In this document: piece after piece, positions 1 to 64,000 of the stretch
Layout: each line of letters opens with the position of its first letter
Position numbering within the stretch: the first letter of the stretch is position 1
Assembly: GCA_003021085.1 (NCBI GenBank)
Contig: PXRE01000009.1
Span: 16,334-80,333 of the forward strand
Source of the DNA: Halobacteriales archaeon QS_1_68_20
GTDB taxonomy: Archaea > Halobacteriota > Halobacteria > Halobacteriales > PXRE01
Length of the DNA: 64,000 nucleotides
Direction of reading: 5' to 3'
Made by a program: the position numbers and the translations under genes
The notes under the pieces: generated by a model
Databases searched by the model: none
Told to the model about the DNA's origin: nothing
Seen by the model: the letters and a program-made list of their open reading frames with translations, nothing else

Positions 1-711
1 TCGGACCTGGGACGGGTCGTCGGGGTCGCGCCGTCGAACGACCAGAGCGCGGTCGGCCGGTCGCTGTCGAACGAGGTGACCGTCGCCGACCACGAACTCG
101 GATACGCGGTCGACGGGACGCCCGCCGACTGCGTCATCGCCGCCCTGGAGTCGCTGGTGCCCGAGACGGACCTGGTCGTCTCCGGGTGCAACAAGGGCGC
201 GAACCTCGGGAGCTACGTCCTCGGGCGGTCGGGGACCGTCAGCGCGGCCGTCGAGGCGGCCTTCTTCGGCGTCCCGGCCATCGCCGTCTCCCAGTACATT
301 CCCGTCGCCAAGGACGTCTCCTTCCACCAGTACGAGACCACCCTCGAGGACTACGTGGAGGCGGCCCGCGCGACCGCCTACCTCGCCGAGCACGCGCCGG
401 CGGCAGGCGTCTTCGAGGAGTGCGACTTCCTGAACGTCAACGTCCCCGCGCCGGAGGGCGAGGTGGGCGGGATGGAGATCACCCGGCCCTCGCACGTCTA
501 CGACATGGGCGCGCGCCACGAGGCGGGGACGGTCAAACTGGTCGACAACGTCTGGGAGCGGATGGCCAGCGGCGACGTCCCCGACCCGGAGGGGACCGAC
601 CGCCGGGCCGTCGTCGAGGGTCGGATCAGCGTCTCGCCGCTGACCGCCCCGCACGCGACCGAGCGACACGACGCGCTGGACGCGCTCGCGGAGACCTACC
701 CGGAGCCCTGA
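1..711 (+). CDS. surE: 5'/3'-nucleotidase SurE (5'-truncated by window edge)
   Basis: Frame open from base 1 (VAPSNDQSAVG); motifs GTPADC, SGCNKGANLG, SGTVSAA. Confidence 0.93.
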   Translation, partial: SDLGRVVGVAPSNDQSAVGRSLSNEVTVADHELGYAVDGTPADCVIAALESLVPETDLVVSGCNKGANLGSYVLGRSGTVSAAVEAAFFGVPAIAVSQYIPVAKDVSFHQYETTLEDYVEAARATAYLAEHAPAAGVFEECDFLNVNVPAPEGEVGGMEITRPSHVYDMGARHEAGTVKLVDNVWERMASGDVPDPEGTDRRAVVEGRISVSPLTAPHATERHDALDALAETYPEP

Positions 712-732
712 ACCGATCCGCCGTCGCCGTGC

Positions 733-954
733 TCACTCTAGCACGATCAGGAGGCGCCCCGATTCGAGCATGCGGTCGATCTGGTCGTAGGTGAACTTCC
801 CGTTGCAGTCGTCGCCGACGAACGTGACGTGGCCGTCGGCCTTCTCGGTGACGACGGCGAGAGAGTCGCCGCCGCGGTAGTGGTAACGCACGGTCGTCCC
901 GGGGTGGATCGCGTCGACGGTGACGCCGAACGATTCCCCGCTTTCGGCTGGCAT
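733..954 (-). CDS. Small hypothetical protein (73 aa)
   Basis: ATG at 954, MPAESGESFG...LLIVLE; acidic, host-like codons; the upstream part of the long track ORF is antisense to another gene. Confidence 0.6.
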   Translation of the reverse strand: MPAESGESFGVTVDAIHPGTTVRYHYRGGDSLAVVTEKADGHVTFVGDDCNGKFTYDQIDRMLESGRLLIVLE

Positions 955-1092
955 ACCACCGACCCGGCCGTCACCCCGCATATCCTTTGTGGCGGCTTTG
1001 CTTGGCAGTTTACAGATACGCCGGTACCTCTGGATGGAACACCCACAAAGCCCCGCGCTTTCAGTCCGTTGTCTCTTGATCAACAACGACCA

Positions 1093-1250
1093 GAAAGCCC
1101 CCACGCGCTCGACTCGCGCGCCTCGCTGCGCTCCTCGGCCGCCGTCGGAGCAAGCTCCGACGAGCCCTCGTTCGCGTCGCTCACGAGGACTCCGGCCTGC
1201 GGTGCTTGCGTCGTCGGGTTCGTGCCGGCCACCGTCGCTCGCGGGTCCCG
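1093..1250. repeat. Palindromic intergenic repeat (haloarchaeal REP/MITE-like)
   Basis: GAAAGCCCC...CTCGCTGCGCTCCTCGG...CCTGCGGTGCTTGCGTCG with hairpin GTCGGAGC-AA-GCTCCGAC (1144-1161); related sequence near 56180-56235 on the opposite strand. Confidence 0.6.
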
Positions 1251-1357
1251 GCCATCGCGGACTGTAGATGGTCGCCGCACTGCGCGACTCACGCCGAAGG
1301 ACAGGATCGCTCGTCGCAGGACCGAACACTGATGTACGGCGCCGTGCCAGCGCCCCC

Positions 1358-2182
1358 ATGGGCGAAGCCGACGCCGTCGACCGGGTCGACGAACCGGGTA
1401 CCGTCTCGTCGCTGGCCACGGACCTCCGCGCGCTCGGCGTCGAGGCCGGCGACGTCCTGCTGGTCCACTCGTCGATGAGCGCGCTGGGGTGGGTCGCCGG
1501 CGGGCCGCCGGCGGTCGTCGATGCCTTGCAGGAGGTCGTCACCGCTGACGGCACGCTCGTGATGCCGACGCACACGCCGCAGTACACCGACCCCGCGAAC
1601 TGGTCGAACCCGCCCGTCCCCGACGACTGGGAGGACACCATCCGCGAGGCCCGGCCGCCGTTCCGCCCGGCGGTCACGCCGACTCGCGGCATGGGGGCGA
1701 TCCCGGAGTGCTTCCGCGACTACCCCGACGTGGTCCGGGGCGAACACCCCTTCTACTCCTTCGCGGCCTGGGGGGCCGACGCCGCGGACGTGGTGACCGA
1801 CCACGAGTTCGACGACAGTCTGGGCGAAGGGTCGCCGCTGGCCCGACTGTACGACCGTGACGCCGACGTCCTCCTGCTGGGCGTCGGCCACGAGGTGTAC
1901 ACCTCGCTCCACCTCGCGGAGTACCGCGCGGACTTCCCGAGAGAGCGGGTCGAGTGCGAGGCCCCGGTCGTCCGGGACGGCCGGCGGGTCAGCGTCGAGT
2001 TCGAGGACATCGACATCGATTCGGCGGACTTCCCCGATGTCGGGGCCGCTTTCGAGCACGAGGTCGGCGCTACGTCGGGGTCGGTCGGTGCCGCCGCAAC
2101 GAAACTGCTGGACCAGCAGGCGCTCGTCGACTTCGCCGTCGACTGGTTCGGGGAGAACCGGCCTCGGGACGAGGAGCAGTGA
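1358..2182 (+). CDS. AAC(3)/YokD-family N-acetyltransferase
   Basis: LLVHSSMSALGWVAGG, GTLVMPTHT, MGAIPECFR, SLHLAE motifs. Confidence 0.9.
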   Translation: MGEADAVDRVDEPGTVSSLATDLRALGVEAGDVLLVHSSMSALGWVAGGPPAVVDALQEVVTADGTLVMPTHTPQYTDPANWSNPPVPDDWEDTIREARPPFRPAVTPTRGMGAIPECFRDYPDVVRGEHPFYSFAAWGADAADVVTDHEFDDSLGEGSPLARLYDRDADVLLLGVGHEVYTSLHLAEYRADFPRERVECEAPVVRDGRRVSVEFEDIDIDSADFPDVGAAFEHEVGATSGSVGAAATKLLDQQALVDFAVDWFGENRPRDEEQ

Positions 2183-2269
2183 CCGACCCCGCCGACCGAC
2201 GGGAACACCGACGCGGCCGAGACGTCACTCTCTACCGAACGATCGTGGATTATGGATAGGGCGCGGCGG

Positions 2270-3006
2270 TCACCACGGCACCCAGCGCAACGCTCCGTCG
2301 GTATCCGCACCGTCCGAACCGGCCCCATCCTGCGCCGACCCCACCGCGTCCGACGCGGCGTCGACGTCGAGCAACGCCAGCACCTCGTCGCGTTTGGACT
2401 CCAGTTCGGTGAGGTCGTCGTGGAGCGTCCGGAGTCGCCGGTCGAGGTCCGTCCGGCCGCCGTCCTCGGCGGCGTCGACGGCCCGGTGCATCTCGTCGCG
2501 GGCCAGTTCCAGCATCCGGTAGAACTCGATGACCGCCTCCATGGTCTCGGCGTCCAGCAGGCCCAGTCTGTCGGTGTTGGCCCGGTAAATCCGGTCGGTG
2601 AGACACAGTTCAACCTTCTCGAACGCTTCGGGGGCCGCGCCGACGACGACGTCGTCGGCCAGTTCGTCCACGGCCGACTCCACCGCCTCGCTCGCGCCCT
2701 CCGGTGCCTCGCTCGCGCCTTCGGCCGCCTCGCTCGTCCGACTCTCGACCAGTTCCAGCAGTTCATCGGAGACGAACCCGTCGACGAACTCGCCGGCCTG
2801 TAGCGACCGGACGCCCAGTTGCAACTGCTGGACCGCCAGCGACCGGAGTTCGGTCGCCAGCGCGCGGCGGAGTCGACGGCGCTCGATGGCCCGCCGGCGC
2901 ACGTTGAAGTAGTACGTCGAGACGAACGACAGCACCCGCCGGCGACGGCGCCGATCAGTGCGGTGACGGCGGGATCGGTGAACAGCGAGACGTCGTGCTG
3001 GGCCAT
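2270..3006 (-). pseudogene. Membrane-anchored acidic hypothetical protein, frameshifted near 2935
   Basis: MAQHDVSLFTDPAVTALIGAVAG in one frame continues as VLSFVSTYYFNVRRR... in another; one extra G in a GGG run would join them. Confidence 0.6.
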
Positions 3007-3147
3007 GGTGGATACCGGTGCGCTGACTGCGATGGAACGACCACGGCGAAGAAAACGATTTCGCCTCCGCCGAGGTGGAACGATCCCGCCCCCGACTGCT
3101 CGGCGTCGAACGAAGGAATCTCCTTCCCGGGGGTCCTTCACCCGCCC

Positions 3148-3828
3148 ATGAACCGCACGCTCGTCGAGTTGCTACACCGCAACGCCGAGCACGCCAGCGC
3201 CTTCCAGTCACGGTTCGACGACGTACAGGACGGCCAGCGACCGGAGGCCGTGACCGTCTGCTGTTCGGACTCGCGGGTCCTGCAGGACCACATGTGGGGC
3301 AACGACGAACCCGGACACGTCTTCACCTGTAGCAACATCGGCAACCGCGTCGTCCAGCGGACCGAGGCGGGTGAGGCCGTCTCCGGCGACGTTCTCTACC
3401 CGCTGGAACACACCGGGACCGACCTGGCGGTCGTCGTCGGCCACACCGGGTGCGGGGCCGTCACGGCGACCTACGACGCCCTGACCGACGGCCTCGAAGA
3501 ACCCCCGGGCATCGAGCACTGCGTCGGGTTGCTGAAGCCCCACCTCGAAGGTGGCCTCGAACTGCTCCCCGAGGGGTTGTCCCGCGAGGAGGCCGTGAAC
3601 CACCTCGTCGAGTACAACGTCGACCGGCAGGTCGAGTTCCTGCTGGAGAGCGGAGACGTGCCCGACGGCGTCGAGGTCGTCGGGGTCGTCTACGACTTCC
3701 AGGACGTCTACGACGGCAGTCGCGGCGAGGTCCACGTGATCAACGTCGGCGGCGAGCGCGACGTCGAGACGTTGCGGGACGCCCACCCGGCGGTCGAGGA
3801 CCGCATCGACCGGGTCTGGGAGTACTGA
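3148..3828 (+). CDS. Beta-class carbonic anhydrase
   Basis: CCSDSRV and GHTGCGAV zinc-ligand motifs. Confidence 0.92.
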   Translation: MNRTLVELLHRNAEHASAFQSRFDDVQDGQRPEAVTVCCSDSRVLQDHMWGNDEPGHVFTCSNIGNRVVQRTEAGEAVSGDVLYPLEHTGTDLAVVVGHTGCGAVTATYDALTDGLEEPPGIEHCVGLLKPHLEGGLELLPEGLSREEAVNHLVEYNVDRQVEFLLESGDVPDGVEVVGVVYDFQDVYDGSRGEVHVINVGGERDVETLRDAHPAVEDRIDRVWEY

Positions 3829-3958
3829 GACGCGAGCGACTCCGATATCGCCCGTCCGGGTGCGGTGTTGTTCGTTGCGGAGGGGGGTAGGATCGGCAGG
3901 AAGGTTACTGTACCGGGACGGGGGCGCGATTCTGGGGTATCCACCGTGAACGCTTCAG

Positions 3959-4501
3959 TCAGCGGAGCTCGTCCATCTTTCCGGATTCACTCAATTCGAT
4001 GAGGGCGCGGTTGAGGAGTTCACGAAGGACGAACTCCTCGTAGTGCTGGGTCTCGCAGTACACACAGGGTTTCATCTCCTGGGCAACCGACTCGATTTCG
4101 TCACCGTGTTCCAGATACAGTGTCTCGACGAGCCCGGACAGTTCGTCGGTCGCGGTCGCCTGTGCCTCCGTGAGCGTCTCGTCGCTGTCCTCCGGCAGAT
4201 CGTACGAGAACACGCGCGTGTTCGACCGGTAGTATTTCCGCGTGCCGCCACCTGCCTCCTCGAGGCGCGCGATTTCCACCATCCCAGCGTCCCTCAGGAC
4301 GTTCACGTGGTGGCGTACAGTCGTTTCGGCCTTCTCCTCGCCACGCCGATGGAGCTCTTCGTGAATTCCCTCGATCGTCATCTCCTCCTCGGCGAGCATG
4401 TCGAGGACCTTCGCCCGGATGTCGTTCTCGAGGGCCTTCGCCTTTTCAGGGTCGGTCGTGACGACCTCACGGATCGGCACGTCGGATTCGAACAGGGCCA
4501 T
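3959..4501 (-). CDS. ArsR-family winged-helix regulator
   Basis: KALENDIRAKVL...TTVRHHVNVLRDAGMV; C-terminal CxxC; divergent from the metal ATPase. Confidence 0.85.
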   Translation of the reverse strand: MALFESDVPIREVVTTDPEKAKALENDIRAKVLDMLAEEEMTIEGIHEELHRRGEEKAETTVRHHVNVLRDAGMVEIARLEEAGGGTRKYYRSNTRVFSYDLPEDSDETLTEAQATATDELSGLVETLYLEHGDEIESVAQEMKPCVYCETQHYEEFVLRELLNRALIELSESGKMDELR

Positions 4502-4634
4502 CTCTTTGCCCCGGATTAGGAGTACGACGACAGTAAGAGTAACGCCACGCGTCCAACTCCGGTATGGATCTCAGGACACCGCTACAACATCAATCGTAAC
4601 GGCTTTGAGCGTCGCGCGACGAGGATGGCTCGAG

Positions 4635-6905
4635 ATGGGGACGACACAGGAGCAGTTCAACGTCGGCGGAATGTCCTGCTCGTTCTGTGCGGAGAGCATC
4701 GAGAAGGCTTACGAGCGCACCGATGGCGTCGAGGACGTGGACGTCAGTCTCGCGCACGAGGAGGTCCTGGTCAAGTACGACGAGGACCGCATCAGCGAGG
4801 TCGAGGTGAAGGACACGCTCCGTGACCTCGGGTATAGCATCCGTGACCCCGACAAGGAGAAGCGATACGAGCAACAACAGGAAGAACTCGCCGAGGGCAA
4901 GCGCCGTCTCGTCCTCGCGGGGAGCGCTTCCATCGTCGTCGCCGCGCTGATGGGCTGGATGATCGTCGTGACGGGCCGCTTCGAGTCGGAGTCGCTGGCG
5001 ATGGATCTCGTGACGCTGGCGCTGGCGCTGGGGACGATGTTCGGTCCTGGACGGTACATCAAGGAGAAAGCGTACCAGAGCCTCCGTCGCACCATCTTCA
5101 ACCAGCACGTCCTGCTCGAAGCGGGCGCGTTTGCCGGGTTACTGGGCGGGTTGCTTGGACTATTCGTTTTCCCGAGTTTCCCGACTGTCCACTTCTTCGC
5201 CGTCTCCGTGTTCGTTACCACCTACCACATTCTCTCGGAGTACACCAGCCTCATCGTGCGTACACGGGCCTCACAGGCTGTGCAGAACCTGCTCGACCTT
5301 CGACCCGACACCGCACGGCGCGTCACCGACGACGCCGTAGCGGAGGTGCCCGTCGACGACCTCGAAGTCGGCGACCGCGTGCGGGTCAAGCCCGGCGAGA
5401 ACCTCCCGGTCGACGGGAAGGTCGTCGACGGTGGGTCCACAGTCGACGAGTCCGTCGCCACCGGGGAATCCATTCCGGAAGAGAAGACAGTGGGAGACGA
5501 GGTGATCGGCGGTAGCCTCAACGAGACCGGTACGCTCCTCGTCGAGGTGACTGCGACCGGCGACGATGCCTTCCTGAATCAGGTCGCCCGCGAGATCGAG
5601 GAGGCGCGGGCGATGAAGCCCGGCATCGTCCAGCTCGCCGACCGCGTTCTCAAGTACTTCGTTCCCGGCGTCCTGACTATTGCGGCGTTATCGTTCGCGT
5701 TCTGGGTGGTCGCGCCACTCGCGTGGGATGGCAACCCCGACGTCCGGCGTGGTGCGTTCGCAGCGCTGGCCGCCCTCGTCCTGGGCTATCCCTGTGCACT
5801 CGGAATGGCGACGCCACTTGCACTGATTCGGGGTGGTGGGAAGGCCGCCAATCGCGGTATTCTGATGCGTAGCGGTGATGCGTTCCAGATCTTCCCCGAC
5901 GTCGATCACGTCGTTCTCGACAAGACCGGGACGATGACCGTCGGCGAGCCTGCCGTCGACGAGGTAGTCGGACTCGGCCACTCCGAATCTGAAGTGTTGA
6001 AGACGGCGGCGACCGCGGAGGCGTTCAGCGAGCATCCACTCGCCGATGCCATCCTCGAGTACGCCAGGGAACGGGGGGTCGAGTATGCCGACCCGGAATC
6101 GTTCGACTCCGTGACCGGCAAGGGCGTCCACGCTACCGTCGATGGTGACGAGGTACTCGTCGGGAAGCCGGTCTGGCTCGACGAGACAGGTGTCGATATC
6201 GGCGACGTGGTTGAGGAGATTCGACGACTCCAGCAACGTGGACTCACCGTGTCTGGCGTCGTCCGGGATGGCGACCGCCTCGGCCTGATCGGTATCGGCG
6301 ACGAGATCAAGGACGATGCAGCCGCGACGGTCCAGCGGATGAAGGATGCGGGAATCACACCGGCGATGATCACTGGCGACGACGAGCGCACCGCTCACGC
6401 CGTCGCGCAGAGAGTCGGCATCGAGCGTGTGATGGCTGGCGTACTGCCCGACGAGAAGCGCGAGGAGATCGGACAGTTGCAAGACGAGGGCCACCGGGTG
6501 GCGATGGTCGGTGACGGCATCAACGACGCGCCGGCCCTGACGCAGGCGGACATCGGCATCGCGATCGGCGCGGGAACCGACATCGCGATCGAATCCGCCG
6601 ACATCGTGCTAATGGGAGAGCGGCTCGGTGGCGTGATGGATGCCCACGAAATCGGCGAAGAGAGTTTCCGTAAGACCCGCCAGAACCTCGTCACCGCATT
6701 CTCCTTCAACGGCATCGGGGTCGCCGCGGCGACGACCGGTTTCGTCCATCCGATCTGGGCGATGATTGCGATGGTGCTGTCGGTCTCGGCGGTGCTGGCA
6801 AACAGTTTCGCCGGGCAGTTGCTCTCCGGGGAGGGGGTCAACACCGACTTCAGCGTCGGGGAAGCGGGCGGCGACGAAGTCGTCGAAGAGCCGACTGCCG
6901 ACTAG
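4635..6905 (+). CDS. Heavy-metal P1B-type ATPase (CopA-like)
   Basis: HMA GMSCSFC, TGES, YPCALG, DKTGT, SEHPLA, GDGINDAPAL. Confidence 0.95.
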   Translation: MGTTQEQFNVGGMSCSFCAESIEKAYERTDGVEDVDVSLAHEEVLVKYDEDRISEVEVKDTLRDLGYSIRDPDKEKRYEQQQEELAEGKRRLVLAGSASIVVAALMGWMIVVTGRFESESLAMDLVTLALALGTMFGPGRYIKEKAYQSLRRTIFNQHVLLEAGAFAGLLGGLLGLFVFPSFPTVHFFAVSVFVTTYHILSEYTSLIVRTRASQAVQNLLDLRPDTARRVTDDAVAEVPVDDLEVGDRVRVKPGENLPVDGKVVDGGSTVDESVATGESIPEEKTVGDEVIGGSLNETGTLLVEVTATGDDAFLNQVAREIEEARAMKPGIVQLADRVLKYFVPGVLTIAALSFAFWVVAPLAWDGNPDVRRGAFAALAALVLGYPCALGMATPLALIRGGGKAANRGILMRSGDAFQIFPDVDHVVLDKTGTMTVGEPAVDEVVGLGHSESEVLKTAATAEAFSEHPLADAILEYARERGVEYADPESFDSVTGKGVHATVDGDEVLVGKPVWLDETGVDIGDVVEEIRRLQQRGLTVSGVVRDGDRLGLIGIGDEIKDDAAATVQRMKDAGITPAMITGDDERTAHAVAQRVGIERVMAGVLPDEKREEIGQLQDEGHRVAMVGDGINDAPALTQADIGIAIGAGTDIAIESADIVLMGERLGGVMDAHEIGEESFRKTRQNLVTAFSFNGIGVAAATTGFVHPIWAMIAMVLSVSAVLANSFAGQLLSGEGVNTDFSVGEAGGDEVVEEPTAD

Positions 6906-7108
6906 GCCGCCACGTCGTAGCCCGCATTCTCGATGGCTGCCTCGACCTCGTCGTCCGCAACGTCGTCTTCGGCGACGAATTCGACGGTGTCCGTCTCGTG
7001 GTCGGCCTCGATGCGAGAGACGCCCTCGACGTTCTTGAGGGCGTTTTCCACGTTCCGTTCGCAGCCGTCGCACGACAGCCCCGTAACGGAGATCGTTTTA
7101 CGTTCCAC
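6902..7108 (-). CDS. HMA-domain metal chaperone (CopZ-like)
   Basis: GLSCDGC motif in a 68-aa protein. Confidence 0.9.
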   Translation of the reverse strand: MERKTISVTGLSCDGCERNVENALKNVEGVSRIEADHETDTVEFVAEDDVADDEVEAAIENAGYDVAA

Positions 7109-7132
7109 GTGGGCCGGTCGGGACGGCAGACG

Positions 7133-7154
7133 AAAGACTGTTACGACAGTCTTT
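7133..7154. promoter_or_regulatory. Candidate operator palindrome upstream of the metal chaperone
   Basis: AAAGACTGT-TACG-ACAGTCTTT, perfect 9-bp arms 25-46 bp upstream of the start. Confidence 0.55.
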
Positions 7155-7175
7155 GTAATGGTGGGGGAGCAATTG

Positions 7176-8030
7176 TCAGTACGCGGTCAGGGGGACTCTC
7201 CAGACCACGCCGGTCTCACGGTCCCATTCGATCGGGAAGTGGCCGTCCGCGATACGTTTGGGACTGCCCCGTTGCACGCCGAAGTCCACGACGGACATGG
7301 CGTCGTCGGGTCCGAACTTAACGTCGTAGGGCCGCTCGAGACCTTCCCCGGGCCGGCCTTGCTTCGACGCCAGCCCCGGCTTCGCGTTCTGGACGAACGG
7401 GCGCACCCGCTGTGGGCCGTCGGCTTCCGTGTCGATAACGACGACACGGGACCCGGCGGGCTTGTCCCTGAGCGCGTTCGTCACCCACTGGAAACCGCCG
7501 TACTCGGGGACGAACAGCTGGTCGGCGTACTCGCCCCACGACCTGGGTGCCACGTCGGGCTTCGACGGGGACGAGTTCACCTCGTGCAGGCCCGCGACGA
7601 GCGACTCCTCCGGTCGTTGCAACCCGCTCGCCTGGTGGTCGATCAGGAACGAGAGCTCCCTGGGCTGTCGTTCGCTGTCGACGAACTGCGGCGCAATCGT
7701 CGAGGAGGTGGGCCTGTAGTTCGGACTCGTGACGGGGTCCATGTTGGCCGTGACGTCGGGCCAGCCGTACCACGCACCCCCTCGGACCCGGTACGTGGCG
7801 TCGTAGTTGTCGGCGATGGGCCGCCCGGGAGCGTTGTCGTCGCCGTTCTCGGCGACGAACATCTCGCCTCGCCCGTTCCACGCGACGCCGATCTCGTTCC
7901 GGAGCCCCCACACGAGGGGTTCGACGGTGGCTTCCGCGTTCCCACGCCCGGGCAACCCGGACCCGGTCGAGCACCCGCCCACACGAGGGGTTCGACGGTG
8001 GCTTCCGCGTTCCCGGGGTCGAAGGTTCGG
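7176..8030 (-). pseudogene. C-terminal fragment of a glucose/sorbosone dehydrogenase-like beta-propeller protein
   Basis: WGLRNEIGVAWN, GAWYGWPD, LERPYDVKFGPDDAM; N-terminus missing; internal 37-bp duplication shifts the frame. Confidence 0.7.
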
Positions 8031-8227
8031 TTCGAGCGTGACGACGCGTTCTCTCGTTTTCGAGTCTGCGACGAGGGCCGAGATAACCACGTTCGCATCG
8101 ACGACCAACGTCATCCGTCACGGTCCGACGTTCTCTCGGCACGTTCTCGTGCGCTCTCGTCGATTTTGGCGGCGAGCTCTGCCACGTCCTGCTCGGTGAG
8201 CTCGCCGTCGGCTGTGAGTTCGTCCAT
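8030..8227 (-). pseudogene. Remnant antitoxin plus N-terminus of a PIN-domain toxin
   Basis: MDELTADGELTEQDVAEL (antitoxin-like) then MTLVVDANVVISAL (PIN start at 8114), truncated after ~29 codons. Confidence 0.6.
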
Positions 8228-8283
8228 CAACCCGTCAGGTATCCTTGTCTCTTCGAAAGTATCCACTCCCCTGGTGGATGCTG

Positions 8284-8601
8284 TTATCTCTTCTCCCGCT
8301 GTTCGACCTTGTTCAGTTCGATCAGCAACCGGAAGATGGCCTTCACGAGGTTGGCGTCGACGTCGAACCGCTCGGCGTTCTCGCCGGCCCGGTCCATCAC
8401 CGCCTGCTCCTGCTGTTCGTCGACCGTGGGCAGGCCCTCCTCCGCTTTGACCGCCGCGATGGTCTCGGCGACGTAGGTCCGCCGTGCGATCAACTCCACG
8501 AGTTCGCGGTCGATGTCCTCGATCTCGGCGCGCAACTCCGAGAGCGTCATCTCCTCGGGCGGTCGGTCGGTCCGGTCGGTGGAACTGGGTTCGTCGGTCA
8601 C
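8284..8601 (-). CDS. Chorismate mutase (AroQ type)
   Basis: LSELRAEIEDIDRELVELIARR; GTG start overlaps the aroK stop. Confidence 0.9.
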   Translation of the reverse strand: MTDEPSSTDRTDRPPEEMTLSELRAEIEDIDRELVELIARRTYVAETIAAVKAEEGLPTVDEQQEQAVMDRAGENAERFDVDANLVKAIFRLLIELNKVEQREKR

Positions 8602-9470
8602 GCTCTTCTCGCTCCCTCGTGGTTCGTCGTGGTCAGCCACACCGCGCCAGCGCGGTCGGCCCACCGGTCGCGGACGGCAGCCAGCGTCCCCTCGTCGCCC
8701 AGGGCCACGTAACTCGGGCCGGTTCCGGACAGCGAGACGCCCGCGACGTCCGGCAACGCTTCCAGCATCGGGCCGGTCGGGAAGTCCAGGGCGGCGCAGA
8801 ACGCGAAGCCGTTGACGGTCATCGCGCGGCCGTACTCGCCGGCAAGCGCGAGGTCCGCGGCCACGTCGGCCACCGGCGCGACCCGCCGGCAGCTGTCGAC
8901 GTCCGTGTCGGCGCTGTAGGCCCGCTCGGGCGGCGTCCAGACGAGCGCCGCCGCGTCCAGGCGTTCGTGGGCGAGCAACTCGTCCTCCCGATTATCCGTG
9001 ACGGTGACTCCTCCGAGCATGCTGGCGCTGGCGTCGTCGAACGCGCCGGTGACCGTGACGCCGACGTCGCGGGCCGCCCGGACGCCGATCCGTGCGGCGT
9101 CGGCGCGGGCGATCGCCGCGTGGCGCTGATCGCTGACCGCCACGTCCAGGGCGTCGAGGGTGGCCAGCACGGCCGCGTTGGCGGCGGCGCTAGAACTCTT
9201 CAGCCCCGAGGCCATCGGCACGTCGCTCTCGGTGCGGACGGTCCCGCCCTGGCCGTCGCCGAACCGGTCGACGACCAGTTCGACGCAGCGCTCGATCAGG
9301 GTCGCGTCCGCGTCGGGGTCGGCCGCGATTTCGCCCTGCACGTCGTCCTCGCGGGCGGAGAGGTCGACCGCCGCCCGGACGTGCTCGTCGATGGCGAACG
9401 CCGACCCGGTGCCGGTCGCCAGGGCGTTCACGACCGTCCCCGCCGCGGGGGCCTCGGCGCGTCCGTTCAC
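8598..9470 (-). CDS. aroK: Archaeal shikimate kinase (GHMP family)
   Basis: NALATGTGSAFAI, PMASGLKSSSAA, TGAFDDASAS, SGTGPS. Confidence 0.93.
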   Translation of the reverse strand: MNGRAEAPAAGTVVNALATGTGSAFAIDEHVRAAVDLSAREDDVQGEIAADPDADATLIERCVELVVDRFGDGQGGTVRTESDVPMASGLKSSSAAANAAVLATLDALDVAVSDQRHAAIARADAARIGVRAARDVGVTVTGAFDDASASMLGGVTVTDNREDELLAHERLDAAALVWTPPERAYSADTDVDSCRRVAPVADVAADLALAGEYGRAMTVNGFAFCAALDFPTGPMLEALPDVAGVSLSGTGPSYVALGDEGTLAAVRDRWADRAGAVWLTTTNHEGARRA

Positions 9471-9627
9471 GCCCCATCGTGGGTCGGGAGTTCCCTTAAC
9501 GTCTGCGTCGGCGGTGAGTTTGGCGAACGTGCCGGCGCGGTCGTCGCGTCGATTCCGCCGGCAACCCGGGCCGCAAGCCCGGGCCGGGAACGCGGCGCTT
9601 TTCCCGGCGTCGGTCTAAGGTCCGGGT

Positions 9628-10053
9628 ATGAACCGCAAGGAGGCCGCCCCGGCCTCGCTGCCGGTGCGACTGGAGGAGGGCGGCGTCGTGGTCGAGTACC
9701 TCGACGGCCGGGAAGTGTTCTACCACGGGGTCCCCGAGGCGGTCGGCGACAGCCTTCGCGCCCCGCCGGGCAAGCACGTCCACGTGCTCGTCACCGACGC
9801 CGACGGCAACGAGGGCGTCCTCGTGTACGTCGACGATCTCAAGACCGACGCCGAGATCCTCGAGTCGACCGGCGTGGGCCGGCTGTTCGTCGAGGGCGAG
9901 GGGACGGCGCAGGTGTTCCCCGGCGTCACCGTTCGGCGGGACGGCCACGCCCACGTCGTCGAAGCGGACGACGACACCGTCGACGGCCGGGTGTTCGTCT
10001 TCGCGGAGGACCAGTTCGGCGAATCGTCCTACGAACTGCTCGCGGAGGACTGA
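9628..10053 (+). CDS. Conserved haloarchaeal hypothetical protein (DUF5796-like)
   Basis: VEYLDGREVFYHGVP; acidic; usual neighbour of aroK as I recall. Confidence 0.75.
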   Translation: MNRKEAAPASLPVRLEEGGVVVEYLDGREVFYHGVPEAVGDSLRAPPGKHVHVLVTDADGNEGVLVYVDDLKTDAEILESTGVGRLFVEGEGTAQVFPGVTVRRDGHAHVVEADDDTVDGRVFVFAEDQFGESSYELLAED

Positions 10054-10289
10054 TGACGCTCCGAAAACGGTGGCGGGGCCTCGACCGCTCGACGGTCGGG
10101 GCCGCGCCCGACCGGTACGGCTACTACGAACTCGGGGACGACGATGGCGACGTGATCGGCCGCGACTGGGGCGTCCTGCAGGACGAACTGAAGGAGGTGC
10201 TGGCATACGGCGACGCGGCCCAGGTGCGCTGGCAGGTCGCGGAACACCGCGAGCACGCCAAGGACCTGTTCGAGGAACACGGGGACTAG
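10053..10289 (+). CDS. Conserved haloarchaeal small protein
   Basis: TGATG coupling; MTLRKRWRGLDRSTVGAAPDRYGYYELGD. Confidence 0.75.
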   Translation: MTLRKRWRGLDRSTVGAAPDRYGYYELGDDDGDVIGRDWGVLQDELKEVLAYGDAAQVRWQVAEHREHAKDLFEEHGD

Positions 10290-10373
10290 TTGCTCCACCG
10301 ATGTTTCCGAACTACGCCGAGGGGGCGCGTCGATCGGGCGTTCTCGGGTTCCCCGCGGCAGGGTCCAAAATAG

Positions 10374-10508
10374 TTACTGCAGGTACGACGGTTCCTCGGC
10401 GTCGCAGTTGGCCTCGTGGTCCTCGGCGTCCTCGTGGCTGTCGAACATCATGCCGCACTGCTCGCACTTCCACCAGGTCATGTCGTCGCGCTCCGTCTCG
10501 ACCACCAT
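10374..10508 (-). CDS. Small zinc-finger protein (44 aa)
   Basis: WWKCEQCGMMFDSHEDAEDHEANC. Confidence 0.8.
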   Translation of the reverse strand: MVVETERDDMTWWKCEQCGMMFDSHEDAEDHEANCDAEEPSYLQ

Positions 10509-10604
10509 GTACGTGGATGGGTCGGCTTGGGGTAAAGGCGTTACTCTCGTCGGCCACAGTGCGAGTAAGCAACCCTCAAGACCCGGCCCGCCCAACGCCC
10601 ACCC

Positions 10605-12812
10605 ATGAGTTCGGACGGCGAGGGGATCGAGTTGACGGTCAAGGGTGCCGAGAAGCGCGACGCCGGCCGGGGGGTCGCCCGGGTGCCCGAAGACGCGCGC
10701 CAGCGGATGGGCGTCCTCAGCGGCGACACCGTCCTGATCGAGGGCGAGCGGACGGCCGTGGCCAAGGTCTGGCCGGCGGGGGCGGAGACCCCGCCGGGGA
10801 CCGTCCGCATCGACGCCGACACCCGCGCGAACGCCGGCGTCACCGTCGGCGACGCCGTGGCGGTGCGCCCGCAGGCGGTCGAGGACGCGCGTTCGGTGAC
10901 GCTGTCGCCGTCCGGGTCGATCTCCGAGAGCGAGCGCGAGGCGGTCGAACGCGTCGTCAAGCGCGACCTCCGGGACCGCCCGGTCAGCGAGGGCGAGCGC
11001 ATCCGCATCGAACGACTGGGCGGTGACCCCTTCGTCGTCAGCGCGACCGACCCCGAAGGGGTGGTCCGCATCACCAACCGGACGTCGATCACCGTCCGCT
11101 CGGGTGGGACTGCGGGAGCCGCCCCCTCCGCGCCGGAGGACGAAGGGCCGATGGACGTCACCTACGAGGACATCGGCGGCCTGGACGAGGAACTCGACCA
11201 GGTCCGGGAGATGATCGAACTGCCGCTGTCGGAACCGGAACTGTTCCGCCGACTCGGCGTCGACCCGCCGAAGGGCGTCCTCCTGCACGGCCCGCCGGGG
11301 ACGGGCAAGACGCTGATCGCCAAGGCGGTCGCCAACGAGGTGGACGCCTCCTTCCACCTCGTGAACGGCCCGGAGATCATGAGCAAGTACAAGGGCGAGA
11401 GCGAGGAGCGGGTCCGCGAGATCTTCGAGGAGGCCGAGGCGAACTCGCCCGCGATCGTCTTCTTCGACGAGATCGACGCCATCGCGGAGAAGCGTGAGGA
11501 CTCCGGCGACATGGAGTCCCGCGTGGTCGCCCAGTTGCTGTCGATCATGGACGGCCTGGACCCCCGGGGCGACGTGATCGTCATCGCCGCGACCAACCGC
11601 GTCGACGCCATCGACCCCGCGCTGCGGCGGGGCGGCCGGTTCGACCGCGAGATCGCCATCGGCGTCCCCGACGAGCAGGGCCGCCGGGAGATCCTGGCCG
11701 TCCACGCCCGGGGGATGCCGCTGGCCGAGGACGTGGACCTCGACCGCGTCGCCGCCCAGACACACGGCTTCGTCGGCGCCGATCTCGCCGCCCTCGTGAC
11801 AGAGGCCGGGATGTCGGCCCTGCGGCGGGTCCGGGGCGTCGGTAGCGGCGCGGACGCCGGCGACGGTGTGGAGGCGAGCGGTGCGGACGCCGATGCAGGA
11901 GACGCAGACGCTTCGGACGAAGACTCGGGCGGCGACGAGATGCTGGTGACACGCGCGGACTTCGAGGCGGCGCTCGCGGCGGTCGACCCCTCGGCGATGC
12001 GGGAGTACGTCGCGGAGACCCCGTCGGTGAGTTACGACGGCGTGGGCGGCCTCGACGAGGCGAAAGCCACCCTCAAGCAGGCCGTCGAGTGGCCGCTGTC
12101 GTACAGTCCGCTGTTCGAGGCGGCCCGGACGGACCCGCCAAGCGGCATCTTGCTGTACGGCCCGCCGGGGACCGGGAAGACGCTGCTCGCCCGCGCGGTC
12201 GCCAGTGAGAGCGGCGTCAACTTCATCCACGTCAACGGCCCGGAGATCATGGCCTCGGCCGTCGGCGCGGCCGAGGAGGCGGTCCGTGACGTGTTCGACC
12301 GCGCGCGCCAGGCGGCGCCCGCGATCATCTTCTTCGACGAACTCGACGCCATCGCGGGCCAGCGGGGACGCGGCGACTCCTCCAACGAGGTCGGCGACCG
12401 CGTCGTCTCCCAACTGCTGACCGAACTCGACGGCCTCGTGGACAACCCGAACCTGGTCGCGCTGGCGGCGACCAACCGCAAGGACGCCATCGACCCAGCG
12501 CTCCTGCGGCCGGGTCGCTTCGAGGAACACCTCCTCGTCCCCGAACCCGACCGGGACGCCCGCCGGGAGATCCTGGCGGTCCACACCCGGGGCAAGCCCC
12601 TGGCCGAGGACGTGGACCTCGACGATCTGGCCGACCGACTGGAGGGCCACACCGGTGCCGACATCGACTCCGTGATCCGGAGCGCCTCGCTCCTCGCGAT
12701 CGAGAAGGTGGCCCACGAGGTCAGTCCAGCCGAGGCCGCCGACCGCGCCAGCGACGTGGAGATCCGCGCCGAGCACGTCGAGGCCGCGCTCGAAGACGCT
12801 GGCATCGAGTAA
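10605..12812 (+). CDS. Cdc48/VCP-family AAA+ ATPase
   Basis: N-domain KRDAGRGVAR; two GPPGTGKT Walker A and FFDE Walker B motifs. Confidence 0.95.
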   Translation: MSSDGEGIELTVKGAEKRDAGRGVARVPEDARQRMGVLSGDTVLIEGERTAVAKVWPAGAETPPGTVRIDADTRANAGVTVGDAVAVRPQAVEDARSVTLSPSGSISESEREAVERVVKRDLRDRPVSEGERIRIERLGGDPFVVSATDPEGVVRITNRTSITVRSGGTAGAAPSAPEDEGPMDVTYEDIGGLDEELDQVREMIELPLSEPELFRRLGVDPPKGVLLHGPPGTGKTLIAKAVANEVDASFHLVNGPEIMSKYKGESEERVREIFEEAEANSPAIVFFDEIDAIAEKREDSGDMESRVVAQLLSIMDGLDPRGDVIVIAATNRVDAIDPALRRGGRFDREIAIGVPDEQGRREILAVHARGMPLAEDVDLDRVAAQTHGFVGADLAALVTEAGMSALRRVRGVGSGADAGDGVEASGADADAGDADASDEDSGGDEMLVTRADFEAALAAVDPSAMREYVAETPSVSYDGVGGLDEAKATLKQAVEWPLSYSPLFEAARTDPPSGILLYGPPGTGKTLLARAVASESGVNFIHVNGPEIMASAVGAAEEAVRDVFDRARQAAPAIIFFDELDAIAGQRGRGDSSNEVGDRVVSQLLTELDGLVDNPNLVALAATNRKDAIDPALLRPGRFEEHLLVPEPDRDARREILAVHTRGKPLAEDVDLDDLADRLEGHTGADIDSVIRSASLLAIEKVAHEVSPAEAADRASDVEIRAEHVEAALEDAGIE

Positions 12813-13030
12813 CGAGGTGACGAGGGGCCGGCGTCGAGTGACGACGTCCCTTCGTTGGGCCGTCCGGGGACCCGGTAACCGGGTCGTTCGGGCCGAGACT
12901 CGTTTGTTCGGGGGAAAGGATATATGTATTTTCACGTATATATATCGAACGATGGAGCCACGACGTTTCGACGGGCGGCTTCGGTCAGCGGCGGGCAGGC
13001 CGGTAGACGGTATCGTCAGGGAGGGAACGG

Positions 13031-13414
13031 ATGCCTGAAGGTGTACATCCCGTAGTCGCGCTCGCGCTGTCGCTGTACGGTGGCCTGTGGGCGCACGTAC
13101 TGGCGCACTACCTGATCGGCTACCTGTGGACGGCCGACCAGGAACTGGAGCTGTGGTACGTCTTCCCGACCGGCGTCGACTACAGTTCGATGAGTCTCCC
13201 GCCGCGGGCGTACCGGTACATCGGCCTCGCGCCGCTGATGCTGGTCGTCCCGCTGGCGGTGCTGTTCGTGGTCGAGATCCAGCCGCTACTGGCGGACGGC
13301 GAGCAGATGCGAGCGGCGGCGCACCTGCCGCTGTACCTCGCCACGCTCCCGACCTGGTCGGACCTCGAACCCCTGCGGTCGAGTACGGAACAGTCCACCG
13401 GCGTCGAGGTGTAG
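13031..13414 (+). CDS. Hypothetical membrane protein
   Basis: Hydrophobic segments; HVLAH resembles a degenerate HExxH; AT-rich promoter region upstream. Confidence 0.6.
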   Translation: MPEGVHPVVALALSLYGGLWAHVLAHYLIGYLWTADQELELWYVFPTGVDYSSMSLPPRAYRYIGLAPLMLVVPLAVLFVVEIQPLLADGEQMRAAAHLPLYLATLPTWSDLEPLRSSTEQSTGVEV

Positions 13415-13485
13415 TCGGAGCGTCCTGGCCGTGGGTCCGGCCCGGCCGTGGGCCCGAGGAAACTCGACCTCGGTCGGCCGACCCA

Positions 13486-14115
13486 CTAGTCGTCGGACGG
13501 CGCGTCGTCGTCGACGAGCGCCGTCTCACCCACGAGTACCGACTCGCCCGCCCGCACCGTCTCGCCTTTCTCGACGAGGACGTCCCCGGGAGCGACGCCA
13601 GGGAGGATCACGTCCGCGCGACTCCCGAAGTCGATGTGGCCGATCCGCTGGCCACGTTCGAGGTCCTCGCCTGCCGCCACGTAGGGGTTGATCCGCCGGG
13701 CGAACCAGCCGGCGATCAGGACCACCTCGTGGTCGTGGGGGCCGTCGACGTCGATCCGGACCTTCTCGTTGCGGTCGGAGTCCTTGGTGAACGCGGGTCG
13801 GTGGGCGCCGGGTTCGTGGGTCACGTCCCGGACCGCCCCGGCCAGCGGCGCGCGGTTGACGTGGACGTCGGTCACGTTCATGAACACGCCGACGCGGACG
13901 CGGTCGCCCTCCTCGCGGACGACCGACACCCGGCCGTCCGCGGGCGCGAGGACGCCCGACCGGGGCGGCGTCCGCTCGGGGTCCCGGAAGAACCCGAGGA
14001 CGCCGACGGCGAGCGCGACCGCGGCGAGGGCCGCGTACGGGGAGACCACCGCCAGCGGCACCGCCGCCACCGCGGGGACGGCCGCGCGCCGCAACGCACC
14101 GGGGGCCAGTTGCAT
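13486..14115 (-). CDS. Archaetidylserine/phosphatidylserine decarboxylase
   Basis: FFRDPER, APADG, DVHVNRAP, FGSRAD self-cleavage motif. Confidence 0.9.
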   Translation of the reverse strand: MQLAPGALRRAAVPAVAAVPLAVVSPYAALAAVALAVGVLGFFRDPERTPPRSGVLAPADGRVSVVREEGDRVRVGVFMNVTDVHVNRAPLAGAVRDVTHEPGAHRPAFTKDSDRNEKVRIDVDGPHDHEVVLIAGWFARRINPYVAAGEDLERGQRIGHIDFGSRADVILPGVAPGDVLVEKGETVRAGESVLVGETALVDDDAPSDD

Positions 14116-14343
14116 GGCCGTGACGTGACGGCCGGGGCGGTAGCGTCTTTCGGTCTCCGGTCGTTCCGTTGCCGGGTCCGTTCTGGGCCCGTCGGGGACG
14201 TCGACTCCCGTCTCGGTCGGAGTCACCCGGACGACTGTCGACGGTTACGGCGACGAACTCTGACGATCCGGACGACAAAATCACCTGCCCTCGGAGCAAC
14301 TCCAAGTTGTTAGTTTTATAATACATTGGCCTCGGGCGTGGAT

Positions 14344-14817
14344 ATGTCGCCCGATACGAAAGGCGATAGCGGATCGTCGGAGATCGACCGTCGCACGACC
14401 TTCCAGCGGATCGGCGGAATGGCGACCGTCGGCGTTACGTCTGTGTCCGGGATCGCCGGCGCGACGACGGTCGACGGCTCGGTCGGGTCGGCCGTCGAAG
14501 CGCAACTCCAGGCCCGGGTTCGTGAATCCGAGACGGACGAGGCGATCAGGGACACGATAGAGTCCCACGCCCGGCCGGTGGTGGACGAGCTAGTCGCGGA
14601 CGGCGTCATCGAGAGTGCCGACGCGTTCCCGCTCGATCGACGCACGCTGGAACGGCTGTCGTACTGCGGCGGCCACACCATCCCCGAGGCCCGCGAGAAC
14701 GCCGAGTTCGTCCGGGTCGCCCAGGACGCCAAAGAGCGGGAGGGCGCCCACTTCGACCGCGACTGGGAGTCCGTCCACGTCGACAGCGTGGCCGAGGCGG
14801 TCGCCGCCGACGACTGA
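14344..14817 (+). pseudogene. Chimeric ORF: Tat-signal N-terminus fused to a GMP reductase/IMPDH-like C-terminal fragment
   Basis: IDRRTTFQRIGG signal; tail LSYCGGHTIPEARENAEFVRVA. Confidence 0.5.
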
Positions 14818-14898
14818 GCCGTCCGACTCGGCCCCGGTCCGGTGTTGGTCTGTTCCGTCCGCCGGGTTTCGACGAACTCCCGCTGGCGGCCGGGACGC

Positions 14899-15798
14899 TC
14901 ACAGCGCTTCCGTGTCGAACGGCCCCTCCACGATCCCGACCCGACCGTCGGTCCGGAACTGCCGGTCGTGCAGGTTGCTCACGAAGTAGTCCTCGTCGAA
15001 CCGGTCGAGGTAGGTCTTCAGGTCCTCCGTCGGGGCTTCCTCCGGGAACACGAAACGCCCAGGTACGCCGAGTGGTCGCCGTCGATCCGGACGCGCGTCC
15101 CGTTGGCGCGGAGGTCGCCCTCCAGCGGGTCGAACCCGGTCCCGTCGCTGTCCGCCGGCCGGCTCGTGCCGGACACGAGGGTCCCGTCGCCCAGCCGTTC
15201 GAGCAGGGTCGCCACGTGTTCGTTCGCCTCCGGATAGCGCTCGGCCCCGCCCTGCCAGGCATCGACCGTCGCCTCGACGGCACCGGCGGCGTCGACGTCG
15301 AGGGTCGCTTTCCCGACGACGAGGTGGTCCTCGCCAACGCCGACGGCTCGCTGGTCGGCGGCGTAGACGTCGAACGTCTCGCCGTCAGTCGTTTGCTCGT
15401 ACCCCTCGTCGGTCAGGGACGTCACGACCGCCTCGCGGTCGAACGACGCGACGACGACCCGGCTGGACTGCAGGTTCAGGGCACGTTCGGCGTCCCCGAA
15501 GCCGACGACGGTCGGTCCCCATTGCTGTTCTCGTTCGCGCAGTCGACTCAGCGTCTGCTCGGAGAGGTGATCGGCGTGGGCGTCGACCACCTGCGGTTTC
15601 AGTGACGAAAACGTGTAGTGGGCCTCGTGGGTCGTCGCGCCGGGGGGCGTGTAGCCAGCGGTGGAACGGCTGCGCCGGATCGTCGGTCGCCCCGTCGTCG
15701 TCACCGCTACACCCGGCGAGGCCGGCGACCGCCGCTGTCGCCGCGAGTGCGCCTGTCTGCCGGAGGACGGATCGCCTGGAGGAGCCATAGGGGATCAT
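14899..15798 (-). pseudogene. Tat lipoprotein with two frameshifts
   Basis: SRRSVLRQ...LAGC signal; extra C near 15645 and missing T near 15054. Confidence 0.7.
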
Positions 15799-15933
15799 GT
15801 TCTCGGGCTGAGAGGAGAACGGCGACGTCAATTTTCGGTTACGTCGGCGCGAACAACCGGGGCGGTGTTCACAGCGCGCGTGGTAGTCCGGTGATTTCTT
15901 GCCGCCCGCGAGTGTGCAACCAGCCATGGTCGG

Positions 15934-17514
15934 GTGGCGATTCCCGTGACCTGGCGGGTCGACTGGAAGGCGAGCGTCTCGCTCGTCGGGACGGTCGTGA
16001 AGTACCTCGCAGCGACGATGCTGGTGCCGCTGGTCGTGGCCGTCGTCTACGGCGAGGACGTCCGGGCGTTCGTGGGGTCTATCGCCATCGCCGTCGGCCT
16101 CGGCCTGGCGCTGGAACGACTCGATCCGGACCCCGACATCGGCGCCCGGGAGGCGCTTGTCCTGGTGGCAGTGGCGTGGCTGGCCGCGGCTGTCGTGGGC
16201 GCGATCCCGTACCTCCTGGCGGGGTTCGGAACGCAGTCGACGGTCGGATTCGACCCCTCCTCGGTGAGCGCGGCGATCACTTCGATAGTCAACGCGCTGT
16301 TCGAGTCCACCTCCGGGGTCACCACCACGGGGGCGACCGTCCTCGCCGAGATCAAATTCGAGCGCCACTCACACGCGCTGTTGATGTGGCGGCAACTCTC
16401 CCAGTGGCTCGGCGGGATGGGGATCATCGTCCTGATGATCGCCATCCTGCCCGAACTGGCTGTCAACGGCGCGCAGTTGATGCAGTCCGAAGCGCCCGGG
16501 CCGGAACTCCAGAAACTCACGCCCCGCATCGTCGAGACGGCGCGGGCGCTGTGGCTGATCTACTTCGGGTTCACCCTCCTGTACGTCGCCATTCTCTACA
16601 GTCTCCACCTGGCGGGGATGGCGCCGGATATGGGGCTGTACAACTCGGTCGCCCACGGGTTCACGACGCTCCCGACGGGCGGGTTCTCGCCGGAGGCCCA
16701 GAGCATCGCCGCGTTCCGGCCCATCGTCCAGTGGGTCGTCATCCCGTTCATGTTCGTCGCGGGCGTGAACTTCGCGCTGTTCTGGCACGTCGTCCACGGC
16801 GAGGTCCGCGAACTGGCCGACGACGTGGAGTTTCGCACCTACGCCGGGGCGGTCGCGGCGTTCACAGCGGTGCTGGCGGTGTTGCTGGTCGGGGGTGCTG
16901 CACCCGCCGAGGGTCTCGGCGGCGTCGGCGGCGGCGTCAGTGAGAACGCCTTCCGGCAGGCGACGTTCCAGATCAGTTCCCTGCTGAACTCCACGGGGTA
17001 CGCGACCAGCGATTTCGCCAACTGGAGCACCCACGCCCAGATGGTCCTGCTGTTCGCCATGTTCGTCGGCGGGTCCGCGGGGTCGACCGGCGGGGGGATC
17101 AAGGTCGTCCGGTGGCTGGTCGTCGTCAAGACGGTCCGTAGGGAACTGTTCGTGACCGCCAACCCCAACACCGTCCGTCCGGTCAGGCTGGCCGGGAACG
17201 TCGTCGACGAGGACGCCATCCGGGCCATCATGTCCTTTACGTTGCTATACCTGGTCCTGTTCGGCGTCTCGGGGGTGTTCTTCGCGCTGGACTCGGCCCG
17301 GATCGGCCACGACCTGACCGCGCTGGAGTCGTTCAGCGCGGCGCTGGCGACCATCGGGAACATCGGCCCGGGGTTCGGCTCGCTGGGCCCGTTCGGGAGC
17401 TACCTGCAGTTCTCGAATCTCTCGAAACTCTGGATGGTGTTTTTGATGTGGGTCGGGCGCCTGGAGATCGTGCCGGTGCTGGCGTTGTTCGTCGGGGGGC
17501 TTGATCGGTCGTAG
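15934..17514 (+). CDS. trkH: TrkH potassium uptake membrane subunit
   Basis: FESTSGVTTTGAT, QWLGGMGI, TLPTGGF, GSTGGGIK, GNIGPG. Confidence 0.95.
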   Translation: MAIPVTWRVDWKASVSLVGTVVKYLAATMLVPLVVAVVYGEDVRAFVGSIAIAVGLGLALERLDPDPDIGAREALVLVAVAWLAAAVVGAIPYLLAGFGTQSTVGFDPSSVSAAITSIVNALFESTSGVTTTGATVLAEIKFERHSHALLMWRQLSQWLGGMGIIVLMIAILPELAVNGAQLMQSEAPGPELQKLTPRIVETARALWLIYFGFTLLYVAILYSLHLAGMAPDMGLYNSVAHGFTTLPTGGFSPEAQSIAAFRPIVQWVVIPFMFVAGVNFALFWHVVHGEVRELADDVEFRTYAGAVAAFTAVLAVLLVGGAAPAEGLGGVGGGVSENAFRQATFQISSLLNSTGYATSDFANWSTHAQMVLLFAMFVGGSAGSTGGGIKVVRWLVVVKTVRRELFVTANPNTVRPVRLAGNVVDEDAIRAIMSFTLLYLVLFGVSGVFFALDSARIGHDLTALESFSAALATIGNIGPGFGSLGPFGSYLQFSNLSKLWMVFLMWVGRLEIVPVLALFVGGLDRS

Positions 17515-17524
17515 GTGGAGTTAG

Positions 17525-17677
17525 TTAATTCTGGTTTGGGTCGGTTTCGTGGGTTAGTTCCTCGTACGTCCGGTCGTCGACCTGGTGGCCGCAGGGCTGG
17601 AGGGCGTAGGTGATCGGGTCGACGCGGTCGATCCGTTCTACCGGTCGGTCGCAGATCGGGCAGGTTTCGTCGGGCAT
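17525..17677 (-). CDS. Small CPxCG-type zinc-finger protein (50 aa)
   Basis: CPIC...PCGH; divergent from an HTH gene across an AT-rich spacer. Confidence 0.7.
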   Translation of the reverse strand: MPDETCPICDRPVERIDRVDPITYALQPCGHQVDDRTYEELTHETDPNQN

Positions 17678-17847
17678 CTGTTGGGGGTCTCTCGCGTTTT
17701 CTCGGGTGCGTTCACGGTGGGTTCCACGGTGCTGGATTACATGCTCCTTGTTTAAGTATCTAAGGTATATCCTACGGGATAGGATTATATGATCTATCCA
17801 TGGGCTAAACCCGCACGAATAAACGGCTGTTTCGTGATTGTTCGGGT

Positions 17848-18159
17848 ATGCGTCCCCGGGTGCCGTGGATGAACGAGGTCGACACCGCGATCCTGGAGTA
17901 CTTCGCGGAACTCGGCGCGGTGGACGGCTCCCGGGTTTCCCTTGCACCGACGCCGCTGTACGTGAACCTCGTCCAGCGGATGGGCGTGGTCGACGTCCAG
18001 CCGAATACTCTGTCCCGGCGAATGAGCAGGTTGGCGGCGATGGGCTTTCTGGAGAAGATCGACGAGAAGCGGGGCTACTACTGTCTGACCGAGATGGGTG
18101 AGGCGTTTCTGGCGGGTGAGCTGGATGCCGAGGACATTCCGCGGCCCGAAGACAACTAA
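17848..18159 (+). CDS. Winged-helix regulator (PhiH1 repressor/MarR-like)
   Basis: MRPRVPWMNEVDTAILE...RGYYCLTEMGEAFLAGELDAED. Confidence 0.82.
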   Translation: MRPRVPWMNEVDTAILEYFAELGAVDGSRVSLAPTPLYVNLVQRMGVVDVQPNTLSRRMSRLAAMGFLEKIDEKRGYYCLTEMGEAFLAGELDAEDIPRPEDN

Positions 18160-18246
18160 CGTACTCGTAGTGCCGTTCTGATCAGTTTGTCAAGATGGAC
18201 ATGGCTGGTGGGCAGGTTTTTCTTGTAGGCGTGTGGGCGGGGAGAT

Positions 18247-19866
18247 ATGGTTACTGATAATTTTCAAGATTGGACCTACGTCCCAGATGACGTACCAGAG
18301 GGGCGGTGTGGACTCACGACCGATTATCCGGGGATACCACCCACCCCCGGTGAAATAACCTGCTGGCGGCCATCTTAGAACGATTACGATAGATGTATTT
18401 GGCATGCACAAGCCAAAGAAAAACCAGCCGACGAGTTGATCAACTCCCGAAAAGAATTTCCAGAACGACTAGATTTTGCAATACTTGAACGGGCTAAACT
18501 CAAGGACAACATTTCCTTTGAAGATTGTATACTTTATGGGTCCGATCTCAAGGGAGCAGACCTCAAAGGTGTCGTATTTAAGGAGGCTTCCCTTGAGTAT
18601 GCTAATCTCAGTGAAGCTGAACTCCGGAGGGGAGATTTCAGAAATGCTCATCTTGTAAAGGCTGAATTGAATGGTGCAAATCTACACAATGCTAATTTCA
18701 CTAATTCCTCACTTATTTTGGCCGAGCTTCGTGATGCTATTCTCGTCCGTACCAACCTTTCTCAAGCTCGTCTTGGAGGCGCGGACTTTACCGAAGCACA
18801 TCTTCCCAAAGTGAACTTTACTGAATCTTCTCTCGGAAAAGCAAATTTCACTAATGCTGACTTGATCTCTAGCCGATTCAAGAAAACAAACCTCAAAGAT
18901 GCGATTCTTGAGGATGTCCGTTTGGAAAACACTTTCATGGATAAGGCGAATCTAGAACGGGCGAACTTTACAAGAGCTAACCTTTTCGATGCAGATCTTA
19001 CAGGAACAGCGCTCTACGGCGCCGTCCTCGACAACGTCAAAGTCAACACTAACACTGAGTTCGGCGACCACTACCCCGACGACGGCGACGTCGAGAAGGC
19101 CGCCTGGACCCTCTCGCAAATCGAGGATCTCGCCCGCCAGAACGCCCTTCACGGGCAGGTCCGGTCAGCGTTCACCAAACGGAAAGACCGCCGCCGGAAC
19201 CACTACTGGCAGAACTCGAAGATCCCCGGCTGGATCCGCCGCCCCGTCCACCGTCTGAAGGCCACTGGCAACCAGGCCACGACGTGGCTGGTCAGTCGCC
19301 TCCGCTCGTGGGTCAACGAGGACACCGAGGACGACCCTGATACCGAGGCCGACGCCAGCGACGACGCGACGTCCGCCGACCTCGACGAGTCGTCCGACGA
19401 ACCCGGACCTGACGTGACCCCCGTCGCGGAACCACTTTCCAACTCGGACGAGTCTAACGACCTGACCAACTGGGAACGCTGGATGAACACTGGCAAGTGG
19501 GCGTGGCTGGCCATCACCGGGTCGACGACGCGCTACAGCGAGAGTCCCCGCCGGGTCGTCGTCACGTCGCTGGTCGTGGTCCTCGTGGCCGCGGTGCTGT
19601 ATCCATTGCTGGGTGGCGTGGCGATCACCACCGAGGGCACCCAGTTGACGCTGTTCGAGCCCCTGGGGACGCCGCTGGACCAACTGCCGGGCGGCACCTG
19701 GCTGGCGAACTTCTATTTCAGCCTGGTGACGTTCACGACGCTGGGCTACGGGGACATCCAGCCCGCCAGCGCGCCCGCGCAGTTGCTGGCCGGCATCGAG
19801 TCGTTCCTCGGTGCGGCCCTGATGGCCCTGCTGGTCGCGGTGCTCGCAAGGCGGATCACGCGCTAA
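18247..19866 (+). pseudogene. Pentapeptide-repeat protein with C-terminal ion-channel domain; in-frame TAG at 18376
   Basis: A(D/N)L/F pentapeptides; FSLVTFTTLGYGD pore motif; upstream in-frame ATG 18247 giving CWRPS*NDYDRCIWHA. Confidence 0.75.
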
Positions 19867-19923
19867 CTCTCCTCCGCTCCAATCCCACGGCCCTTGCTAC
19901 CTTCACGAGATACCGAACAACGA

Positions 19924-21177
19924 TTAGCGGTCGTACAGCCGGAACGACGAACTCCGTTCGATCACGTCGGTCGGATTCGGCAATTCACTCGGCGGCCGTT
20001 CGACCACGTCCATGACCTCGCCGGCCCGGAAGACCCGGTTCTGTTCGTTGCCCGTGATCTCGGTCACGACGCCGTCCGCGACCAGGCGCTCGACCGCCCG
20101 GTTCGCCGTCTGGTAGGACCTCCCGATCAACTCCGCGGCCTCCGACACCGTGAAGTACGGTTCGGCGAACATCTCGGTCGCCAGCAACCGGACCGAATCG
20201 GCCTCGTCGACGTACCGCCGTTCGTACTCGCGGCGCTTCTGTACGAGGAGTTTCGCGCGCACGAACGACTCTTCCGACTGTCGGCGAAGCCCCTCCAGGA
20301 AGAACTGGAGCCACTCTTTCCAGGCACCCTGCTCGCTGACTGCCAGCAAGAGATCCGTGTACTCGTCACGGTGTCGTTTGAAGTACGAACTCGGGTACAG
20401 AACGGGGTTTACCAGGAGGTCTGTACAGAGTAGCATCAAGACGACGAACAGGCGGCCCACTCTGCCGTTGCCGTCCTTGAACGGGTGAATCGTCTCGAAC
20501 TGGTAGTGGGCGAGCGCCACGTCGATCAGGTCCGGCCACCCGCGACCGGTCCGGACGTACTCCAGCAACGACTCCATCTTCCCCTCGACGGCGCTGGGTG
20601 GCGGCGGGACGAACCTGACCTGCGTACGGCCGTACTCGTCGGTCTCCTCGATGTGGACGAGATCGGGGCGGAACTCGCCGGGGAGCGGGTCCTCCTCGTC
20701 GGTCCGACCGCGGTCCATCAGCGTCTCGTGGAGGTCCTGGACCAGCCCAATTGTGAGGCTCTCCCGTGACCGCCCTGCGGTGTCGAGGTAATCGAGCGCC
20801 GCTTCCAGCGCCCGGACGTAGTTTTTCGCCTCGCGGACGTCGCGCTCGTGTTCGCTCTCTGGGGGTTCGTCCAACTCGTCGACTTCCAGTCGATAGATGT
20901 CCGAGACGGTCACCGCAGTCCCCTCGATCTGGGAAGACTGTTCGGCTTCTTTGTAGACGAACGAACTGAACACCGCGCTCGGGTTCTCGACCTCACTCAC
21001 CAGGCCGTCGAGTCGTCCGAGCGCGTGCATCGCCCGGGCGAGTACGACGGTCACGTCTTCGCCCAGGTCGATGGTCGGTGGGAGGTTATCGGGAAAGTAC
21101 GCTCGTGAGAGATGCTTGTCTTCCCGAAGTGGCATGTAATGGCCCGGGGCATCGGGCAGGCGATACTCCTCTCCCAT
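19924..21177 (-). CDS. Fic-family protein (class II-like)
   Basis: HPFKDGNGRVGR catalytic motif; SSQIEG inhibitory motif; C-terminal HTH. Confidence 0.92.
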   Translation of the reverse strand: MGEEYRLPDAPGHYMPLREDKHLSRAYFPDNLPPTIDLGEDVTVVLARAMHALGRLDGLVSEVENPSAVFSSFVYKEAEQSSQIEGTAVTVSDIYRLEVDELDEPPESEHERDVREAKNYVRALEAALDYLDTAGRSRESLTIGLVQDLHETLMDRGRTDEEDPLPGEFRPDLVHIEETDEYGRTQVRFVPPPPSAVEGKMESLLEYVRTGRGWPDLIDVALAHYQFETIHPFKDGNGRVGRLFVVLMLLCTDLLVNPVLYPSSYFKRHRDEYTDLLLAVSEQGAWKEWLQFFLEGLRRQSEESFVRAKLLVQKRREYERRYVDEADSVRLLATEMFAEPYFTVSEAAELIGRSYQTANRAVERLVADGVVTEITGNEQNRVFRAGEVMDVVERPPSELPNPTDVIERSSSFRLYDR

Positions 21178-21470
21178 TACCCCGAAAATCGGAACGGTCT
21201 GAGTAAAGAGTTCTGCATTCTGCTTGAATTGCGGGGGGTAAAGCAGGGGGTGTATTTCACGGGGGTAATAAACAGGGTTGAATCAGAAGGCTACATCGGA
21301 CGGATTTCGGGAGGTGTGTTTCTCCTATGTGAACCTCGACGATTTCCCATGCGATATGAGACTGTCATTATAGTGGGGCCGTTCGAAGACATCATCGGGT
21401 CGGAGACGCTATCGAGGGGTAGTGTCCCACTGCACGAATCGCTTTTCGCCCCCGCGTACGAATGCTATCG

Positions 21471-21701
21471 TCAAGACACATCATCTATAGAGGTTTCGCC
21501 TCCGTCGAACGACTCGTTCAACTCACGATCCGTCCGCTCGACGTGTTCGACGATCCCATCGTCGGCGAAGCCACCTGGTTCTTTCAGGTCGCGCTCCCGG
21601 CGGGCGAGCCTGTTCAAAAACTCGTCCCAACTCTCGTCGTCTCCTTTTAGAGCGGACAGTGTGGCTTTCATATCCTCGGAGACGCGGATTGTGGGACTCA
21701 T
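21471..21701 (-). CDS. VapB-like antitoxin
   Basis: TIRVSEDMKATLSALKGDDESWDEFLNRL. Confidence 0.7.
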   Translation of the reverse strand: MSPTIRVSEDMKATLSALKGDDESWDEFLNRLARRERDLKEPGGFADDGIVEHVERTDRELNESFDGGETSIDDVS

Positions 21702-21775
21702 GGGCAGACGTTGGACAACGTATGGAGTAATCGTTTCGGTGATCCCGGTGACGATGCGCCCGCCCTTCCATTATC

Positions 21776-22270
21776 ATGGAGTCCCCAACGACGGATATGG
21801 CCGGGCCGATCACGCAGACCGCGTCACTGCGGGGTGCCGAGGAACTCCTCGTAGAGCGCGACCTGCTCTCGAACCTGCAGGCCGCTATCGAGGACCTGGC
21901 GCCCGGCTTCGCTGCCGACGACGCTGGAGAGCCGGCCCTGAAGGCCGTCCTGCGGGAGTACGGCTGGGACGAGACGGTCGTCCCGGTCGCCGCCGAGAAC
22001 CAGCCGCGGTTCGACGGGGTCCAGGACCGCGTCGCGCTCGAACACGAGGCCCGCGAGCAGATGAACGCCCGGTCGCACCTGCTCTTCCTCGAAGCGGCCT
22101 ACCGGGAGCGGGCGATCGACGCCAGCGTGATGGTCGTCCCGACGCGTCAGCACACCGGCGGGGCAACCTTCGGCCGGGTCCTGAACGAGACCACCGGCGA
22201 CGGACGACTGTTCACCTACCACTTCCCGCTGTTCACGCCGCTGTACCTCGTGGAGTACGAACCACCGTAG
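21776..22270 (+). CDS. BglII/BstYI-like PD-(D/E)xK nuclease
   Basis: LREYGW...RFDGVQDRVALEHE...IDASVMVVP pattern. Confidence 0.55.
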   Translation: MESPTTDMAGPITQTASLRGAEELLVERDLLSNLQAAIEDLAPGFAADDAGEPALKAVLREYGWDETVVPVAAENQPRFDGVQDRVALEHEAREQMNARSHLLFLEAAYRERAIDASVMVVPTRQHTGGATFGRVLNETTGDGRLFTYHFPLFTPLYLVEYEPP

Positions 22271-22317
22271 CGACGCTACTGCGTCGGTCTTCCAGCGGTT
22301 CGATTCCAGAACGTCGC

Positions 22318-23958
22318 TCACTCAACGAACGCCGCTTCGAACGCCCGCACGTCCTCGTCGGTCCCAGCCACGACCACCTCGTCGCCGTGCTCGAACACGA
22401 ACGACTCGGCGTCCAGCGCCGTGATCGTCTGCTCCCCCCGCTCGACCGCCAAAACGGTACACCCCGTTCGCTCGCGGACGTCGGCCCCGGCCAGGGTCTG
22501 CCCGGCCAGCCCCGCGGCGGCCAGCTTGACCACCTCGATCCGGGTGTCGAACGCCAGCACCTCCTCGTCCTCGAACACCGTCGTCGCCAGCATCCGCCCG
22601 CTGGTCGTCGCCAGCGACTGGACGTAGTCCGCGCCCGCGCGATACAGCTTGGGGACGCTGCCCTCCTCGTTGGCCCGCGCCAGGATGGTGAGGTCGGGGT
22701 CGAGATCCCGCGCGACCAGCGTCGTGAAGACGGCCGTCGTGTCGTCGCCGACCGTCACGATCACCGTGGCCGCGTCCGCGATGCCCGCTTCCCGGAGCGC
22801 CGCCGGGTCGCAGGCGTCGCCGACCACGTCGACGCCCTGCTTGTCCTCGACGTCCAGCACGGTCACCTCGGTGCTGGTGTCGTCGAACATCGACGCCGTC
22901 ACGGTGCCGGCGTCGCCGTACCCGGCGATGACCACTCGCCGGGGCGCGAACGGTTCGACGGGTGCCGTCGCGGCGTCCCGGAACGCGTCGATCCGGGCGG
23001 GTTCGCCCGCGACGAGCAGGCGGGTATCCTCGCCGAGTTCCCGCTCGGGGTCGACCGCCGTCTCGAAGGTGCCGTTCGTCCAGGCGCCGATCACGTCGAC
23101 CCCGAACCGCTCGCGGAGGCCGGCCGCTGCGACGGACTGCCCCCAGAGGTCGCTCCCGCGCTCGACGGTCAGTTCCACGAGTTCGATGTCGTCGCCGACG
23201 TCGACGCCCTCCCGGCCGACGGCCGCCACCGCGGTCGGGACCTGCCTGGCGAGGCTCTCGCCGAGCAACCGCCGCGGCGACAGCACGTCGTCCGCCCCGG
23301 CGATCCGGTGGTACGTCTCAAGCTCGGCGTCCTCCACGAGCGTCACGATCTGCACGTCCGGGTTCACCTCCCGGGCCGACAGGACGACGCTCGCGGTCAC
23401 GTCGTCGGGGGCGTCCGCGACGACCGCTCGCGCCGTCCCCACGCTCGCCCGTTCGAGGACGTCCGTTGACTCGGGGTCGCCGTGGACGACCCGGTAGTCG
23501 GCCTCGTGGAGTTCGGTGGCGGTCTCGGCGTCCGCGACGACCACGACGTACTCGCGGTCGCGCGATCGCAACTCGGAGACGAACGCCTCGCCGCGGGCGG
23601 TGTGCCCGCAGATGACGACGTGGTCCGCCAGGTCGGGGGCCTCCGTCGGGACCGACGGCGACAGCGCCGACCGGAGCCACGGGACCGCGAACACGTCCGC
23701 GGCGGTGAGGATCAACCCGATCCCGGCCAGTTGCATGGTGATCATCAGCAGGTTCATCTGGGGCGTCGTCCACGGGGCGTCCTCGCCGTATCCGGTGGTC
23801 GTGAAGCTCTGGACGACGACCTCCAGCGAGCGGTACAGCGGCCGCTCGCGGCCCTCCCAGGCCGACATCCCGAAGTCGTACACGAGCGTGAACACGACCG
23901 TCGTCACGACGACCAGCGCGAAGTAGTAGACCGGCCGCCTGGACCGCCACCGCGCCAT
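22318..23958 (-). CDS. Potassium channel with TrkA-N/TrkA-C (RCK) domains
   Basis: FTTTGYGED pore; HVVICG and VVIAGYG Rossmann motifs. Confidence 0.9.
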   Translation of the reverse strand: MARWRSRRPVYYFALVVVTTVVFTLVYDFGMSAWEGRERPLYRSLEVVVQSFTTTGYGEDAPWTTPQMNLLMITMQLAGIGLILTAADVFAVPWLRSALSPSVPTEAPDLADHVVICGHTARGEAFVSELRSRDREYVVVVADAETATELHEADYRVVHGDPESTDVLERASVGTARAVVADAPDDVTASVVLSAREVNPDVQIVTLVEDAELETYHRIAGADDVLSPRRLLGESLARQVPTAVAAVGREGVDVGDDIELVELTVERGSDLWGQSVAAAGLRERFGVDVIGAWTNGTFETAVDPERELGEDTRLLVAGEPARIDAFRDAATAPVEPFAPRRVVIAGYGDAGTVTASMFDDTSTEVTVLDVEDKQGVDVVGDACDPAALREAGIADAATVIVTVGDDTTAVFTTLVARDLDPDLTILARANEEGSVPKLYRAGADYVQSLATTSGRMLATTVFEDEEVLAFDTRIEVVKLAAAGLAGQTLAGADVRERTGCTVLAVERGEQTITALDAESFVFEHGDEVVVAGTDEDVRAFEAAFVE

Positions 23959-24115
23959 GGGCGTACGTGCCCGTGGGCGCCCGTCAAGGTACTGGTTTGG
24001 GAGCACGCGTGACGGTCTTCGACGGCACGTCACCGGCCGCCGTCCTGTCACCCGTCGTAACGCACTTCCGGGTGCCGGCGATAGATGGACCAACGATGAC
24101 CGAGGAAAGCGGTCC

Positions 24116-24220
24116 GTCGGTTCCGGGTCGGTCGGGTCCGGACCGGTCACGTCCGGATCGGTCGGGTTTGGATCAGTCGGTTCCGGGTCAGCCGGGTCTG
24201 GATCAATCGGATCGGGGGTG
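24116..24220. repeat. 15-bp tandem repeat, ~7 degenerate copies
   Basis: Units such as GTCGGTTCCGGGTCG, GTCGGGTCCGGACCG, GTCACGTCCGGATCG, GTCGGGTTTGGATCA. Confidence 0.85.
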
Positions 24221-24226
24221 GTCGCC

Positions 24227-25558
24227 GTGCGCGTGATCGTGGTCGGCGCGGGCGAGGTCGGCCGGTCCATCGCGGAGAACCTCTCGGAGGGCCACGACGT
24301 CGTCGTGATCGAGCGCAACGAAGCCCTCGTAGACGACCTCACCTACGAGGCCGACGTCCTGGCGATCCACGGCGATGGGACCGATCTAGACGTGCTCCGG
24401 GAGGCCGGCGTCGAGGAGGCCGACATGCTGATCGCCTCGACCGACGGCGACGAGACGAACATCGTCGCCTGCGGGGTCGCCAAGACCGCGGGCGACGTGT
24501 TCACGGTCGCGCGAGTCAAGCGCCGGGACCTGCTGCACACCTGGCAGGGCGCCCAGCACGCCTTCAACGTCGACTTCATGGTCAGTTCTGACCTGCTGAC
24601 CGCCGAGGCGATCCTCCGCATCTCCGGACTCCCCGGGTCCATCGACGTAGACACATTCGCCGGCGGCCTCGTCCGGATGGCGGAGTTCGAACTCGGCGAG
24701 GACAGCCCCGTGACCGGCCAGACCGTCCGGGAGGCCGACCGGTGGAACTCGCTGACGTTCGCCGCGGTCATCCGCGACGACGAGGTGGTCATCCCCCGCG
24801 GGGACACCGTGATGGACGCGGGCGACCGCGTGGTCGTCATCGGCAGTCCCGAATCGATCCAAGAATTCGCCGGTGCGGTCACCGCCAGCGTGGACGATGC
24901 CGACGACGTCGTGATCGTCGGCGGAACGGAGGTCGGCTACCAGACCGCGCGACTGTTCACGGAACACGGCTTCCGCCCGCGGTTGATCGACCGGGACCGC
25001 GAGCGGGCCCGCGAACTGGCCGAGGCCCTCCCGAAGGCGACGGTCCTCCACGGCGACGCGACCGACCTCACCCTCCTGAAAGACGAGCGCGTGGGCGACG
25101 CGGACGTCGTCGTGACGACGCTGGAGAGTGACGAGGAGAACCTCCTCGTGGCCCTGCTGGCCGAACGGATCGGCGTCGGCCGAACCGTCTCCGTCGTCCA
25201 GCGGGTCGCGTACGCCGACCTCTTCGAGACGGTCGGCGTCGACGTCGCGGTCAACCCACGCGAGGAGACCGCCGAGGAGATCGTCCGGTTCACGCGCACC
25301 GGCCAGACCGAGAAGATCGCTATGCTGGAACACGACCTGGCGGAGGTGCTGGAGATCGAGATCTTGCCGGAAAGCGTGCTCGCGGACCGCCGCATCGCCG
25401 ACGCGATGGCCGACCTCCCCGACGGCGTCGTGATCGGGTCCGTGACCCGCGCCGGAGAACTGATCACGCCACGCGGCGGAACGACGCTGGAACCCGGCGA
25501 TCACGTCGTCCTGTTCGTGGAGGCGTCCAGCCTCGACGAGGTCGTCGACGCGGTCTGA
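24227..25558 (+). CDS. trkA: Trk potassium uptake NAD-binding subunit
   Basis: GTG start, MRVIVVGAGEVG; two RCK_N/RCK_C pairs. Confidence 0.95.
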   Translation: MRVIVVGAGEVGRSIAENLSEGHDVVVIERNEALVDDLTYEADVLAIHGDGTDLDVLREAGVEEADMLIASTDGDETNIVACGVAKTAGDVFTVARVKRRDLLHTWQGAQHAFNVDFMVSSDLLTAEAILRISGLPGSIDVDTFAGGLVRMAEFELGEDSPVTGQTVREADRWNSLTFAAVIRDDEVVIPRGDTVMDAGDRVVVIGSPESIQEFAGAVTASVDDADDVVIVGGTEVGYQTARLFTEHGFRPRLIDRDRERARELAEALPKATVLHGDATDLTLLKDERVGDADVVVTTLESDEENLLVALLAERIGVGRTVSVVQRVAYADLFETVGVDVAVNPREETAEEIVRFTRTGQTEKIAMLEHDLAEVLEIEILPESVLADRRIADAMADLPDGVVIGSVTRAGELITPRGGTTLEPGDHVVLFVEASSLDEVVDAV

Positions 25559-25717
25559 TCGGCCGTTTCCGCCGGTTTCGGCGGTTCTGAAACCGGTAGA
25601 CGGAAGCCAACATCTTTAATCGCTGCTGTCGAATCAGTGGCGAATATATGAATACGTGTACGTCTGGAGGCGTGACGGCCGTAGCGGGAACGGACCGGGG
25701 TGGGGTAAGAGCGACCC

Positions 25718-27940
25718 ATGGCTGACCAGGAACTCGCCAGGGATCTCGGGTTCCTGGAAGCGTACACCCTCGGTCTGGGGACGATGATCGGGGCGGGCAT
25801 CTTCATTCTGCCTGGCATCGCCGCCGAGATCGCGGGCCCGGCCAGCAGCATCTCCTTCGCCATCGGCGGCACCGTCGCGTTGCTCGCGGCGTTCTCGCTG
25901 TCGGAACTGGCGACCGGGATGCCCAAGGCCGGTGGCAGTTACTACTACGTGAACCACGCGCTGGGGAGTTTCTTCGGGAGCATCGTCGGCTGGGGGATGT
26001 GGGGCGGCCTGATGTTCGCGACCGCCTTCTACATGCTCGGATTCGGGCGGTACCTGACGGGCCTGCACCCCGACGCTCCCATCGTCGCCGCCGCCGTCGC
26101 CGCGGCCGTGTTGCTGGTCCTGATCAACTACCGCGGCGTCAAGGAGACCGGGTCGCTCCAGAACGTCATCGTCCTGACGCTGGTCGGCCTGATCCTCGTG
26201 TTCATCGCGTTCGGTATAGGTGCCATCGATACGGAGCTGTTGACTCCGTTCTTCCCGGAGGGCGGGTGGATCACAGTCGCCGGGACCGCCGGGACCGTGT
26301 TCGTCACGTTCATCGGGTTCGAGGTGATCGCCACCAGCGCCGAGGAGATCAAGGACCCGGGACGGAACCTGCCGCTGTCGATGATCGCTGCGGTCGTGAC
26401 GCCGACCCTCTTCTACGTCCTCGTGATGCTCGTCAGCACGGGCGTGCTCCCGGCCGAGGCGCTGGCGCCCGACCAGACGCTGGTCCCCATCTCGCTGGTG
26501 GCCGAGCAGTACCTCGGCGAGATCGGTGCGACCGCCATGGTCGTCGGGGCCATCCTGGCGACGGTCTCCTCGGCGAACGCGTCGATCCTGTCGGCGGCCC
26601 GGGTCAACTTCGCCATGGGCCGGGACAAGATCCTGACCGAGTGGCTCAACGACATCCACGGCCGGTTCCAGACGCCATACCGCGCGATCCTGGTGACCGG
26701 CGTCGTGATCGTCCTGCTGATCGTCAGTGGCCTGCCAATCTCGACGCTGGCGGACGTGGCGAGTTTCATGTACCTCCTCACGTACACACTCGTCCACGTC
26801 GCCGTGATCGTCATGCGCCGGGCCGACCCCACGGAGTACGAACCCGACTTCCGCATCCCGTCGATCCTGTACCCGGTGGTCCCGATCGTCGGCGGTCTCG
26901 CCTGCATCGGCGTCATGTACCAGATGCGCCCGGTCGTCCAGCTCATCGGCGGTGGGATCATCCTCGTCGGAGTCGTCTGGTACGCCTTCTACGCGAAAGA
27001 GCGCGCCATCTCGACGAGCCTCGTCGGCGAGGCCATCGCCCCCGACGAGGCGGCCGACGGCGGCGACGTCTACCGCGTCGTCGTTCCGGTCGCCAACCCC
27101 GACACCGAGCGGACGCTACTGCGGTACGCGGCCGCCAGCGCCGCCGACCGCCCCGAAGAGACCGAACTGATCGCCGTCAACGTGGTCGAGGTTCCGCCGC
27201 AGACCTCGCCCGCCCAGGTCGAGGAGGACCGCGTAGCGCGCCAGAGCGAACTGCTCGCCCGGGCCCGCGAGGTGGCCGCGGACCTGGACGTCGGCCTGCG
27301 GACGCGCGCGGTCGTCGGCCACGACGCCGGCGACAACCTCCTGTCGGTCATCGAGGACGAGGACGCCGACCACGTCCTGCTCGGGTGGGCCGGCCCGCGC
27401 AAGCGGAGCGACGTCCTGTTCGGGTCGACCATCGACCCCGTGTTGGAGCGTGCGCCCTGCGACGTGACCCTCGTCAAGGATCCCGACGAGGACCTGGGCT
27501 CCATCGTCACGCTGGCCGGCAAGGGGCCGAACGCCCCCGTCTCTGCCCGCCGGGCGGCCGAACTCGCCCGGGCGTTCGACGCCTCCTTGACGCTGTTGAA
27601 CGTCCAGCCGACGGCCGAGGACGTCGACGTGGACCCCGAGACGGTCGGCCGCGAGACGGTCGAGGACATCGTCGAGGCCGCCGACCTCGACGACGAGGAG
27701 TACGAACCGCGAGTGCTCGTCAGCGACGACGTCCAGGAGACGCTGATCGGCACCACGACCGAGTACGACACCGTCTGCGTCGGCGCGACCGGCCGGAGCA
27801 CCGTCGCGCAGGCGCTGTACGGGTCGATCCCGCGCCGCATCGTGGAGTCCGCCGACGGGACCGTCGTGATGGCCCGCGGCGAAGTCCGGACGCCGCGGAC
27901 GCTCCGTGAAGCCATCGTCCAGCGCCTGAGTCGCAGGTGA
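25718..27940 (+). CDS. APC-family amino acid permease with two USP domains
   Basis: GTMIGAGIF, FIGFE; C-terminal VVVPVANP and FGSTIDPVLERAPCDV. Confidence 0.92.
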   Translation: MADQELARDLGFLEAYTLGLGTMIGAGIFILPGIAAEIAGPASSISFAIGGTVALLAAFSLSELATGMPKAGGSYYYVNHALGSFFGSIVGWGMWGGLMFATAFYMLGFGRYLTGLHPDAPIVAAAVAAAVLLVLINYRGVKETGSLQNVIVLTLVGLILVFIAFGIGAIDTELLTPFFPEGGWITVAGTAGTVFVTFIGFEVIATSAEEIKDPGRNLPLSMIAAVVTPTLFYVLVMLVSTGVLPAEALAPDQTLVPISLVAEQYLGEIGATAMVVGAILATVSSANASILSAARVNFAMGRDKILTEWLNDIHGRFQTPYRAILVTGVVIVLLIVSGLPISTLADVASFMYLLTYTLVHVAVIVMRRADPTEYEPDFRIPSILYPVVPIVGGLACIGVMYQMRPVVQLIGGGIILVGVVWYAFYAKERAISTSLVGEAIAPDEAADGGDVYRVVVPVANPDTERTLLRYAAASAADRPEETELIAVNVVEVPPQTSPAQVEEDRVARQSELLARAREVAADLDVGLRTRAVVGHDAGDNLLSVIEDEDADHVLLGWAGPRKRSDVLFGSTIDPVLERAPCDVTLVKDPDEDLGSIVTLAGKGPNAPVSARRAAELARAFDASLTLLNVQPTAEDVDVDPETVGRETVEDIVEAADLDDEEYEPRVLVSDDVQETLIGTTTEYDTVCVGATGRSTVAQALYGSIPRRIVESADGTVVMARGEVRTPRTLREAIVQRLSRR

Positions 27941-28028
27941 TCGGGCCGACCGGGGCGGGTCCTCGGTTCGGCACCGTCGTCGGTGCCCCGTCCAAACGGT
28001 TTAATAGCTTACTTCCTACACGTCGACC

Positions 28029-28457
28029 ATGACGCCGGTCGTGGCCGACACCGTGGTCGTCCCGCTCGCCAGCGAGTCCGACGCCCGCGAGACGTGCGCC
28101 GTGCTCCGGGAGGAACTGGACCCGGGAACGAGGGTCGTGGTCGTCCACGTAATCGAGAAGGGCGGCGGCGGACTGGACAAGGCCTCCGTCGCCCAGCGCG
28201 AGGAGACCGCGGAGGACGTCTTCGCGGTCGCGCGCGGCGAACTGGAGGGATTCGACGTCGAGACGCGCATCCTCTACGACACCGACGTCGCCGAGACGAT
28301 CACCAGCGGTGCAGACGACGTCGGCGCGGACCTGATCGTCTTCTCGCCCCGGCAGGCCTCGCGGCTCTCCCGGTTGCTGTCCGGTGACGTCGCGCTGGAC
28401 CTGATCACCGGGACCGACCGGCCGGTGCTCGTGTTGCCGAGCGGGGAGGGGAGTTGA
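28029..28457 (+). CDS. Universal stress protein
   Basis: VVVPLAS...LLSGDVALDLI...RPVLVLP. Confidence 0.88.
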   Translation: MTPVVADTVVVPLASESDARETCAVLREELDPGTRVVVVHVIEKGGGGLDKASVAQREETAEDVFAVARGELEGFDVETRILYDTDVAETITSGADDVGADLIVFSPRQASRLSRLLSGDVALDLITGTDRPVLVLPSGEGS

Positions 28458-28464
28458 CCGACCG

Positions 28465-29052
28465 ATGGTCGAGATTCGCCCCGTCGACAAATCGGAACTC
28501 CTGGCCATCCGCCGACTCCACGAGGAGTCAGTCGGCGACCTGTCGTCGGCGGTTGCCCTGGAGTGGTACCGCGAGAATCCCGACCTGTTCGTGGGCGCGT
28601 TCGACGGTCCGGAACTCGTGGGGTACTGCCTGGGACGCGGGAGGAGCGAGGACCTGGCCGAACTCCACGGCATCGGCGTCCAGGACCCGTACACCCGCCA
28701 GGGGATCGGTACGGACCTGCTGGCCCGTTTCGAGGAGGCCGCGGCGGCCGGGTTCGACGGCGTCACCATCAGATCGGTGGGCGGCTACGTCGACGAGTTC
28801 TACCTGGCCAACGGCTACGAACCCGCCAGCGTCCTCGTCCGACTGCCGGCAGAGGAGGTCCCCGAGGAGTACCCCAGAGAGTTCGACGTGGTCGAGGAGC
28901 AGGTGGTCGACGGGACGGCGAAACTGTACGTCGACGCCGACGGCCACGACCCCGCGTTCCTCGAATCGGTGCGGGAGGCCTTCGGCGACCCCGACGCCGT
29001 CTACGTCATGGAGAAGCGCAACCTCGACGACGGGTCGGGCGCGATCCGGTAG
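28465..29052 (+). CDS. GNAT acetyltransferase
   Basis: IGVQDPYTRQGIGTDLL motif A; FYLANGY. Confidence 0.88.
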   Translation: MVEIRPVDKSELLAIRRLHEESVGDLSSAVALEWYRENPDLFVGAFDGPELVGYCLGRGRSEDLAELHGIGVQDPYTRQGIGTDLLARFEEAAAAGFDGVTIRSVGGYVDEFYLANGYEPASVLVRLPAEEVPEEYPREFDVVEEQVVDGTAKLYVDADGHDPAFLESVREAFGDPDAVYVMEKRNLDDGSGAIR

Positions 29053-29066
29053 TCGGACCTCGATCT

Positions 29067-29293
29067 TCGGGTTCGTAGTCCTCGTGGATCCGGTCCATCC
29101 GCGCGGCCACGATCGACCACCTTTTTCGTCGTCGGGTGTCCTCGGGCGCTCTTCGAGCGCCCTGCGGGCACCGCTCCTCGAAAAAGCTGGACCAAAACGA
29201 CCGCCCGCTCCCTCGCGTTCGCTCGGTCGCGTCCGCCGGACGATTACTCCTCGGGTTCGTAGTCCTCGTGGATCCGGTCCATCCGCGCGGCCA
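29067..29293. repeat. 43-bp exact direct repeat flanking a palindromic element
   Basis: TCGGGTTCGTAGTCCTCGTGGATCCGGTCCATCCGCGCGGCCA at 29067-29109 and 29251-29293. Confidence 0.9.
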
Positions 29294-29603
29294 TGACGAA
29301 GTCGGTCTTGTGCAGGCCGTCGATCTTGTGGGTCCACATCTCGACGCGGACCTCGCCCCACGAGAGGTGGAGGTCCGGGTGGTGCCACTCCTCCTCGGCG
29401 AGTTCGCCCACCTCGTAGGTGAACTCCAGGGCGTCCCGGAAGTCCTTGAACTCGTAGGTGCCATCCAGGTGGTGGTCGTCGACGACCTCCCAGACGTCGT
29501 CCCGGAGTTCGTCGAGGTACTGGTCGTACTCTCCGGCGGTGAGCGGTTCGTCCTCGCTCGTGCAGGCCTCACACTCCTGGTCGGCGAGCGCTGTTTCGGA
29601 CAT
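29244..29603 (-). CDS. Pterin-4-alpha-carbinolamine dehydratase
   Basis: [29 protein letters not shown]. Confidence 0.92.
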
Positions 29604-29728
29604 ACGTGGCGGTACGGGTGCGGCCGAAAAGAAGGTTCGTTCGACGGCGTCGTCCGATTGGTATCGGCCTGTTCTCCGGTCGTCCCGGGAGCGAACCGTT
29701 CAAGGCCGCCCTTCCCGAACCCGGGCGT

Positions 29729-31033
29729 ATGTACGACCGCCTGAAGGGGTTCAGGGACTTCTACCCCGAGGAGATGGCCGGCCGCCGCCGCGCGATGGAC
29801 GCCGTGGAGGCCAGCGCGGCCCGGTACGGCTTCCGCGAGATCGACACGCCCGCGCTCGAACGCGCGCAGATGTACGCCGACAAGAGCGGCGACGAGATCG
29901 TCGAGGAGATGTACAGTTTCGAGGACAAGGGCGGCAGACACGTGGCGATGACGCCCGAACTGACGCCGACGGTCGCCCGGATGGTCGTCGACAAGGGCCA
30001 GGAACTCAGCAAGCCGATCAAGTGGGTGTCGACGCGGCCGTTCTGGCGCTACGAGCAGGTCCAGCAGGGCCGGTTCCGTGAGTTCTACCAGACGAACGTC
30101 GACGTATTCGGGTCGTCGGCGCCGGAGGCCGACGCGGAGGTGCTGGCGGTCGTCGCGAACGCGTTCGTCGACCTCGGCCTCACCAGCGAGGACTTCGAGT
30201 TCCGGGTCAACCACCGCGACGTGCTCGGCGGCCTGCTGGCGACGTTCGGCGACGACGTCGACACCGAGGCGGGCATCCGCGCCGTCGACAAGAGCGCGAA
30301 GGTCGAACCCGAGGAGTACTACGACCTGCTGGTCGACGCCGGCCTGACCCGCGACCAGGCGAGCCAACTCGACGACCTGCTGAAGGGCGGGGACCTGGAC
30401 GAGATCGCGGCGTTCGCGGGCACCGACCGCGTGCGCGAGGGCGTCGAGAACCTCCGGGCGATCCTGGCGGTGACCGAGGACTTCGGCGTCCGGGAGTACT
30501 GCACCCTCTCGCTGGAGACCGCCCGGGGCCTGGACTACTACACCGGCGCGGTCTTCGAGTGCTTCGACTCCGCGGGGGAGGTCTCCCGCTCCATCTTCGG
30601 CGGCGGCCGCTACGACGACCTGATCGAGAGCTTCGGCGGCCAGCCGACCCCCGCGGTCGGCATCGCGCCGGGGTACGCGACGTTGACGCTACTGCTCCAG
30701 CGCGCCGGCGTCTGGCCGGAGGGCGAGGAGGCCATCTCGACGGACTACTACGTCCTGCAGGCCGGCGACGTCCGCGAGGAGGCCGCCCGGGTCGCCCGTG
30801 CGTTGCGGGAACGCGACCACGTCGTCGCGAGCGACGTCGCCGGTCGGTCCTTCGGCGCCCAGATGGACTACGCCGACTCCATCAACGCCGAGACGGTCGT
30901 CATCGTCGGCGAGCGCGACCTGGCCAACGACGAGGTGACGATCAAGGACATGGAGACCGGCGACCAGACCCAGGTGCCGGTCGAGGACTTCCCGGGCGAC
31001 CGCCAGCGGCCGACCTACGACGACTTCGCGTAG
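29729..31033 (+). CDS. hisS: Histidyl-tRNA synthetase
   Basis: KGFRDFYP, PELT, GRFREFYQ, RGLDYYTG, GGGRYD. Confidence 0.97.
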   Translation: MYDRLKGFRDFYPEEMAGRRRAMDAVEASAARYGFREIDTPALERAQMYADKSGDEIVEEMYSFEDKGGRHVAMTPELTPTVARMVVDKGQELSKPIKWVSTRPFWRYEQVQQGRFREFYQTNVDVFGSSAPEADAEVLAVVANAFVDLGLTSEDFEFRVNHRDVLGGLLATFGDDVDTEAGIRAVDKSAKVEPEEYYDLLVDAGLTRDQASQLDDLLKGGDLDEIAAFAGTDRVREGVENLRAILAVTEDFGVREYCTLSLETARGLDYYTGAVFECFDSAGEVSRSIFGGGRYDDLIESFGGQPTPAVGIAPGYATLTLLLQRAGVWPEGEEAISTDYYVLQAGDVREEAARVARALRERDHVVASDVAGRSFGAQMDYADSINAETVVIVGERDLANDEVTIKDMETGDQTQVPVEDFPGDRQRPTYDDFA

Positions 31034-31093
31034 CGCGGTGGGCCCCCGTCGGCTTCCGGGGCGTTTTTGTGTTCGTTCGACGACCTGTCGCCC

Positions 31094-31453
31094 ATGTTCG
31101 GTGACCTGGTGCAGAGCAAGGGCGAACTCCTGGCGCTGGTGGCGATCCTGACGGCGGGGGGAACGCCGGTCGCCGCGATACTCGGCCTAGGTATCCTGGT
31201 GCCGCTGGTACCGATCGTCGGCTTCGTGCTCCTGCTCCCGTTGATCGCCATCTTCGGCGACCGCCTGTTCGAGGACGACCCCGAATCGGCGGGCGATCCG
31301 CTGGAGGAACTTCGCCAGCGATACGCCCGTGGTGAACTCGACCACGACGAGTTCGAGCGACGGGTCGAACGGCTGATCGAGACCGAGAACGACCACCGGA
31401 CGACGACCGAAATCGGGAGCCTCGAACTCAACAAGGTGGTCGAGACGGAGTAA
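31094..31453 (+). CDS. SHOCT-domain membrane protein
   Basis: Two TM segments; LEELRQRYARGELDHDEFERR. Confidence 0.85.
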   Translation: MFGDLVQSKGELLALVAILTAGGTPVAAILGLGILVPLVPIVGFVLLLPLIAIFGDRLFEDDPESAGDPLEELRQRYARGELDHDEFERRVERLIETENDHRTTTEIGSLELNKVVETE

Positions 31454-31508
31454 CCAGCACTGATCAGTTCCGCCATTCCTTATCAGGCTCCAGGTCCGAA
31501 ACCTGGCC

Positions 31509-32321
31509 ATGCGCGCGTTCCGGGTCGCCTACGACGGCACGGCCTACCACGGCTTCCAGCGCCAGCCCGACGTGCCGACCGTCGAGGACGCGCTGTTCGA
31601 CGCGCTCCGGGACCTGGGTGTCCTGGCGGCCGACGCGGACAAGCCCTCGGGTTTCGCCGCGGCGGGCCGGACCGACGCCGGCGTCTCCGCGCTGGCCCAG
31701 ACGGTCGCGTTCGAGGCGCCCGACTGGCTGACGCCGCGGGCACTGAACGGCGAGCTTCCGGGGGACGTCCGGGCCTGGGCCAGCGCGGAGGCACCGCCGG
31801 AGTTCCACGCGACCCACCACGCCGCCAGTCGGACCTACGCCTACTACCTCCACGCGCCCGACGCCAGCGCAGAGCGAGCGCGCGAGGCGGCGACCAGGTT
31901 CGAGGGGACCCACGACGTGCACAACCTCACGCCGGACGACGAAGGGACCGTGCGGGCGGTGACGGACGTCGCGGTGCGCAGGGACGGCCCCTTCCTGGTC
32001 GTCCGGATGCGGGCGCCCGGGTTCAGTCGCCAGCAGGTCCGCCGGACCGTCTCGGTGCTGGCCGGGGTTGCACGTGACGATGCTGGAACGGAGCGCGTCG
32101 ACGCGGTGCTCTCGGACCGGGAGTTGACCGGCCCCGAGGGGATTCCGCCGGCGCCGGCCGAACCGCTGGTGCTGGTCGACGTCGCGTATCCCGACCTGTC
32201 GTTCGAGCGCGACGAGGAGGCGGCCGCCAGCGCCCGGGCGGTCTTCGAGCGCCGGCGGGTCGACCGGCAGACTGCCGCCCGGGTGGCCGGCGAACTCGCC
32301 GCCGGCGTCGATCGAGGCTGA
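31509..32321 (+). CDS. truA: tRNA pseudouridine(38-40) synthase
   Basis: AYDGTAYHGFQRQ, AGRTDAGVSA. Confidence 0.95.
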   Translation: MRAFRVAYDGTAYHGFQRQPDVPTVEDALFDALRDLGVLAADADKPSGFAAAGRTDAGVSALAQTVAFEAPDWLTPRALNGELPGDVRAWASAEAPPEFHATHHAASRTYAYYLHAPDASAERAREAATRFEGTHDVHNLTPDDEGTVRAVTDVAVRRDGPFLVVRMRAPGFSRQQVRRTVSVLAGVARDDAGTERVDAVLSDRELTGPEGIPPAPAEPLVLVDVAYPDLSFERDEEAAASARAVFERRRVDRQTAARVAGELAAGVDRG

Positions 32322-32340
32322 CCGGCGACGGCTGGACGCG

Positions 32341-32730
32341 ATCCATTTCCGAACCGTCGGTGAGAAAGGGGCAGTTCGGCTCGATCCGGGCGAATCCCGG
32401 ACCGTCACGGCCACCGTCCGACTCGACGAATCGGGCGATCACGTCGTCCGGGCTGACACGGGGTGGGCGAGGAGCGATCCCGTCGAGGTCGTCGTCGAAC
32501 CGGATTCGACGCCGGTCTCGACGGAGTCGCCGGACGGTGGATCGGGGCCGAACGACGCATCGGGATCCGACGACGCGTCGGGTGACGACGCCACGCCGGG
32601 GGCGACCGCGACGGGGACCGCGGCCAGTGCGACAGACGAGGTCGATGAGACCCCGGCAGACGCACCCGGGTTCGGTCCCGTCGCCGTGGTGCTGGCGCTG
32701 ACGGTACTCGGTGCGGCGAGTCGGCGGTGA
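32341..32730 (+). pseudogene. Headless C-terminal fragment of a PGF-CTERM surface protein
   Basis: Frame reads LDPGESRTVTAT...low-complexity linker...APGFGPVAVVLALTVLGAASRR*; no start codon found. Confidence 0.7.
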
Positions 32731-32770
32731 CGACGCCGGCCGTCGACCCACACGCGCCGTCGGGCCAGCG

Positions 32771-34441
32771 CTAGTCGTCGGCCGAGCGTAACCGCAGGAC
32801 AACGACGCTTCCCCGCGGTTCGTTCGGATTGAACTCGAGGTCGCCACCTGCGGCGGTGACGACCCAGTTGATCACCCACAGGCCCAGGCCACTGCCGTGT
32901 TTCAGGGCGGTTTCCGTCCCCCGAAGGAGCGTCTCCTGCTCCATGTCGGGGATGCCGGGGCCGTTGTCCGCGACCGTCAGGCGGACCCAGGTCGTCCCGT
33001 CCTCGACCGTCGAGCGGGTCCTGACCGTCACCTGGGGGTCGGGAGCGTCGTTGTACTCGATCGCGTTCTCGACTGCGTTCCGGACGGCGGCGGTGAGGAG
33101 TTCGTCGTCCGGCGCGAGGACGCCATAGTCGCCGCCCGGGTCGTACCGGAACGCCGCGTCGGGCCACCGTTCGCGGCAGTCCGCGAGGATCGACCGGATC
33201 GCTGCGTCGACGTCGACGACGATGCGGTCGCCGTCGCGTTCGACCAGCGTCGAGTCGATCCGGGACGCCTCCCTGCTGAGGTCCGCCAGGCCCCGGGCGA
33301 CGGTTTCGATGTCCTCCAGCACGTCCTGGCCCTCCTCGTCGACGTGGTCCTCTAGCTGGTCGGCCCACCCGATGATCTTGTTGACGTCGTTTCGGAGGTT
33401 GTGCCGCAGGATGCGGTTGGTGACCTCCATGCGCTGTTCGTACCCCTTGAGTTCGGTCACGTCCCTGAGGGCGACGACGTGGCCCACCAGTTCGTCGCGG
33501 CGGTCGGTGATCGGGGTGACCCGGTAGTCGTGGAATCGCCTCGACCCCCCGACGTCGGTGCTCTCGACCCGGCCGTCGAGGCGTGTCACGTCGTCGACCG
33601 GGAGGTGGTCGATGGCGTCGGCCCCGACCGTGATGCCGTCGGAGAACGCCTCGCGAGCGGTGTCGTTGACGTGGACGACGCGGTCGGCGTCGTCGGTCAC
33701 GAGGATGCCGGTGCCGAACTCCTCGATGGCCCGCTGGCGGGCCTCCGGGCGCAGTTCCAGCAGGTCGAACTCGAACAGCGCGAGGCCGAAGACGACGCCG
33801 GTCAGCGCGAACGTCGAGGAGGTCAGGTCGACGCCGCGAATCGGACTCAGGCCGAGCACGAACGCGACGTTGGCCAGGGTCGGGACGCCGGCCCCGACGA
33901 CGAGCAGGCCGGCCTGTCGGCGGTAGATGGTCGCTTCACGGACGAACACCCACGACAGCAGACTGATTCCCAGCAGGATCAGGAGGTAGGCGTAGACGAG
34001 GTGGGCGAAGAACCCGGGACCGAACGTCATCCCGAGGACGGTCGTCGACTCGCCCTCGAGGTGTAGGGCGGTCCAGATGTATCCGTGCAACGAGTTCGTC
34101 CACGTCAACAGCGTCACGAGGATCGGTTCGACGAACAGGAGGCAGATCCGGCGCCGCGTCAGCGCGGTCCCGAACCCGGCGTACCGCACCGTCAGCACGA
34201 ACCAGACGACCGGGACGAAGGCCCCGAGCGTGAACGTCACCTTCCCGAGGACGATGAGCACGTCCAGTTCCGCGGCTGCGAACTCCGCGGCGTCGGACAG
34301 CGCCCAGACCGCGATGAGGCCCATCAGCACGACGAACGGCTGGCCGAGCGGGTCGTCGCTGTGTTCCAGTGTACTCCAGACTACGACCAGCGAGACCAGC
34401 CCCGCGAGCAGAGGGACGGCAGCGTACCCCGGAGACACCAC
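32771..34441 (-). CDS. Sensor histidine kinase (HisKA_7TM, PAS, HATPase)
   Basis: LRHNLRND, NAVENAIEY, DNGPGIP, HGSGLGLW. Confidence 0.93.
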   Translation of the reverse strand: MVSPGYAAVPLLAGLVSLVVVWSTLEHSDDPLGQPFVVLMGLIAVWALSDAAEFAAAELDVLIVLGKVTFTLGAFVPVVWFVLTVRYAGFGTALTRRRICLLFVEPILVTLLTWTNSLHGYIWTALHLEGESTTVLGMTFGPGFFAHLVYAYLLILLGISLLSWVFVREATIYRRQAGLLVVGAGVPTLANVAFVLGLSPIRGVDLTSSTFALTGVVFGLALFEFDLLELRPEARQRAIEEFGTGILVTDDADRVVHVNDTAREAFSDGITVGADAIDHLPVDDVTRLDGRVESTDVGGSRRFHDYRVTPITDRRDELVGHVVALRDVTELKGYEQRMEVTNRILRHNLRNDVNKIIGWADQLEDHVDEEGQDVLEDIETVARGLADLSREASRIDSTLVERDGDRIVVDVDAAIRSILADCRERWPDAAFRYDPGGDYGVLAPDDELLTAAVRNAVENAIEYNDAPDPQVTVRTRSTVEDGTTWVRLTVADNGPGIPDMEQETLLRGTETALKHGSGLGLWVINWVVTAAGGDLEFNPNEPRGSVVVLRLRSADD

Positions 34442-34588
34442 GGGGCGGCTTGACCCGGGTGGTGCATAGTGGTGTCGGTTCGGTTGCTATTCGGTCGCGG
34501 GTGTGGGCACCGTCGTGCTCCTCGGCCGACCCCGGTACGTCCGACTGAGATGCCAACGTTTACCAGCGACGGATAGTGAAGGACGTGC

Positions 34589-36379
34589 ATGAGTGCCGTT
34601 TCGGAGCGCAGTGAGATCGACGAGGCCTACAAGTGGGACCTCGAGAGCGTCTTCGCGTCGGACGACGAGTGGGAGGCCGCCTACGAGGAGGTCGGGGAAC
34701 TGATCGACGAACTGGGGACCTATCGCGGTCGAGCGACCGAGGACGGGGAGACGTTGCTCGAACTGCTGGAACTGTACGAGGAGACGATGCGCCGGGTCGA
34801 GAAGGTCCGGGCGTACGCCCGGCTGCGGAAAGACGAGGACACTCGCGACCAGCACTACCAGGCGCTGTCGGCCCGGGCACAGTCGCTCGCCAGCGAGGCC
34901 CACAGCGCCGCCAGTTTCCTCGGCCCCGAACTGCAGGAACTGGACCGGTCGGAACTCGAGGATATGATGGCCGAGACCGATGGCCTGGCGGTGTACGAAC
35001 ACTACTTCGACGACGTCCTGCGGATGAAAGAGCACACCCGCTCGGCGGAGGTGGAGAACCTGCTGGCGGAGTTCGGGGAGGTCCTCTCCGGGCCCCAGGA
35101 GGTCTACCAGATGCTGTCGAACGCGGACGTGGAGTTCCCCACGGTCGAGGGGCCGGACGGGGAGGCGGTCGAAATCACGAACTCGAACTTCACGACCCTG
35201 CTGAAGCGGTCCGACCGTGACTTCCGCCGTCGGGTCTACGAGGGGTACTTCGAGACGTGGGCGGACCTCCGGAACACGGTCGCCACGGCCTACGAGAAGA
35301 GCGTGACCGGCGACGTGAAGGTGGCCGGGGTGCGCGGCTACGACACGGTCCGCGAGGCGGCGCTGGACCGCCCCAACGTCCCCGTCGAGGTGTACGACAA
35401 CCTGCTGGAGACCGTCCACGACAACCTGGGCGCACTCCACCGGCACGCGGAACTGAAACGCGAGGCCCTCGACGTGGACGAACTCCGGATGTGGGACCTG
35501 TATACGCCGCTGGCCAGCGACGAGGAACCAACCGTCGAGTACGAGGAGGCGAAAGAGCACGTCGTCGAAGCCGTCGGCGCGCTGGGCGAGGACTACCAGT
35601 CCCGCGTGGCCGAGGGCCTGGAGTCCCGCTGGGTGGACGTCTACGAGAACGAGGGCAAGCGCTCGGGCGCGTACTCCTCGGGCACCTACGACACCCAGCC
35701 GTACATCCTGATGAACTACCAGGACGACGTCTCCTCGATGTTCACGCTGGCGCACGAACTCGGCCACTCGCTACACTCGCAGTTGACCAGCGAGAACCAG
35801 CCGTACGTCTACAGCGACTACGAGATCTTCACCGCGGAGGTCGCCTCTACGGTCAACGAGTCGCTGTTGACCCGGCACCTGCTGGAGAACGTCGATGACG
35901 AGCGGTTCCACCGGCACGTGCTGGACCAGTACCTCGAACGAGTCCGGTCGACGCTGTTCCGCCAGACCATGTTCGCGGACTTCGAGTTGCAGGCCCACCG
36001 GGCCAAAGAGGAGGGCGACGCCCTGACGCCGGACCGTCTGGACGAGATCTACGGCGACCTGAAGGCGGACTTCTACGAACCGGCCGTGCTGGACGACCAC
36101 ATCGCCCGCGAGTGGATGCGCATCCCGCACTTCTTCCGGGCGTACTACGTCTTCCAGTACTCGACAGGCCTGTCCGCGGCCGTGGCGCTGGCCCGCCAGA
36201 TCCTCGACGAGGGCGAACCTGCGGCGGCCCGCTACCGGGAGTTCCTCGAACGCGGGTCGCGGGCCTATCCCCTGGAGTTGCTCCGGGACGCGGGCGTCGA
36301 CATGAGCAGCCCGGGCCCCATCGAGACCGCTATCGACGAGTACGACGACCAACTCGACGAGATGGCCTCCCTGCTGTAG
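34589..36379 (+). CDS. pepF: Oligoendopeptidase F (M3B)
   Basis: YKWDL, GKRSGAYS, HELGH, AEVAS. Confidence 0.96.
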   Translation: MSAVSERSEIDEAYKWDLESVFASDDEWEAAYEEVGELIDELGTYRGRATEDGETLLELLELYEETMRRVEKVRAYARLRKDEDTRDQHYQALSARAQSLASEAHSAASFLGPELQELDRSELEDMMAETDGLAVYEHYFDDVLRMKEHTRSAEVENLLAEFGEVLSGPQEVYQMLSNADVEFPTVEGPDGEAVEITNSNFTTLLKRSDRDFRRRVYEGYFETWADLRNTVATAYEKSVTGDVKVAGVRGYDTVREAALDRPNVPVEVYDNLLETVHDNLGALHRHAELKREALDVDELRMWDLYTPLASDEEPTVEYEEAKEHVVEAVGALGEDYQSRVAEGLESRWVDVYENEGKRSGAYSSGTYDTQPYILMNYQDDVSSMFTLAHELGHSLHSQLTSENQPYVYSDYEIFTAEVASTVNESLLTRHLLENVDDERFHRHVLDQYLERVRSTLFRQTMFADFELQAHRAKEEGDALTPDRLDEIYGDLKADFYEPAVLDDHIAREWMRIPHFFRAYYVFQYSTGLSAAVALARQILDEGEPAAARYREFLERGSRAYPLELLRDAGVDMSSPGPIETAIDEYDDQLDEMASLL

Positions 36380-36592
36380 CGGCAGCCGCTGGGAGCGAGA
36401 CCACGACGCCTGCCGCCCCGGCGGCGGACCGGGAAATCCCGAACGACCATTTATTAGATCGTCGAAAGACTTAAACGAATGAGGCCGACTCAGCCATCAA
36501 TTCCCCGTTCGTCTTGCGGTTTCGGTCGTGTGGCAGGCACTAACGCCTCAACCCAAAGGCACTTTTAGGGTGGGGAGCTAGGACGTGTTGAG

Positions 36593-37816
36593 ATGGCGCG
36601 CAGTCCGTCCCTCCCGGATCGTCCGCGACTCGACCTCGACCCCGACATGTCCGACGAGGAACGGCTGGCGGCCCTGCGGGACCACTACGAAGAGGTGCTC
36701 GAGATTCACGACGAACTCTCCGAGCAACTGAAAGAGGCCCGCGATCGGCGCCGCCAGCTACGGCAGGAGGTCGACCGGCTCGAACGGGAGAACGAGACGC
36801 TGAAGACGACGTCGCTGTACGTCGCCACGGTCGAAGAACTGGGCGACGACGGCGTCGTCGTCAAGCAGCACGGTAACAACCAGGAAGTGCTCACTGAAGT
36901 CACCGCCAAGATGGAGGAGAAACTCGAGGCCGGCGACCGGGTCGCCGTCAACGACTCGTTCTCCATCCAGCGACTCCTGGACCGCGAGACCGACGCTCGC
37001 GCCCAGGCGATGCAGATAGACGAGAGCCCCGACGTAGAGTACGCCGACATCGGCGGCCTCGACGAGCAGATCACCGAGGTCCGCGAGACCGTCGAGCAAC
37101 CCCTCGAGAACCCCGACCAGTTCCGCGAGGTCGGCATCGATCCGCCGAGCGGCGTCCTCCTGCACGGCCCGCCGGGCACGGGGAAGACGATGCTGGCGAA
37201 GGCGGTGGCCAACGAGACCGACGCCACCTTCATCAAGATGGCCGGGTCGGAACTCGTCCAGAAGTTCATCGGCGAGGGCGCGAAACTCGTCCGTGACCTG
37301 TTCCAGGTCGCCACCGAGCACCAGCCCTCGATCATCTTCATCGACGAGATCGACGCAATCGCCAGCAAGCGCACCGAGAGCAAGACCTCCGGGGACGCCG
37401 AGGTCCAGCGGACCATGATGCAGTTGCTCTCGGAGATGGACGGCTTCGAGGACCGCGGCGAGATCCGCATCGTCGCCGCCACCAACCGCTTCGACATGCT
37501 GGATCGCGCCATCCTCCGGCCGGGCCGGTTCGACCGCCTCATCGAGGTGCCCAAACCGGACTTGGAGGGCCGCAAGCGCATCTTCGAGATCCACACCCGC
37601 GACATGAACGTCTCCGACGACGTGGACTTCGACCACCTCTCCCGGGAGACCGAGGGCTTCAGCGGGGCCGAACTGGAGAGCCTGGCCACCGAGTCCGGGA
37701 TGTTCGCGATCCGGGACGACCGCACCCAGGTCCGGTCGGCGGACTTCGAGGACGCCATGGACAAACTGGAGGCCGACGACACCGGCGACATCGTCCCCTC
37801 CGCGGGCTTCTACTGA
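36593..37816 (+). CDS. pan: Proteasome-activating nucleotidase (PanB/Pan2 type)
   Basis: Coiled coil, OB fold, GPPGTGKT, EVQRTMMQLL. Confidence 0.95.
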   Translation: MARSPSLPDRPRLDLDPDMSDEERLAALRDHYEEVLEIHDELSEQLKEARDRRRQLRQEVDRLERENETLKTTSLYVATVEELGDDGVVVKQHGNNQEVLTEVTAKMEEKLEAGDRVAVNDSFSIQRLLDRETDARAQAMQIDESPDVEYADIGGLDEQITEVRETVEQPLENPDQFREVGIDPPSGVLLHGPPGTGKTMLAKAVANETDATFIKMAGSELVQKFIGEGAKLVRDLFQVATEHQPSIIFIDEIDAIASKRTESKTSGDAEVQRTMMQLLSEMDGFEDRGEIRIVAATNRFDMLDRAILRPGRFDRLIEVPKPDLEGRKRIFEIHTRDMNVSDDVDFDHLSRETEGFSGAELESLATESGMFAIRDDRTQVRSADFEDAMDKLEADDTGDIVPSAGFY

Positions 37817-37838
37817 ACGTCGCCCCGTCTCCCCGACC

Positions 37839-37944
37839 CCACTGGCGCCGCGGCGCGTTCGGGCGGTGGCGAACGGGCCGAACATCACGAACCCGACGAT
37901 GGCGGCGTCCACTGGCACCGCGGCGCGTTCGGGCGGTGGCGAAC
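37839..37944. repeat. 36-bp direct repeat x2 (1 mismatch), 34-bp spacer
   Basis: CCACTGGC(G/A)CCGCGGCGCGTTCGGGCGGTGGCGAAC at 37839-37874 and 37909-37944. Confidence 0.85.
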
Positions 37945-37981
37945 CGCAACCGCTTACCGGCCGGGCCGCTCACCGCCGGGC

Positions 37982-38449
37982 ATGGACGCGGTTCGAATCG
38001 CCTGGGGGACCGGGACGGGACCGACCGAACTGGCCGCCTACGACGCGGCGCTGGCCGACGCGAACCTGCAGGACTACAACCTCGTGACCGTCTCGTCGGT
38101 CGTCCCGGCGGGTGTCGAGGTCGAACAGGTCGGGACCGCACCGGACCTCGGGACGGCGGGCGAGCGCCTGCACGTCGTCCAGGCCCGCGCGACCGTCGAC
38201 GGGCCGGGCGAGGTGGTCGCCGCCCTGGGATGGGCGACCGGCGAGGACGCCGGCGTCGTCTACGAGGCCACGGGCGGGTCCGAGGCCGCGGTGCGCGACG
38301 AACTGGCGGCCGGCCTCGCCGCTGGCAGCGAATTACGCGACCGGACGATGGACGAGCGGGAGTTCCGGGTCGTCTCCGCGGATGGGGAACCGGACTGCGC
38401 CACGGCCGCGGTCGTGGTCGCGGCGTTCGGTCGGGGCGACCCGATCTGA
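37982..38449 (+). CDS. pdaD: Pyruvoyl-dependent arginine decarboxylase
   Basis: AYDAALADANLQDYNLVTVSSVVP with Ser-Ser cleavage site. Confidence 0.88.
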   Translation: MDAVRIAWGTGTGPTELAAYDAALADANLQDYNLVTVSSVVPAGVEVEQVGTAPDLGTAGERLHVVQARATVDGPGEVVAALGWATGEDAGVVYEATGGSEAAVRDELAAGLAAGSELRDRTMDEREFRVVSADGEPDCATAAVVVAAFGRGDPI

Positions 38450-38492
38450 CCGGACCTTTATAACCCTCGGGCTATTCTATGTAGCCTATCCG

Positions 38493-38873
38493 ATGAACGC
38501 GAACACCCCGTACGCAGGGCTGCCGGGCGTCACCCCGCCGGGCGAGCGCGCACCCGAGGACGTGTCCGAGGTGACCCCAGAGCAGCACCGTGCCCTCCGC
38601 GAGCACGTCTCCGAGATCGCGTCGCTGACCCGCGAGTACCTGCCCCACGAGTACGCGATCGGCGCCGAGGTCCGCCGCGGCGCGACCGGCCCGGAGGCGA
38701 CCGTCGCCGTCGAACCACCGGTCGGCCACCCCGTCAGCGCCGGCCTCTCGCCCGAACTGAACGACATCGAGGATCTCGACGTCGACGCCAGCGAGGTGGC
38801 CCGCGGCCTGGCCGCGACTGCGGCGTTGCAGGTCAAGCAGGCGATGGACGGCCATGACCTGGCCGCGCGATAG
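38493..38873 (+). CDS. Conserved haloarchaeal protein (DUF5811-like)
   Basis: MNANTPYAGLPG...PPVGHPVSAG...LAATAALQVKQAM. Confidence 0.8.
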   Translation: MNANTPYAGLPGVTPPGERAPEDVSEVTPEQHRALREHVSEIASLTREYLPHEYAIGAEVRRGATGPEATVAVEPPVGHPVSAGLSPELNDIEDLDVDASEVARGLAATAALQVKQAMDGHDLAAR

Positions 38874-38993
38874 GCCGGACCCGGCGGTCCGTTCTGCCTT
38901 CCGTCGCGGATCCGAGTGGCGACGCCGGGTGCCCGCTCGTAATCGCGTAACTGGCCCCCGAGCATTATTGCCCTACGTTGCCTTGTTCCGGAT

Positions 38994-39990
38994 ATGCCCT
39001 TCAGCGTCTCGTGGCACACGCTTCTGGACGAACTCGAAGACCTCCCCGAGGGGTCAACGCTCATCACGCTGCTGTCGCACGACCGATTCCGCGTCACCGA
39101 CGTACAGGAGCAAACGGGTCGTCATCGAGTTTCTGGACCGGGACATCGAGGAGACACGACCACTCCAACGCGACCAGGTCGAGACCCTCTATCGACGCAT
39201 CAGCGACGAGCCGGGCGGCTTCGACCTCGACCGGCTCCCGCCCGATGCCGACCCGTACCCTGCCGTGCTGAGCCTCCACCCGCGCTTCGAGGCCGATGAA
39301 GACGCCAGGGTCATCACCGAAACCGAAGGTCCGACCTCGACACAACTCCTCGAAAGCGAACCCGAGACGGACACTGCCGAGCGCACCGAACCGGACCTGG
39401 ACGTGTATGCGGACGCTCTCCTGCTCGTTGACGCGCTCGAACGCCACGAGGTCGAGGTGCTGGAGGAGATGGACACGGACGCGCTCGTGAACCTCTACAC
39501 CCTGCTCTCGGACGTACAGCGCAACGCCAACGACCTCCGACAGGACGTAGCCGACGTGCTGTTGAACCGGCTCCACCACGACCGCCCGGTGTCCGGTCCG
39601 TTCGGCTCCGTCCAACGTACCACCCGGCGCAATCGGTCGCTCAAGGACGACGAGGAGGTCCTGGAGACGCTCGAAGAGGTGGGTATCGACCGCGAGCGCG
39701 TGCTGGGTGTAGACCGTGATAAAGTAGACGACGCCCTTGAAGTGACAGAGCTGTCTGAATGCGACGTGTACGATATCGAGGAGTCCGAGTACGTCCGGAA
39801 GGCCGAGGTGGACGAGGAACGCAAGGAGACGCGCCTCCAGGGTCTCAAAGACCAGCTTGCGGCCGCCGAAGGCGACGAGGCCGAAGAACTGCGCGAGGAA
39901 ATCGAGGAACTGGAAGGCCGCATCGAGGAACTAACCGAATTCAAGTCCGGGTCGCAGTTTCATACGCGGGCGGGCGCAGGCGGTAAATAA
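38994..39990 (+). pseudogene. Accessory hypothetical protein with frameshift near 39112
   Basis: MPFSVSWHTLL...TDVQEQ joins RVVIEFLDRD if one A is removed from GAGCAAACGG. Confidence 0.7.
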
Positions 39991-40004
39991 GTAAATCCTG
40001 CTTC

Positions 40005-40018
40005 ACTTCCCCCAGAAG
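40005..40018. repeat. att core (left)
   Basis: ACTTCCCCCAGAAG; reverse strand reads FWGK-TGA. Confidence 0.88.
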
Positions 40019-40084
40019 AAGGCGAATCGTGTATACGGACGTCAACACAACTAAGTTGGTGGAGGTGTGAGTATCGGGTAGGCA

Positions 40085-40621
40085 ATGAGTGAGCAAGTTC
40101 ACATCCGCGTCGGTGAATCCCGCCACGAAAAGTGGGTCAATCACGCCGAAGCGGAGTACGACGGGAACATGTCGAAACTAATCCGCGCCGCGGTCGAGAA
40201 GGAAATCAGTGGAGCGGGCGACACCGCCACAGACGGCGCTCAGACGGTCGAACCGAACGGACGGATAGACGACATCCTAAACGGTGTTGAGGACAACGGA
40301 AGCGCCCTCGAAGCGATACAAGACCGCCTTGAGAACATGCACGACACCATGCTTTCGCAGGGTGGACTTCCCGATAAAGTGTTTTCCGACGTGTACGGCG
40401 CTCTACCCGTGGTGAAAGACGGCTTCGAGGGGGCGGACAAGGACGCTATCGCCGTGGAGTTCGGCGCGACGGCGGCAGAAATCGCAGACGACGCGGGTGT
40501 GTCCGAACTCGAAGCGGAGCGGGCGCTTGTCCAACTCCGCTACGAGGACGAATACAGTGGCGTGGAGATGTTGATGACTGAAGGGTTCGACTCGCCCCGC
40601 TACTGGTTGGAGGTACGCTAA
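40085..40621 (+). CDS. Ribbon-helix-helix protein with C-terminal HTH-like region
   Basis: QVHIRV...NMSKLIRAAVEKEI; TAATG coupling to the integrase. Confidence 0.75.
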   Translation: MSEQVHIRVGESRHEKWVNHAEAEYDGNMSKLIRAAVEKEISGAGDTATDGAQTVEPNGRIDDILNGVEDNGSALEAIQDRLENMHDTMLSQGGLPDKVFSDVYGALPVVKDGFEGADKDAIAVEFGATAAEIADDAGVSELEAERALVQLRYEDEYSGVEMLMTEGFDSPRYWLEVR

Positions 40622-41688
40622 TGAGTACCACGGACCCTATCGAGAGTTACCGCGATAGTTACGTTCTCCGTTCGCAGTCCGACGCGGCAGAAAACACGGT
40701 AAAGCGCCACGTCCGCCACCTCCGCATGTTCGAGACGTGGCTTCAAGAGCGCGGCAAGGATCTTCAAAGCGACATTGAGGTTGAGGATGACCTACTGCGG
40801 TTCCGTCGGTGGCTGAACCTGCGAGGGGCTGGCACCGAGTGTCCCGAGTGTGAGACGGTCGCGGACCCCTTCGAGGACCATTGTCCCGACTGCGGGGCCG
40901 ACGTATCGGAGGGTGAACCAGTCGGCTATTCGGAAGGGACTATCAAGAACGCCACGGGGGCCATTAGCAAATTCTTCCAGATTCGTCGCCCCGATGACCC
41001 GAACCCCGTAGACGAGTGGGAACCCACGGGGTCGGACGGCAAGTGGTCAATTACCACGGACAAGAAGCGGGCGACTCGGGAAGGTGTGTTCTACCTCGAA
41101 TCCGATGAGGTAGACCAACTGATTGAAGCGGCAGAGGGCTTTCGGGACAAACTGGTTATCCGTCTCCTGGTTTCCACGGGAATGAGGCGGTCAGAACTAA
41201 TCAGCCTGCGACTGAGGGACGTGGAGCCTGGCCAGAAGCGAATCCGTATCTACGAGCGGAAGAACGACGAGTATCGGACGGTCGGCTTTCGGTCGGACAA
41301 ACTGGCGCGGAACCTGCGGATGTGGATTGACCACCACAGAACGCAGGAATACGGGGCCGACGAAAGCGACTACCTCTTTCCGCCAGACGGGAAGGGGGAG
41401 AGTGACCACCTGGGGGCCACCGTGGTACGGGATATAGTGGTTGAAGCGGCAGAACGCGCGGATATTCAGCAGTCCTACGGGAGTGACGCCCTCGGGAGAA
41501 CACAACACCTTGTAACCCCCCACGCTCTACGGGCCACGTTCGCCGTCCAATGCGCCAAGAACGGGATTCCCGCCCCTATGGTGAAAGAGGCTCTTGGCCA
41601 CCACTCCCTGAACGTCACGGACATCTACACGTCCGTGATTGACGACGACGCGGCAGACATGATTCGGCGCGACGGACCTTCATTCTGA
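40621..41688 (+). CDS. Tyrosine integrase with inserted zinc ribbon
   Basis: TGMRRSEL, HALR, LGHH, IYT catalytic motifs; CPEC-x10-CPDC insert. Confidence 0.95.
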   Translation: MSTTDPIESYRDSYVLRSQSDAAENTVKRHVRHLRMFETWLQERGKDLQSDIEVEDDLLRFRRWLNLRGAGTECPECETVADPFEDHCPDCGADVSEGEPVGYSEGTIKNATGAISKFFQIRRPDDPNPVDEWEPTGSDGKWSITTDKKRATREGVFYLESDEVDQLIEAAEGFRDKLVIRLLVSTGMRRSELISLRLRDVEPGQKRIRIYERKNDEYRTVGFRSDKLARNLRMWIDHHRTQEYGADESDYLFPPDGKGESDHLGATVVRDIVVEAAERADIQQSYGSDALGRTQHLVTPHALRATFAVQCAKNGIPAPMVKEALGHHSLNVTDIYTSVIDDDAADMIRRDGPSF

Positions 41689-41852
41689 GTACCAACCGCG
41701 GACGGACCCACCTTCTACGACGCTACCCCACCTTCGGACAGTGGAAACACCGCTCCACGGGGTTCAGTGACCACCGACCGCCCCGCCCGTCGGGAGGACT
41801 CCCCGCGCCCGCCCCGCGTCGCGTCTAATCGGAACTGAGGACCCGCGCCCGC

Positions 41853-42494
41853 TCAGTCCGCCACGTCACTCAGTGACAGTCCCGCCCATTCGAGTAGTTC
41901 GAGGGCGTCGTAGTGAGGGACCACTACCACGTCGGGATGCCAGTGGTAGCGGGCGGTATGGGTGTCCTCCGCATACCCGTCCCCGTCGTACCTCACCGTG
42001 GCGACGCCCTCACTGGCCAGTAGGCTCCGCAGGTGGTCGCCGTCCACGTCGAAGCCCCGTAGGTCCACGTGGAGCGACCCGAATAGGGTCCCCACCCACG
42101 TCGCCCGCTCAGTGAGGACGAGACGCGCCGTGAGCGGTCGCAGTTGGGATACGTCCGTGGGTCCGTCGTAGGCCACGGACGGATGGGGGACCGACGTGAG
42201 CGCCCACATGTCGCTACTGGCGGGGTCAGTCGCTTCGACGTGGCGACGTGGGGAGTTCGCCAGCCACCCGAGCGCGTCCGCCACGGACGCCAACCGCCAC
42301 CGCTTGGTTGAAAACACCTCTAATCGGGATTCTGCGCCGTCGTCGCGGACGTTCGCCCCGAGAAGTATCAGGTACTCCACTACCGCCCGCTGGCGGTCGG
42401 ACAGTTCGGGGCGGTCGCAACGACCGACGGCGTAGTGTTGCCCAAGTCGCTCGAAGCGGTCGCCACACTGCGGACACCTGTTCACGGTTTTCAC
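41853..42494 (-). CDS. Degenerate LAGLIDADG endonuclease-like protein with N-terminal Cys/His motif
   Basis: CPQCGDRFERLGQH...C.RPELSDRQRAVVEYLILLGA...SVPHP...L.PLTAR pattern; start uncertain. Confidence 0.55.
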   Translation of the reverse strand: MKTVNRCPQCGDRFERLGQHYAVGRCDRPELSDRQRAVVEYLILLGANVRDDGAESRLEVFSTKRWRLASVADALGWLANSPRRHVEATDPASSDMWALTSVPHPSVAYDGPTDVSQLRPLTARLVLTERATWVGTLFGSLHVDLRGFDVDGDHLRSLLASEGVATVRYDGDGYAEDTHTARYHWHPDVVVVPHYDALELLEWAGLSLSDVAD

Positions 42495-42705
42495 GTAACT
42501 GAGCGGGAAACTACCCCGCTTAGAGACGATTTCTCGACATTTTGACGTATTTCGCAAAACCGTTTGCTACCATTCACTCCGCTGGATTCGTCCCACGGAG
42601 GACACCGCGCCCGCGTGATTCGCTCTTTGATTTCTCTAATTTTGTCGTTCATTTTTCACGTCCGTATCCGTCGGGGACGTATCAGTTTGCGGAGGTATCT
42701 TGACC

Positions 42706-42889
42706 GCCAGCATAATCCCCGCGCGTGGCTCCACGTCGGTGGACCGCTCCGCCACCGACTTGACCGCTCCACGCCCACATCCCCAACGGGCTTACCCTAT
42801 ACTACGCCCAGCGGACAGAGACGGCCTAAAACGGCGGTTTCCGTTTAGGCGGGTGTGAGGGGGTCGCCCCGTGTTGGAGCGTTGGGGCG
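42706..42889. repeat. Long imperfect inverted repeat, copy A
   Basis: Reverse complement aligns to 45952-46134. Confidence 0.85.
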
Positions 42890-43173
42890 GAGTTATTAAA
42901 TTGGGTTTGGCCATATCAGTTCTCCGACACTGGCGTCATCGCGTCTCTCGAAGGAATTGAGGCTTCTCACGGAATAACGGCCTTAGAACCGCTTAGAGCG
43001 TGTTAATAACGACTCACTCTAACTACGTACAAAGTGAAGGCAGTGGCCGAAGGCGACCACACGCGACGAACAGCGGACGCCCGTCTTAGGCGTTCTACTC
43101 CCCGCCCTCACTCTGATTACGGTATTAGTGTGAGGACGGTGGACGTGGACGGCCACCGCCTTGGTGATTAGAT

Positions 43174-43338
43174 ATGGCCCGTGACAAACGGATTCGACTG
43201 AGCGAGGACGAAAAGGCGATTCTGAATGACCTGCGGAAACGGCGGTTCGGGGGCGACCAAACCCCCTACGGCCACGTGGTCGCAGAACTCTGCCGATTCT
43301 ACGACGCAGAGACGCAGAACACGAACGTGAAACTATGA
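43174..43338 (+). CDS. Small RHH-like protein (54 aa)
   Basis: MARDKRIRLSEDEKAILNDLRKRRFGGDQTPYGHVVAELC; below ORF-track cutoff. Confidence 0.75.
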   Translation: MARDKRIRLSEDEKAILNDLRKRRFGGDQTPYGHVVAELCRFYDAETQNTNVKL

Positions 43339-43508
43339 GCGGGGCGGAAACCTGCGAATCAGACGGGTGTGAGGGGTGGCCCGAGTTCCCCGACGACGAC
43401 GGTGGTTACTACTGTCGTGGCTGTTACGACGGCGACCCCGAGTTTCGCCACGTTCCCGACGAACCGACTGGATACCGAACCGACCTGATTTCGAGGCTTC
43501 AAGCATGA
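43335..43508 (+). CDS. Small Cys-motif protein (57 aa)
   Basis: ATGA overlap; CESDGC...YCRGC. Confidence 0.7.
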   Translation: MSGAETCESDGCEGWPEFPDDDGGYYCRGCYDGDPEFRHVPDEPTGYRTDLISRLQA

Positions 43509-43600
43509 GAAAAATGTACGACGACAACGACATTCCCGACGAACTGAGCGACGACGAACAGACCACCAAATACACCATCCCGCTGGAGGATGACGAATGA
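43505..43600 (+). CDS. Acidic micro-protein (31 aa)
   Basis: ATGA overlaps at both ends; MRKMYDDNDIPDELSDD... Confidence 0.6.
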   Translation: MRKMYDDNDIPDELSDDEQTTKYTIPLEDDE

Positions 43601-43734
43601 CTGAAATAAATCCCATGTTGGCGCGAAAGGCGCGGAACGTCGGTGTGGAGTCCGACCTATTCGACTATACCGACCGCCAGAACGTCGATATTGAGGCGGT
43701 TCTTGAAACCGCCCTTGGTGAGGTGAGCGCATGA
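43597..43734 (+). CDS. Small protein (45 aa)
   Basis: ATGA overlaps; preceded by GGAGG; MTEINPMLARKAR...GEVSA. Confidence 0.65.
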   Translation: MTEINPMLARKARNVGVESDLFDYTDRQNVDIEAVLETALGEVSA

Positions 43735-43994
43735 ACGCCCTCACGGTCAAGAACCACCAGAACGTGGACGCCTTCGACCGCCTCACCCTCAACACGGAGG
43801 GACGCCTTGAGTTCGAGGACGGGACGCTTACGGCGGTCTACCCCGACGGCGCGGAGGAAACGGAATACGTGGTGGCGCTATTCCCCGTGGAGGGCGGGAC
43901 GGTCGAACTCACCGACTCCGCCGTGGTCCTCGAAGCGACGGGGGACACCGTGGTGGCGTTGGTCCCTGCGACGGCCTACGGGGGTGGTGAGTGA
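43731..43994 (+). CDS. Hypothetical beta-rich protein (87 aa)
   Basis: GAGGTGA SD and ATGA overlap; acidic. Confidence 0.75.
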   Translation: MNALTVKNHQNVDAFDRLTLNTEGRLEFEDGTLTAVYPDGAEETEYVVALFPVEGGTVELTDSAVVLEATGDTVVALVPATAYGGGE

Positions 43995-44679
43995 TGTACG
44001 ACGTTCGAGAAGCGCGGGACCGCGACGGCGACCCCGTGGAGGACCGCAGTGAGCGGATAGACGAACTCATGCGGAGCGACCGCGTGGGATACGGGGACGG
44101 CGACCCGTTGGCGGCAGATTCCTACTCGAACTACCCCGACCACCCCACGGAACTGTCCGCGCCCAAGTGGCGCGACTGGGTGGAGGTGCTTCTTTCCCAC
44201 CCTGCGGTCGGTTCCTACGACGACGCGGTGGCGGAGGCGACGCCCGCCAGTGACCAAGTGAGTGTTAGACAGTGGCGTGAGGGGATTCAGAACGCCGCCA
44301 ACGCCGCGGGCTTGGACGCGGGGGAACTTTCGACCTTAGCGACGACGGCGAACGGGACGCCACTGCGGACGCTCTGAGCGCCTTCACGGAACAGTGGCCC
44401 GACGACGCGGTACGGTCGAATAACCCGCTCGTGGTCGCCAACTTGTACGCGGGGCGTGGCCTGTCCACGGCGGAGGTGGCGGACCTATTCGACTGTTCGG
44501 AGGACCACATTCGGGGCGTTCTCCGCCAGTGTAGCCTACTCGAAGCCGCGGAAAGTGAACAGGTGGACCCGAAGCGCGAGAAGGACATTCGGCTTGGCGG
44601 GGCGACCGTCTCGAATCTGGATAACGCCGAACGGTCCAGCAGTGGCGGGCTGAACGTGGACGTGAGCGCGTTCGAGTAG
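43994..44679 (+). pseudogene. HTH protein split by a -1 frameshift near 44328
   Basis: GAA CTT TCG vs GAA CTT TTC GAC; the -1 frame continues to GLSTAEVADLFDCSEDHIRGVL. Confidence 0.65.
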
Positions 44680-44750
44680 CGGGCGGTAACTGAGCGGTAT
44701 GGTCGGGGTGGCGGTCGCTTCCCCGATTGGCCCACGTGACGGGCTTCATT

Positions 44751-45395
44751 ATGACGGCGACCACCACCCAACAGCGGTACGATTGGCAGACTGAGGAACA
44801 GATAGCAGAACAAGAGTTCGCAGACGGCTACCACGTCGAACGGGACCGACGGACCCCCGAACGTGACGGGTCCAACGACGCCCTCGAACACGACCAGAAC
44901 GAGGGGAACCCGAACGCCACGACCATGTACGGGGGTCGCTCCTCGAACGGGTACGACCCGAACGAGCGACTCCCCGCTTGTGAGCGGTGGGCGACCAAGG
45001 GCGACAAGTTCGCCAGTCTGTGGGCGCGGAACGCGGGGGTAGATTCCCACCGCGCGCCACGTCGTAGTCGGGCGGAATGTAACAAGGCCAACGAACGAAC
45101 CAAGGACCGCCAGCGGTTCGTTCAAGCCGTCGCCAACGCCCTACGGTTAGGGGAGGACGCGACGGAGCGGGCCAAGGAACTGGCGACCCTCCCCACGCCA
45201 AAGACCCTGAATTTCATCGGGGGACTGGATACGTGGCTTCTCGCGGTCACCCTCCACGCCGCCAACGAACAGCGGACGGTCATGCGGGTGGACCGCGACG
45301 CCCTCAAGGAGATTCGAGCGGACTGGGGCGTCACTACGGACCAACTGGCGACCGCCACCGAAAAGGTGGCGAATATCGTGAGGAAAGGGGCATGA
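44751..45395 (+). CDS. Divergent TFB/TFIIB-like protein (single cyclin repeat)
   Basis: RFVQAVANALRLGEDATERAKEL...LDTWLLAVTLHAANE...KEIRADWGVTTDQL resembles a TFB cyclin fold. Confidence 0.55.
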   Translation: MTATTTQQRYDWQTEEQIAEQEFADGYHVERDRRTPERDGSNDALEHDQNEGNPNATTMYGGRSSNGYDPNERLPACERWATKGDKFASLWARNAGVDSHRAPRRSRAECNKANERTKDRQRFVQAVANALRLGEDATERAKELATLPTPKTLNFIGGLDTWLLAVTLHAANEQRTVMRVDRDALKEIRADWGVTTDQLATATEKVANIVRKGA

Positions 45396-45688
45396 CTTAC
45401 GTCGAACAGTATGGGGTCCGAATCCCTGACGACGACGTGGCGAAGCGCATGGCCCGTTTGGAGAAACCCCACCGCGACGAAACCGTGTTGAAGTATCTCC
45501 ACTTCGAGTTAGGCATGTCGTCTGGCGACATCGGGCGACTGTTCGGGGTGAGACGCCAGACCATTCAGAAAGTGGTCCGCGGATTCGACTGGGAATTTCA
45601 CCGACGGCGCGGGGATAGTCGCGTGGTCGGGGAGGAACAGCGGACGCTTGGCGAGTTCGAGCGGACCACGCTTGAGGACCTGATTTAG
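45392..45688 (+). CDS. HTH DNA-binding protein
   Basis: ATGA overlap; GMSSGDIGRLFGVRRQTIQKVV. Confidence 0.8.
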   Translation: MTYVEQYGVRIPDDDVAKRMARLEKPHRDETVLKYLHFELGMSSGDIGRLFGVRRQTIQKVVRGFDWEFHRRRGDSRVVGEEQRTLGEFERTTLEDLI

Positions 45689-45951
45689 CCGACCCTTCTT
45701 TTTCAACGTATCAAAAACGGCGTAGCAGTCGCTCAGTCGTTTGAAATCGTACAAAAAGCGAAAAGCGGGAAAGGTCGTAGCGGGCCACCACCCAGTGACC
45801 ATACCGTGACTGCGAATGTCCCGACTGAGGACGGACGACAACTGAGGCAGGTCACGGGCGTCCTTTTCGCCTCTCCGCCTCACTCATATGTATGCCCTGC
45901 GGATAGAGACGGCCTGAGACGGCGGTTTTCAGATATTGGCCCGCTGGCGGT

Positions 45952-46134
45952 CGCTCGAACGCTCAAACACGGGCGGACCCCCGCGTGGGGACGAAAACGG
46001 ATTCGGGCGGTACAAGCGTTCTCTGTCCGCAGGGCATAGTATTAGGTAGGCCCGTGAGGGGGAAGGGCGTGGAGTAGTCAAGGCGGTGGCGGGCGGTCAC
46101 ACCGTCGTGGAGCCTGCGCGGGGATGTTGCTGGC
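45952..46134. repeat. Long imperfect inverted repeat, copy B
   Basis: Pairs with 42706-42889. Confidence 0.85.
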
Positions 46135-46201
46135 TTTCGTATTATGCAATAATTGAAACATCGTCGTGAACTTGATAGAGTTGGCGAGAGGCCGTTTTTA
46201 T

Positions 46202-46684
46202 ATGGTAAACATCGCTAACATTCTCGCAACAAGTGGATTAGGGCTTGATATTGTCGGAGCCGCCGTCATCGCTCTCCCCGACATCCCAAGACTGAGACTT
46301 GTTCTTGGGTCGGCAGTTATTCGGAATGGACTTGAAAAAATGGAGAGTACGGGGATTCAAGAAGGCGAAATCGGATATTCGCCGCTCAGGGAATTACTTG
46401 AGACGAAATACGACGTAGAGTTTCCATCCGATGTATGGGCCTTCAGAGTAGGTCAGTCCACTGCGTCAAGATATGGGTATGAATCTGTATTTTTGTTCAC
46501 CGACCCTGAAGATGAGTCAGAGCAGGTGGCATTAGGTAAAGACTTGGGGGTTGATGTTGATTACCGCGTGGTCAGAAAACAGATTCGACCACTTCTCGAC
46601 CGACAGCAGGCTATTGTCCGCGCAAGTGGTTTCCTTTTACTGAGTCTTGGGTTTCTTCTACAAATCGTGGCGCGATATATTTAG
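46202..46684 (+). CDS. Low-GC membrane cargo protein (N- and C-terminal TM helices)
   Basis: GLGLDIVGAAVIAL...GFLLLSLGFLLQIV; AT-richer than neighbours. Confidence 0.75.
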   Translation: MVNIANILATSGLGLDIVGAAVIALPDIPRLRLVLGSAVIRNGLEKMESTGIQEGEIGYSPLRELLETKYDVEFPSDVWAFRVGQSTASRYGYESVFLFTDPEDESEQVALGKDLGVDVDYRVVRKQIRPLLDRQQAIVRASGFLLLSLGFLLQIVARYI

Positions 46685-47016
46685 GTGGGTAAATTAGTCC
46701 ACGCCGAGCGCGGCCAATTGGGTCCTCACTGAGAAAACAGAAAATGAGGCTCAAACACGGGTGTGGGGGTCGCCACATATGCGCCAGAGTGATTTTCAAC
46801 ACGTGGCGGGCGCTCACCCACCCCTTACACTACGCGAGAAGGGACCCGTTTCGTGTGTAATGTTGACGGGGAGGGGTGGATTCGGTCGCCGTCTGGCGGT
46901 TTCGAGGCGTTCGAGAGAAGCCATTCCTCACCAACCTATCAGACTGTTAGAGTGGTCTGGCGGGTTAGACCCCCGATAGCCCCTGAACTGTATACACAGG
47001 CGACTACACAAAACGC

Positions 47017-48828
47017 CTACTTCCCCCAGAAGGGGTCCCGCGACCGGCGCTTCTCCAGGTACATGTTCAGCGCCTCCCGCTCGTCCATCGGGATGTCCTC
47101 CAGCAGTTCCTGCTCCAGGATCTTTGCGTGTTTCTCCGGCAGGTACGTCCAGAGTTCGTCGCCCTCGTCGACCTGGCGGCCGACCGTCGGGCCGTCGATG
47201 GCGACGCTCATCCGCTCGCCCGCGCGGGCCTCGTCGACGTCCTCGCCCTGGTCCTGGATGCCCTGGACCTCGCCGACGCGCTCGGGGTCGTCGCCGTCGA
47301 ACTTCGCCACGCCGACGTTGCGCTCCAGGGTGCCGGACATGACCTCGACGCCGATCACCGCGGGATCGGACTGGCGGAAGACGTGGTCCTCCAGGATGCG
47401 GAACCGGCACGGCCGGGTGATGTTCTCGAGCACCTGCTCCTGCTGGGCCTGCTCCAGTTCCTCGACGAACTCCTCGTATTCCTCGACCAGGCGGTAGATG
47501 ACCTCGCTCTCGAAGATGCGGACGTCCGCCAGGTCTGCCTCGTCGGCGGCGTCGTCGAGCACGTCCACGTTGAACCCCAGGACGACCCGGTGTTCGGGCT
47601 GATCGGCGGTGTCTGCGACCGTCACGTCACGGGGAGCGACGTCGCCGACCTCCGCGCGGACGATGGGGACCTCCGCCTCTTCGAGGGCGTCGGCCATCGC
47701 TTCGAGGCTGCCGAGCGTGTCGGCCTTGACGACGACGCCGTCCTCCTCGGTGCTGACGGCGACCTCGGCGAGTTCGGCCCGGACCTCAGCGACGACGTCC
47801 TCCACGGGGCGGTCGCCGACGACCCGGACGGGCGCCCCGGCCATCGCGTCCGCCAGTTCCGGGGCGGCGATCTTGATCCCGGACGCGGCCGTCACGTCGG
47901 GGACCTGCTCGAACCGGCTCTCGGCGCGAATCTCGGCGAGCGACCGGGGTTTCAGCAGTGCACGGACGTCGGTGACGATCGGTTCCTCGGTGCCGCCGAC
48001 GACGATCCGGTCGTCCTCGCTGATCGTCCCGTCGTACAGGACGACGTCGACGGTGGTGCCGAACCCCTTCTCTTCCTTGACTTCGAGGACGGTGCCGGCC
48101 CCCGGTCCGGAGACGTCGATCTCCATCTCTTCCCGGAGGTACCGCTGTGACAGGCCCATCAGGACGGTCAGCAGGTCGGGGATGCCCTCGCCCGTCTTCG
48201 CGCTGACGGGGACGACGCCGACGTTGGCCTGGAAGTCCTGCACGCGCCAGTACATGTCCGCCGAGAACCCGGCGTCGCTGAGGTCGCCGATGATCTCGTA
48301 CAGCGAGTCGTCCAGTCGCGAGGTCGCGTTGTCGCTCTGGGCCTCGTAGGTTTCCTGGATCGGCGTGTCCTCGTTGGGGTTCCACCCGGGGACGGCGTCG
48401 ATCTTGTTCGCGGCGACGACGAACGGCGTCTCCGAGCGCCGGAGGATGTCCAGGGCCTCCTCGGTCTGGGGCTGGAAGCCGTCGTTGACGTCCACGACGA
48501 GGATGGCGATGTCCGCGAGCGCCCCGCCGCGCGCCCGCAGGGTCGAGAACGAGTGGTGGCCGGGCGTGTCGATGAACAGCAGGCCGGGCAGGTCGAAGTC
48601 GTCGGGATCGACGAGCCGGCCCGCGACCGTCGAGACGACGTCCAGGGGGACCGCCGTGGCGCCGATGTGCTGGGTGATCGCGCCGGACTCGGCCTCGGCC
48701 ACGGTCGAGCCGCGGACCTTGTCCAGGAGGGTGGTCTTGCCGTGGTCGACGTGACCCAGGACGGCGACGATGGGCGTGCGAAGCGTCTCGGAGGCCGGGA
48801 TTTCGGGGTCTTGATCGGGTTCCGACAT
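47017..48828 (-). CDS. infB: Translation initiation factor IF-2 (aIF5B)
   Basis: GHVDHGKT, GAITQHIG, DTPGH, NKID, KADTLGSLEA; ends DPFWGK. Confidence 0.97.
   Translation of the reverse strand: MSEPDQDPEIPASETLRTPIVAVLGHVDHGKTTLLDKVRGSTVAEAESGAITQHIGATAVPLDVVSTVAGRLVDPDDFDLPGLLFIDTPGHHSFSTLRARGGALADIAILVVDVNDGFQPQTEEALDILRRSETPFVVAANKIDAVPGWNPNEDTPIQETYEAQSDNATSRLDDSLYEIIGDLSDAGFSADMYWRVQDFQANVGVVPVSAKTGEGIPDLLTVLMGLSQRYLREEMEIDVSGPGAGTVLEVKEEKGFGTTVDVVLYDGTISEDDRIVVGGTEEPIVTDVRALLKPRSLAEIRAESRFEQVPDVTAASGIKIAAPELADAMAGAPVRVVGDRPVEDVVAEVRAELAEVAVSTEEDGVVVKADTLGSLEAMADALEEAEVPIVRAEVGDVAPRDVTVADTADQPEHRVVLGFNVDVLDDAADEADLADVRIFESEVIYRLVEEYEEFVEELEQAQQEQVLENITRPCRFRILEDHVFRQSDPAVIGVEVMSGTLERNVGVAKFDGDDPERVGEVQGIQDQGEDVDEARAGERMSVAIDGPTVGRQVDEGDELWTYLPEKHAKILEQELLEDIPMDEREALNMYLEKRRSRDPFWGK
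47019..47032. repeat. att core (right), within the infB 3' end
   Basis: ACTTCCCCCAGAAG overlapping the infB FWGK codons and stop. Confidence 0.88.
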
Positions 48829-49041
48829 AGATGTGCCCTCCGGGAAAAGGTTCTTACTTCGATGGAGTCGCGCGCGCGGTTTAAGCGCACGGGTTCGGCC
48901 CGGGGCGGCCAGCACGGCCCGGCACGCCGACGTCACCAGCCGACGGTTTCGGGCACCCCACCCGATTCCGTCGGTCCCACGATGGTTAGCCCCGTGACAG
49001 GAAAATTTTTTAACAGATGGCCGTGAGGGACGTCCAGAGTC

Positions 49042-52000
49042 ATGAACGACGATCGACATGACGACCCGGTCGAACTGCTCAGGCGGGAACTGCTCCGGAG
49101 CGGGGCGGTTCTCGGCGGGACGGCCGGATTGAGCTTCGGTGGGGCCGCGTCCGCGTGGTCCCGGGGGAGCGGCGGCGCGAACGCGCTCGCGCCGTCGTCG
49201 GACTCGACGTACGTCATCGAGCAAGGTGGGACCAGGATTCCACTGGCCACGGTCGGTGACTCGGGGACCCCGATCGAGGAGATCTACGACGCGAGCGACG
49301 ACGCGACGCCGACGGGGTACGAGGAGGAGGGCGTCAGCAAACTGTTCCTCGTCGAGCGCACCGACGAACCGGGTCTCGGGGTCGTCCACGACCGCGGGAA
49401 CGACCGCCTCCCGTCCGGGGGCGTCGTCGACGACTTCGAGGACGGCGACCTCGACGAGTACAGCCAGCACCGTGGTGGCAGCGCGGCAGTTACCTCGACC
49501 AGGCCTTTCGAGGGGTCGCACTCGCTGGAACTGACGACCCCCGGTGGCGGCGGCGCGTCGAAGGTCCTCTCGACGTCCGGCCTGGAGCGGTACCCCGAGG
49601 CCGGCGACGTCTACCGCACGCGGTGGTACCGCAGTAGCTCGGACTCTCGTGGCCGGAACCGGCTGTACTTCGGCGTCCAGGACGCCGCCAACTACTACGA
49701 GGTGTACGTCAACTACCCGCACAACGACTTCGAACTCCGGAAGTTCGTGGACGGGAACCGGACGACCCTCGCGTCCGCGAACGAGACCCCCCGGAAGGAC
49801 ACCTGGGTCGACTGGACCATCGACTGGGGGACCGACGGGACGATCACGGCCACGTACGACGACGGGCAGAATTCGGGGTCGCTGACCGCGACGGACGACC
49901 AGTGGACCGAGGGCGGCGTCGGGTTCTACCAGCAGGTCGCGTCGGGTGGCGTGAAGGCGTGGTTCGACGACGCACGGATTGTCTCGGGGTCTTCAACGGT
50001 GGTACTCGACGGCTTCGAGGACGGCGACGTGAGCGAGTACGCCGAGGACGCCGACAATACGGGACCGGCGTCGTTCCGGGCGGTCCCGGCGTCAGACGTC
50101 GGACTGGCCGCCCCGGAGGGGTCGACGGTCGGCCAGTTACAGGTCGACGGGACGCTGGACGGGTGGTGGACGGACCTGGGCGACCGGGGTCGGACGATCC
50201 AGGCCGGCGACCGGTTCGGCTTCCACGCGTACAACGGCAAACAACACGGGACGGTCTCGCTGACGTACTGGCGCAACGTGGGCGAGGCCGCGACCACCGG
50301 GCTGACGTTGCGCCTCGAGTACAAGTCCCAGCAACTGATCTGGCGGGACCGCGCCGACGGATCGACGTATGCCAGCGCGGACCAGTCGCTGGCCGCCGAC
50401 ACCTGGTACTGGGTGGAAGTCGAGATCTCCGACGACGGGGCCACGCACACGGCCAAACTCTACGACGAGCGAGGCGGGACGCTGCTGAACTCGCTCTCGG
50501 CGGAGTTCCCCGGCGGACAGGCGGACGGGATCGAGTGGCGCTACGGCTGGTGGAACCTCGACGGGACCGCGTACGTCGACGGCCTCGAACTGCTGGAGAC
50601 GGACCGGACGGACACCGGCGGGGCCCCTGGGTCGTCGAGGACGAACTGACGTCGTACCTCCCCGACGAGGGACTGGCGCACTGGCAGTGGGGTGCCAGCG
50701 AGGCCGCCGGCGGCGTGCTCAGTGGTGCGCTCCCGGGTGAGGACGGCCTGACGATCCGCCCCTCGTTCGGGGACAGCTCCGGGATCGACGACTGGCAGGT
50801 GCTCTCGACCGGGACCGGCTCCACGTCGGGGTTCTCGACGGACTTCGAGGGCGGTCTCGCGGACGCCTGGCAGGACGCGGCCGACTTCGGGACCGACGAC
50901 GGCGACCTGGTCGCCAGCGGTGGCGGCAAGATGTGGCGCGAGCAGTCCTCGGCCACCGGCGTCTTCGAGGTGCAGGACGTCCAGAACACTGCCAGCTACA
51001 CCGGGATCCGGAGCGCGTTCGTCGCCCAGGAGACGAAGTACGATGGCGCCGAGGGGTACGGCCTCCGGTGGATCCAGCACAGGAACGACAGCAACGACGA
51101 GGACTACTGGAGCGGGGACATCCGGCTGGAGCGACTGGATTCGCCCGCCGACAAGGGCCCGACGACGCTGGCGAAATTGACCGCGGACCACGACGGGCGG
51201 GTCAACACGGTCCGCGTCGAGCGCACGAAGACCGACGAGAGCGACGACGGCGACGAGGAGTACACCTTCGAGTGGACGCTGACGTACGCGGACGGGACCA
51301 CGAAGAGCGGGACGTACGTCGAGGGGTTCGACGAGACGTCCTACACCGAGTCGGACTACTGGGTGCAACGGCACGATTCCGGCGGCGCAAGCCAGCGTGT
51401 CGGCGGCATCAGCGTCGAGGGCAGGGACGGGGTCGGGTGGACGTCGCTGTCGACCGAGGACCCGGTGACGATCCGGACGGAGGTCAGCAGGGACCTCCAG
51501 ACGTACGTCGGGTACAAGCGCGACAAGATCGAACGGATCAGGAACATCACGACGGCGATGTTCGCCGACTACGACACGCCGAAGGATCCGGCGTCCGTCG
51601 ACTCCGCGGCCGAGCGGTACCTCGACAACCTCGAACCGCGGCTGGACGAGATGGGCCCCGACGAGGCCAGACTGCACATGGAGGTCCTCCAGCGGCTGAA
51701 CGCGGGCGAGCGCGTCAGCTTGGCGGCGTTGAACGCAGTGAACGCGGAACTTGGGCTGAACGACCAGACCGTCGTCGAGCAGTTCGCGGACGCGGCGGTC
51801 GACGCCCTCTCGTCGTTCATGATGGGCAAACTGTTCGAGCGGGTCGCCAGGGTCGGCCGCGCCGGCTCCTCCAGCGCGACCCGAAAGCTCATCCAGTCGT
51901 CGACCTTCGAGGACTTCGTCACGGGGCTGAACCGCCAGGTCGACAGCGTCTTCTTCGGGTCGACGTTCGGCGACGAGTTCTACGAGCGAATCGTCCGCAC

Positions 52001-53021
52001 CGTCAAGCGCGACCAGCTCGCGTTCTACCACCTCTGGGAGGACGACGACCTGGGCGGGAGCATCACGAACCTCTACCAGACCTCGATCAAGCACGGCGGA
52101 TCGCTCCCGTCGTTCGACGAAGGCGGGAACCTCGCCGGGGCGAGCTTCTTCACGCAGGTCGAGAAGATGCTCGACGAGGCCAAGCGGTACGTCGAGCGGA
52201 CGACCTACGAGTCGGCGGTGTTCCGTGACGACGGCATCCCCAACCAGATGCCCGTCGAGTTCGGCCCGGTGAGCAGGGAACTGCCGAACATCCCGGACGC
52301 GGTGCCGGTCCCGTACGCCGACGAGGCCGAGGACGCCGCGAACACGGTGCTGGGCTGGATCGAGGAGACCGCCGAGAGCGCGGGCGAGATCAAGGAACTC
52401 CCGTCGGTGAACATCGAGCAACTGGAGGACCCCGAGATCGACCTCCCGGACGAGATCCCGCTGCCGGACGCCTGGTCGTTCCCCGAAGAGGTCGGGATCG
52501 ACCGGATCGAGATCGACGCCGGCCGGGCCATCAACCAGGTCGACGAACTCATCCCGCTGGGGTACTCCGGGGTCGGTGCCGAGCTCGCCGAGGAGGTGAC
52601 GATCCTCGTCGACAAGGTCAGGGAGGGCGAACTCGACCGCCAGCCCGCCGAGATCCGCTCGAAACTCGTCTCGCTGTACGTCGACTTCTACGAGCAACTC
52701 GTCGCGGGGATGGAGGTGATGTTCACCGGTTACGACGTGATGCGGAAGATCGGCGACATCGCCGAGCGGATCGCCCTGGGCGTCGCGGGCGTGACCGTCC
52801 TCGTGGTCTCGATGCTGTCGCTGATCGGGTTCGGCGCCGGCCTCGTGCTGGTGCCGGTCCTGGCCATCTACGTAGAGATCATCGGCCTGTTGAACGTGGT
52901 GGTCGCGGCCGTCGAGGGGATCACCGGCTACGCCTTCCTCGCCACCGCGATGACCGGGCACAGCGCCTCCGTCACGAAGCTGTTGAACGCGGACCTGAAG
53001 CGCCTGGAGGAGGTGCTGTAG
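49042..53021 (+). pseudogene. Large Tat-exported multidomain protein, frameshifted near 50625
   Basis: RRELLRSG Tat signal; repeated D(D/G)FEDG beta-sandwich domains; helical C-terminal half with hydrophobic segments. Confidence 0.7.
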
Positions 53022-54083
53022 ATGGCGCTGGAAACCGTCGAGGCGATGCGGGACGCCCTCGCCGACGACCGCAACGAGGAAGTCGTCGAGCTGGTCGACC
53101 GACTCAACGCCGCCTTCGGCGACCTCCGGGCCCGCGAGGAGGGCTACATCGGCAAGGCGCGGGCGGTCCGCTCCTCCGGCGAGGCCGACGAGGCGGCCCG
53201 GCAGGCGGCGCTGGCCCTGCACCAGCAGGTCGGCCAGGCGACCGCCGCCCGCGGCCGGGTGCACGGCGCGGTCGGCGGGTACGTGAGCGGCGAGCTGTCC
53301 GGCGAGGAGGCGGCGTCGCAGGTCGGCGACCAGGTCGGGACGTTCGAGGACCTGAACGCCGCCGCCGCCGAACTCGACGAGACGGCACCCACCGACGCCC
53401 TGCCGCCGACGCTCGTGGTGACCGGCCCGCGAACCACCGCCATCCCGAAAGGACGGTCGCTCGACGGGGACGTCGTCGTCGGGAACGTCGGCGGTAGCGC
53501 CGCCGGGGACGTCGCGGTCTCGGTCGAGTCCTCGCCGACGGTGGACCTCTCGCTGTCACGGACGACCATCGACGTCCCCGCCGACGGCGAGGAGACGGTG
53601 ACCCTCTCGGGGGTGCCACGCGAGGACGCCGAGGTCACGGTCGAGGCGACCACGGGCGACCAGGTCGCTCGGACGGAGTTCGTCGTCAACGTCCGTGACA
53701 AACGCGAGATCGTCGGCGAAATCGTCACGGACGTCTTCGAACTGCTCAAGCGGCTCCGGGCGGCGCTCGACCGGGGCGGTGACGGCAACGGCGGCGGCAA
53801 GGGGAACTCCAGCGGCAAGGGCGCTTCCTCGAAGAGCTTCGAGGCGAAGCTCGAGGCGGTCACGAAGTCCGTGGCGACCGCGTTCGACGGCATCGAGGAC
53901 GGCGACCCGCCGGGTGCGGCCGACGGGAAACTCCGGGCGGCCGCGAACCAGGCGCAGGCCTTCGTGAACGAGGTCGAGGCCCAGCGCGACAAACGCCTCC
54001 CCGAGGGTGCGGCGGCGGAACTCGCCGCCGACGGACGGTCGCTGGTCGCTACCATCGAGGAGGCCCGCGAGGCCGAACGGTAG
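53022..54083 (+). CDS. Hypothetical protein with Ig-like (CARDB-like) and FIMAH-like domains
   Basis: VGNVGGSAAGDVAVSV; NQAQAFVNEVEAQRDKRL; starts immediately after the upstream stop. Confidence 0.7.
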   Translation: MALETVEAMRDALADDRNEEVVELVDRLNAAFGDLRAREEGYIGKARAVRSSGEADEAARQAALALHQQVGQATAARGRVHGAVGGYVSGELSGEEAASQVGDQVGTFEDLNAAAAELDETAPTDALPPTLVVTGPRTTAIPKGRSLDGDVVVGNVGGSAAGDVAVSVESSPTVDLSLSRTTIDVPADGEETVTLSGVPREDAEVTVEATTGDQVARTEFVVNVRDKREIVGEIVTDVFELLKRLRAALDRGGDGNGGGKGNSSGKGASSKSFEAKLEAVTKSVATAFDGIEDGDPPGAADGKLRAAANQAQAFVNEVEAQRDKRLPEGAAAELAADGRSLVATIEEAREAER

Positions 54084-54176
54084 GGCCGGCCGACGTATCT
54101 TGCACGGTCCGGACGGGGAACACTACGGGACCCCCGTCCCGTGGCGTTTATGTGGGCCGACGCAGAACACGGAATC

Positions 54177-54422
54177 ATGCCGGACATACTGGCGGAAAAC
54201 CTCTCGGGGAAGGCCGTCATGGGCGACGACGGCACCGAACTCGGGATGCTATACAACATTACGATGGATCTGGACACCGGGCGGCTCCGTGATCTGCTGG
54301 TCGAACCGAACGCGGAGACGCCCGTGGGAACGATCAACTTCGGGACCGACGAGGAGGGCCGTTTCGAGGTGCCCGTCGGTCGGGTGCAGGCAGTCAAGGA
54401 TTACATCGTCATTCAGCGATAG
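54177..54422 (+). CDS. PRC-barrel domain protein
   Basis: LAENLSGKAVMGDDGTELGMLYNITMDLDTG. Confidence 0.9.
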   Translation: MPDILAENLSGKAVMGDDGTELGMLYNITMDLDTGRLRDLLVEPNAETPVGTINFGTDEEGRFEVPVGRVQAVKDYIVIQR

Positions 54423-54436
54423 TCGGAGCCGCCCAA

Positions 54437-54901
54437 ATGTACGTTCTCGACGCTTCCGCGTTCATCCACGAGTACCACACCACAGAGCAGATGGCGACGG
54501 TCCCGATGGTCCGGGAGGAACTCGAAGACGAGAGTGCCTACCGCTACGACGCCATGGAGGGTGCGGGGATGCACATCCACATCCCCAGCGACGAGACCGT
54601 CGAGACCGTCCAGCGCGCCGCCAAGGAACTGGGCGACCACGACGAACTCTCCGAGACCGACGTTCGACTGCTCGCGGCCGCCTTCGAACTGGACGGCACG
54701 CTCGTGACCGACGACTACGCGATGCAGAACGTCGCGGATCGACTGGACGTTCGCATCGACATGATCGCCCGCGACGGCATCACCGAACAGCGCGAGTGGC
54801 TGTTCCAGTGCCAGGGCTGTGGCCGCGAGTTCGAGGAGAACAAGGACCGCTGTCCGATCTGCGGTAGTTCGCTGTCCCGGAAGAACCCCTCGAACGCCTA
54901 G
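54437..54901 (+). CDS. nob1: Nob1-family endonuclease
   Basis: YVLDASAFI, LSETD, TDDYAMQNVA, CQGC...CPICG. Confidence 0.92.
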   Translation: MYVLDASAFIHEYHTTEQMATVPMVREELEDESAYRYDAMEGAGMHIHIPSDETVETVQRAAKELGDHDELSETDVRLLAAAFELDGTLVTDDYAMQNVADRLDVRIDMIARDGITEQREWLFQCQGCGREFEENKDRCPICGSSLSRKNPSNA

Positions 54902-55992
54902 GCGCCCCCGGTCAACTGCACGTACAGCAGCCAGAACTGGATCGCGTTGAACGTCCCGTGGACGAACGCCGGGACCAGGAGGTTCTTCGTCCGGAGGTAC
55001 ACCGTCCCCAGCACCAGCGACAGGCAGAAGACCGCGAGGACGTTGGAGGGGTTCCACCCGTAGGCCGGGAAGTGGACGGCGCCGAAGATGACGCTGGCCA
55101 GGACCACGGCCCCGACGTCGCTGAAGTGGTCGTACAGCCGCTTCTGGATGACGTTGCGGAACAGCAACTCCTCGCCGGGGCCGACGAAGACGTACGAGGC
55201 CGGGATCATCACGAGCAGGATGTCGGGGTTGCCCTGCGCCTGGTCGACGATGGCGTGCTCGCCGGACTGGACGCCCAGCACCGAGAACGCCAGCGTGACG
55301 GCAATCAGGACGGCGAACAACGCGATCACGCCCCCGACTGCGTACCCCAGGTCCCGGAGCGACGGGACGGTGACGTCGACGTAGTCCAGGCCCACGCCGA
55401 TGGTCCGGAGGGCGACGAACGCCGTCGTGCCCATCCCGATGCCCAGCGCCAGCGTCGAGAGCGCGTTGGCGAGCAGGCGGGTCGACTCCACGCCCACGAT
55501 CTGCAGGACGATCAGCATGAGCAACGTCACGACGTAGATCGACAGCAGGCCACCGATGCCGACGACGGTGTAGATGACCGTCGCCTTCCCCATCGTGAGG
55601 AGTTGGTCGTCGGGAACGTCCCGGTACGCGAGGTACGCGGCGACGAGGCCGATGGCGCCGCCGGCCGCGGCGACGTTCGGGCCGCTGGAGAGCGCTGCCT
55701 CGCTGACTGGCCTTTGGTAGCCGCCGTAGAAGGCGTAGCCAACCAGCGCGGCGGAGGCCGCCCCCGCGACCGCCGCGGCGAGTCTGTGACCGATGCGGTC
55801 GTACCGAAGCCCGAGGAAGGCCGCCAGCGCCACGACTGCGAGCACGCTCGTGACGACCCCGAACCCGTCGTCGACGCCGGTGATCGCGGGCCACGCGCGG
55901 GTCGCGCCCACGAGCGCGACGGCGGCGCCGACGACGCCCGCTCCCGCGGCCGGCCGTCGTCGCACGCTCTCGGGCATCCTCGTCTCGACCAT
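54898..55992 (-). CDS. CPBP-family intramembrane glutamic endopeptidase
   Basis: EELLFR, FGAVH, HGTFN. Confidence 0.9.
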   Translation of the reverse strand: MVETRMPESVRRRPAAGAGVVGAAVALVGATRAWPAITGVDDGFGVVTSVLAVVALAAFLGLRYDRIGHRLAAAVAGAASAALVGYAFYGGYQRPVSEAALSSGPNVAAAGGAIGLVAAYLAYRDVPDDQLLTMGKATVIYTVVGIGGLLSIYVVTLLMLIVLQIVGVESTRLLANALSTLALGIGMGTTAFVALRTIGVGLDYVDVTVPSLRDLGYAVGGVIALFAVLIAVTLAFSVLGVQSGEHAIVDQAQGNPDILLVMIPASYVFVGPGEELLFRNVIQKRLYDHFSDVGAVVLASVIFGAVHFPAYGWNPSNVLAVFCLSLVLGTVYLRTKNLLVPAFVHGTFNAIQFWLLYVQLTGGA

Positions 55993-56099
55993 GTCCGGTC
56001 GTTCCCTCAGCGTCCCTAAAGCTTCTGCGTTCCCGGTCGACGGTCGGATTTCGGGGGCGTCGTGGGGTTGGCCTGTTCTGGTGGATTCTTCGCTCCTCC

Positions 56100-56250
56100 G
56101 TCAGCCCTCTGGCGCGCGCGAGCACCGCGCGCGAGGTTCCCGCCGAGCGGGAGCTCGGGAGAGCTCGCTCTGACGGTGGACGAGCAACGCAGGTGGCGCG
56201 AACGGACGTGAGCGCCCCGAGTAGCGCAATCGGTTGGGGAGGCCGTGGCC
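56100..56250. repeat. Palindromic intergenic repeat (REP/MITE-like)
   Basis: GCGCGCG-AGCAC-CGCGCGC; GAGCAACGCAGG...CCGAGTAGCGCA resembles the reverse complement of part of 1093-1250. Confidence 0.55.
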
Positions 56251-56261
56251 ATCCCTAGGTT

Positions 56262-56315
56262 TTGCATGCCGCTAGCGTCGATCCTGTCCGATCCAGCAAG
56301 ACTAGCGGCATGCAA
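56262..56315. repeat. Perfect 14-bp inverted repeat (hairpin)
   Basis: TTGCATGCCGCTAG (56262-56275) and CTAGCGGCATGCAA (56302-56315). Confidence 0.85.
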
Positions 56316-56410
56316 CGCCCAGGGGTCAACCTCACGCCTCCCCAGCCGTGGGGTTCGGCCCGGCGACCGACCGCCGAGGTCGCCGGGCCTCACCTGGACC
56401 CTCGCGCGCG

Positions 56411-57688
56411 TTACTCGGCCAGTTCGTCACCGGGCCGCTCGGGCAGGTCGCCGGTCCGCAGGGACTCGCGGGTCGCCTCCTTCCCCCACTCGACCGCCGG
56501 TTGATCGAAGGCGTCGACGCCGAACAGTTCGCCCACCAGGATGCAGGCGGCCTCCATGCCGTAGAGCAGTTCGCCCAATCCGCGGGCGTCCACGCGGTCG
56601 AGTTCGATCCGGACGGACGGCCGCCCCGCAGCGGCGAGACTGGCCGCCGTGGCGTCGAGTTCGGTATCCAGCAGTTCACCGAGGCTCGTCCCCGAGAGGT
56701 ACGAGAGCGCCTCGGCGTCCGGGTCGGGGATGGCGCGGTCCTCGCGCTCGCCGGGCGCGACGAACGTCACGAGTTTGTCACGCGGGCCCGCGCGGTACAG
56801 TTGTAACTGGGAGTGCTGGTCGGTCGCGCCGAGCGCGCGGGCGGGCGTCTGGCCGATGTCGTCCTTGCCGAGGCTCTCGGCCCACAGTTGCGCGAACCAC
56901 TCCGCGAACGTCTCCAGCGATTCGGCGTACGGCATCATCGCGTTCACGGCCGCGCCACGTTCGGCCAGGGCGTAACTGACCGCGCCGTATGCGTACGCCG
57001 GACAGTCGAACAGTGACCCGGCCAGCGACTCCGCGCCGGCCGCACCGCCGGCCAGCAGGCCCTCGATGTCGACGCCGCAGATGGCGGGCGCGGCGAGGCC
57101 GACCGGCGACAGCGCAGAGAACCGGCCGGGGACGCCCTCGGGGACCGGGAGCGTCGGCAGGTCGTGGCGCTCGGCCAGGTCCGCGAGCGGCCCGTCGTCG
57201 CCGGTGAGCACCAGCGTCCGCTCGGTCCAGTCGACGCCGGCGCGCTCGAAGGCCTCCCGGCAGACCAGGAAGTTCGCCAGCGTCTCGGCGGTCGTCCCCG
57301 AGCGCGAGACGGCGACCAGCGCCGTCTCCGACAGGGGAAGGTCGTCGAGGCGGTCGGCCACCCACGCGGGGTCGACGTTGTCGAGGTAGTAGGCGTCTGC
57401 GCCGGTCGGCAGCGCGGCCGTGATGGTCGCGGCCCCCAGAGCGCTCCCGCCGATGCCTGCGGTGAGGACGGCCGAGGCGTCCGCAAGCGGGTCGACTGCT
57501 CGCCTGATGGCGTCCGGGTCGGTCCGCTCCGGCAGGTTCAGGGCGGCGTAGCCGTGTTCCTCGTCCGCCCGGCCGGCCTCGATGCGCCTGTGGGCCTGCG
57601 CTACCCGGGCGTCCAGTCGCTCCAGCGACTCCCGGGCGACCCCCGGGCTGGCGACCCCCGCGAGCGCGTTGCCGATGTCGACGCGCAT
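56411..57688 (-). CDS. pgi: Glucose-6-phosphate isomerase
   Basis: GIGGSALG, SRSGTTAET, GRFSALS, QLWAESLGK, DQPAVEWGK. Confidence 0.95.
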   Translation of the reverse strand: MRVDIGNALAGVASPGVARESLERLDARVAQAHRRIEAGRADEEHGYAALNLPERTDPDAIRRAVDPLADASAVLTAGIGGSALGAATITAALPTGADAYYLDNVDPAWVADRLDDLPLSETALVAVSRSGTTAETLANFLVCREAFERAGVDWTERTLVLTGDDGPLADLAERHDLPTLPVPEGVPGRFSALSPVGLAAPAICGVDIEGLLAGGAAGAESLAGSLFDCPAYAYGAVSYALAERGAAVNAMMPYAESLETFAEWFAQLWAESLGKDDIGQTPARALGATDQHSQLQLYRAGPRDKLVTFVAPGEREDRAIPDPDAEALSYLSGTSLGELLDTELDATAASLAAAGRPSVRIELDRVDARGLGELLYGMEAACILVGELFGVDAFDQPAVEWGKEATRESLRTGDLPERPGDELAE

Positions 57689-57840
57689 AGTTGGATCACC
57701 GGCGGCCCGACCCTAAACGGTTCCTATGCCGAATCAGTGCGAGCGAGGAGCGACCGCGGAGGCAGTGCCAGCGGCACCACGCTGGCAGGTGGCGGCCCGG
57801 TACCGCGCCGCTTTTGCCGGCCCCAGTCGAAGCGCCGGCC

Positions 57841-58419
57841 ATGAGCGACGAGGCCTACGGCGGGGCAGTGGGCGCGTTCCCGTACGCCTTCCGGACGAGC
57901 GACTCCAGGTTGTTCCGCCTGTACGTCGTGCTCGCCGCCGTGCTGACGGCGCTGTCCATCGTCTTCTTCCTGTTCGCGCTGGCGTTCTGGGTGGCCCAGA
58001 CGCTCGGGCAGTCCCCGGTCGCCGCGCTCTCGCGAGCGTTCCTGATTTTGATCTGGCTAGCCGTCGTCGCCCCCGTCATCGCGCCCGTCCTGCTGGTAGC
58101 GCGTCGACACCGCCGCGGCCGGCCGGTCGACCACCGGTACGACGTGGCGCTTGCGGCCACCGGATTCCTGTACGTCCTCGCGGTCTACGTCGGCCTGCTG
58201 ATCGGCGCACCCGCGGACGCACGGGGCACGCCGACCGGGGCCGTCGCCCCCGTCGTCGAGACGCTGTACGCGATGCCGCGGTGGGCCGGCGCCGTCCCGC
58301 CGCTGGCGGTCGTCGCCGCGATGTACCTCGCCCACTGGACGCTGGGTCGGGCCCCGGCCGACGCCGACGTGGACGGTCGATCCGGAGACGACGACCGGCC
58401 GGGTGACGCGCCCGAGTGA
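57841..58419 (+). CDS. Conserved haloarchaeal membrane protein
   Basis: AFPYAFRTSDSRLFRLY; four hydrophobic segments. Confidence 0.8.
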   Translation: MSDEAYGGAVGAFPYAFRTSDSRLFRLYVVLAAVLTALSIVFFLFALAFWVAQTLGQSPVAALSRAFLILIWLAVVAPVIAPVLLVARRHRRGRPVDHRYDVALAATGFLYVLAVYVGLLIGAPADARGTPTGAVAPVVETLYAMPRWAGAVPPLAVVAAMYLAHWTLGRAPADADVDGRSGDDDRPGDAPE

Positions 58420-58454
58420 GCAAGCACAAGGCCGTCGCCGTCCGATTGGCGACC

Positions 58455-58979
58455 ATGGAACGGAAACGCGGTACCTTCGTCGTCACCCACGCCGACGACG
58501 CCACGGCGGTTCTCCGGGACGCGGAGGACGGCCAGGTCCACACCATGCAGGAGAACCCGGACGTGACGGCGGGTGACGTCATCGAGGCGACCGTCGAACC
58601 GGCCCCCCCGACGGGGACGGCCTGGGAAGTGATCGAGGTAGACGAGCGCCGGACGGTCAGCGTCGAGCGGAGCGGGGAACCGCCGACGCGCCACGAGCGC
58701 GACGTCGCGGCCGACCAGGCGGTCGGGGAACTCACCCGTGTCGAGCGCGCCGGAACGGGCGAGTTACACGTCCTCACGGTCCCGGAGGATCACGTCGAAG
58801 CGGCCGTCTCCGACGTCCTCGACGACGAGGAGGGCCTGCTCGCGCGGGCCGCTCGCCTGGGCATCGGTCGCGTCGAGGTCCGGGCCGTCGAGGTGGACCC
58901 GACGGATGGGCAGGGCGCCGACGGTGACGGCGAAGCGGCCGAGAAATACGGCGTCGTCAGCGTGCGGTACCTGCCATAA
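58455..58979 (+). CDS. Conserved haloarchaeal protein (DUF5812-like)
   Basis: GTFVVTHADD...GQVHT...GVVSVRYLP; start could be 58416. Confidence 0.8.
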   Translation: MERKRGTFVVTHADDATAVLRDAEDGQVHTMQENPDVTAGDVIEATVEPAPPTGTAWEVIEVDERRTVSVERSGEPPTRHERDVAADQAVGELTRVERAGTGELHVLTVPEDHVEAAVSDVLDDEEGLLARAARLGIGRVEVRAVEVDPTDGQGADGDGEAAEKYGVVSVRYLP

Positions 58980-59110
58980 CCCCTTGTTCTCGCTGTTTGA
59001 CGAATACTGGACGTTTCGTCGCTCGACGTGGTTGTTGACGGACGCAAGAAACCAATGGGTCCCTCGGGGTCGTCCGTACATTCATACGTCAACGGGAAGT
59101 ACCATCAGGT

Positions 59111-59341
59111 ATGCCACCGGATCAGGTCGATGCCTCGTCCGAGGACACCGAACTTGCGACGACAATCGGGCTGTACGCCCTCGGGGAGTTGTCGCTCGGT
59201 GAGGCGGCAAGCCGGGCCGACGTCTCCCGGATCGGGATGCGGGAGATCCTCGACGACGCTGGCATCGCGCTCCGGTTCGGCCCACAAACGAAAGAGGAGG
59301 CCAGTGACGATGTCGACGTCGCCCGACGAGCAAACGAGTAG
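59111..59341 (+). CDS. UPF0175-family antitoxin-like protein
   Basis: LYALGELSLGEAASRADVSR. Confidence 0.8.
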   Translation: MPPDQVDASSEDTELATTIGLYALGELSLGEAASRADVSRIGMREILDDAGIALRFGPQTKEEASDDVDVARRANE

Positions 59342-59871
59342 GGCCCCGTCACCCGTCGTTCTCGACGCGACCGTTCTCGTCAACTACGCCAGGACGGATT
59401 CGGTCTTGGCTCTCCAGGGTCGTCGCGATTCCAGTGACGGTACGAGCAGTCGAACAGGAACTGAGGAGGGGTCGAGAGGACGGATACGAGTTCCTCGAAC
59501 CGGCGCTCGATCGACTGGAGGCCGTTGACGATTTTCCCCGTGGGCCGACCGACTGGATTGGCGTCGTTCCCATCGACGGGTCGCCGCGGAACGACGTCCC
59601 CGAAGTGATCGAGAAACTGGATCGCGGAGAAGCCCACGCCCTGTACCGGGCCTGGCCCGACCGGACGCTGGCGAGCGATGACCTCGACGCGAGACAACTT
59701 GCGAAGAGCCGGGACGTTCCTGTAACCGGTTCTATCGGTATTCTCGCCGCCGGAGTCGAGAGCGGAGAGCTCTCGGTCGAAACCGCCGACGATTGGCTCG
59801 ACGTCTGGCGTGATACCGGCTATTATTCCCCGGTGGACAGCGTTGCTGAACTCGTCGACAGTCCGGATTGA
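59338..59871 (+). pseudogene. PIN-domain toxin (DUF3368-like), frameshifted
   Basis: VVLDATVLVNYA in one frame; LDRGEAHAL...LASDDLDAR...GSIGIL in another; no clear start. Confidence 0.7.
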
Positions 59872-59913
59872 ACCGAAACCGAGTTAGCGATCTTCGGGGC
59901 CCGACCGCTAGCG

Positions 59914-60261
59914 TCAGGACTCGGTCGGGCCGCCCTCGCTCTGGACCTTCCAGCCGCCCTGGATGCCGCAGGCCTCCCGGACCTCGTAGTCGATGTCGGT
60001 GTCCTCGCCGACGCGGCGGCCGTCCTCGACGGCCTCGACGCGCAGGGGGACGTCGAGGGTGTTCCCGCAGCACCCGACGCCCACGAACTCCTCCCAGGCG
60101 TCCCCGACCGCGACCGTGCCGAGGGTCTTGCGGAGCCAGGCCCTGAACGACCGCGTCTCGATCTGGTGGCGGCCCCACCCGCTGAGGTCCGAGGGGTAGG
60201 AGACGACGACGCGGTCGGCCTCGCCGGTCGCGGCCTGGTCGACGGATTCGGGGTCGCTCAT
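59914..60261 (-). CDS. Conserved haloarchaeal hypothetical protein
   Basis: WEEFVGVGCCG...GGWKVQS. Confidence 0.78.
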   Translation of the reverse strand: MSDPESVDQAATGEADRVVVSYPSDLSGWGRHQIETRSFRAWLRKTLGTVAVGDAWEEFVGVGCCGNTLDVPLRVEAVEDGRRVGEDTDIDYEVREACGIQGGWKVQSEGGPTES

Positions 60262-60423
60262 GGGCGCGCTTGGGCGCCGGGCTACAAAGCCGTGACGGGG
60301 CTCGCTGACCGCTCAGGCCTCTGTCGACGGCGGTGCCGGCCGCGGCGACGAGATAAGAAGGCTTATTCACGCCCCTTTCGGAACCAACTCCCATGATCGA
60401 GGACGTCGCCCGGAGGTGGATCT

Positions 60424-61320
60424 ATGGGCGGGGATGACGTCGAACCGTTCGAGTTACCGTTCGGGCTGGGCGAGGTCGACTACACGAAGTACACGAATCG
60501 CCAACTCGCAGCCGTGCCGCTCGGGGTCCTGGCCGTCGCGCTGGCCATCCTCCTCGTTTGGTCTACGATGATGGCACCGGTCGGGTGGCCCGCACAACCG
60601 GGCATCGACTTCGTCGGCGGGACCGAACTGCAGATCCAGACGAGCGATAGCCAGGAGGAGATCGAGGCGGCGTTTTCCCAGGAACCCGAGTCCGTGCGGG
60701 GCATCGCCGCCCAGGAGGACACCTACATCGTGACGTTCAAGGAAGGTGATACGTCGACGCTCAAGGACGACGCGGAAGCGGCCGGCTACAGCGTCGAACA
60801 GGTCCGTGAGGTCTCCGCGACCTTCGGCGGGAGTTCCCAGAGCCAGGCGCTCATCGGCGTCGGCATCGCCTTCCTGGGGATGAGCATCGTCGTCTTCCTG
60901 CTGTTCCGGTCGTTCGTGCCCTCCATCGCGGTGGTGGCGAGCGCGTTCTCGGACATCGTCATCCCCATCGCGCTGATGAACCTGCTGAGCATCGAGATGA
61001 GCCTGGGGACCGTCGCGGCGCTGTTGATGATCATCGGTTACAGCGTCGACTCGGACCTCCTGCTCAACAGTAACATCCTCCGGCGGCGCGGTGGCTTCTA
61101 CCAGAGCGCCTACCGGGCGATGAACACGGGGATCACGATGACGCTGACGTCGCTGTCGGCGATGACGGTGATGACGGTGGTCGCCTGGTTCTTCCAGATT
61201 CCGCTGTTGCCGAACATCGGCGCCGTCCTGGTGTTCGGGCTGGCGGCCGACCTGATGAACACCTACCTGATGAACATGAGTCTGCTTCGCTGGTACAAGT
61301 TCGAGGGGGTCAAACGATGA
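60424..61320 (+). CDS. secF: Protein translocase subunit SecF
   Basis: GIDFVGGTE, IGYSVDSD. Confidence 0.95.
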   Translation: MGGDDVEPFELPFGLGEVDYTKYTNRQLAAVPLGVLAVALAILLVWSTMMAPVGWPAQPGIDFVGGTELQIQTSDSQEEIEAAFSQEPESVRGIAAQEDTYIVTFKEGDTSTLKDDAEAAGYSVEQVREVSATFGGSSQSQALIGVGIAFLGMSIVVFLLFRSFVPSIAVVASAFSDIVIPIALMNLLSIEMSLGTVAALLMIIGYSVDSDLLLNSNILRRRGGFYQSAYRAMNTGITMTLTSLSAMTVMTVVAWFFQIPLLPNIGAVLVFGLAADLMNTYLMNMSLLRWYKFEGVKR

Positions 61321-62909
61321 GCGACGGCTACTACGCGAAGGCGAAGGCCAACTGGCGGGTGCTGTTGCTGACGGTATTCATCCTGATGAGTACCATCTCG
61401 CTGTTCGTGCCCGCGGCGGTCGTCTCGGGCGGCGGCGTCACCAACCTGGAGTACGGCCTGGACCTCGACGGCGGGACCCGCGTCCGCGCGCCGTTCGTCG
61501 GCATGACGGCCGAAGGCGTCGACGTCGGGAACGCCAACCCGAGCAACCTCGAGACCCAGATCGCCGAGGACCTCGGCCTGAGCCCGGCGGACGTCCAGGT
61601 CCGGCCCAGCGGACAGACGGTCGAGGTCTTCTCGGAGAACGTCTCCGAGTCCGAGTTCGGCGCCGCCCTGGAGTCGGCCGGCCTTGAGTACGACTCCATA
61701 CGGAGCGGGGTGACCGAGCAGACGCGGACCGTCGCGCGCAACACGGTCGAGGACAAGATCAGCGAGTCCCCGCAGATCCCCGGCGGGAAGGTCCAGATGG
61801 TGACCACGCCCGGTGGCGAACACTTCCTGCTCATCGAGGCGCCCGGCGTCACCAGGGACCAGGTGCTCGACCTCATTCGCGAACGCGGCGTCGTCGAGAT
61901 CGTCGCCATCTACCCGACCGGTTCCGGGAGCAACGGGACGGTCGCCAACGACACCGGCCGCGAGCGCGAGTTCAACGTCCCCGAGGGTTACGCAACCGAG
62001 ACGATGTTCACCCAGGCCGAACTCGCGTCGGTCAGTAGCGCCCGCGAGGGACAGGGCACCCAGGACCCGCACGTCCCCGTGTCGCTGCGGGACGGTGCGG
62101 CCCAGGACTTCGAGTCCCGCATGATCGAACTCGGGTTCACCAACGAGGGCGTCGGCCGGTGCGATTGGCGGGCCGACCAGTCCGATCCGGGCTACTGCCT
62201 GCTGACCGTCGTCGACGGCGAGGTCGTCTACGCGGCTAACATGGGCCAGGGACTGGCCGACGACATGAACGCCCGGGAGTACAGCAAGACGGGCGACTTC
62301 CGCCTGGAGACGACCAACATCTCGGAGGCCCGCGCGCTCCGCGTCAACCTGCAGGCTGGTGCGCTGCCCACCGACCTCGATCTGGACGCGGGCACCTCCT
62401 CGTACATCGAACCCAGCATCGCCGAGCGGTTCAAGTTCCTCTCGCTACTGACGGGAGTGCTGGCCGCGCTGACGGTCGCGCTGGTCATCTACGCCCGCTA
62501 CCGGAACCCGAAGGTGTCGATCCCGCTGTTCCTGACGGCGCTGACGGAGGTCTACATCCTGCTCGGGTTCGCCGCGGCGATCAGTCTGCCGCTGGACCTG
62601 GCACACATCGCCGGGTTCATCGCCGCCATCGGAACGGGGGTGGACGACCTGGTGATCATCGCCGACGAGGTGATGTCCCAGGGTGACGTCAAGACCAGGC
62701 GCGTCTTCCGCAACCGCTTCCGGAAGGCGTTCTGGGTAATCGGCGCCGCCGCCATCACGACCATCATCGCCATGAGTCCGCTGACGGTGCTGTCGCTGGG
62801 TGACCTCTCCGGGTTCGCCATCGTCACCATCGTCGGCGTGCTCGTCGGGGTGCTGATCACCCGGCCCGCCTACGGCGACATCTTGCGGACGCTGTTGACC
62901 CGCGAGTGA
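61317..62909 (+). CDS. secD: Protein translocase subunit SecD
   Basis: YGLDLDGG, LQAGALP, IGTGVDDLVII. Confidence 0.95.
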   Translation: MSDGYYAKAKANWRVLLLTVFILMSTISLFVPAAVVSGGGVTNLEYGLDLDGGTRVRAPFVGMTAEGVDVGNANPSNLETQIAEDLGLSPADVQVRPSGQTVEVFSENVSESEFGAALESAGLEYDSIRSGVTEQTRTVARNTVEDKISESPQIPGGKVQMVTTPGGEHFLLIEAPGVTRDQVLDLIRERGVVEIVAIYPTGSGSNGTVANDTGREREFNVPEGYATETMFTQAELASVSSAREGQGTQDPHVPVSLRDGAAQDFESRMIELGFTNEGVGRCDWRADQSDPGYCLLTVVDGEVVYAANMGQGLADDMNAREYSKTGDFRLETTNISEARALRVNLQAGALPTDLDLDAGTSSYIEPSIAERFKFLSLLTGVLAALTVALVIYARYRNPKVSIPLFLTALTEVYILLGFAAAISLPLDLAHIAGFIAAIGTGVDDLVIIADEVMSQGDVKTRRVFRNRFRKAFWVIGAAAITTIIAMSPLTVLSLGDLSGFAIVTIVGVLVGVLITRPAYGDILRTLLTRE

Positions 62910-62963
62910 CGGACCGGGTCGCCGAACTCCTGTACTCGACTTCTTCGCCCCGCTTTTCCCAGT

Positions 62964-63662
62964 TCAGAACTCCCCGAGTCCGCGCTGTCCGCTGTCGGCC
63001 AGTAACTGCCGACAGGTCTCCCACGACGACCGCGCGAACGGCGGGACCTCGCCGTGCTCGTCGACGTACGATTCGAGGTAGGCGCGGGTGTTCGGATCGC
63101 TGGGGTAGCCGCTCCCGACGTCGCCGTGTTCGGCGGCCAGTTCGGCCACGTGGGCGTCGCGTTCGACCTTCGCCACGACCGACGCCGCGGCGACGACGTC
63201 GTGGTTTCCGTCGGCGCCGTGCTCGGCCGTGACCTGGACCGACCGCGAGACGGCGTCGGTCACCCGGCGCGCGAACCGCGCCTCGCTGGTGTCGCAGGCG
63301 TCGACGACGACTTCAGGGCGGGCGTCGGCCCCGCCGTCCGCACCGTCGCCGTCTGGGCCGCCGTCTCCGTCGCCGTCCCAGATTCCGTCCAGCGCGGTCG
63401 CGTGGGCCTCGACGGCCAGGGAGTTCATGTCCGTCTCGGGGTCGTCGATGCGCGCCGGGGCCACCTCCGCGACGCCGACCGCTACTTCGGGGTGGTCCCG
63501 TAGTTCGGCGGCGAGTGCCTCGCGGCGCTCGGGGGCCAGTTCCTTCGAGTCGTCGAGGCCGTCAGGGAGGACCGCCGTGTCGGGAACCCGGACGGCGGCG
63601 GCGAACATCGACCCCAGTACCGGGCCACGTCCCGCCTCGTCGACGCCGACGCGCGGTGCCAT
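62964..63662 (-). CDS. rnhB: Ribonuclease HII
   Basis: GVDEAGRGPVLG, DSK, AAASVVAKVERD, GSGYPSD. Confidence 0.96.
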   Translation of the reverse strand: MAPRVGVDEAGRGPVLGSMFAAAVRVPDTAVLPDGLDDSKELAPERREALAAELRDHPEVAVGVAEVAPARIDDPETDMNSLAVEAHATALDGIWDGDGDGGPDGDGADGGADARPEVVVDACDTSEARFARRVTDAVSRSVQVTAEHGADGNHDVVAAASVVAKVERDAHVAELAAEHGDVGSGYPSDPNTRAYLESYVDEHGEVPPFARSSWETCRQLLADSGQRGLGEF

Positions 63663-63747
63663 CGTCGTCCGTTGCGCGCCGCGGCGGCTAATCGCTTTCG
63701 CTGGGATCCGAAGAAGTTGCGATTGTCGTCGTGTGGGACGGTGGGGT

Positions 63748-63885
63748 TCAGTCGTCGGCCGCCGGCGTTTCGATTACCTCGTCGTGTTCCCGATCCGGGT
63801 CCTGGGATTCGGGGTCCTCCTCCGGGAGTTCGTCGGTCATCCGCTCCCATTCGGCGTCCCGGTCGTCCGCCCAGTGGTGGCACAT
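63748..63885 (-). CDS. Small acidic protein (45 aa)
   Basis: MCHHWADDRDAEWERMTDEL...TPAADD; below ORF-track cutoff. Confidence 0.6.
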   Translation of the reverse strand: MCHHWADDRDAEWERMTDELPEEDPESQDPDREHDEVIETPAADD

Positions 63886-64000
63886 GGTCCGTGATGTGGT
63901 ATGGGTTGACAGGGCATAACGGTTTGGTCGAAGTGTTCGTGGATCGTCGGCTGGATGGGCTGGCCGTCCGTCGATTGGCGGTCACTTGGTCGACACCGCC

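What the first reader, a model, noticed from the sequence alone, without database searches (positions are those of the whole stretch)
40005..47032. 7-kb integrative element targeting the infB 3' end, with no recognisable Rep or capsid: candidate halovirus satellite
Seen: 14-bp att repeats regenerate FWGK-stop of infB; contents are an RHH-integrase pair, a LAGLIDADG-like gene, a coupled operon of small DNA-binding and Cys-motif proteins, a TFB-like gene, long inverted repeats and one membrane cargo gene. Known: characterised haloarchaeal integrases (SNJ2 family) mostly target tRNA genes, and pleolipoviruses carry spike and replication genes. Inference: a possibly undescribed class of minimal element or satellite that depends on or interferes with a helper virus.
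Basis: partly seen in the sequence, partly recalled or inferred. Interest (0 to 1): 0.88.

Follow-up and report, generated by a model that had tools for sequence, protein, structure and literature searches.

The report
Small mobile element inserted at infB
A 7-kb piece of mobile DNA has inserted itself precisely into the tail end of an essential translation gene of a salt-loving archaeon without breaking the gene, and it belongs to a small, so far undescribed family of such elements whose way of spreading between cells is unknown.

Summary
Exact 14-bp direct repeats (40005-40018, 47019-47032) bound a 7,014-bp, low-GC insert at the 3' end of infB/aIF5B. A contig from a sister sample joins 40004 to 47019 with no mismatch, i.e. 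the empty site.

The insert belongs to a family that I found no description of. I found 7 elements of 4.1-7.4 kb at infB and 2 remnants there. One syntenic 6.5-kb relative sits in the 3' end of an enoyl-CoA hydratase gene. All intact members share an N-terminal two-helix/C-terminal winged-helix protein, translationally coupled to a XerA-like tyrosine integrase. This integrase is not SNJ2-type. They also share an attP layout with TACACAA/TTGTGTA motifs around the core.

The window's cargo:
- a Zn-ribbon/LAGLIDADG-like protein;
- an operon of small DNA-binding proteins with 4-nt gene overlaps, bracketed by inverted repeats; it includes a TFIIB-like cyclin-fold protein;
- a two-segment membrane protein.

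Shorter relatives carry defence-like genes instead. No Rep or virion protein was detected by Pfam, PHROGs, NCBIfam or PADLOC.

It is best filed as a haloarchaeal cryptic integrated element, like those known in Thaumarchaeota. The satellite idea is neither supported nor excluded.

The parts
40005..40018 (.). attL core (14 bp). With the 2 bases to its left it preserves the original infB end, FWGK-TGA.
   Evidence: Nucleotide homology to the relatives L043, L080 and the X2 contig begins exactly here.
47019..47032 (.). attR core (14 bp), equal to the last 4 codons of infB plus the first stop base. The stop TAG at 47017-47019 is completed by element DNA.
   Evidence: The empty-site contig joins 40004 to 47019.
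40019..40084 (+). P' arm of attP, with TTGTGTA(TAC) 8-10 nt from the core and a conserved leader (ACACAACTAAGT) upstream of the first gene.
40085..40621 (+). e1: 178-aa DNA-binding protein with an RHH-like two-helix N-terminus and a C-terminal winged helix. It overlaps the integrase start by 1 nt. Likely recombination directionality factor and/or repressor (inferred).
   Evidence: No Pfam, PHROG or NCBIfam family. 34 homologues, all unnamed or 'hypothetical'. Model pLDDT 70.4; MarR-like wHTH hits at E 7.5e-3. Present in every intact family member.
40621..41688 (+). Tyrosine integrase, XerA-like, with a Zn-ribbon insert at residues about 68-94.
   Evidence: PF00589 1.7e-30. NF040815 at 140 bits, below its 220 cut-off. 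Aligns to XerA 5hxy and 4a8e with R..E, HxxR and H..Y conserved.
41853..42488 (-). e3: Zn-ribbon plus LAGLIDADG-like N-terminal domain and an unknown C-terminal half. The ORF runs up to 42557, but homologues start at about residue 26.
   Evidence: 107 representatives. Five of 10 homologues scanned hit PF03161 over the aligned part. HVTV-1 gp143 at E 3e-5. 48% identical orthologue in G243.
42706..42889 (.). Inverted-repeat arm A, facing e3.
43174..43338 (+). e4: 54-aa protein, RHH-like by sequence pattern only (inferred).
   Evidence: No family. 67% identical orthologue in G243. 4-nt overlap with e5.
43335..43508 (+). e5: 57-aa Cys-motif protein (putative zinc finger).
   Evidence: 52% identical orthologue in G243.
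43505..43994 (+). e6 (31 aa), e7 (45 aa) and e8 (87 aa): small acidic proteins of unknown function, joined by 4-nt overlaps.
   Evidence: e7 and e8 have orthologues in M080 and G271.
43991..44679 (+). e9/e10: one HTH-containing gene (226-245 aa in relatives), split here by a frameshift near 44325-44340.
   Evidence: Weak HTH_23 hit.
44751..45395 (+). e11: TFB/TFIIB-like protein with one cyclin-box repeat at residues 109-214 and a disordered N-terminus.
   Evidence: VIA-align best match is TFIIB 7o4i_M, Z 11.9, rmsd 2.5 A over 100 aa; P. woesei TFB Z 9.8. The Foldseek top 10 are all TFIIB, at E 8e-3 to 0.13. The positional orthologue in G243 hits PF08271 TFIIB Zn ribbon at 9.8e-7. Only 5 close homologues in 5.8 billion proteins.
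45392..45688 (+). e12: 98-aa HTH protein. The M080 orthologue carries an extra C-terminal part that looks HNH-like by eye.
   Evidence: Weak HTH Pfam hits. phrog_664 DNA-binding protein, 4.8e-4. Sequences.
45891..46134 (.). Partial direct copy (45891-45928) and inverted-repeat arm C (45952-46134), facing e13.
   Evidence: 79% identical 180-nt stretch upstream of membrane-protein genes in G354.
46166..46684 (+). e13: 172-aa protein with two hydrophobic segments (about 19-37 and 150-168), in the lowest-GC part of the element (0.51). This is the cargo position next to attR.
   Evidence: No family. Atlas neighbours are unnamed. A 67% nucleotide match in G279.
46804..47018 (.). P arm of attP, with CTACACAA 7 nt from the core and GTATACAC 21 nt from it. 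Conserved with the H. marina element.
47017..48828 (-). Target gene infB (aIF5B), 603 aa from MSEPDQ, intact.

Best explanation
The segment 40005-47018 is a 7,014-bp site-specific integrative element, of the 'cryptic integrated element' kind. It belongs to a previously uncharacterised family of small (4-7.4 kb) haloarchaeal elements.

Integration (inferred from the anatomy). The element's XerA-like tyrosine integrase is probably helped or steered by the co-translated two-domain DNA-binding protein e1. It recombines an attP with the highly conserved last codons of infB (…FWGK-stop). attP consists of a 14-bp core with internal CTTC/GAAG dyad symmetry, flanked by TACACAA/TTGTGTA motifs. Because the core is duplicated and the element supplies a new stop codon, the essential gene stays intact.

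Mobility. The element is, or very recently was, mobile: the same host population exists with and without it at base-pair precision.

Cargo. It consists almost entirely of DNA-binding or transcription proteins: a LAGLIDADG-like protein, small RHH-like, Zn and HTH proteins, and a TFB-like protein. These are arranged as a translationally coupled operon bracketed by inverted repeats. There is also one membrane protein. Shorter relatives carry defence-like genes in the cargo position.

Maintenance and spread (inferred, not shown). I could recognise no replication initiator and no virion protein. It therefore most likely persists by chromosomal replication and depends on something outside itself for cell-to-cell transfer. 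That could be cell fusion or mating, vesicles, or a virus.
For: 1. Boundaries.
- Exact 14-bp repeats.
- Empty attB: a 333-nt contig in run X6 joins 40004 to 47019. It skips 7,014 bp, 14 nt fit both sides, and there are 0 mismatches. X6 has 0 depth in the nine bins over 40122-42470 and at most 0.17 in any bin up to 46907.
- Homology with three relatives starts exactly at 40005.
- GC is 0.600 against 0.68-0.69 in the flanks.

2. Ancestral synteny. The order infB, then a convergent small gene, then ArgDC, then PAN is seen in many relatives. The convergent small gene lay within 1.5 kb of infB in 15 of 29 loci and within 20 kb in 14 of 20. Same-genus G002 has only about 50 bp between infB and that gene.

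3. Family.
- Seven att-bounded elements at infB: the window, G271, G076, Halorientalis marina, M080, M081-83 and M084. Where both ends are on one contig they measure 4,134-7,386 bp.
- Two remnants at infB (G050, G228).
- G243: a 6.5-kb element that is syntenic over e1, integrase, e3, e4, e5, e9/10, the TFB-like gene and e12. Its 15-bp repeats lie at the 3' end of an enoyl-CoA hydratase gene.

4. attP layout. TACACAA/TTGTGTA flank the core in 5 of 5 infB elements with both ends available. G243 has a 21-bp inverted repeat with the same motif.

5. Integrase. Catalytic R..E, HxxR and H..Y are intact when aligned to XerA.

6. Cargo identities.

7. No Rep or virion family in 13 window ORFs against Pfam. 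The 10 largest were also negative against PHROGs, NCBIfam and, for 4 of them, PADLOC. PF25227 (Rep-Arvir) was absent from a six-frame search of the whole assembly, while the control genome matched.

8. Defence-like cargo in short relatives: ThsB-type TIR above its cut-off, Mrr_cat at its cut-off, HEPN_Apea below its cut-off.
Against: - No circular junction was seen. Only assembled contigs, not reads, were available, so excision itself is not shown. The polymorphism could come from one past insertion.
- e9/e10 is frameshifted in this copy, so the element may be partly decayed.
- 'No Rep' rests on profile searches of fast-evolving small proteins. Only two proteins were modelled. e3's C-terminal half, e8 and e9/10 remain of unknown fold, and any of them could be a novel initiator.
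- The e1 and e11 models are of modest confidence (pLDDT 70.4 and 59.8), and all Foldseek E-values are above 0.001.
- The host assembly is 81.5% complete, so a helper virus could be missed.
Confidence: 0.6

Rival explanations
1. Virus satellite. The element excises on infection or induction of a helper halovirus. It uses its TFB-like and other regulators to redirect helper or host transcription, and is packaged in helper-made particles.
For: - Small size, with an integrase but no recognisable Rep or virion gene.
- A cargo dominated by transcription regulators.
- Defence-like genes in the variable slot of relatives, as in bacterial P4-like satellites (PMC13586616, abstract seen in the listing only).
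- Integrase-bearing archaeal satellites exist: pSSVi, as named in bioRxiv 10.1101/2025.02.15.638363 (passages).
Against: - No homologue of any virion-module protein. The haloarchaeal SRCE satellites are defined by a spindle-virus MCP and/or ATPase plus a plasmid Rep, and none of these was found here.
- No nucleotide or protein link to the phage collection, apart from a LAGLIDADG domain.
- No relative of the two query proteins (integrase and e11) in two IMG/VR scans, which find close relatives only.
- No CRISPR-like context for the short matches in 401 genomes.
- Depth of the element contig in the source run (9.5) is similar to the flank contigs (5.8-12.6). The tool warns that depth is not copy number.
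Confidence: 0.2
2. Integrative plasmid or minimal virus with an unrecognised replication initiator. Candidates are e9/e10, e3 or e8. The element would replicate autonomously after excision, and the inverted repeats or the restored junction would serve as origin or promoter.
For: - New archaeal Rep families are still being found by structure only. Rep-Arvir/DUF7845 was long annotated as unknown or as a regulator (PMC13107129, abstract and sections 26 and 28).
- The conserved backbone of e3, e4, e5, e9/10, e11 and e12 is kept across 50% integrase divergence.
- Inverted repeats bracket the operon in 3 of 3 long elements examined.
- Many homologues of e1 and e11 lie on 4-7 kb contigs.
Against: - The short family members (4.1-5.8 kb) lack the whole operon and e3, yet keep exact or near-exact att sites. 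Whatever the operon does is therefore not needed for membership.
- The two metagenome contigs of 6.5 and 8.0 kb that I could fetch are chromosomal, since they include infB.
- No ssDNA or dsDNA Rep, primase or helicase motif was found.
Confidence: 0.15
3. Immobile relic: a genomic island fixed long ago whose integrase no longer acts.
For: - Frameshift in e9/e10.
- Decayed relatives exist: G050 and G228 remnants, an IS-disrupted integrase in G076, and a degenerate inner att in H. marina.
Against: - Both att cores are perfect and the integrase is intact.
- Presence/absence polymorphism occurs between two samples of one study with 100% identical flanks.
- 93.7% nucleotide identity of the e1-integrase module with an element in a genome of another family, G271, implies recent horizontal spread.
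Confidence: 0.05

Closest known systems
Cryptic integrated elements (CIE) of Thaumarchaeota (Krupovic et al. 2019, PMC6563490; passages read)
   Same: - Small integrase-bearing elements without recognisable virus or plasmid hallmark genes.
- Short att sites (8-26 bp; a 13-bp example).
[quoted passage not shown]
- In NitEve-E2 the original stop codon is replaced by an element-derived one so that the ORF is kept. The same happens here (TGA to TAG).
- Translation GTPase genes (EF-2) are recurrent targets there, though of casposons.
   Different: The host phylum, integrase lineage, target gene (infB) and gene content all differ. The e1-integrase module, the TFB-like operon and the attP motif are specific to this family. 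I could not see that paper's supplementary tables.
SNJ2-type integrase systems of haloarchaeal pleolipoviruses and MGEs (Wang et al. 2018, PMC5861418; passages read)
   Same: Haloarchaeal hosts, 14-bp core, an integrase in an operon with small accessory proteins, and the integration module combined with different cargos.
   Different: - SNJ2-type enzymes replace Glu/Asp-I by Gly/Ala and His/Trp-III by Ala/Val. This integrase keeps E and H.
- The accessory gene is upstream here, and single.
- The targets are protein-gene ends, not tRNA genes.
- No tblastn match to a record named as a haloarchaeal virus among the 25 of 38 hits listed at E<=1e-5.
Archaeal virus satellites: pSSVi and pSSVx of Saccharolobus, and haloarchaeal SRCEs (bioRxiv 10.1101/2025.02.15.638363; passages read)
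   Same: Size range (2.7-9 kb). pSSVi is integrative; I recall this, as the passages only name it. All are parasite-of-parasite candidates in hypersaline settings.
   Different: SRCEs and pSSVx carry plasmid Reps plus a spindle-virus ATPase and/or MCP. None was found here. SRCEs are circular episomes, whereas this element is seen only integrated.
Small integrase-bearing inserts in Halobacterium salinarum: divSEG14, divSEG31 and the 10,007-bp NRC-1 insert (Pfeiffer et al. 2019, PMC7002104; passages read)
   Same: 3-10 kb strain-specific inserts with one integrase-domain gene, 8-13 bp direct repeats, and a protein-coding gene as target.
   Different: Those inserts split the target gene into N- and C-terminal parts. 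Here the gene is preserved. Whether their integrases are related to this one was not tested.
XerA, the archaeal chromosome-dimer resolvase (PDB 5hxy, 4a8e)
   Same: Best sequence match in the PDB, with the same catalytic residues.
   Different: It scores 140 bits against the 220-bit equivalog cut-off. It has a Zn-ribbon insert in the N-terminal domain, is element-borne, occurs once in the assembly, and lies next to att sites.

Membership tests
Tyrosine recombinase superfamily (PF00589) | Phage_integrase catalytic domain above the Pfam threshold | tested here: met
   106.5 bits against a 27.1 cut-off, E 1.7e-30.
Tyrosine recombinase superfamily (PF00589) | Catalytic R...(E)...HxxR...H/W...Y | tested here: met
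   GMRRSE, HALR and GHHSLNVTDIY align to XerA TGVRVGE, HVLR and GHASVATTQIY. The catalytic Lys was not checked.
SNJ2-type integrases | Glu/Asp-I replaced by Gly/Ala and His/Trp-III replaced by Ala/Val | tested here: not met
   E and H are retained. The criterion is taken from PMC5861418 passages.
SNJ2-type integrases | tRNA gene as attB; two small accessory ORFs co-transcribed downstream of int | tested here: not met
   No tRNA in the window. The target is infB. There is one accessory gene, and it is upstream.
XerA (NF040815 equivalog) | Score above the curated cut-off | tested here: not met
   140.4 bits against 220.
Site-specific integrative element | Direct repeats at both ends, one inside the target gene; an empty site in a relative; an integrase next to one end | tested here: met
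Site-specific integrative element | Excised circular form (attP junction) | tested here: inconclusive
   No back-joint among contigs of 4 runs. Contigs drop rare forms, and raw reads were not available.
Rep-Arvir (PF25227/DUF7845) replicons | DUF7845 domain protein | tested here: not met
   No hit in the ORF scans or in a six-frame search of the assembly. The control genome was positive.
Pleolipoviridae provirus | Spike, internal membrane protein and NTPase core genes, or a Rep | tested here: inconclusive
   No PHROG or Pfam hit in any ORF other than the integrase and weak HTH matches. No nucleotide match to the phage collection. I did not search with named pleolipovirus proteins.
Virus satellite | Homologue of a helper morphogenesis gene, or packaging in helper virions | tested here: inconclusive
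   No such homologue was found. Packaging cannot be tested with these tools.
TFB/TFIIB family (e11) | Cyclin-box fold of the core domain | tested here: met
   Z 11.9 to TFIIB and 9.8 to P. woesei TFB. The first 37 rows are all cyclin-fold proteins. The tool warns that helical models can reach similar Z by chance.
TFB/TFIIB family (e11) | N-terminal Zn ribbon and two cyclin repeats | tested here: not met
   No Pfam hit in the window protein, and only one repeat is modelled. The G243 orthologue has the ribbon at 28.7 bits against a 29 cut-off.
LAGLIDADG endonucleases (e3) | PF03161 or PF00961 domain | tested here: inconclusive
   No direct hit. Five of 10 homologues scanned hit PF03161 where they align to e3 residues 27-128. 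Matches an HVTV-1 LAGLIDADG gene at E 3e-5. Catalytic acidic residues were not examined.
Ribbon-helix-helix proteins (e1 N-terminus) | Beta strand, helix, helix, with a match to an RHH family | tested here: inconclusive
   No family hit. The monomer model shows helices 11-24 and 29-41 but no strand.

The most novel reading that the evidence does not exclude
These are the first integrative satellites (PICI/P4 analogues) of haloarchaeal viruses. They would be a family of 4-7 kb islands parked in the 3' ends of essential or conserved protein genes. On helper infection they would excise, use a private TFB-like initiation factor and a set of small repressors to take over transcription, and either ride in helper particles or block the helper with TIR, Mrr or HEPN cargo. 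The inverted repeats around the operon would be the switch.
Probability: 0.15. Interest if true: 0.85.

Novelty: new variant of a known kind. Interest (0 to 1): 0.55.

Why it matters
1. It defines a coherent, testable family of minimal haloarchaeal mobile elements. The family has exact att sites, a conserved attP motif, and two or three different protein-gene targets.

2. It bears on a question raised in the review of archaeal tyrosine recombinases: whether protein-gene attB sites carry the dyad symmetry that these enzymes need (PMC8371274, section 19). Here the core does carry it (CTTC-CCCCA-GAAG).

3. The infB end is nearly invariant across the order: DPFWGK-stop in 24 of the 28 relatives printed. 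The integrase could therefore serve as a broad-host integration tool for haloarchaea.

4. The element combines a TFB-like factor with many small regulators and no replication or virion genes. That pattern is unusual, and it poses a clear question about how such elements move.

5. The short relatives show that antiviral-type genes (TIR, Mrr-like) travel on this chassis in archaea.

Tried and rejected
**Searches that found nothing**
- Nucleotide searches of the whole element against the phage and plasmid collections: no match.
- e11 against plasmids by tblastn: none.
- IMG/VR scans with e11 and with the integrase: none.
- JGI metagenome scan with the e11 alignment: none.
- Rfam on 38000-49000: no match at E<=1.
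- tRNAs: none in the window or in 4 related loci.

**Inverted-repeat arms as structured RNA: rejected.** The z-scores of six folds ran from -1.97 to +1.6. The arms do not occur elsewhere in the assembly.

**infB end as a general integration hot spot for other elements: rejected.** None of 20 relatives had a second copy of its own infB core (up to 1 mismatch) within 20 kb that fits an att site. The single 1-mismatch hit, in L059, lies 8.7 kb away, beyond the conserved neighbour genes. The 11-kb gap in G039 has no such repeat.

**The 'left' gene (38854-39990) as part of the island: rejected.** The empty-site contig joins it directly to infB.

**Small hydrophobic 71-79 aa proteins of short relatives as spindle-virus capsid proteins.** No Pfam, PHROG or phage-collection match. 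I dropped the idea as unsupported; it is not excluded.

**CRISPR spacers.** The 41-43 nt matches in G400 and G377 have no periodic repeats around them. The own assembly has no short match at E<=1e-5. No spacer database was available.

**Expression.** No RNA holder was listed.

**Circle junction.** None was seen among contigs.

**Protein Atlas for e13.** Only unnamed clusters.

**Tools and files.** Supplementary tables of PMC5861418 (over 500 integrases with att sites) and of PMC6563490 may list related elements; I did not request them because supplements are closed.

**Literature.** Searches for infB or aIF5B together with integrase found 0 papers. Broader searches gave the papers cited.

Full report
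**Observation**

The window carries ACTTCCCCCAGAAG exactly twice, at 40005-40018 and 47019-47032. With up to two mismatches there are 4 matches, against 0.25 expected from 100 shuffles.

The right copy is the end of a minus-strand gene whose product hits GTP_EFTU, IF-2 and GTP_EFTU_D4. This gene is archaeal infB/aIF5B. It ends …DPFWGK-TAG, with the stop at 47017-47019. The left copy reads FWGK-TGA.

The 7,000 bases between the repeats have 0.600 GC, against 0.681 and 0.688 in 10 kb on either side.

**Direct evidence for the boundaries**

Of 16 public runs that share words with the stretch, all are kept as assembled contigs. I laid four of them on the sequence.
- The probable source run X1 gives a contig identical to 39903-46865.
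- Run X6 is another sample of the same study. It has a 333-nt contig (depth 7.3, no mismatch) that joins 40004 directly to 47019. It skips 7,014 bases, and 14 nt fit both sides. X6 shows zero depth in the nine bins over 40122-42470 and at most 0.17 in any bin up to 46907.

This contig is the empty attB in the same host background. It also shows that the gene to the left (38854-39990) belongs to the host, even though relatives lack it at this place.

No back-joint (circle) appeared. Contigs are poor at showing rare forms.

**Ancestral state**

In relatives of the same order the arrangement is infB, a convergent small gene, pyruvoyl arginine decarboxylase, then the proteasome-activating nucleotidase.
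- The small gene lay within 1.5 kb of infB in 15 of 29 relatives' loci.
- It lay within 20 kb in 14 of 20.
- Same-genus G002 has about 50 bp between infB and that gene.

The infB end is almost invariant: DPFWGK-stop in 24 of the 28 relatives printed.

None of 20 relatives had a plausible second copy of its infB core within 20 kb. The site is therefore used by this element family and is not a general hot spot.

**The family**

I found members by four routes:
- searching one genome per species with the integrase;
- a sample of 401 genomes of the order, searched with the integrase, with e11 and with the element DNA;
- JGI metagenomes searched with the e1 profile;
- reading the loci.

Members at infB:

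| Member | Source | Size | Notes |
|---|---|---|---|
| Window | G000 | 7,014 bp | — |
| G271 | Halobacterium sp. MAG | at least 7 kb (estimate) | split over two contigs; integrase 96% identical; nucleotide homology begins exactly at the core |
| G076 | complete chromosome that labels Halomicrobium sp. LC1Hm | 5,647 bp | integrase interrupted by a DDE transposase gene |
| Halorientalis marina GDY88 | named genome record | outer att copies 5,809 bp apart | a further degenerate att copy lies in front of e1 |
| M080 | metagenome contig | 7,386 bp | — |
| M081-83 | one element on three metagenome contigs | about 4.4 kb | attR not found at up to 1 mismatch |
| M084 | metagenome contig | 4,134 bp | — |
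| G050 | genome | 3.2 kb | remnant; truncated e1, no integrase |
| G228 | genome | — | remnant; C-terminal part of e1 only |

In the sample of 401 genomes, five carry an element or remnant at infB, counting the window's genome.

G243 holds a 6,502-bp relative. Its integrase is about 50% identical and e1 is 63% identical. It has the same gene order: e1, integrase, e3 (48%), e4 (67%), e5 (52%), e9/10, a TFB-like gene, and e12 (46%). It is bounded by 15-bp repeats (TAGTGCCACGGGAAC) that cover the last codons of an enoyl-CoA hydratase gene.

G024 has a more distant e1-integrase pair (29% and 32%) in a low-GC stretch of about 4.2 kb. It lies between 13-bp repeats that I did not test against chance.

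Relatives are thus consistently small and att-bounded.

**attP**

I read the two ends of each element as they would meet in a circle. The core is flanked by CTACACAA about 7 nt to its left and TTGTGTA about 8 nt to its right. This holds in 5 of 5 infB elements with both ends available.

In G243 the core is unrelated, yet the same TGTGTAG motif sits inside a 21-bp perfect inverted repeat.

The 14-bp core itself contains the dyad CTTC-CCCCA-GAAG. In the window the dyad extends into the element arms (GCCT-N-CTTC … GAAG-N-AGGC).

This is what a tyrosine recombinase substrate should look like. That these motifs bind the integrase is inference.

**Integrase and partner**

The integrase matches PF00589 at 1.7e-30. 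It has a weak Zn-ribbon insert in its N-terminal domain.

It aligns best to the archaeal XerA structures 5hxy and 4a8e, with R..E, HxxR and H..Y in place. It scores below the XerA equivalog cut-off.

It is not SNJ2-type. That family replaces the E and the H, uses tRNA targets and has two downstream accessory genes (PMC5861418, passages). The 25 of 38 phage-collection hits listed include no record named as a haloarchaeal virus.

e1 overlaps the integrase start by one base. It has 34 homologues in 5.8 billion clusters, all unnamed or 'hypothetical'. The source names that are given are Halobacterium, Halomicrobium, Halorubrum, Halopiger and an unclassified Halobacteriales archaeon.

The e1 model (pLDDT 70.4) has two N-terminal helices, compatible with RHH but not proven, and a C-terminal winged helix. 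The winged helix gives MarR-like Foldseek hits at E 7.5e-3.

I infer that e1 acts as a directionality factor and/or repressor.

**Cargo of the window element**

- **e3.** It has 107 representatives. Its N-terminal 100 residues align to regions that hit LAGLIDADG_2 in 5 of 10 homologues scanned, and to a LAGLIDADG gene of virus HVTV-1.
- **Operon genes.** e4 to e9 and e11/e12 overlap by 4 nt.
- **e9 and e10.** They are one gene in G271, M080 and G243 (226-245 aa). In the window a frameshift splits it. The Logan contig of the source run agrees with the window over this place, so the assembly is at least reproducible.
- **e11.** It has five close homologues in the large protein database and one weak hit among 400 other genomes. 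Its C-terminal 105 residues model as a cyclin box. The best match is TFIIB (Z 11.9, rmsd 2.5 Å over 100 residues), and Pyrococcus woesei TFB gives Z 9.8. The ten best Foldseek hits are all TFIIB, but at E 8e-3 or worse. The gene in the same position in G243 has a TFIIB zinc ribbon at E 9.8e-7, just under the cut-off.
- **e12.** An HTH protein.
- **e13.** It has two hydrophobic segments and no relatives of known function.

Inverted repeats bracket the operon in the window (about 185 nt, 75% identical) and in G243 (44 nt at 95%, plus 30 nt). In M080 a 36-nt pair (81%) spans the region from just downstream of the integrase gene to near attR, so it encloses the operon only loosely.

In the window the arms face outward towards e3 and e13. 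A 79% identical copy of arm C lies upstream of two small membrane-protein genes in G354.

I think that the arms are shared promoter or operator modules. An invertible switch or an origin is not excluded.

**Cargo of short relatives**

- M081 carries a ThsB-type TIR protein (PF08937, 34.5 bits against a 21.2 cut-off; also PADLOC ThsB).
- G076 carries an Mrr_cat-like protein, at the cut-off.
- H. marina carries a weak Apea-HEPN match.
- G076, H. marina and M081 share two or three 71-79 aa hydrophobic proteins without any family.

**Replication and virion genes**

None of 13 window ORFs matched a Rep, primase, helicase or capsid family in Pfam. The ten largest also gave no such match in PHROGs or NCBIfam, and four gave none in PADLOC.

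The recently defined Rep-Arvir family, DUF7845 (PMC13107129; abstract and sections 26 and 28 read), is absent from a six-frame search of the assembly, with a positive control.

This does not exclude a novel initiator.

**Comparison with what is known**

- The closest description is the 'cryptic integrated element' class of Thaumarchaeota. There, 14 of 68 elements sit in 3'-distal parts of protein genes, att sites are as short as 8-13 bp, and an element-borne stop codon can replace the original (PMC6563490, passages).
- Small integrase-bearing inserts in protein genes were also noted in Halobacterium salinarum, but there the target gene is split (PMC7002104, passages).
- The candidate haloarchaeal satellites (SRCEs) are defined by spindle-virus capsid or ATPase genes plus plasmid Reps (bioRxiv 10.1101/2025.02.15.638363, passages). 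These genes are lacking here.
- I found no paper that combines infB or aIF5B with an integrase.
- The review of archaeal tyrosine recombinases lists protein-gene targets without infB (PMC8371274, section 19).

**Verdict**

This is a real, precisely bounded, recently mobile integrative element. It is a new family, with a new target, of a known kind.

How it replicates outside the chromosome, if it does, and how it moves between cells are open questions.

The satellite reading remains a minority possibility, which I put at about 0.15-0.2. I could not test it with the tools at hand.

Noticed in passing
window 38854-39990 (frameshift near 39110): The host gene left of attL belongs to a multi-copy haloarchaeal family of about 290-350 aa acidic coiled-coil proteins without a Pfam family. 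There are 2-3 copies in several genomes and two further partial matches in this assembly. Its N-terminal 39 residues lie in another frame here, so it is frameshifted or mis-assembled. It is not next to infB in any of 11 relatives' loci.
   Followed up: partly
window 43991-44679: e9 and e10 are two halves of one gene that is intact in G271, M080 and G243. The frame changes near 44325-44340.
   Followed up: yes
L077 (G076) 9805-10867: The integrase of the G076 element is interrupted by a 1.06-kb insertion that encodes a DDE_Tnp_1 transposase (PF01609, 1.9e-12).
   Followed up: partly
L044 (Halorientalis marina) 8518-9400: Three att-like copies lie in a row: 8518 with 1 mismatch, about 9380 degenerate, and 14327 exact. 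A 0.9-kb segment between the first two encodes a 218-aa membrane/Zn-ribbon protein. This may be a leftover of a tandem integration.
   Followed up: no
L090 (G354) 4415-5158: A 180-nt stretch is 79% identical to inverted-repeat arm C. It lies upstream of two small hydrophobic-protein genes (79 and 76 aa) that also occur in the short infB elements. It sits next to an 882-aa protein that looks like an McrB-type AAA+ NTPase (by eye, from a GPPGTGKT motif; not scanned).
   Followed up: partly
L057 (G039) about 140-11240: An 11-kb insertion between infB and its conserved neighbour gene, without a repeat of the infB core. Its content was not examined.
   Followed up: no
L079 (G024) 7238-11442: A distant e1-integrase pair (29% and 32% identity) in a low-GC stretch (0.40-0.55) of about 4.2 kb. 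The stretch lies between 13-bp repeats AACTGGGTGTTCG. The target gene was not identified and the repeats were not tested against chance.
   Followed up: partly
L088 (G050) 869-4092; L089 (G228) 2184-4503: Remnants of the family at infB: a 3.2-kb att-bounded stump with a truncated e1 and no integrase, and a locus with only the C-terminal part of e1.
   Followed up: partly
runs X2 and X3: Contigs 90-97% identical to the e1-integrase-e3 part (up to about 42800) occur in soil metagenomes of two other studies. Most of the operon and e13 are covered only by a few short pieces.
   Followed up: no
window 49042-53021: Two long plus-strand ORFs (535 and 1,039 aa) lie right of infB. I did not examine them.
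   Followed up: no

Follow-up and report, generated by a model that had tools for sequence, protein, structure and literature searches.

In bacteriophage lambda, the immunity region is arranged so that PL/OL/nutL and PR/OR/nutR flank cI-rex. Yeast plasmids of the 2-micron type are small circles in which an inverted pair of repeats separates two unique regions; these repeats are identical and recombine via Flp, both isomers coexist, and 2-micron-like plasmids keep the architecture while the sequence of the repeats differs. Among haloarchaeal mobile elements, the halovirus HF2 has repeated non-coding sequences with AT-rich motifs, conserved in position among relatives, and these intergenic repeats have promoter activity (PMC8707807), a precedent for promoter-bearing repeats. 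The PL6 family of Haloquadratum plasmids consists of 6-7 kb circles with outward gene blocks, conserved intergenic sequences that contain candidate promoters, and cryptic proteins (PMC5974055).

A pair of long inverted repeats in a 64-kb stretch of DNA from Halobacteriales archaeon QS_1_68_20, the whole of which we call the window, resembles each of these systems in part. As in lambda, two similar inverted regulatory regions would flank a regulator block and fire outward, one outward unit would reach the integrase gene through the att site, and leader hairpins would be common to both transcripts. The stretches that are alike in lambda, however, are just the short nut boxes and the 17-bp operators, against 40-230 bp here; the element is archaeal, with TBP/TFB promoters, any repressor, operator or antiterminator is putative, and there is no homology. 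The HF2 repeats are 29 and 58 bp long and many per genome, in a 77-kb tailed virus, as opposed to two long inverted cassettes in a 7-kb integrative element, and a DNA search found no sequence similarity to them. PL6 plasmids have one divergent intergenic region and not two inverted cassettes; the DNA search of plasmids gave no genes in common with PL6, and the protein search with o234 gave one weak match, in another plasmid. The 2-micron likeness lies in the small circle divided by an inverted pair and in the presence of a tyrosine recombinase, but the arms here are 75% alike and stand in one orientation in 10/10 elements.

Comparison of the window with itself by BLAST aligns 42706-42889 with 46134-45952 (75.1% identity over 185 columns, E = 3e-26), and this is the one inverted pair at E<1e-5 in the whole 64 kb. 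A repeat search returns the arms as two blocks, 42727-42846/45995-46114 (120 nt, 74%) and 42706-42724/46116-46134 (19 nt, 89%). Both searches bear out the original prediction of colinear reverse complements in coordinates and orientation; its identity of about 80% is somewhat high, 73-75% being measured between the arms. Both arms are non-coding, as had been argued from 1-nt indels: one such indel, GCGC[G]TGG, separates them, and each arm has at least one stop in each of the six frames of the 173-174-nt unit. A coding reading was rejected because the frame common to both arms has 3 synonymous versus some 13 non-synonymous differences (counted by eye), the copy in genome G281 shifts the frame, and stops occur in all frames. 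Search of the 3.39-Mb assembly finds the left and right arm as the only full-unit copies, plus a third, direct partial copy of 38 nt (45891-45928, 87%, E = 4e-6).

Table 1. Features of the element and of its inverted arms, in coordinates of the window
Feature	Position	Strand	Remarks
attL core (ACTTCCCCCAGAAG), left end of integrated element	40005-40018		14-bp direct repeat with 47019-47032
o178	40085-40621	+	Upstream of integrase; 63% amino acid identity in G158 element
Tyrosine recombinase (integrase)	40621-41688	+	PF00589, E = 1.7e-30
o234	41853-42494	-	213 aa with the GTG start of its database homologues; the longest ORF extends to 42557
o53m, small ORF between left arm and o234	42491-42652	-	Stop/start overlap with o234; 72% amino acid identity in Halosimplex
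Outer extension of unit (GATACCTCCG..CTGATACG)	42676-42705	-	94% to Halosimplex
Left arm	42706-42889	-	Outward = minus strand, toward o53m and o234; 91.8% (169/184) to Halosimplex left arm
Conserved hairpin, left arm, GTCGGTGG..CCACCGAC	42735-42759	-	
19-bp site (a), first of three TAYGCCCWGCGGAYAGAGA copies	42803-42821	+	Repeat search
AT box TTAATAA, inner edge of left arm	42889-42899		Fits haloarchaeal promoter motif only when read rightward
AT box GTGTTAATAACGAC	43000-43013	+	Conserved in Halosimplex
Central operon of small proteins	43174-45688	+	
o222	44727-45395	+	TFIIB-like cyclin fold (predicted)
Third partial copy (b)	45891-45929	+	Direct repeat of 42803-42840; contains site (b), 45891-45909, and GACGGCGGTTTT, 45918-45929
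Right arm	45952-46134	+	Outward = plus strand, toward o172 and attR, in the circle o178 and integrase; 83.1% (152/183) to Halosimplex right arm
19-bp site (c)	46020-46038	-	Inverted relative to (a) and (b)
Conserved hairpin, right arm, GGCGGTG..CACCGTC	46082-46106	+	
o172	46166-46684	+	Predicted membrane protein (by eye), downstream of right arm; absent from Halosimplex element
Second conserved non-coding region near attR	46705-46920		Core of about 80 bp recurs in four elements
attR core	47019-47032		Overlaps 3' end of aIF-2 gene (minus strand, stop at 47017)

An integrase-bearing element of about 7 kb (40005-47032) contains both arms; its insertion point is the 3' end of the aIF-2 gene, which matches NF003078 IF-2 with E = 6.3e-267 in an alignment that reaches the last profile position. 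Metagenome contigs of relatives begin aligning exactly at 40005, and loose contig ends lie at 47017-47019 in X1 and X2. In a brine metagenome, a related element occurs as a circle or tandem, one contig joining 46972 to 40005 at a depth of 384. The integrase matches NCBIfam XerA_Arch with E = 7.5e-41, below the family cut-off, and o178 has no Pfam, PHROGs or NCBIfam family. Within the central operon, o54 appears RHH-like and o57 a zinc ribbon (both by eye), and HTH matches, both weak, were obtained for o82 and for the 98-aa protein encoded by 45392-45688. No Rep, primase or helicase was recognised among the element ORFs in Pfam, PHROGs and NCBIfam, no orc1/cdc6 gene was found in the element with Pfam and NCBIfam, and no transposase family was found among 15 ORFs with Pfam and PHROGs. 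The location of the arms inside an integrated element, like the third partial copy, goes beyond the original prediction.

The structure predicted for o234 (AF2 pLDDT 86) combines an N-terminal zinc ribbon with a double LAGLIDADG fold, the double alpha-beta-beta-alpha-beta-beta-alpha arrangement of LAGLIDADG homing endonucleases. Foldseek matches it to I-SceI (E = 4.9e-6, TM 0.56) and to WhiA (E = 1.9e-4), and also lists I-WcaI, I-Tsp061I and I-DmoI; tblastn relates it to the LAGLIDADG endonuclease of HVTV-1 (E = 2e-5). In these endonucleases a conserved acidic residue closes each LAGLIDADG helix. With the register set by eye, Asp or Glu occupies the aligned position of motif 1 in 0/23 family members, and the Glu of motif 2 occurs in some members only. 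Because the catalytic acids are not conserved, cutting by o234 is unlikely, and the protein is probably non-catalytic. WhiA (PDB structures: 8dy9 and 3hyj) is a LAGLIDADG-derived bacterial transcription factor, and o234, with its LAGLIDADG fold devoid of conserved catalytic acids, adjoins a conserved cassette, as expected for a DNA-binding regulator. Unlike WhiA, it has an N-terminal zinc ribbon and lacks the C-terminal HTH; I-SceI scores better than WhiA, and DNA binding of o234 is putative. In o222, residues 112-214 superimpose, over 97 residues, on cyclin repeat 1 of TFIIB (rmsd 2.5 A, Z 12.2), and the o222 profile finds 1ais_B in the PDB (E = 0.033), with no match to Pfam TFIIB. By these models o222 is TFIIB-like in fold and is not a TFB; that assignment was rejected since only one cyclin-like domain matches, TFB/TFIIB consisting of a zinc ribbon, a B-reader/linker and two cyclin repeats.

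The element of Halosimplex aquaticum keeps both arms. Their identity to those of the window (Table 1), and that of the site-(b) copy (92.3%, 36/39, against 64-72% in its flanks), compares with 68-79% at third codon positions of o234, o222 and o128 and 64-73% in other non-coding stretches. Left arms are 91% and right arms 84% alike between the two species, and left versus right 71-75%. From these identities, the duplication is old, and both copies are retained and under selection. We compared ten related loci, the window included, each with both operon genes and an o234 homologue. Six of them (window, L028, L064, L065, L068, L069) have the inverted pair in the same two places, between the starts of o234 and the operon and just after the last HTH gene, with pair identities of 83% of 228 (L064), 87.5% of 96 (L065), 97% of 39 (L068) and 79% of 85 (L069). 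In L066 and L067 the pair surrounds o234, the second copy pointing at its 3' end; L063 has the o234-proximal arm only, a unit found with E = 3e-5 by an HMM built without L063; and L043 has none. The conservation in related elements on which the original prediction had staked itself is present in Halosimplex and, as an inverted pair, in six of ten loci. Arm sequences are unalignable between related elements; the order of motifs and a G-rich stretch on the outward strand are common to all arms; in G044, G158 and G123 the two arms are 92-97% identical over parts. The unit stands upstream of o234 in 9/9 loci of the closer o234 clade and is absent from 5/5 loci of distant homologues; G281 has it with no o234 nearby. 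Outward ORFs follow it in three settings, namely o53m-o234, o172 and a pair of small ORFs in G281; when integrated, the Halosimplex and G158 elements lack an ORF immediately beyond the right arm, and the integrase is co-oriented with the outward direction of the right arm in 5/5 elements with an identified integrase domain.

On the outward strand the arms share a motif order in which two AT boxes, the second of them TAGTATAGG-like, come before a G-rich run, with GGCGGTGG..CCGTG and then TTTGCTG after it. The first AT box (TTTATGTA, TTAAGT or TATATTACTTAAGT) is at the inner edge in 12/18 arms, and the second follows some 20-30 nt beyond it. In a promoter-bearing repeat of the HF2 kind, a TATA-like AT-rich box would be expected some 25-30 nt ahead of the start, on the strand that the downstream genes occupy. 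The haloarchaeal promoter motif SRnnRnnnTTWW, as quoted in PMC5974055, occurs in strict form on the outward strand in 7/14 arms, not always at the inner edge, and is missing from the other seven; the inner AT box of left-type arms fits it only when read inward. In the six window-type arms (both arms of the window and of Halosimplex, G281, G411) a GC-rich 19-bp site replaces the first AT box, and candidate TATA boxes lie about 95-120 nt further upstream. GACGGCGGTTTT, in the third copy, matches the motif read rightward, with a predicted start at about 45953, the first base of the right arm, and GTGTTAATAACGAC, conserved in Halosimplex, is likely to be the operon promoter. The three copies of the 19-bp site are altered together in Halosimplex (CCCWGCGG in the window, CCGAGCGG in Halosimplex), and G411 has a different 21-mer three times. 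Outward-strand GC skew reaches at least +0.5 in some 40-nt stretch of 14/14 arms, a figure set only against a background taken over 1 kb, not over 40 nt, whose absolute value does not exceed 0.16. The heptamer CGTGGAG occurs twice per arm, with extra partial copies in Halosimplex at 7550-7770. The hairpin of the original prediction is present in both arms; the change that it took as paired is, within the window, T-A to a G.T wobble that pairs only on the plus strand of the right arm, and in the G281 copy and the right arm of Halosimplex its compensation is complete (G-C). The proposed outward orientation is supported by the G-rich outward strand in 14/14 arms, the AT-rich TATA-like boxes at inner edges and the wobble pairs that fit only the outward strand.

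We favor, with about an even chance of being right, the explanation that the arms are twin outward-facing promoter/operator/leader cassettes flanking the regulatory operon, where we infer transcription, its direction and the identity of the binding proteins. They would be paralogous cis-regulatory cassettes of a plasmid- or provirus-like integrative element of about 7 kb, each with a promoter region, a G-rich transcribed leader and at least one site for protein binding (the 19-bp site and the GGCGGTGG..CCGTG hairpin or dyad), and both would point outward from the central operon, which encodes small DNA-binding proteins. Expression of o53m and of the putative LAGLIDADG/WhiA-like DNA binder o234 would depend on the left cassette; the right one would serve o172 and, once the circle is excised, read through attP into o178 and the integrase, so that both outward units would be co-regulated by the same element-encoded factors. 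Against such cassettes stand the 7/14 arms that lack the strict outward motif, the inward fit of the left-type inner AT box, the 19-bp site in place of the first AT box of window-type arms with candidate TATA boxes so far upstream, the right arms of Halosimplex and G158 with no ORF directly downstream, and a similarity of 100-230 bp that exceeds the needs of promoter and operator; for the second copy of L066 and L067, an mRNA leader would be a poorer fit than a promoter for an antisense RNA or sRNA. How small archaeal plasmids and proviruses control their genes is poorly understood. Should element proteins read the cassettes as promoters and leaders, the family would offer, in compact form, an archaeal counterpart to the immunity switch of a phage, with integration uncoupling one promoter from the integrase. 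The design of the family is constant: two long, inverted non-coding cassettes, which co-evolve, enclose a block of genes for small DNA-binding proteins. The family also encodes a LAGLIDADG-fold protein seemingly without catalysis and a protein with a predicted TFIIB-like cyclin domain. Among the hosts, at least Halosimplex aquaticum is available as a cultured isolate, which makes the reading testable.

Each arm might instead be a self-contained small-RNA gene, a promoter with an RNA of about 100-180 nt acting in trans, its two copies providing for dosage or for targets that differ slightly. In G281 the unit occurs by itself, in L066 and L067 it points at a gene 3' end, and it often has no ORF directly downstream; one hairpin covaries (two sequences have the pair GC, two UA and one GU), and the 38-nt copy (b), if transcribed with the operon, would be complementary to the left-arm RNA. 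We consider this unlikely: cmscan of 38000-50000 on both strands gave 0 Rfam matches at E up to 1, RNAalifold on five window-type arms, which are few and closely related, gave a covariation term of +1.8 (no net support) and any double change in 5/54 pairs, single-sequence fold z-scores are only -1.1 to -2.2, predicted local hairpins differ between left-type and right-type arms, and the outer-end T-tract is T4 at best. This tract is not conserved, for which reason a terminator there was rejected, and RNAalifold on the same arms leaves a whole-arm RNA structure unsupported. The covariance analysis with homologues that accompanied the original prediction as a check returned one covarying hairpin without net covariation, and the structured ncRNA then proposed is weakly supported, given that one hairpin, the RNAalifold term and no Rfam match. 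A function of the arms as DNA sites that replicate or maintain the episome, as paired R-loop-primed origins, iterons or partition sites, seems to us quite improbable. It would suit an element with no recognised Rep, primase or helicase, a relative found as circle or tandem (the 46972-40005 joint at depth 384), strong G-richness of the non-template strand downstream of the AT boxes, and short repeated motifs (CGTGGAG). Most element ORFs are without a known fold, however, and may hide a Rep; there is no AT-rich unwinding region or AT-rich stretch between close repeats, no origin-recognition-box consensus was noticed by eye, and the constant position upstream of o234 suggests gene control. Archaeal origins that depend on Orc1/Cdc6 have such ORB repeats on either side of an AT-rich unwinding element, beside an orc1/cdc6 gene. 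The specific version, transcription-primed origins of a Rep-less episome, is very improbable. Host RNA polymerase would start at the inner AT box, the G-rich outward transcript would stay on the C-rich template as an R-loop and prime DNA synthesis, as at the ColE1 ori or the mitochondrial light-strand promoter, and two inverted copies would give divergent forks, with firing controlled by the TFIIB-like and LAGLIDADG-like proteins. We know of no precedent for two origins 3 kb apart in a 7-kb circle. The packaging signals or duplicated origins of the original prediction may exist but are conjectural.

The arms could also be arrays of targets for o234, serving either WhiA-like regulation or nicking and cutting that drives gene conversion between copies, and it is because of such conversion that arms would be alike within an element and different between elements. 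An arm accompanies o234 in 9/9 loci of the closer clade and in 0/5 distant ones, the arms of G044, G158 and G123 are near identical in parts, and an asymmetric site of 19-22 bp occurs three times and changes in concert between elements; sites of this size are recognised by monomeric LAGLIDADG proteins. Set against the non-conserved catalytic acids, the left and right types kept without homogenisation in the window and Halosimplex, and the unit of G281 with no o234 nearby, this deserves very little credence. If o234 is a regulator, the reading merges with that of promoter/leader cassettes. Least credible, we think, are recombination sites or ends of an invertible segment (the 2-micron and Flp type), or terminal inverted repeats of a nested transposon. 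The circle is small, has 3 kb bracketed by an inverted pair and carries a tyrosine recombinase gene, and the architecture is kept in related elements with unrelated arm sequence; but o234 and the operon diverge in 10/10 related elements, with no change of their relative orientation, and no strand-changing joint is described among the 15 listed of 30 joints in contigs of four DNA runs. The arms here are 75% alike, with left and right types distinct and stable across two species, and other elements reach 83-97%; an invertible segment of the Hin/Gin or Flp-FRT type would occur in both orientations, between nearly identical repeats that contain the crossover site. These observations leave the invertible segment of the original prediction unsupported. 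For a transposon or MITE, the flanks differ with no target-site duplication visible by eye, and there are neither further copies in the 3.39-Mb genome nor a transposase among the 15 ORFs.

As for the distribution of the proposed promoter/leader cassettes, the family is seen in 12/400 sampled genomes of the class with o234 as marker, in elements of 6.5-7 kb. The 3.4-kb region had no DNA match in phages or plasmids, a conserved-pattern scan gave 0 matches in viral contigs, searches with o222 and o234 found no related loci there, and o128 had no usable match in Atlas. The single conserved-pattern match in metagenome contigs (L030) was rejected as a chance match in unrelated coding DNA, and two weak o222-profile matches (L044, L045) as unrelated loci. 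A literature search returned no description of the element family, weak evidence for its being undescribed. DNA search of 401 genomes of the class gave one extended match (G281, 125 nt, E = 2e-8), and short matches of 22-57 nt in 20 of them (E = 1e-4 to 9e-3) were taken for chance. Within the family of G403 (232 genomes), the search matched G403, G518 (in the contig place of G281) and a 62-nt piece in G411, whose left arm was not found, the contig ending there. Like the family-wide architecture of the pair, an extension of the unit by about 30 bp outward (42676-42705) in relatives was not part of the original prediction; it is found here at the left arm, in Halosimplex at both arms and in G281 in part.

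Sequence comparison bears out the original prediction that the two non-coding segments bracketing the central operon (the left and right arms; see the table) are colinear reverse complements of each other. BLAST aligns the pair over 185 columns with 75.1% identity (E 3e-26), so the repeat stands, although the claimed identity of about 80% has to be lowered to nearer 75%. A repeat search resolves a 120-nt core with 74% identity and a 19-nt outer block with 89%, and no second inverted pair was found at E<1e-5 when the whole window was compared by BLAST with its own minus strand. Across the 3.39-Mb assembly, no copies were found beyond these two and a third one of 38 nt (45891-45928), in direct orientation relative to 42803-42840 (87%, E 4e-6). 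A coding function is excluded by at least one stop in each of the six frames of both arms (173-174-nt unit) and by frame-shifting indels in an arm copy from another haloarchaeal genome, G281; between the arms themselves one 1-nt indel was found.

The repeats sit in an island of low GC content, 0.52-0.65 where the surroundings have about 0.68-0.72. A 14-bp direct repeat, ACTTCCCCCAGAAG, bounds the island, and its right copy shares bases with the 3' end of the aIF-2 gene, which is complete (NF003078, E 6.3e-267, aligned through the last profile position). The left end is adjoined by o178, together with a tyrosine recombinase gene (PF00589, E 1.7e-30). In relatives' contigs from other metagenomes the alignment starts exactly at 40005, and one brine-metagenome contig, at depth 384, links 46972 back to 40005, as a circular or tandem form would give. 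Island, direct repeat, integrase and contig joint therefore identify an integrative plasmid or provirus of about 7 kb; domain and profile searches of its 15 ORFs recognised no capsid, Rep or transposase family.

Coordinates of the features, and their identity to the Halosimplex counterpart or, for inverted pairs, between the two copies
Feature	Position	Strand	Identity
attL, 14-bp repeat	40005-40018		
o178 and integrase	40085-41688	+	
o234	41853-42494	-	78.9% (third codon positions)
o53m		-	
Left arm	42706-42889		91.8% (169/184)
Outer block, left / right	42706-42724 / 46116-46134		
Core, left / right	42727-42846 / 45995-46114		
Terminal hairpin, left / right	42735-42759 / 46082-46106		
19-bp asymmetric site (a)	42803-42821		
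Operon of nine or so small ORFs	43174-45688	+	
o54, first operon ORF	43174-43338	+	
o128			68.0% (third codon positions)
o222	44727-45395	+	78.4% (third codon positions)
Copy (b), partial arm	45891-45929		92.3% (36/39)
19-bp asymmetric site (b)	45891-45909		
Right arm	45952-46134		83.1% (152/183)
19-bp asymmetric site (c)	46020-46038		
Outer spacer, beside the left arm			94%
o172		+	
Conserved non-coding stretch	46705-46920 (core ~46815-46885)		
attR, 14-bp repeat	47019-47032		
Other non-coding stretches			64-73%
Pair in L064	158-380 / 3424-3644		83% of 228 bp
Pair in L065	10679-10772 / 13666-13761		87.5% of 96
Pair in L068	39 bp		97%
Pair in L069	85 bp		79%

Relatives of the element are present in contigs of metagenome runs X2, X4 and X5. 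In X4 and X5 the summed contig depth is about 340-590 over the o178-integrase module (40005-41688) and about 2-95 over 41776-46221; this module is probably common to several more abundant elements in these brines. In run X1 the flanks (39800-40046 and 46963-47200) have a summed depth of about 77-82 versus 9.5 for the element, and several contigs break at 47017-47019. As the depths are sums over organisms, this is no more than a hint that a minority of cells may have the element or that in other strains different inserts may occupy this att site. The conserved non-coding stretch near attR has counterparts in three related loci (L028 7791-8006, L029 10438-10492 and L069 10383-10454). Its core of about 80 bp, ACCCACCCC..TAC..GCGAGTAGGGACCCG..TAATCTTGACGGGG, is common to four otherwise diverged elements, and GGCTCAAACACGGGTGTGGGGGTCGCC (46748-46774), at the start of the stretch, is similar to the arms' inner end; the stretch could contain arm sites for the integrase or a further RNA.

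The chromosome of a cultured Halosimplex aquaticum strain (L028) carries an element that is collinear with the window's and has both arms as well as the partial copy. Both arms are better preserved between the two hosts than third codon positions or other non-coding stretches, which argues that purifying selection acts on them as non-coding DNA, and especially on the left one. Arms on the same side are closer across hosts (left-left 91%, right-right 84%) than left is to right (71-75%); thus the duplication predates the split, and there has been no homogenisation since. Beyond the right arm, at 7550-7770, where the window has o172, the Halosimplex element contains extra partial copies of outer arm motifs (GATACCTC..CTGATACG, CGTGGAG..GCGGGATTGTTGGCGG and GGGCGTGGAGTAG). 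G281 has a single copy of the right type, 77% identical to the window's right arm and placed upstream of two small ORFs, with none of the element's proteins nearby. A distant element, G411, encodes o87, o128 and o222 at 37-42% amino acid identity and has a right-arm-like region; its contig stops at the expected place of the left arm.

Of 400 other genomes sampled from the class, 12 encode an o234 homolog. We compared ten loci with operon genes and an o234 homolog, namely L028, L043, the window and the seven best o234-homolog loci. The operon is the divergently oriented neighbor of o234 in every one of them, and in six (the window, L028, L064, L065, L068 and L069) an inverted pair is present, with one arm between the starts of o234 and the operon and the other just past the last HTH gene. 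In L066 and L067 the pair flanks o234 itself, the second copy being aimed at the 3' end of o234 and antisense to it; in L063 one arm was found, only by a profile built without this locus (E 3e-5); and in L043 no arm was found, nor within 1.5 kb in five loci with distant o234 homologs. L066 (5903-5982 / 10983-11060) and L067 (8843-8957 / 9634-9749) also contain inverted repeats of a second kind, unrelated to the arms and made of runs of perfect hairpins, such as GTGCGGATAACTCCGCAC and GTGCGAA..TTCGCAC.

Arms of different elements do not align with one another by BLAST; what they have in common is the order of motifs on the outward strand. An AT box (TTTATGTA, TTAAGT or TATATTACTTAAGT; 12 of 18 arms) is followed, about 20-30 nt further on, by a second, TAGTATAGG-like AT box, then by a G-rich run, by GGCGGTGG, 5-13 nt and CCGTG, and often by TTTGCTG. 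The six window-type arms (two each from the window and Halosimplex, and those of G281 and G411) have the 19-bp site in place of the first AT box, with their own AT boxes displaced inward by about 95-120 nt. On the outward strand, GC skew reaches at least +0.5 in a 40-nt window in all 14 arms tested, the only comparison being a 1-kb background within 0.16.

We predict, at what we judge to be an even chance, that the arms are promoter and leader cassettes, because of their fixed place upstream of o234, the AT boxes at the inner edge, the strand asymmetry, and the position of arms before outward-directed ORFs in three contexts. For the right arm, the haloarchaeal promoter motif SRnnRnnnTTWW, which PMC5974055 quotes as centred at -27/-28, is matched by GACGGCGGTTTT (45918-45929); this would set the start at about 45953, at the arm's first base. 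In the circular form, the right arm comes to precede the integrase gene, which has the same strand, in all five elements with an identified integrase domain (the window, L064, L065, L068 and L069, with att sites determined for the window and L065 only), so that integration would sever the integrase from a right-arm promoter. A haloarchaeal precedent for promoter-bearing non-coding repeats is offered by the HF2 intergenic repeats, whose promoter activity has been measured (PMC8707807). In its logic, though not by descent, the whole arrangement is like the lambda immunity region.

Against this prediction, the strict promoter motif is absent from the outward strand in 7 of 14 arms, the inner AT box of left-type arms fits it only when read inward, no ORF directly follows several of the right arms, the second copy in L066 and L067 is antisense to o234, and the similarity extends over 100-230 bp, more than binding sites need. 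Such weak points keep three other explanations under consideration: the arms may be sRNA genes, they may have a DNA-level role in replication, or their likeness may come from gene conversion driven by o234. A known RNA family is ruled out by the lack of any Rfam match to the arms at E up to 1. With regard to the structured RNA originally proposed, the terminal hairpin is present in both arms and is the only part with a compensatory pair among five window-type arms; the paired change described for it is T-A versus G.T in the window, pairing only on the plus strand of the right arm, with full G-C pairs in two other copies. A globally structured RNA is argued against by a RNAalifold covariation term of +1.8 on these five arms, by single-sequence folding z-scores of -1.1 to -2.2, and by the unlike local hairpins predicted for left and right types. 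The suggestion that the arms are ends of an invertible segment is contradicted by the same orientation in ten of ten elements and by stable left and right types; among the 15 joints listed, of 30 in contigs of four metagenome runs, none was described as changing strand. Transposon ends were rejected for want of target duplication, further copies or a transposase.

The 19-bp sites, which in the right arm lie on both sides of the candidate promoter, have changed in concert between elements: those of the window have CCCWGCGG, the three of Halosimplex all have CCGAGCGG, and G411 again has three copies, of a different 21-mer, its 21-bp stem sequences being wholly unlike the window's sites. This is how an operator co-evolving with its binding protein would behave, and a natural candidate binder would be the monomeric LAGLIDADG-fold protein o234. 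Its family has 28 database proteins, none of them named. The model (pLDDT 86) has a double LAGLIDADG domain, matched by Foldseek to I-SceI (E 4.9e-6) and to WhiA, a LAGLIDADG-derived transcription factor (E 1.9e-4), and tblastn finds an annotated LAGLIDADG endonuclease gene of Haloarcula virus HVTV-1 (E 2e-5). With the register set by eye, none of the 23 members in the alignment has the terminal acidic residue of the first motif, nor is its second-motif equivalent conserved among them; o234 is more likely a DNA binder than a nuclease. Combining a zinc ribbon with a double LAGLIDADG domain whose catalytic acids are not conserved, it may correspond in archaea to the domesticated homing endonucleases of the WhiA type.

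Within the operon, o82 and the 98-aa product of 45392-45688 have weak HTH matches; as judged by eye, one further ORF resembles a zinc ribbon and the first is RHH-like. This first ORF, o54, has only 47.7% DNA and 32% amino acid identity to its Halosimplex counterpart, against 79-87% for its neighbors, which points to an exchanged specificity determinant whose site of action may lie elsewhere, possibly in the promoter region of the operon itself; this region has also diverged between the two hosts. The o222 family is rare: of 1.84 billion sequences searched at E<=1e-3, 21 representatives belong to it. In o222 the confidently modeled C-terminal 100 residues can be superposed on TFIIB's first cyclin repeat (Z 12.2, rmsd 2.5 A, 97 residues), and a profile search of PDB gives Pyrococcus TFB at E 0.033. 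This is likeness of fold in a helical domain, not membership; o222 would be a partial mimic of TFB encoded by a mobile element.

Repeated promoter and operator regions in mobile elements are of a known kind; new are long inverted cassettes around a regulator operon, conserved as architecture across small archaeal integrative elements, and a full-text literature search gave no paper describing such a family.

Elsewhere in the window, three direct stretches (11163-11814, 12132-12623 and 37040-37703) are 68-72% identical over 480-670 bp and are probably paralogous genes. Near-perfect direct repeats of 37 bp (100%), 49 bp (96%) and 36 bp (97%), in pairs 70-184 bp apart, are found at 7907-8014, 29064-29296 and 37839-37944. 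At 18001-19000 the window has its lowest GC content (0.477), and this segment may be another foreign insert.
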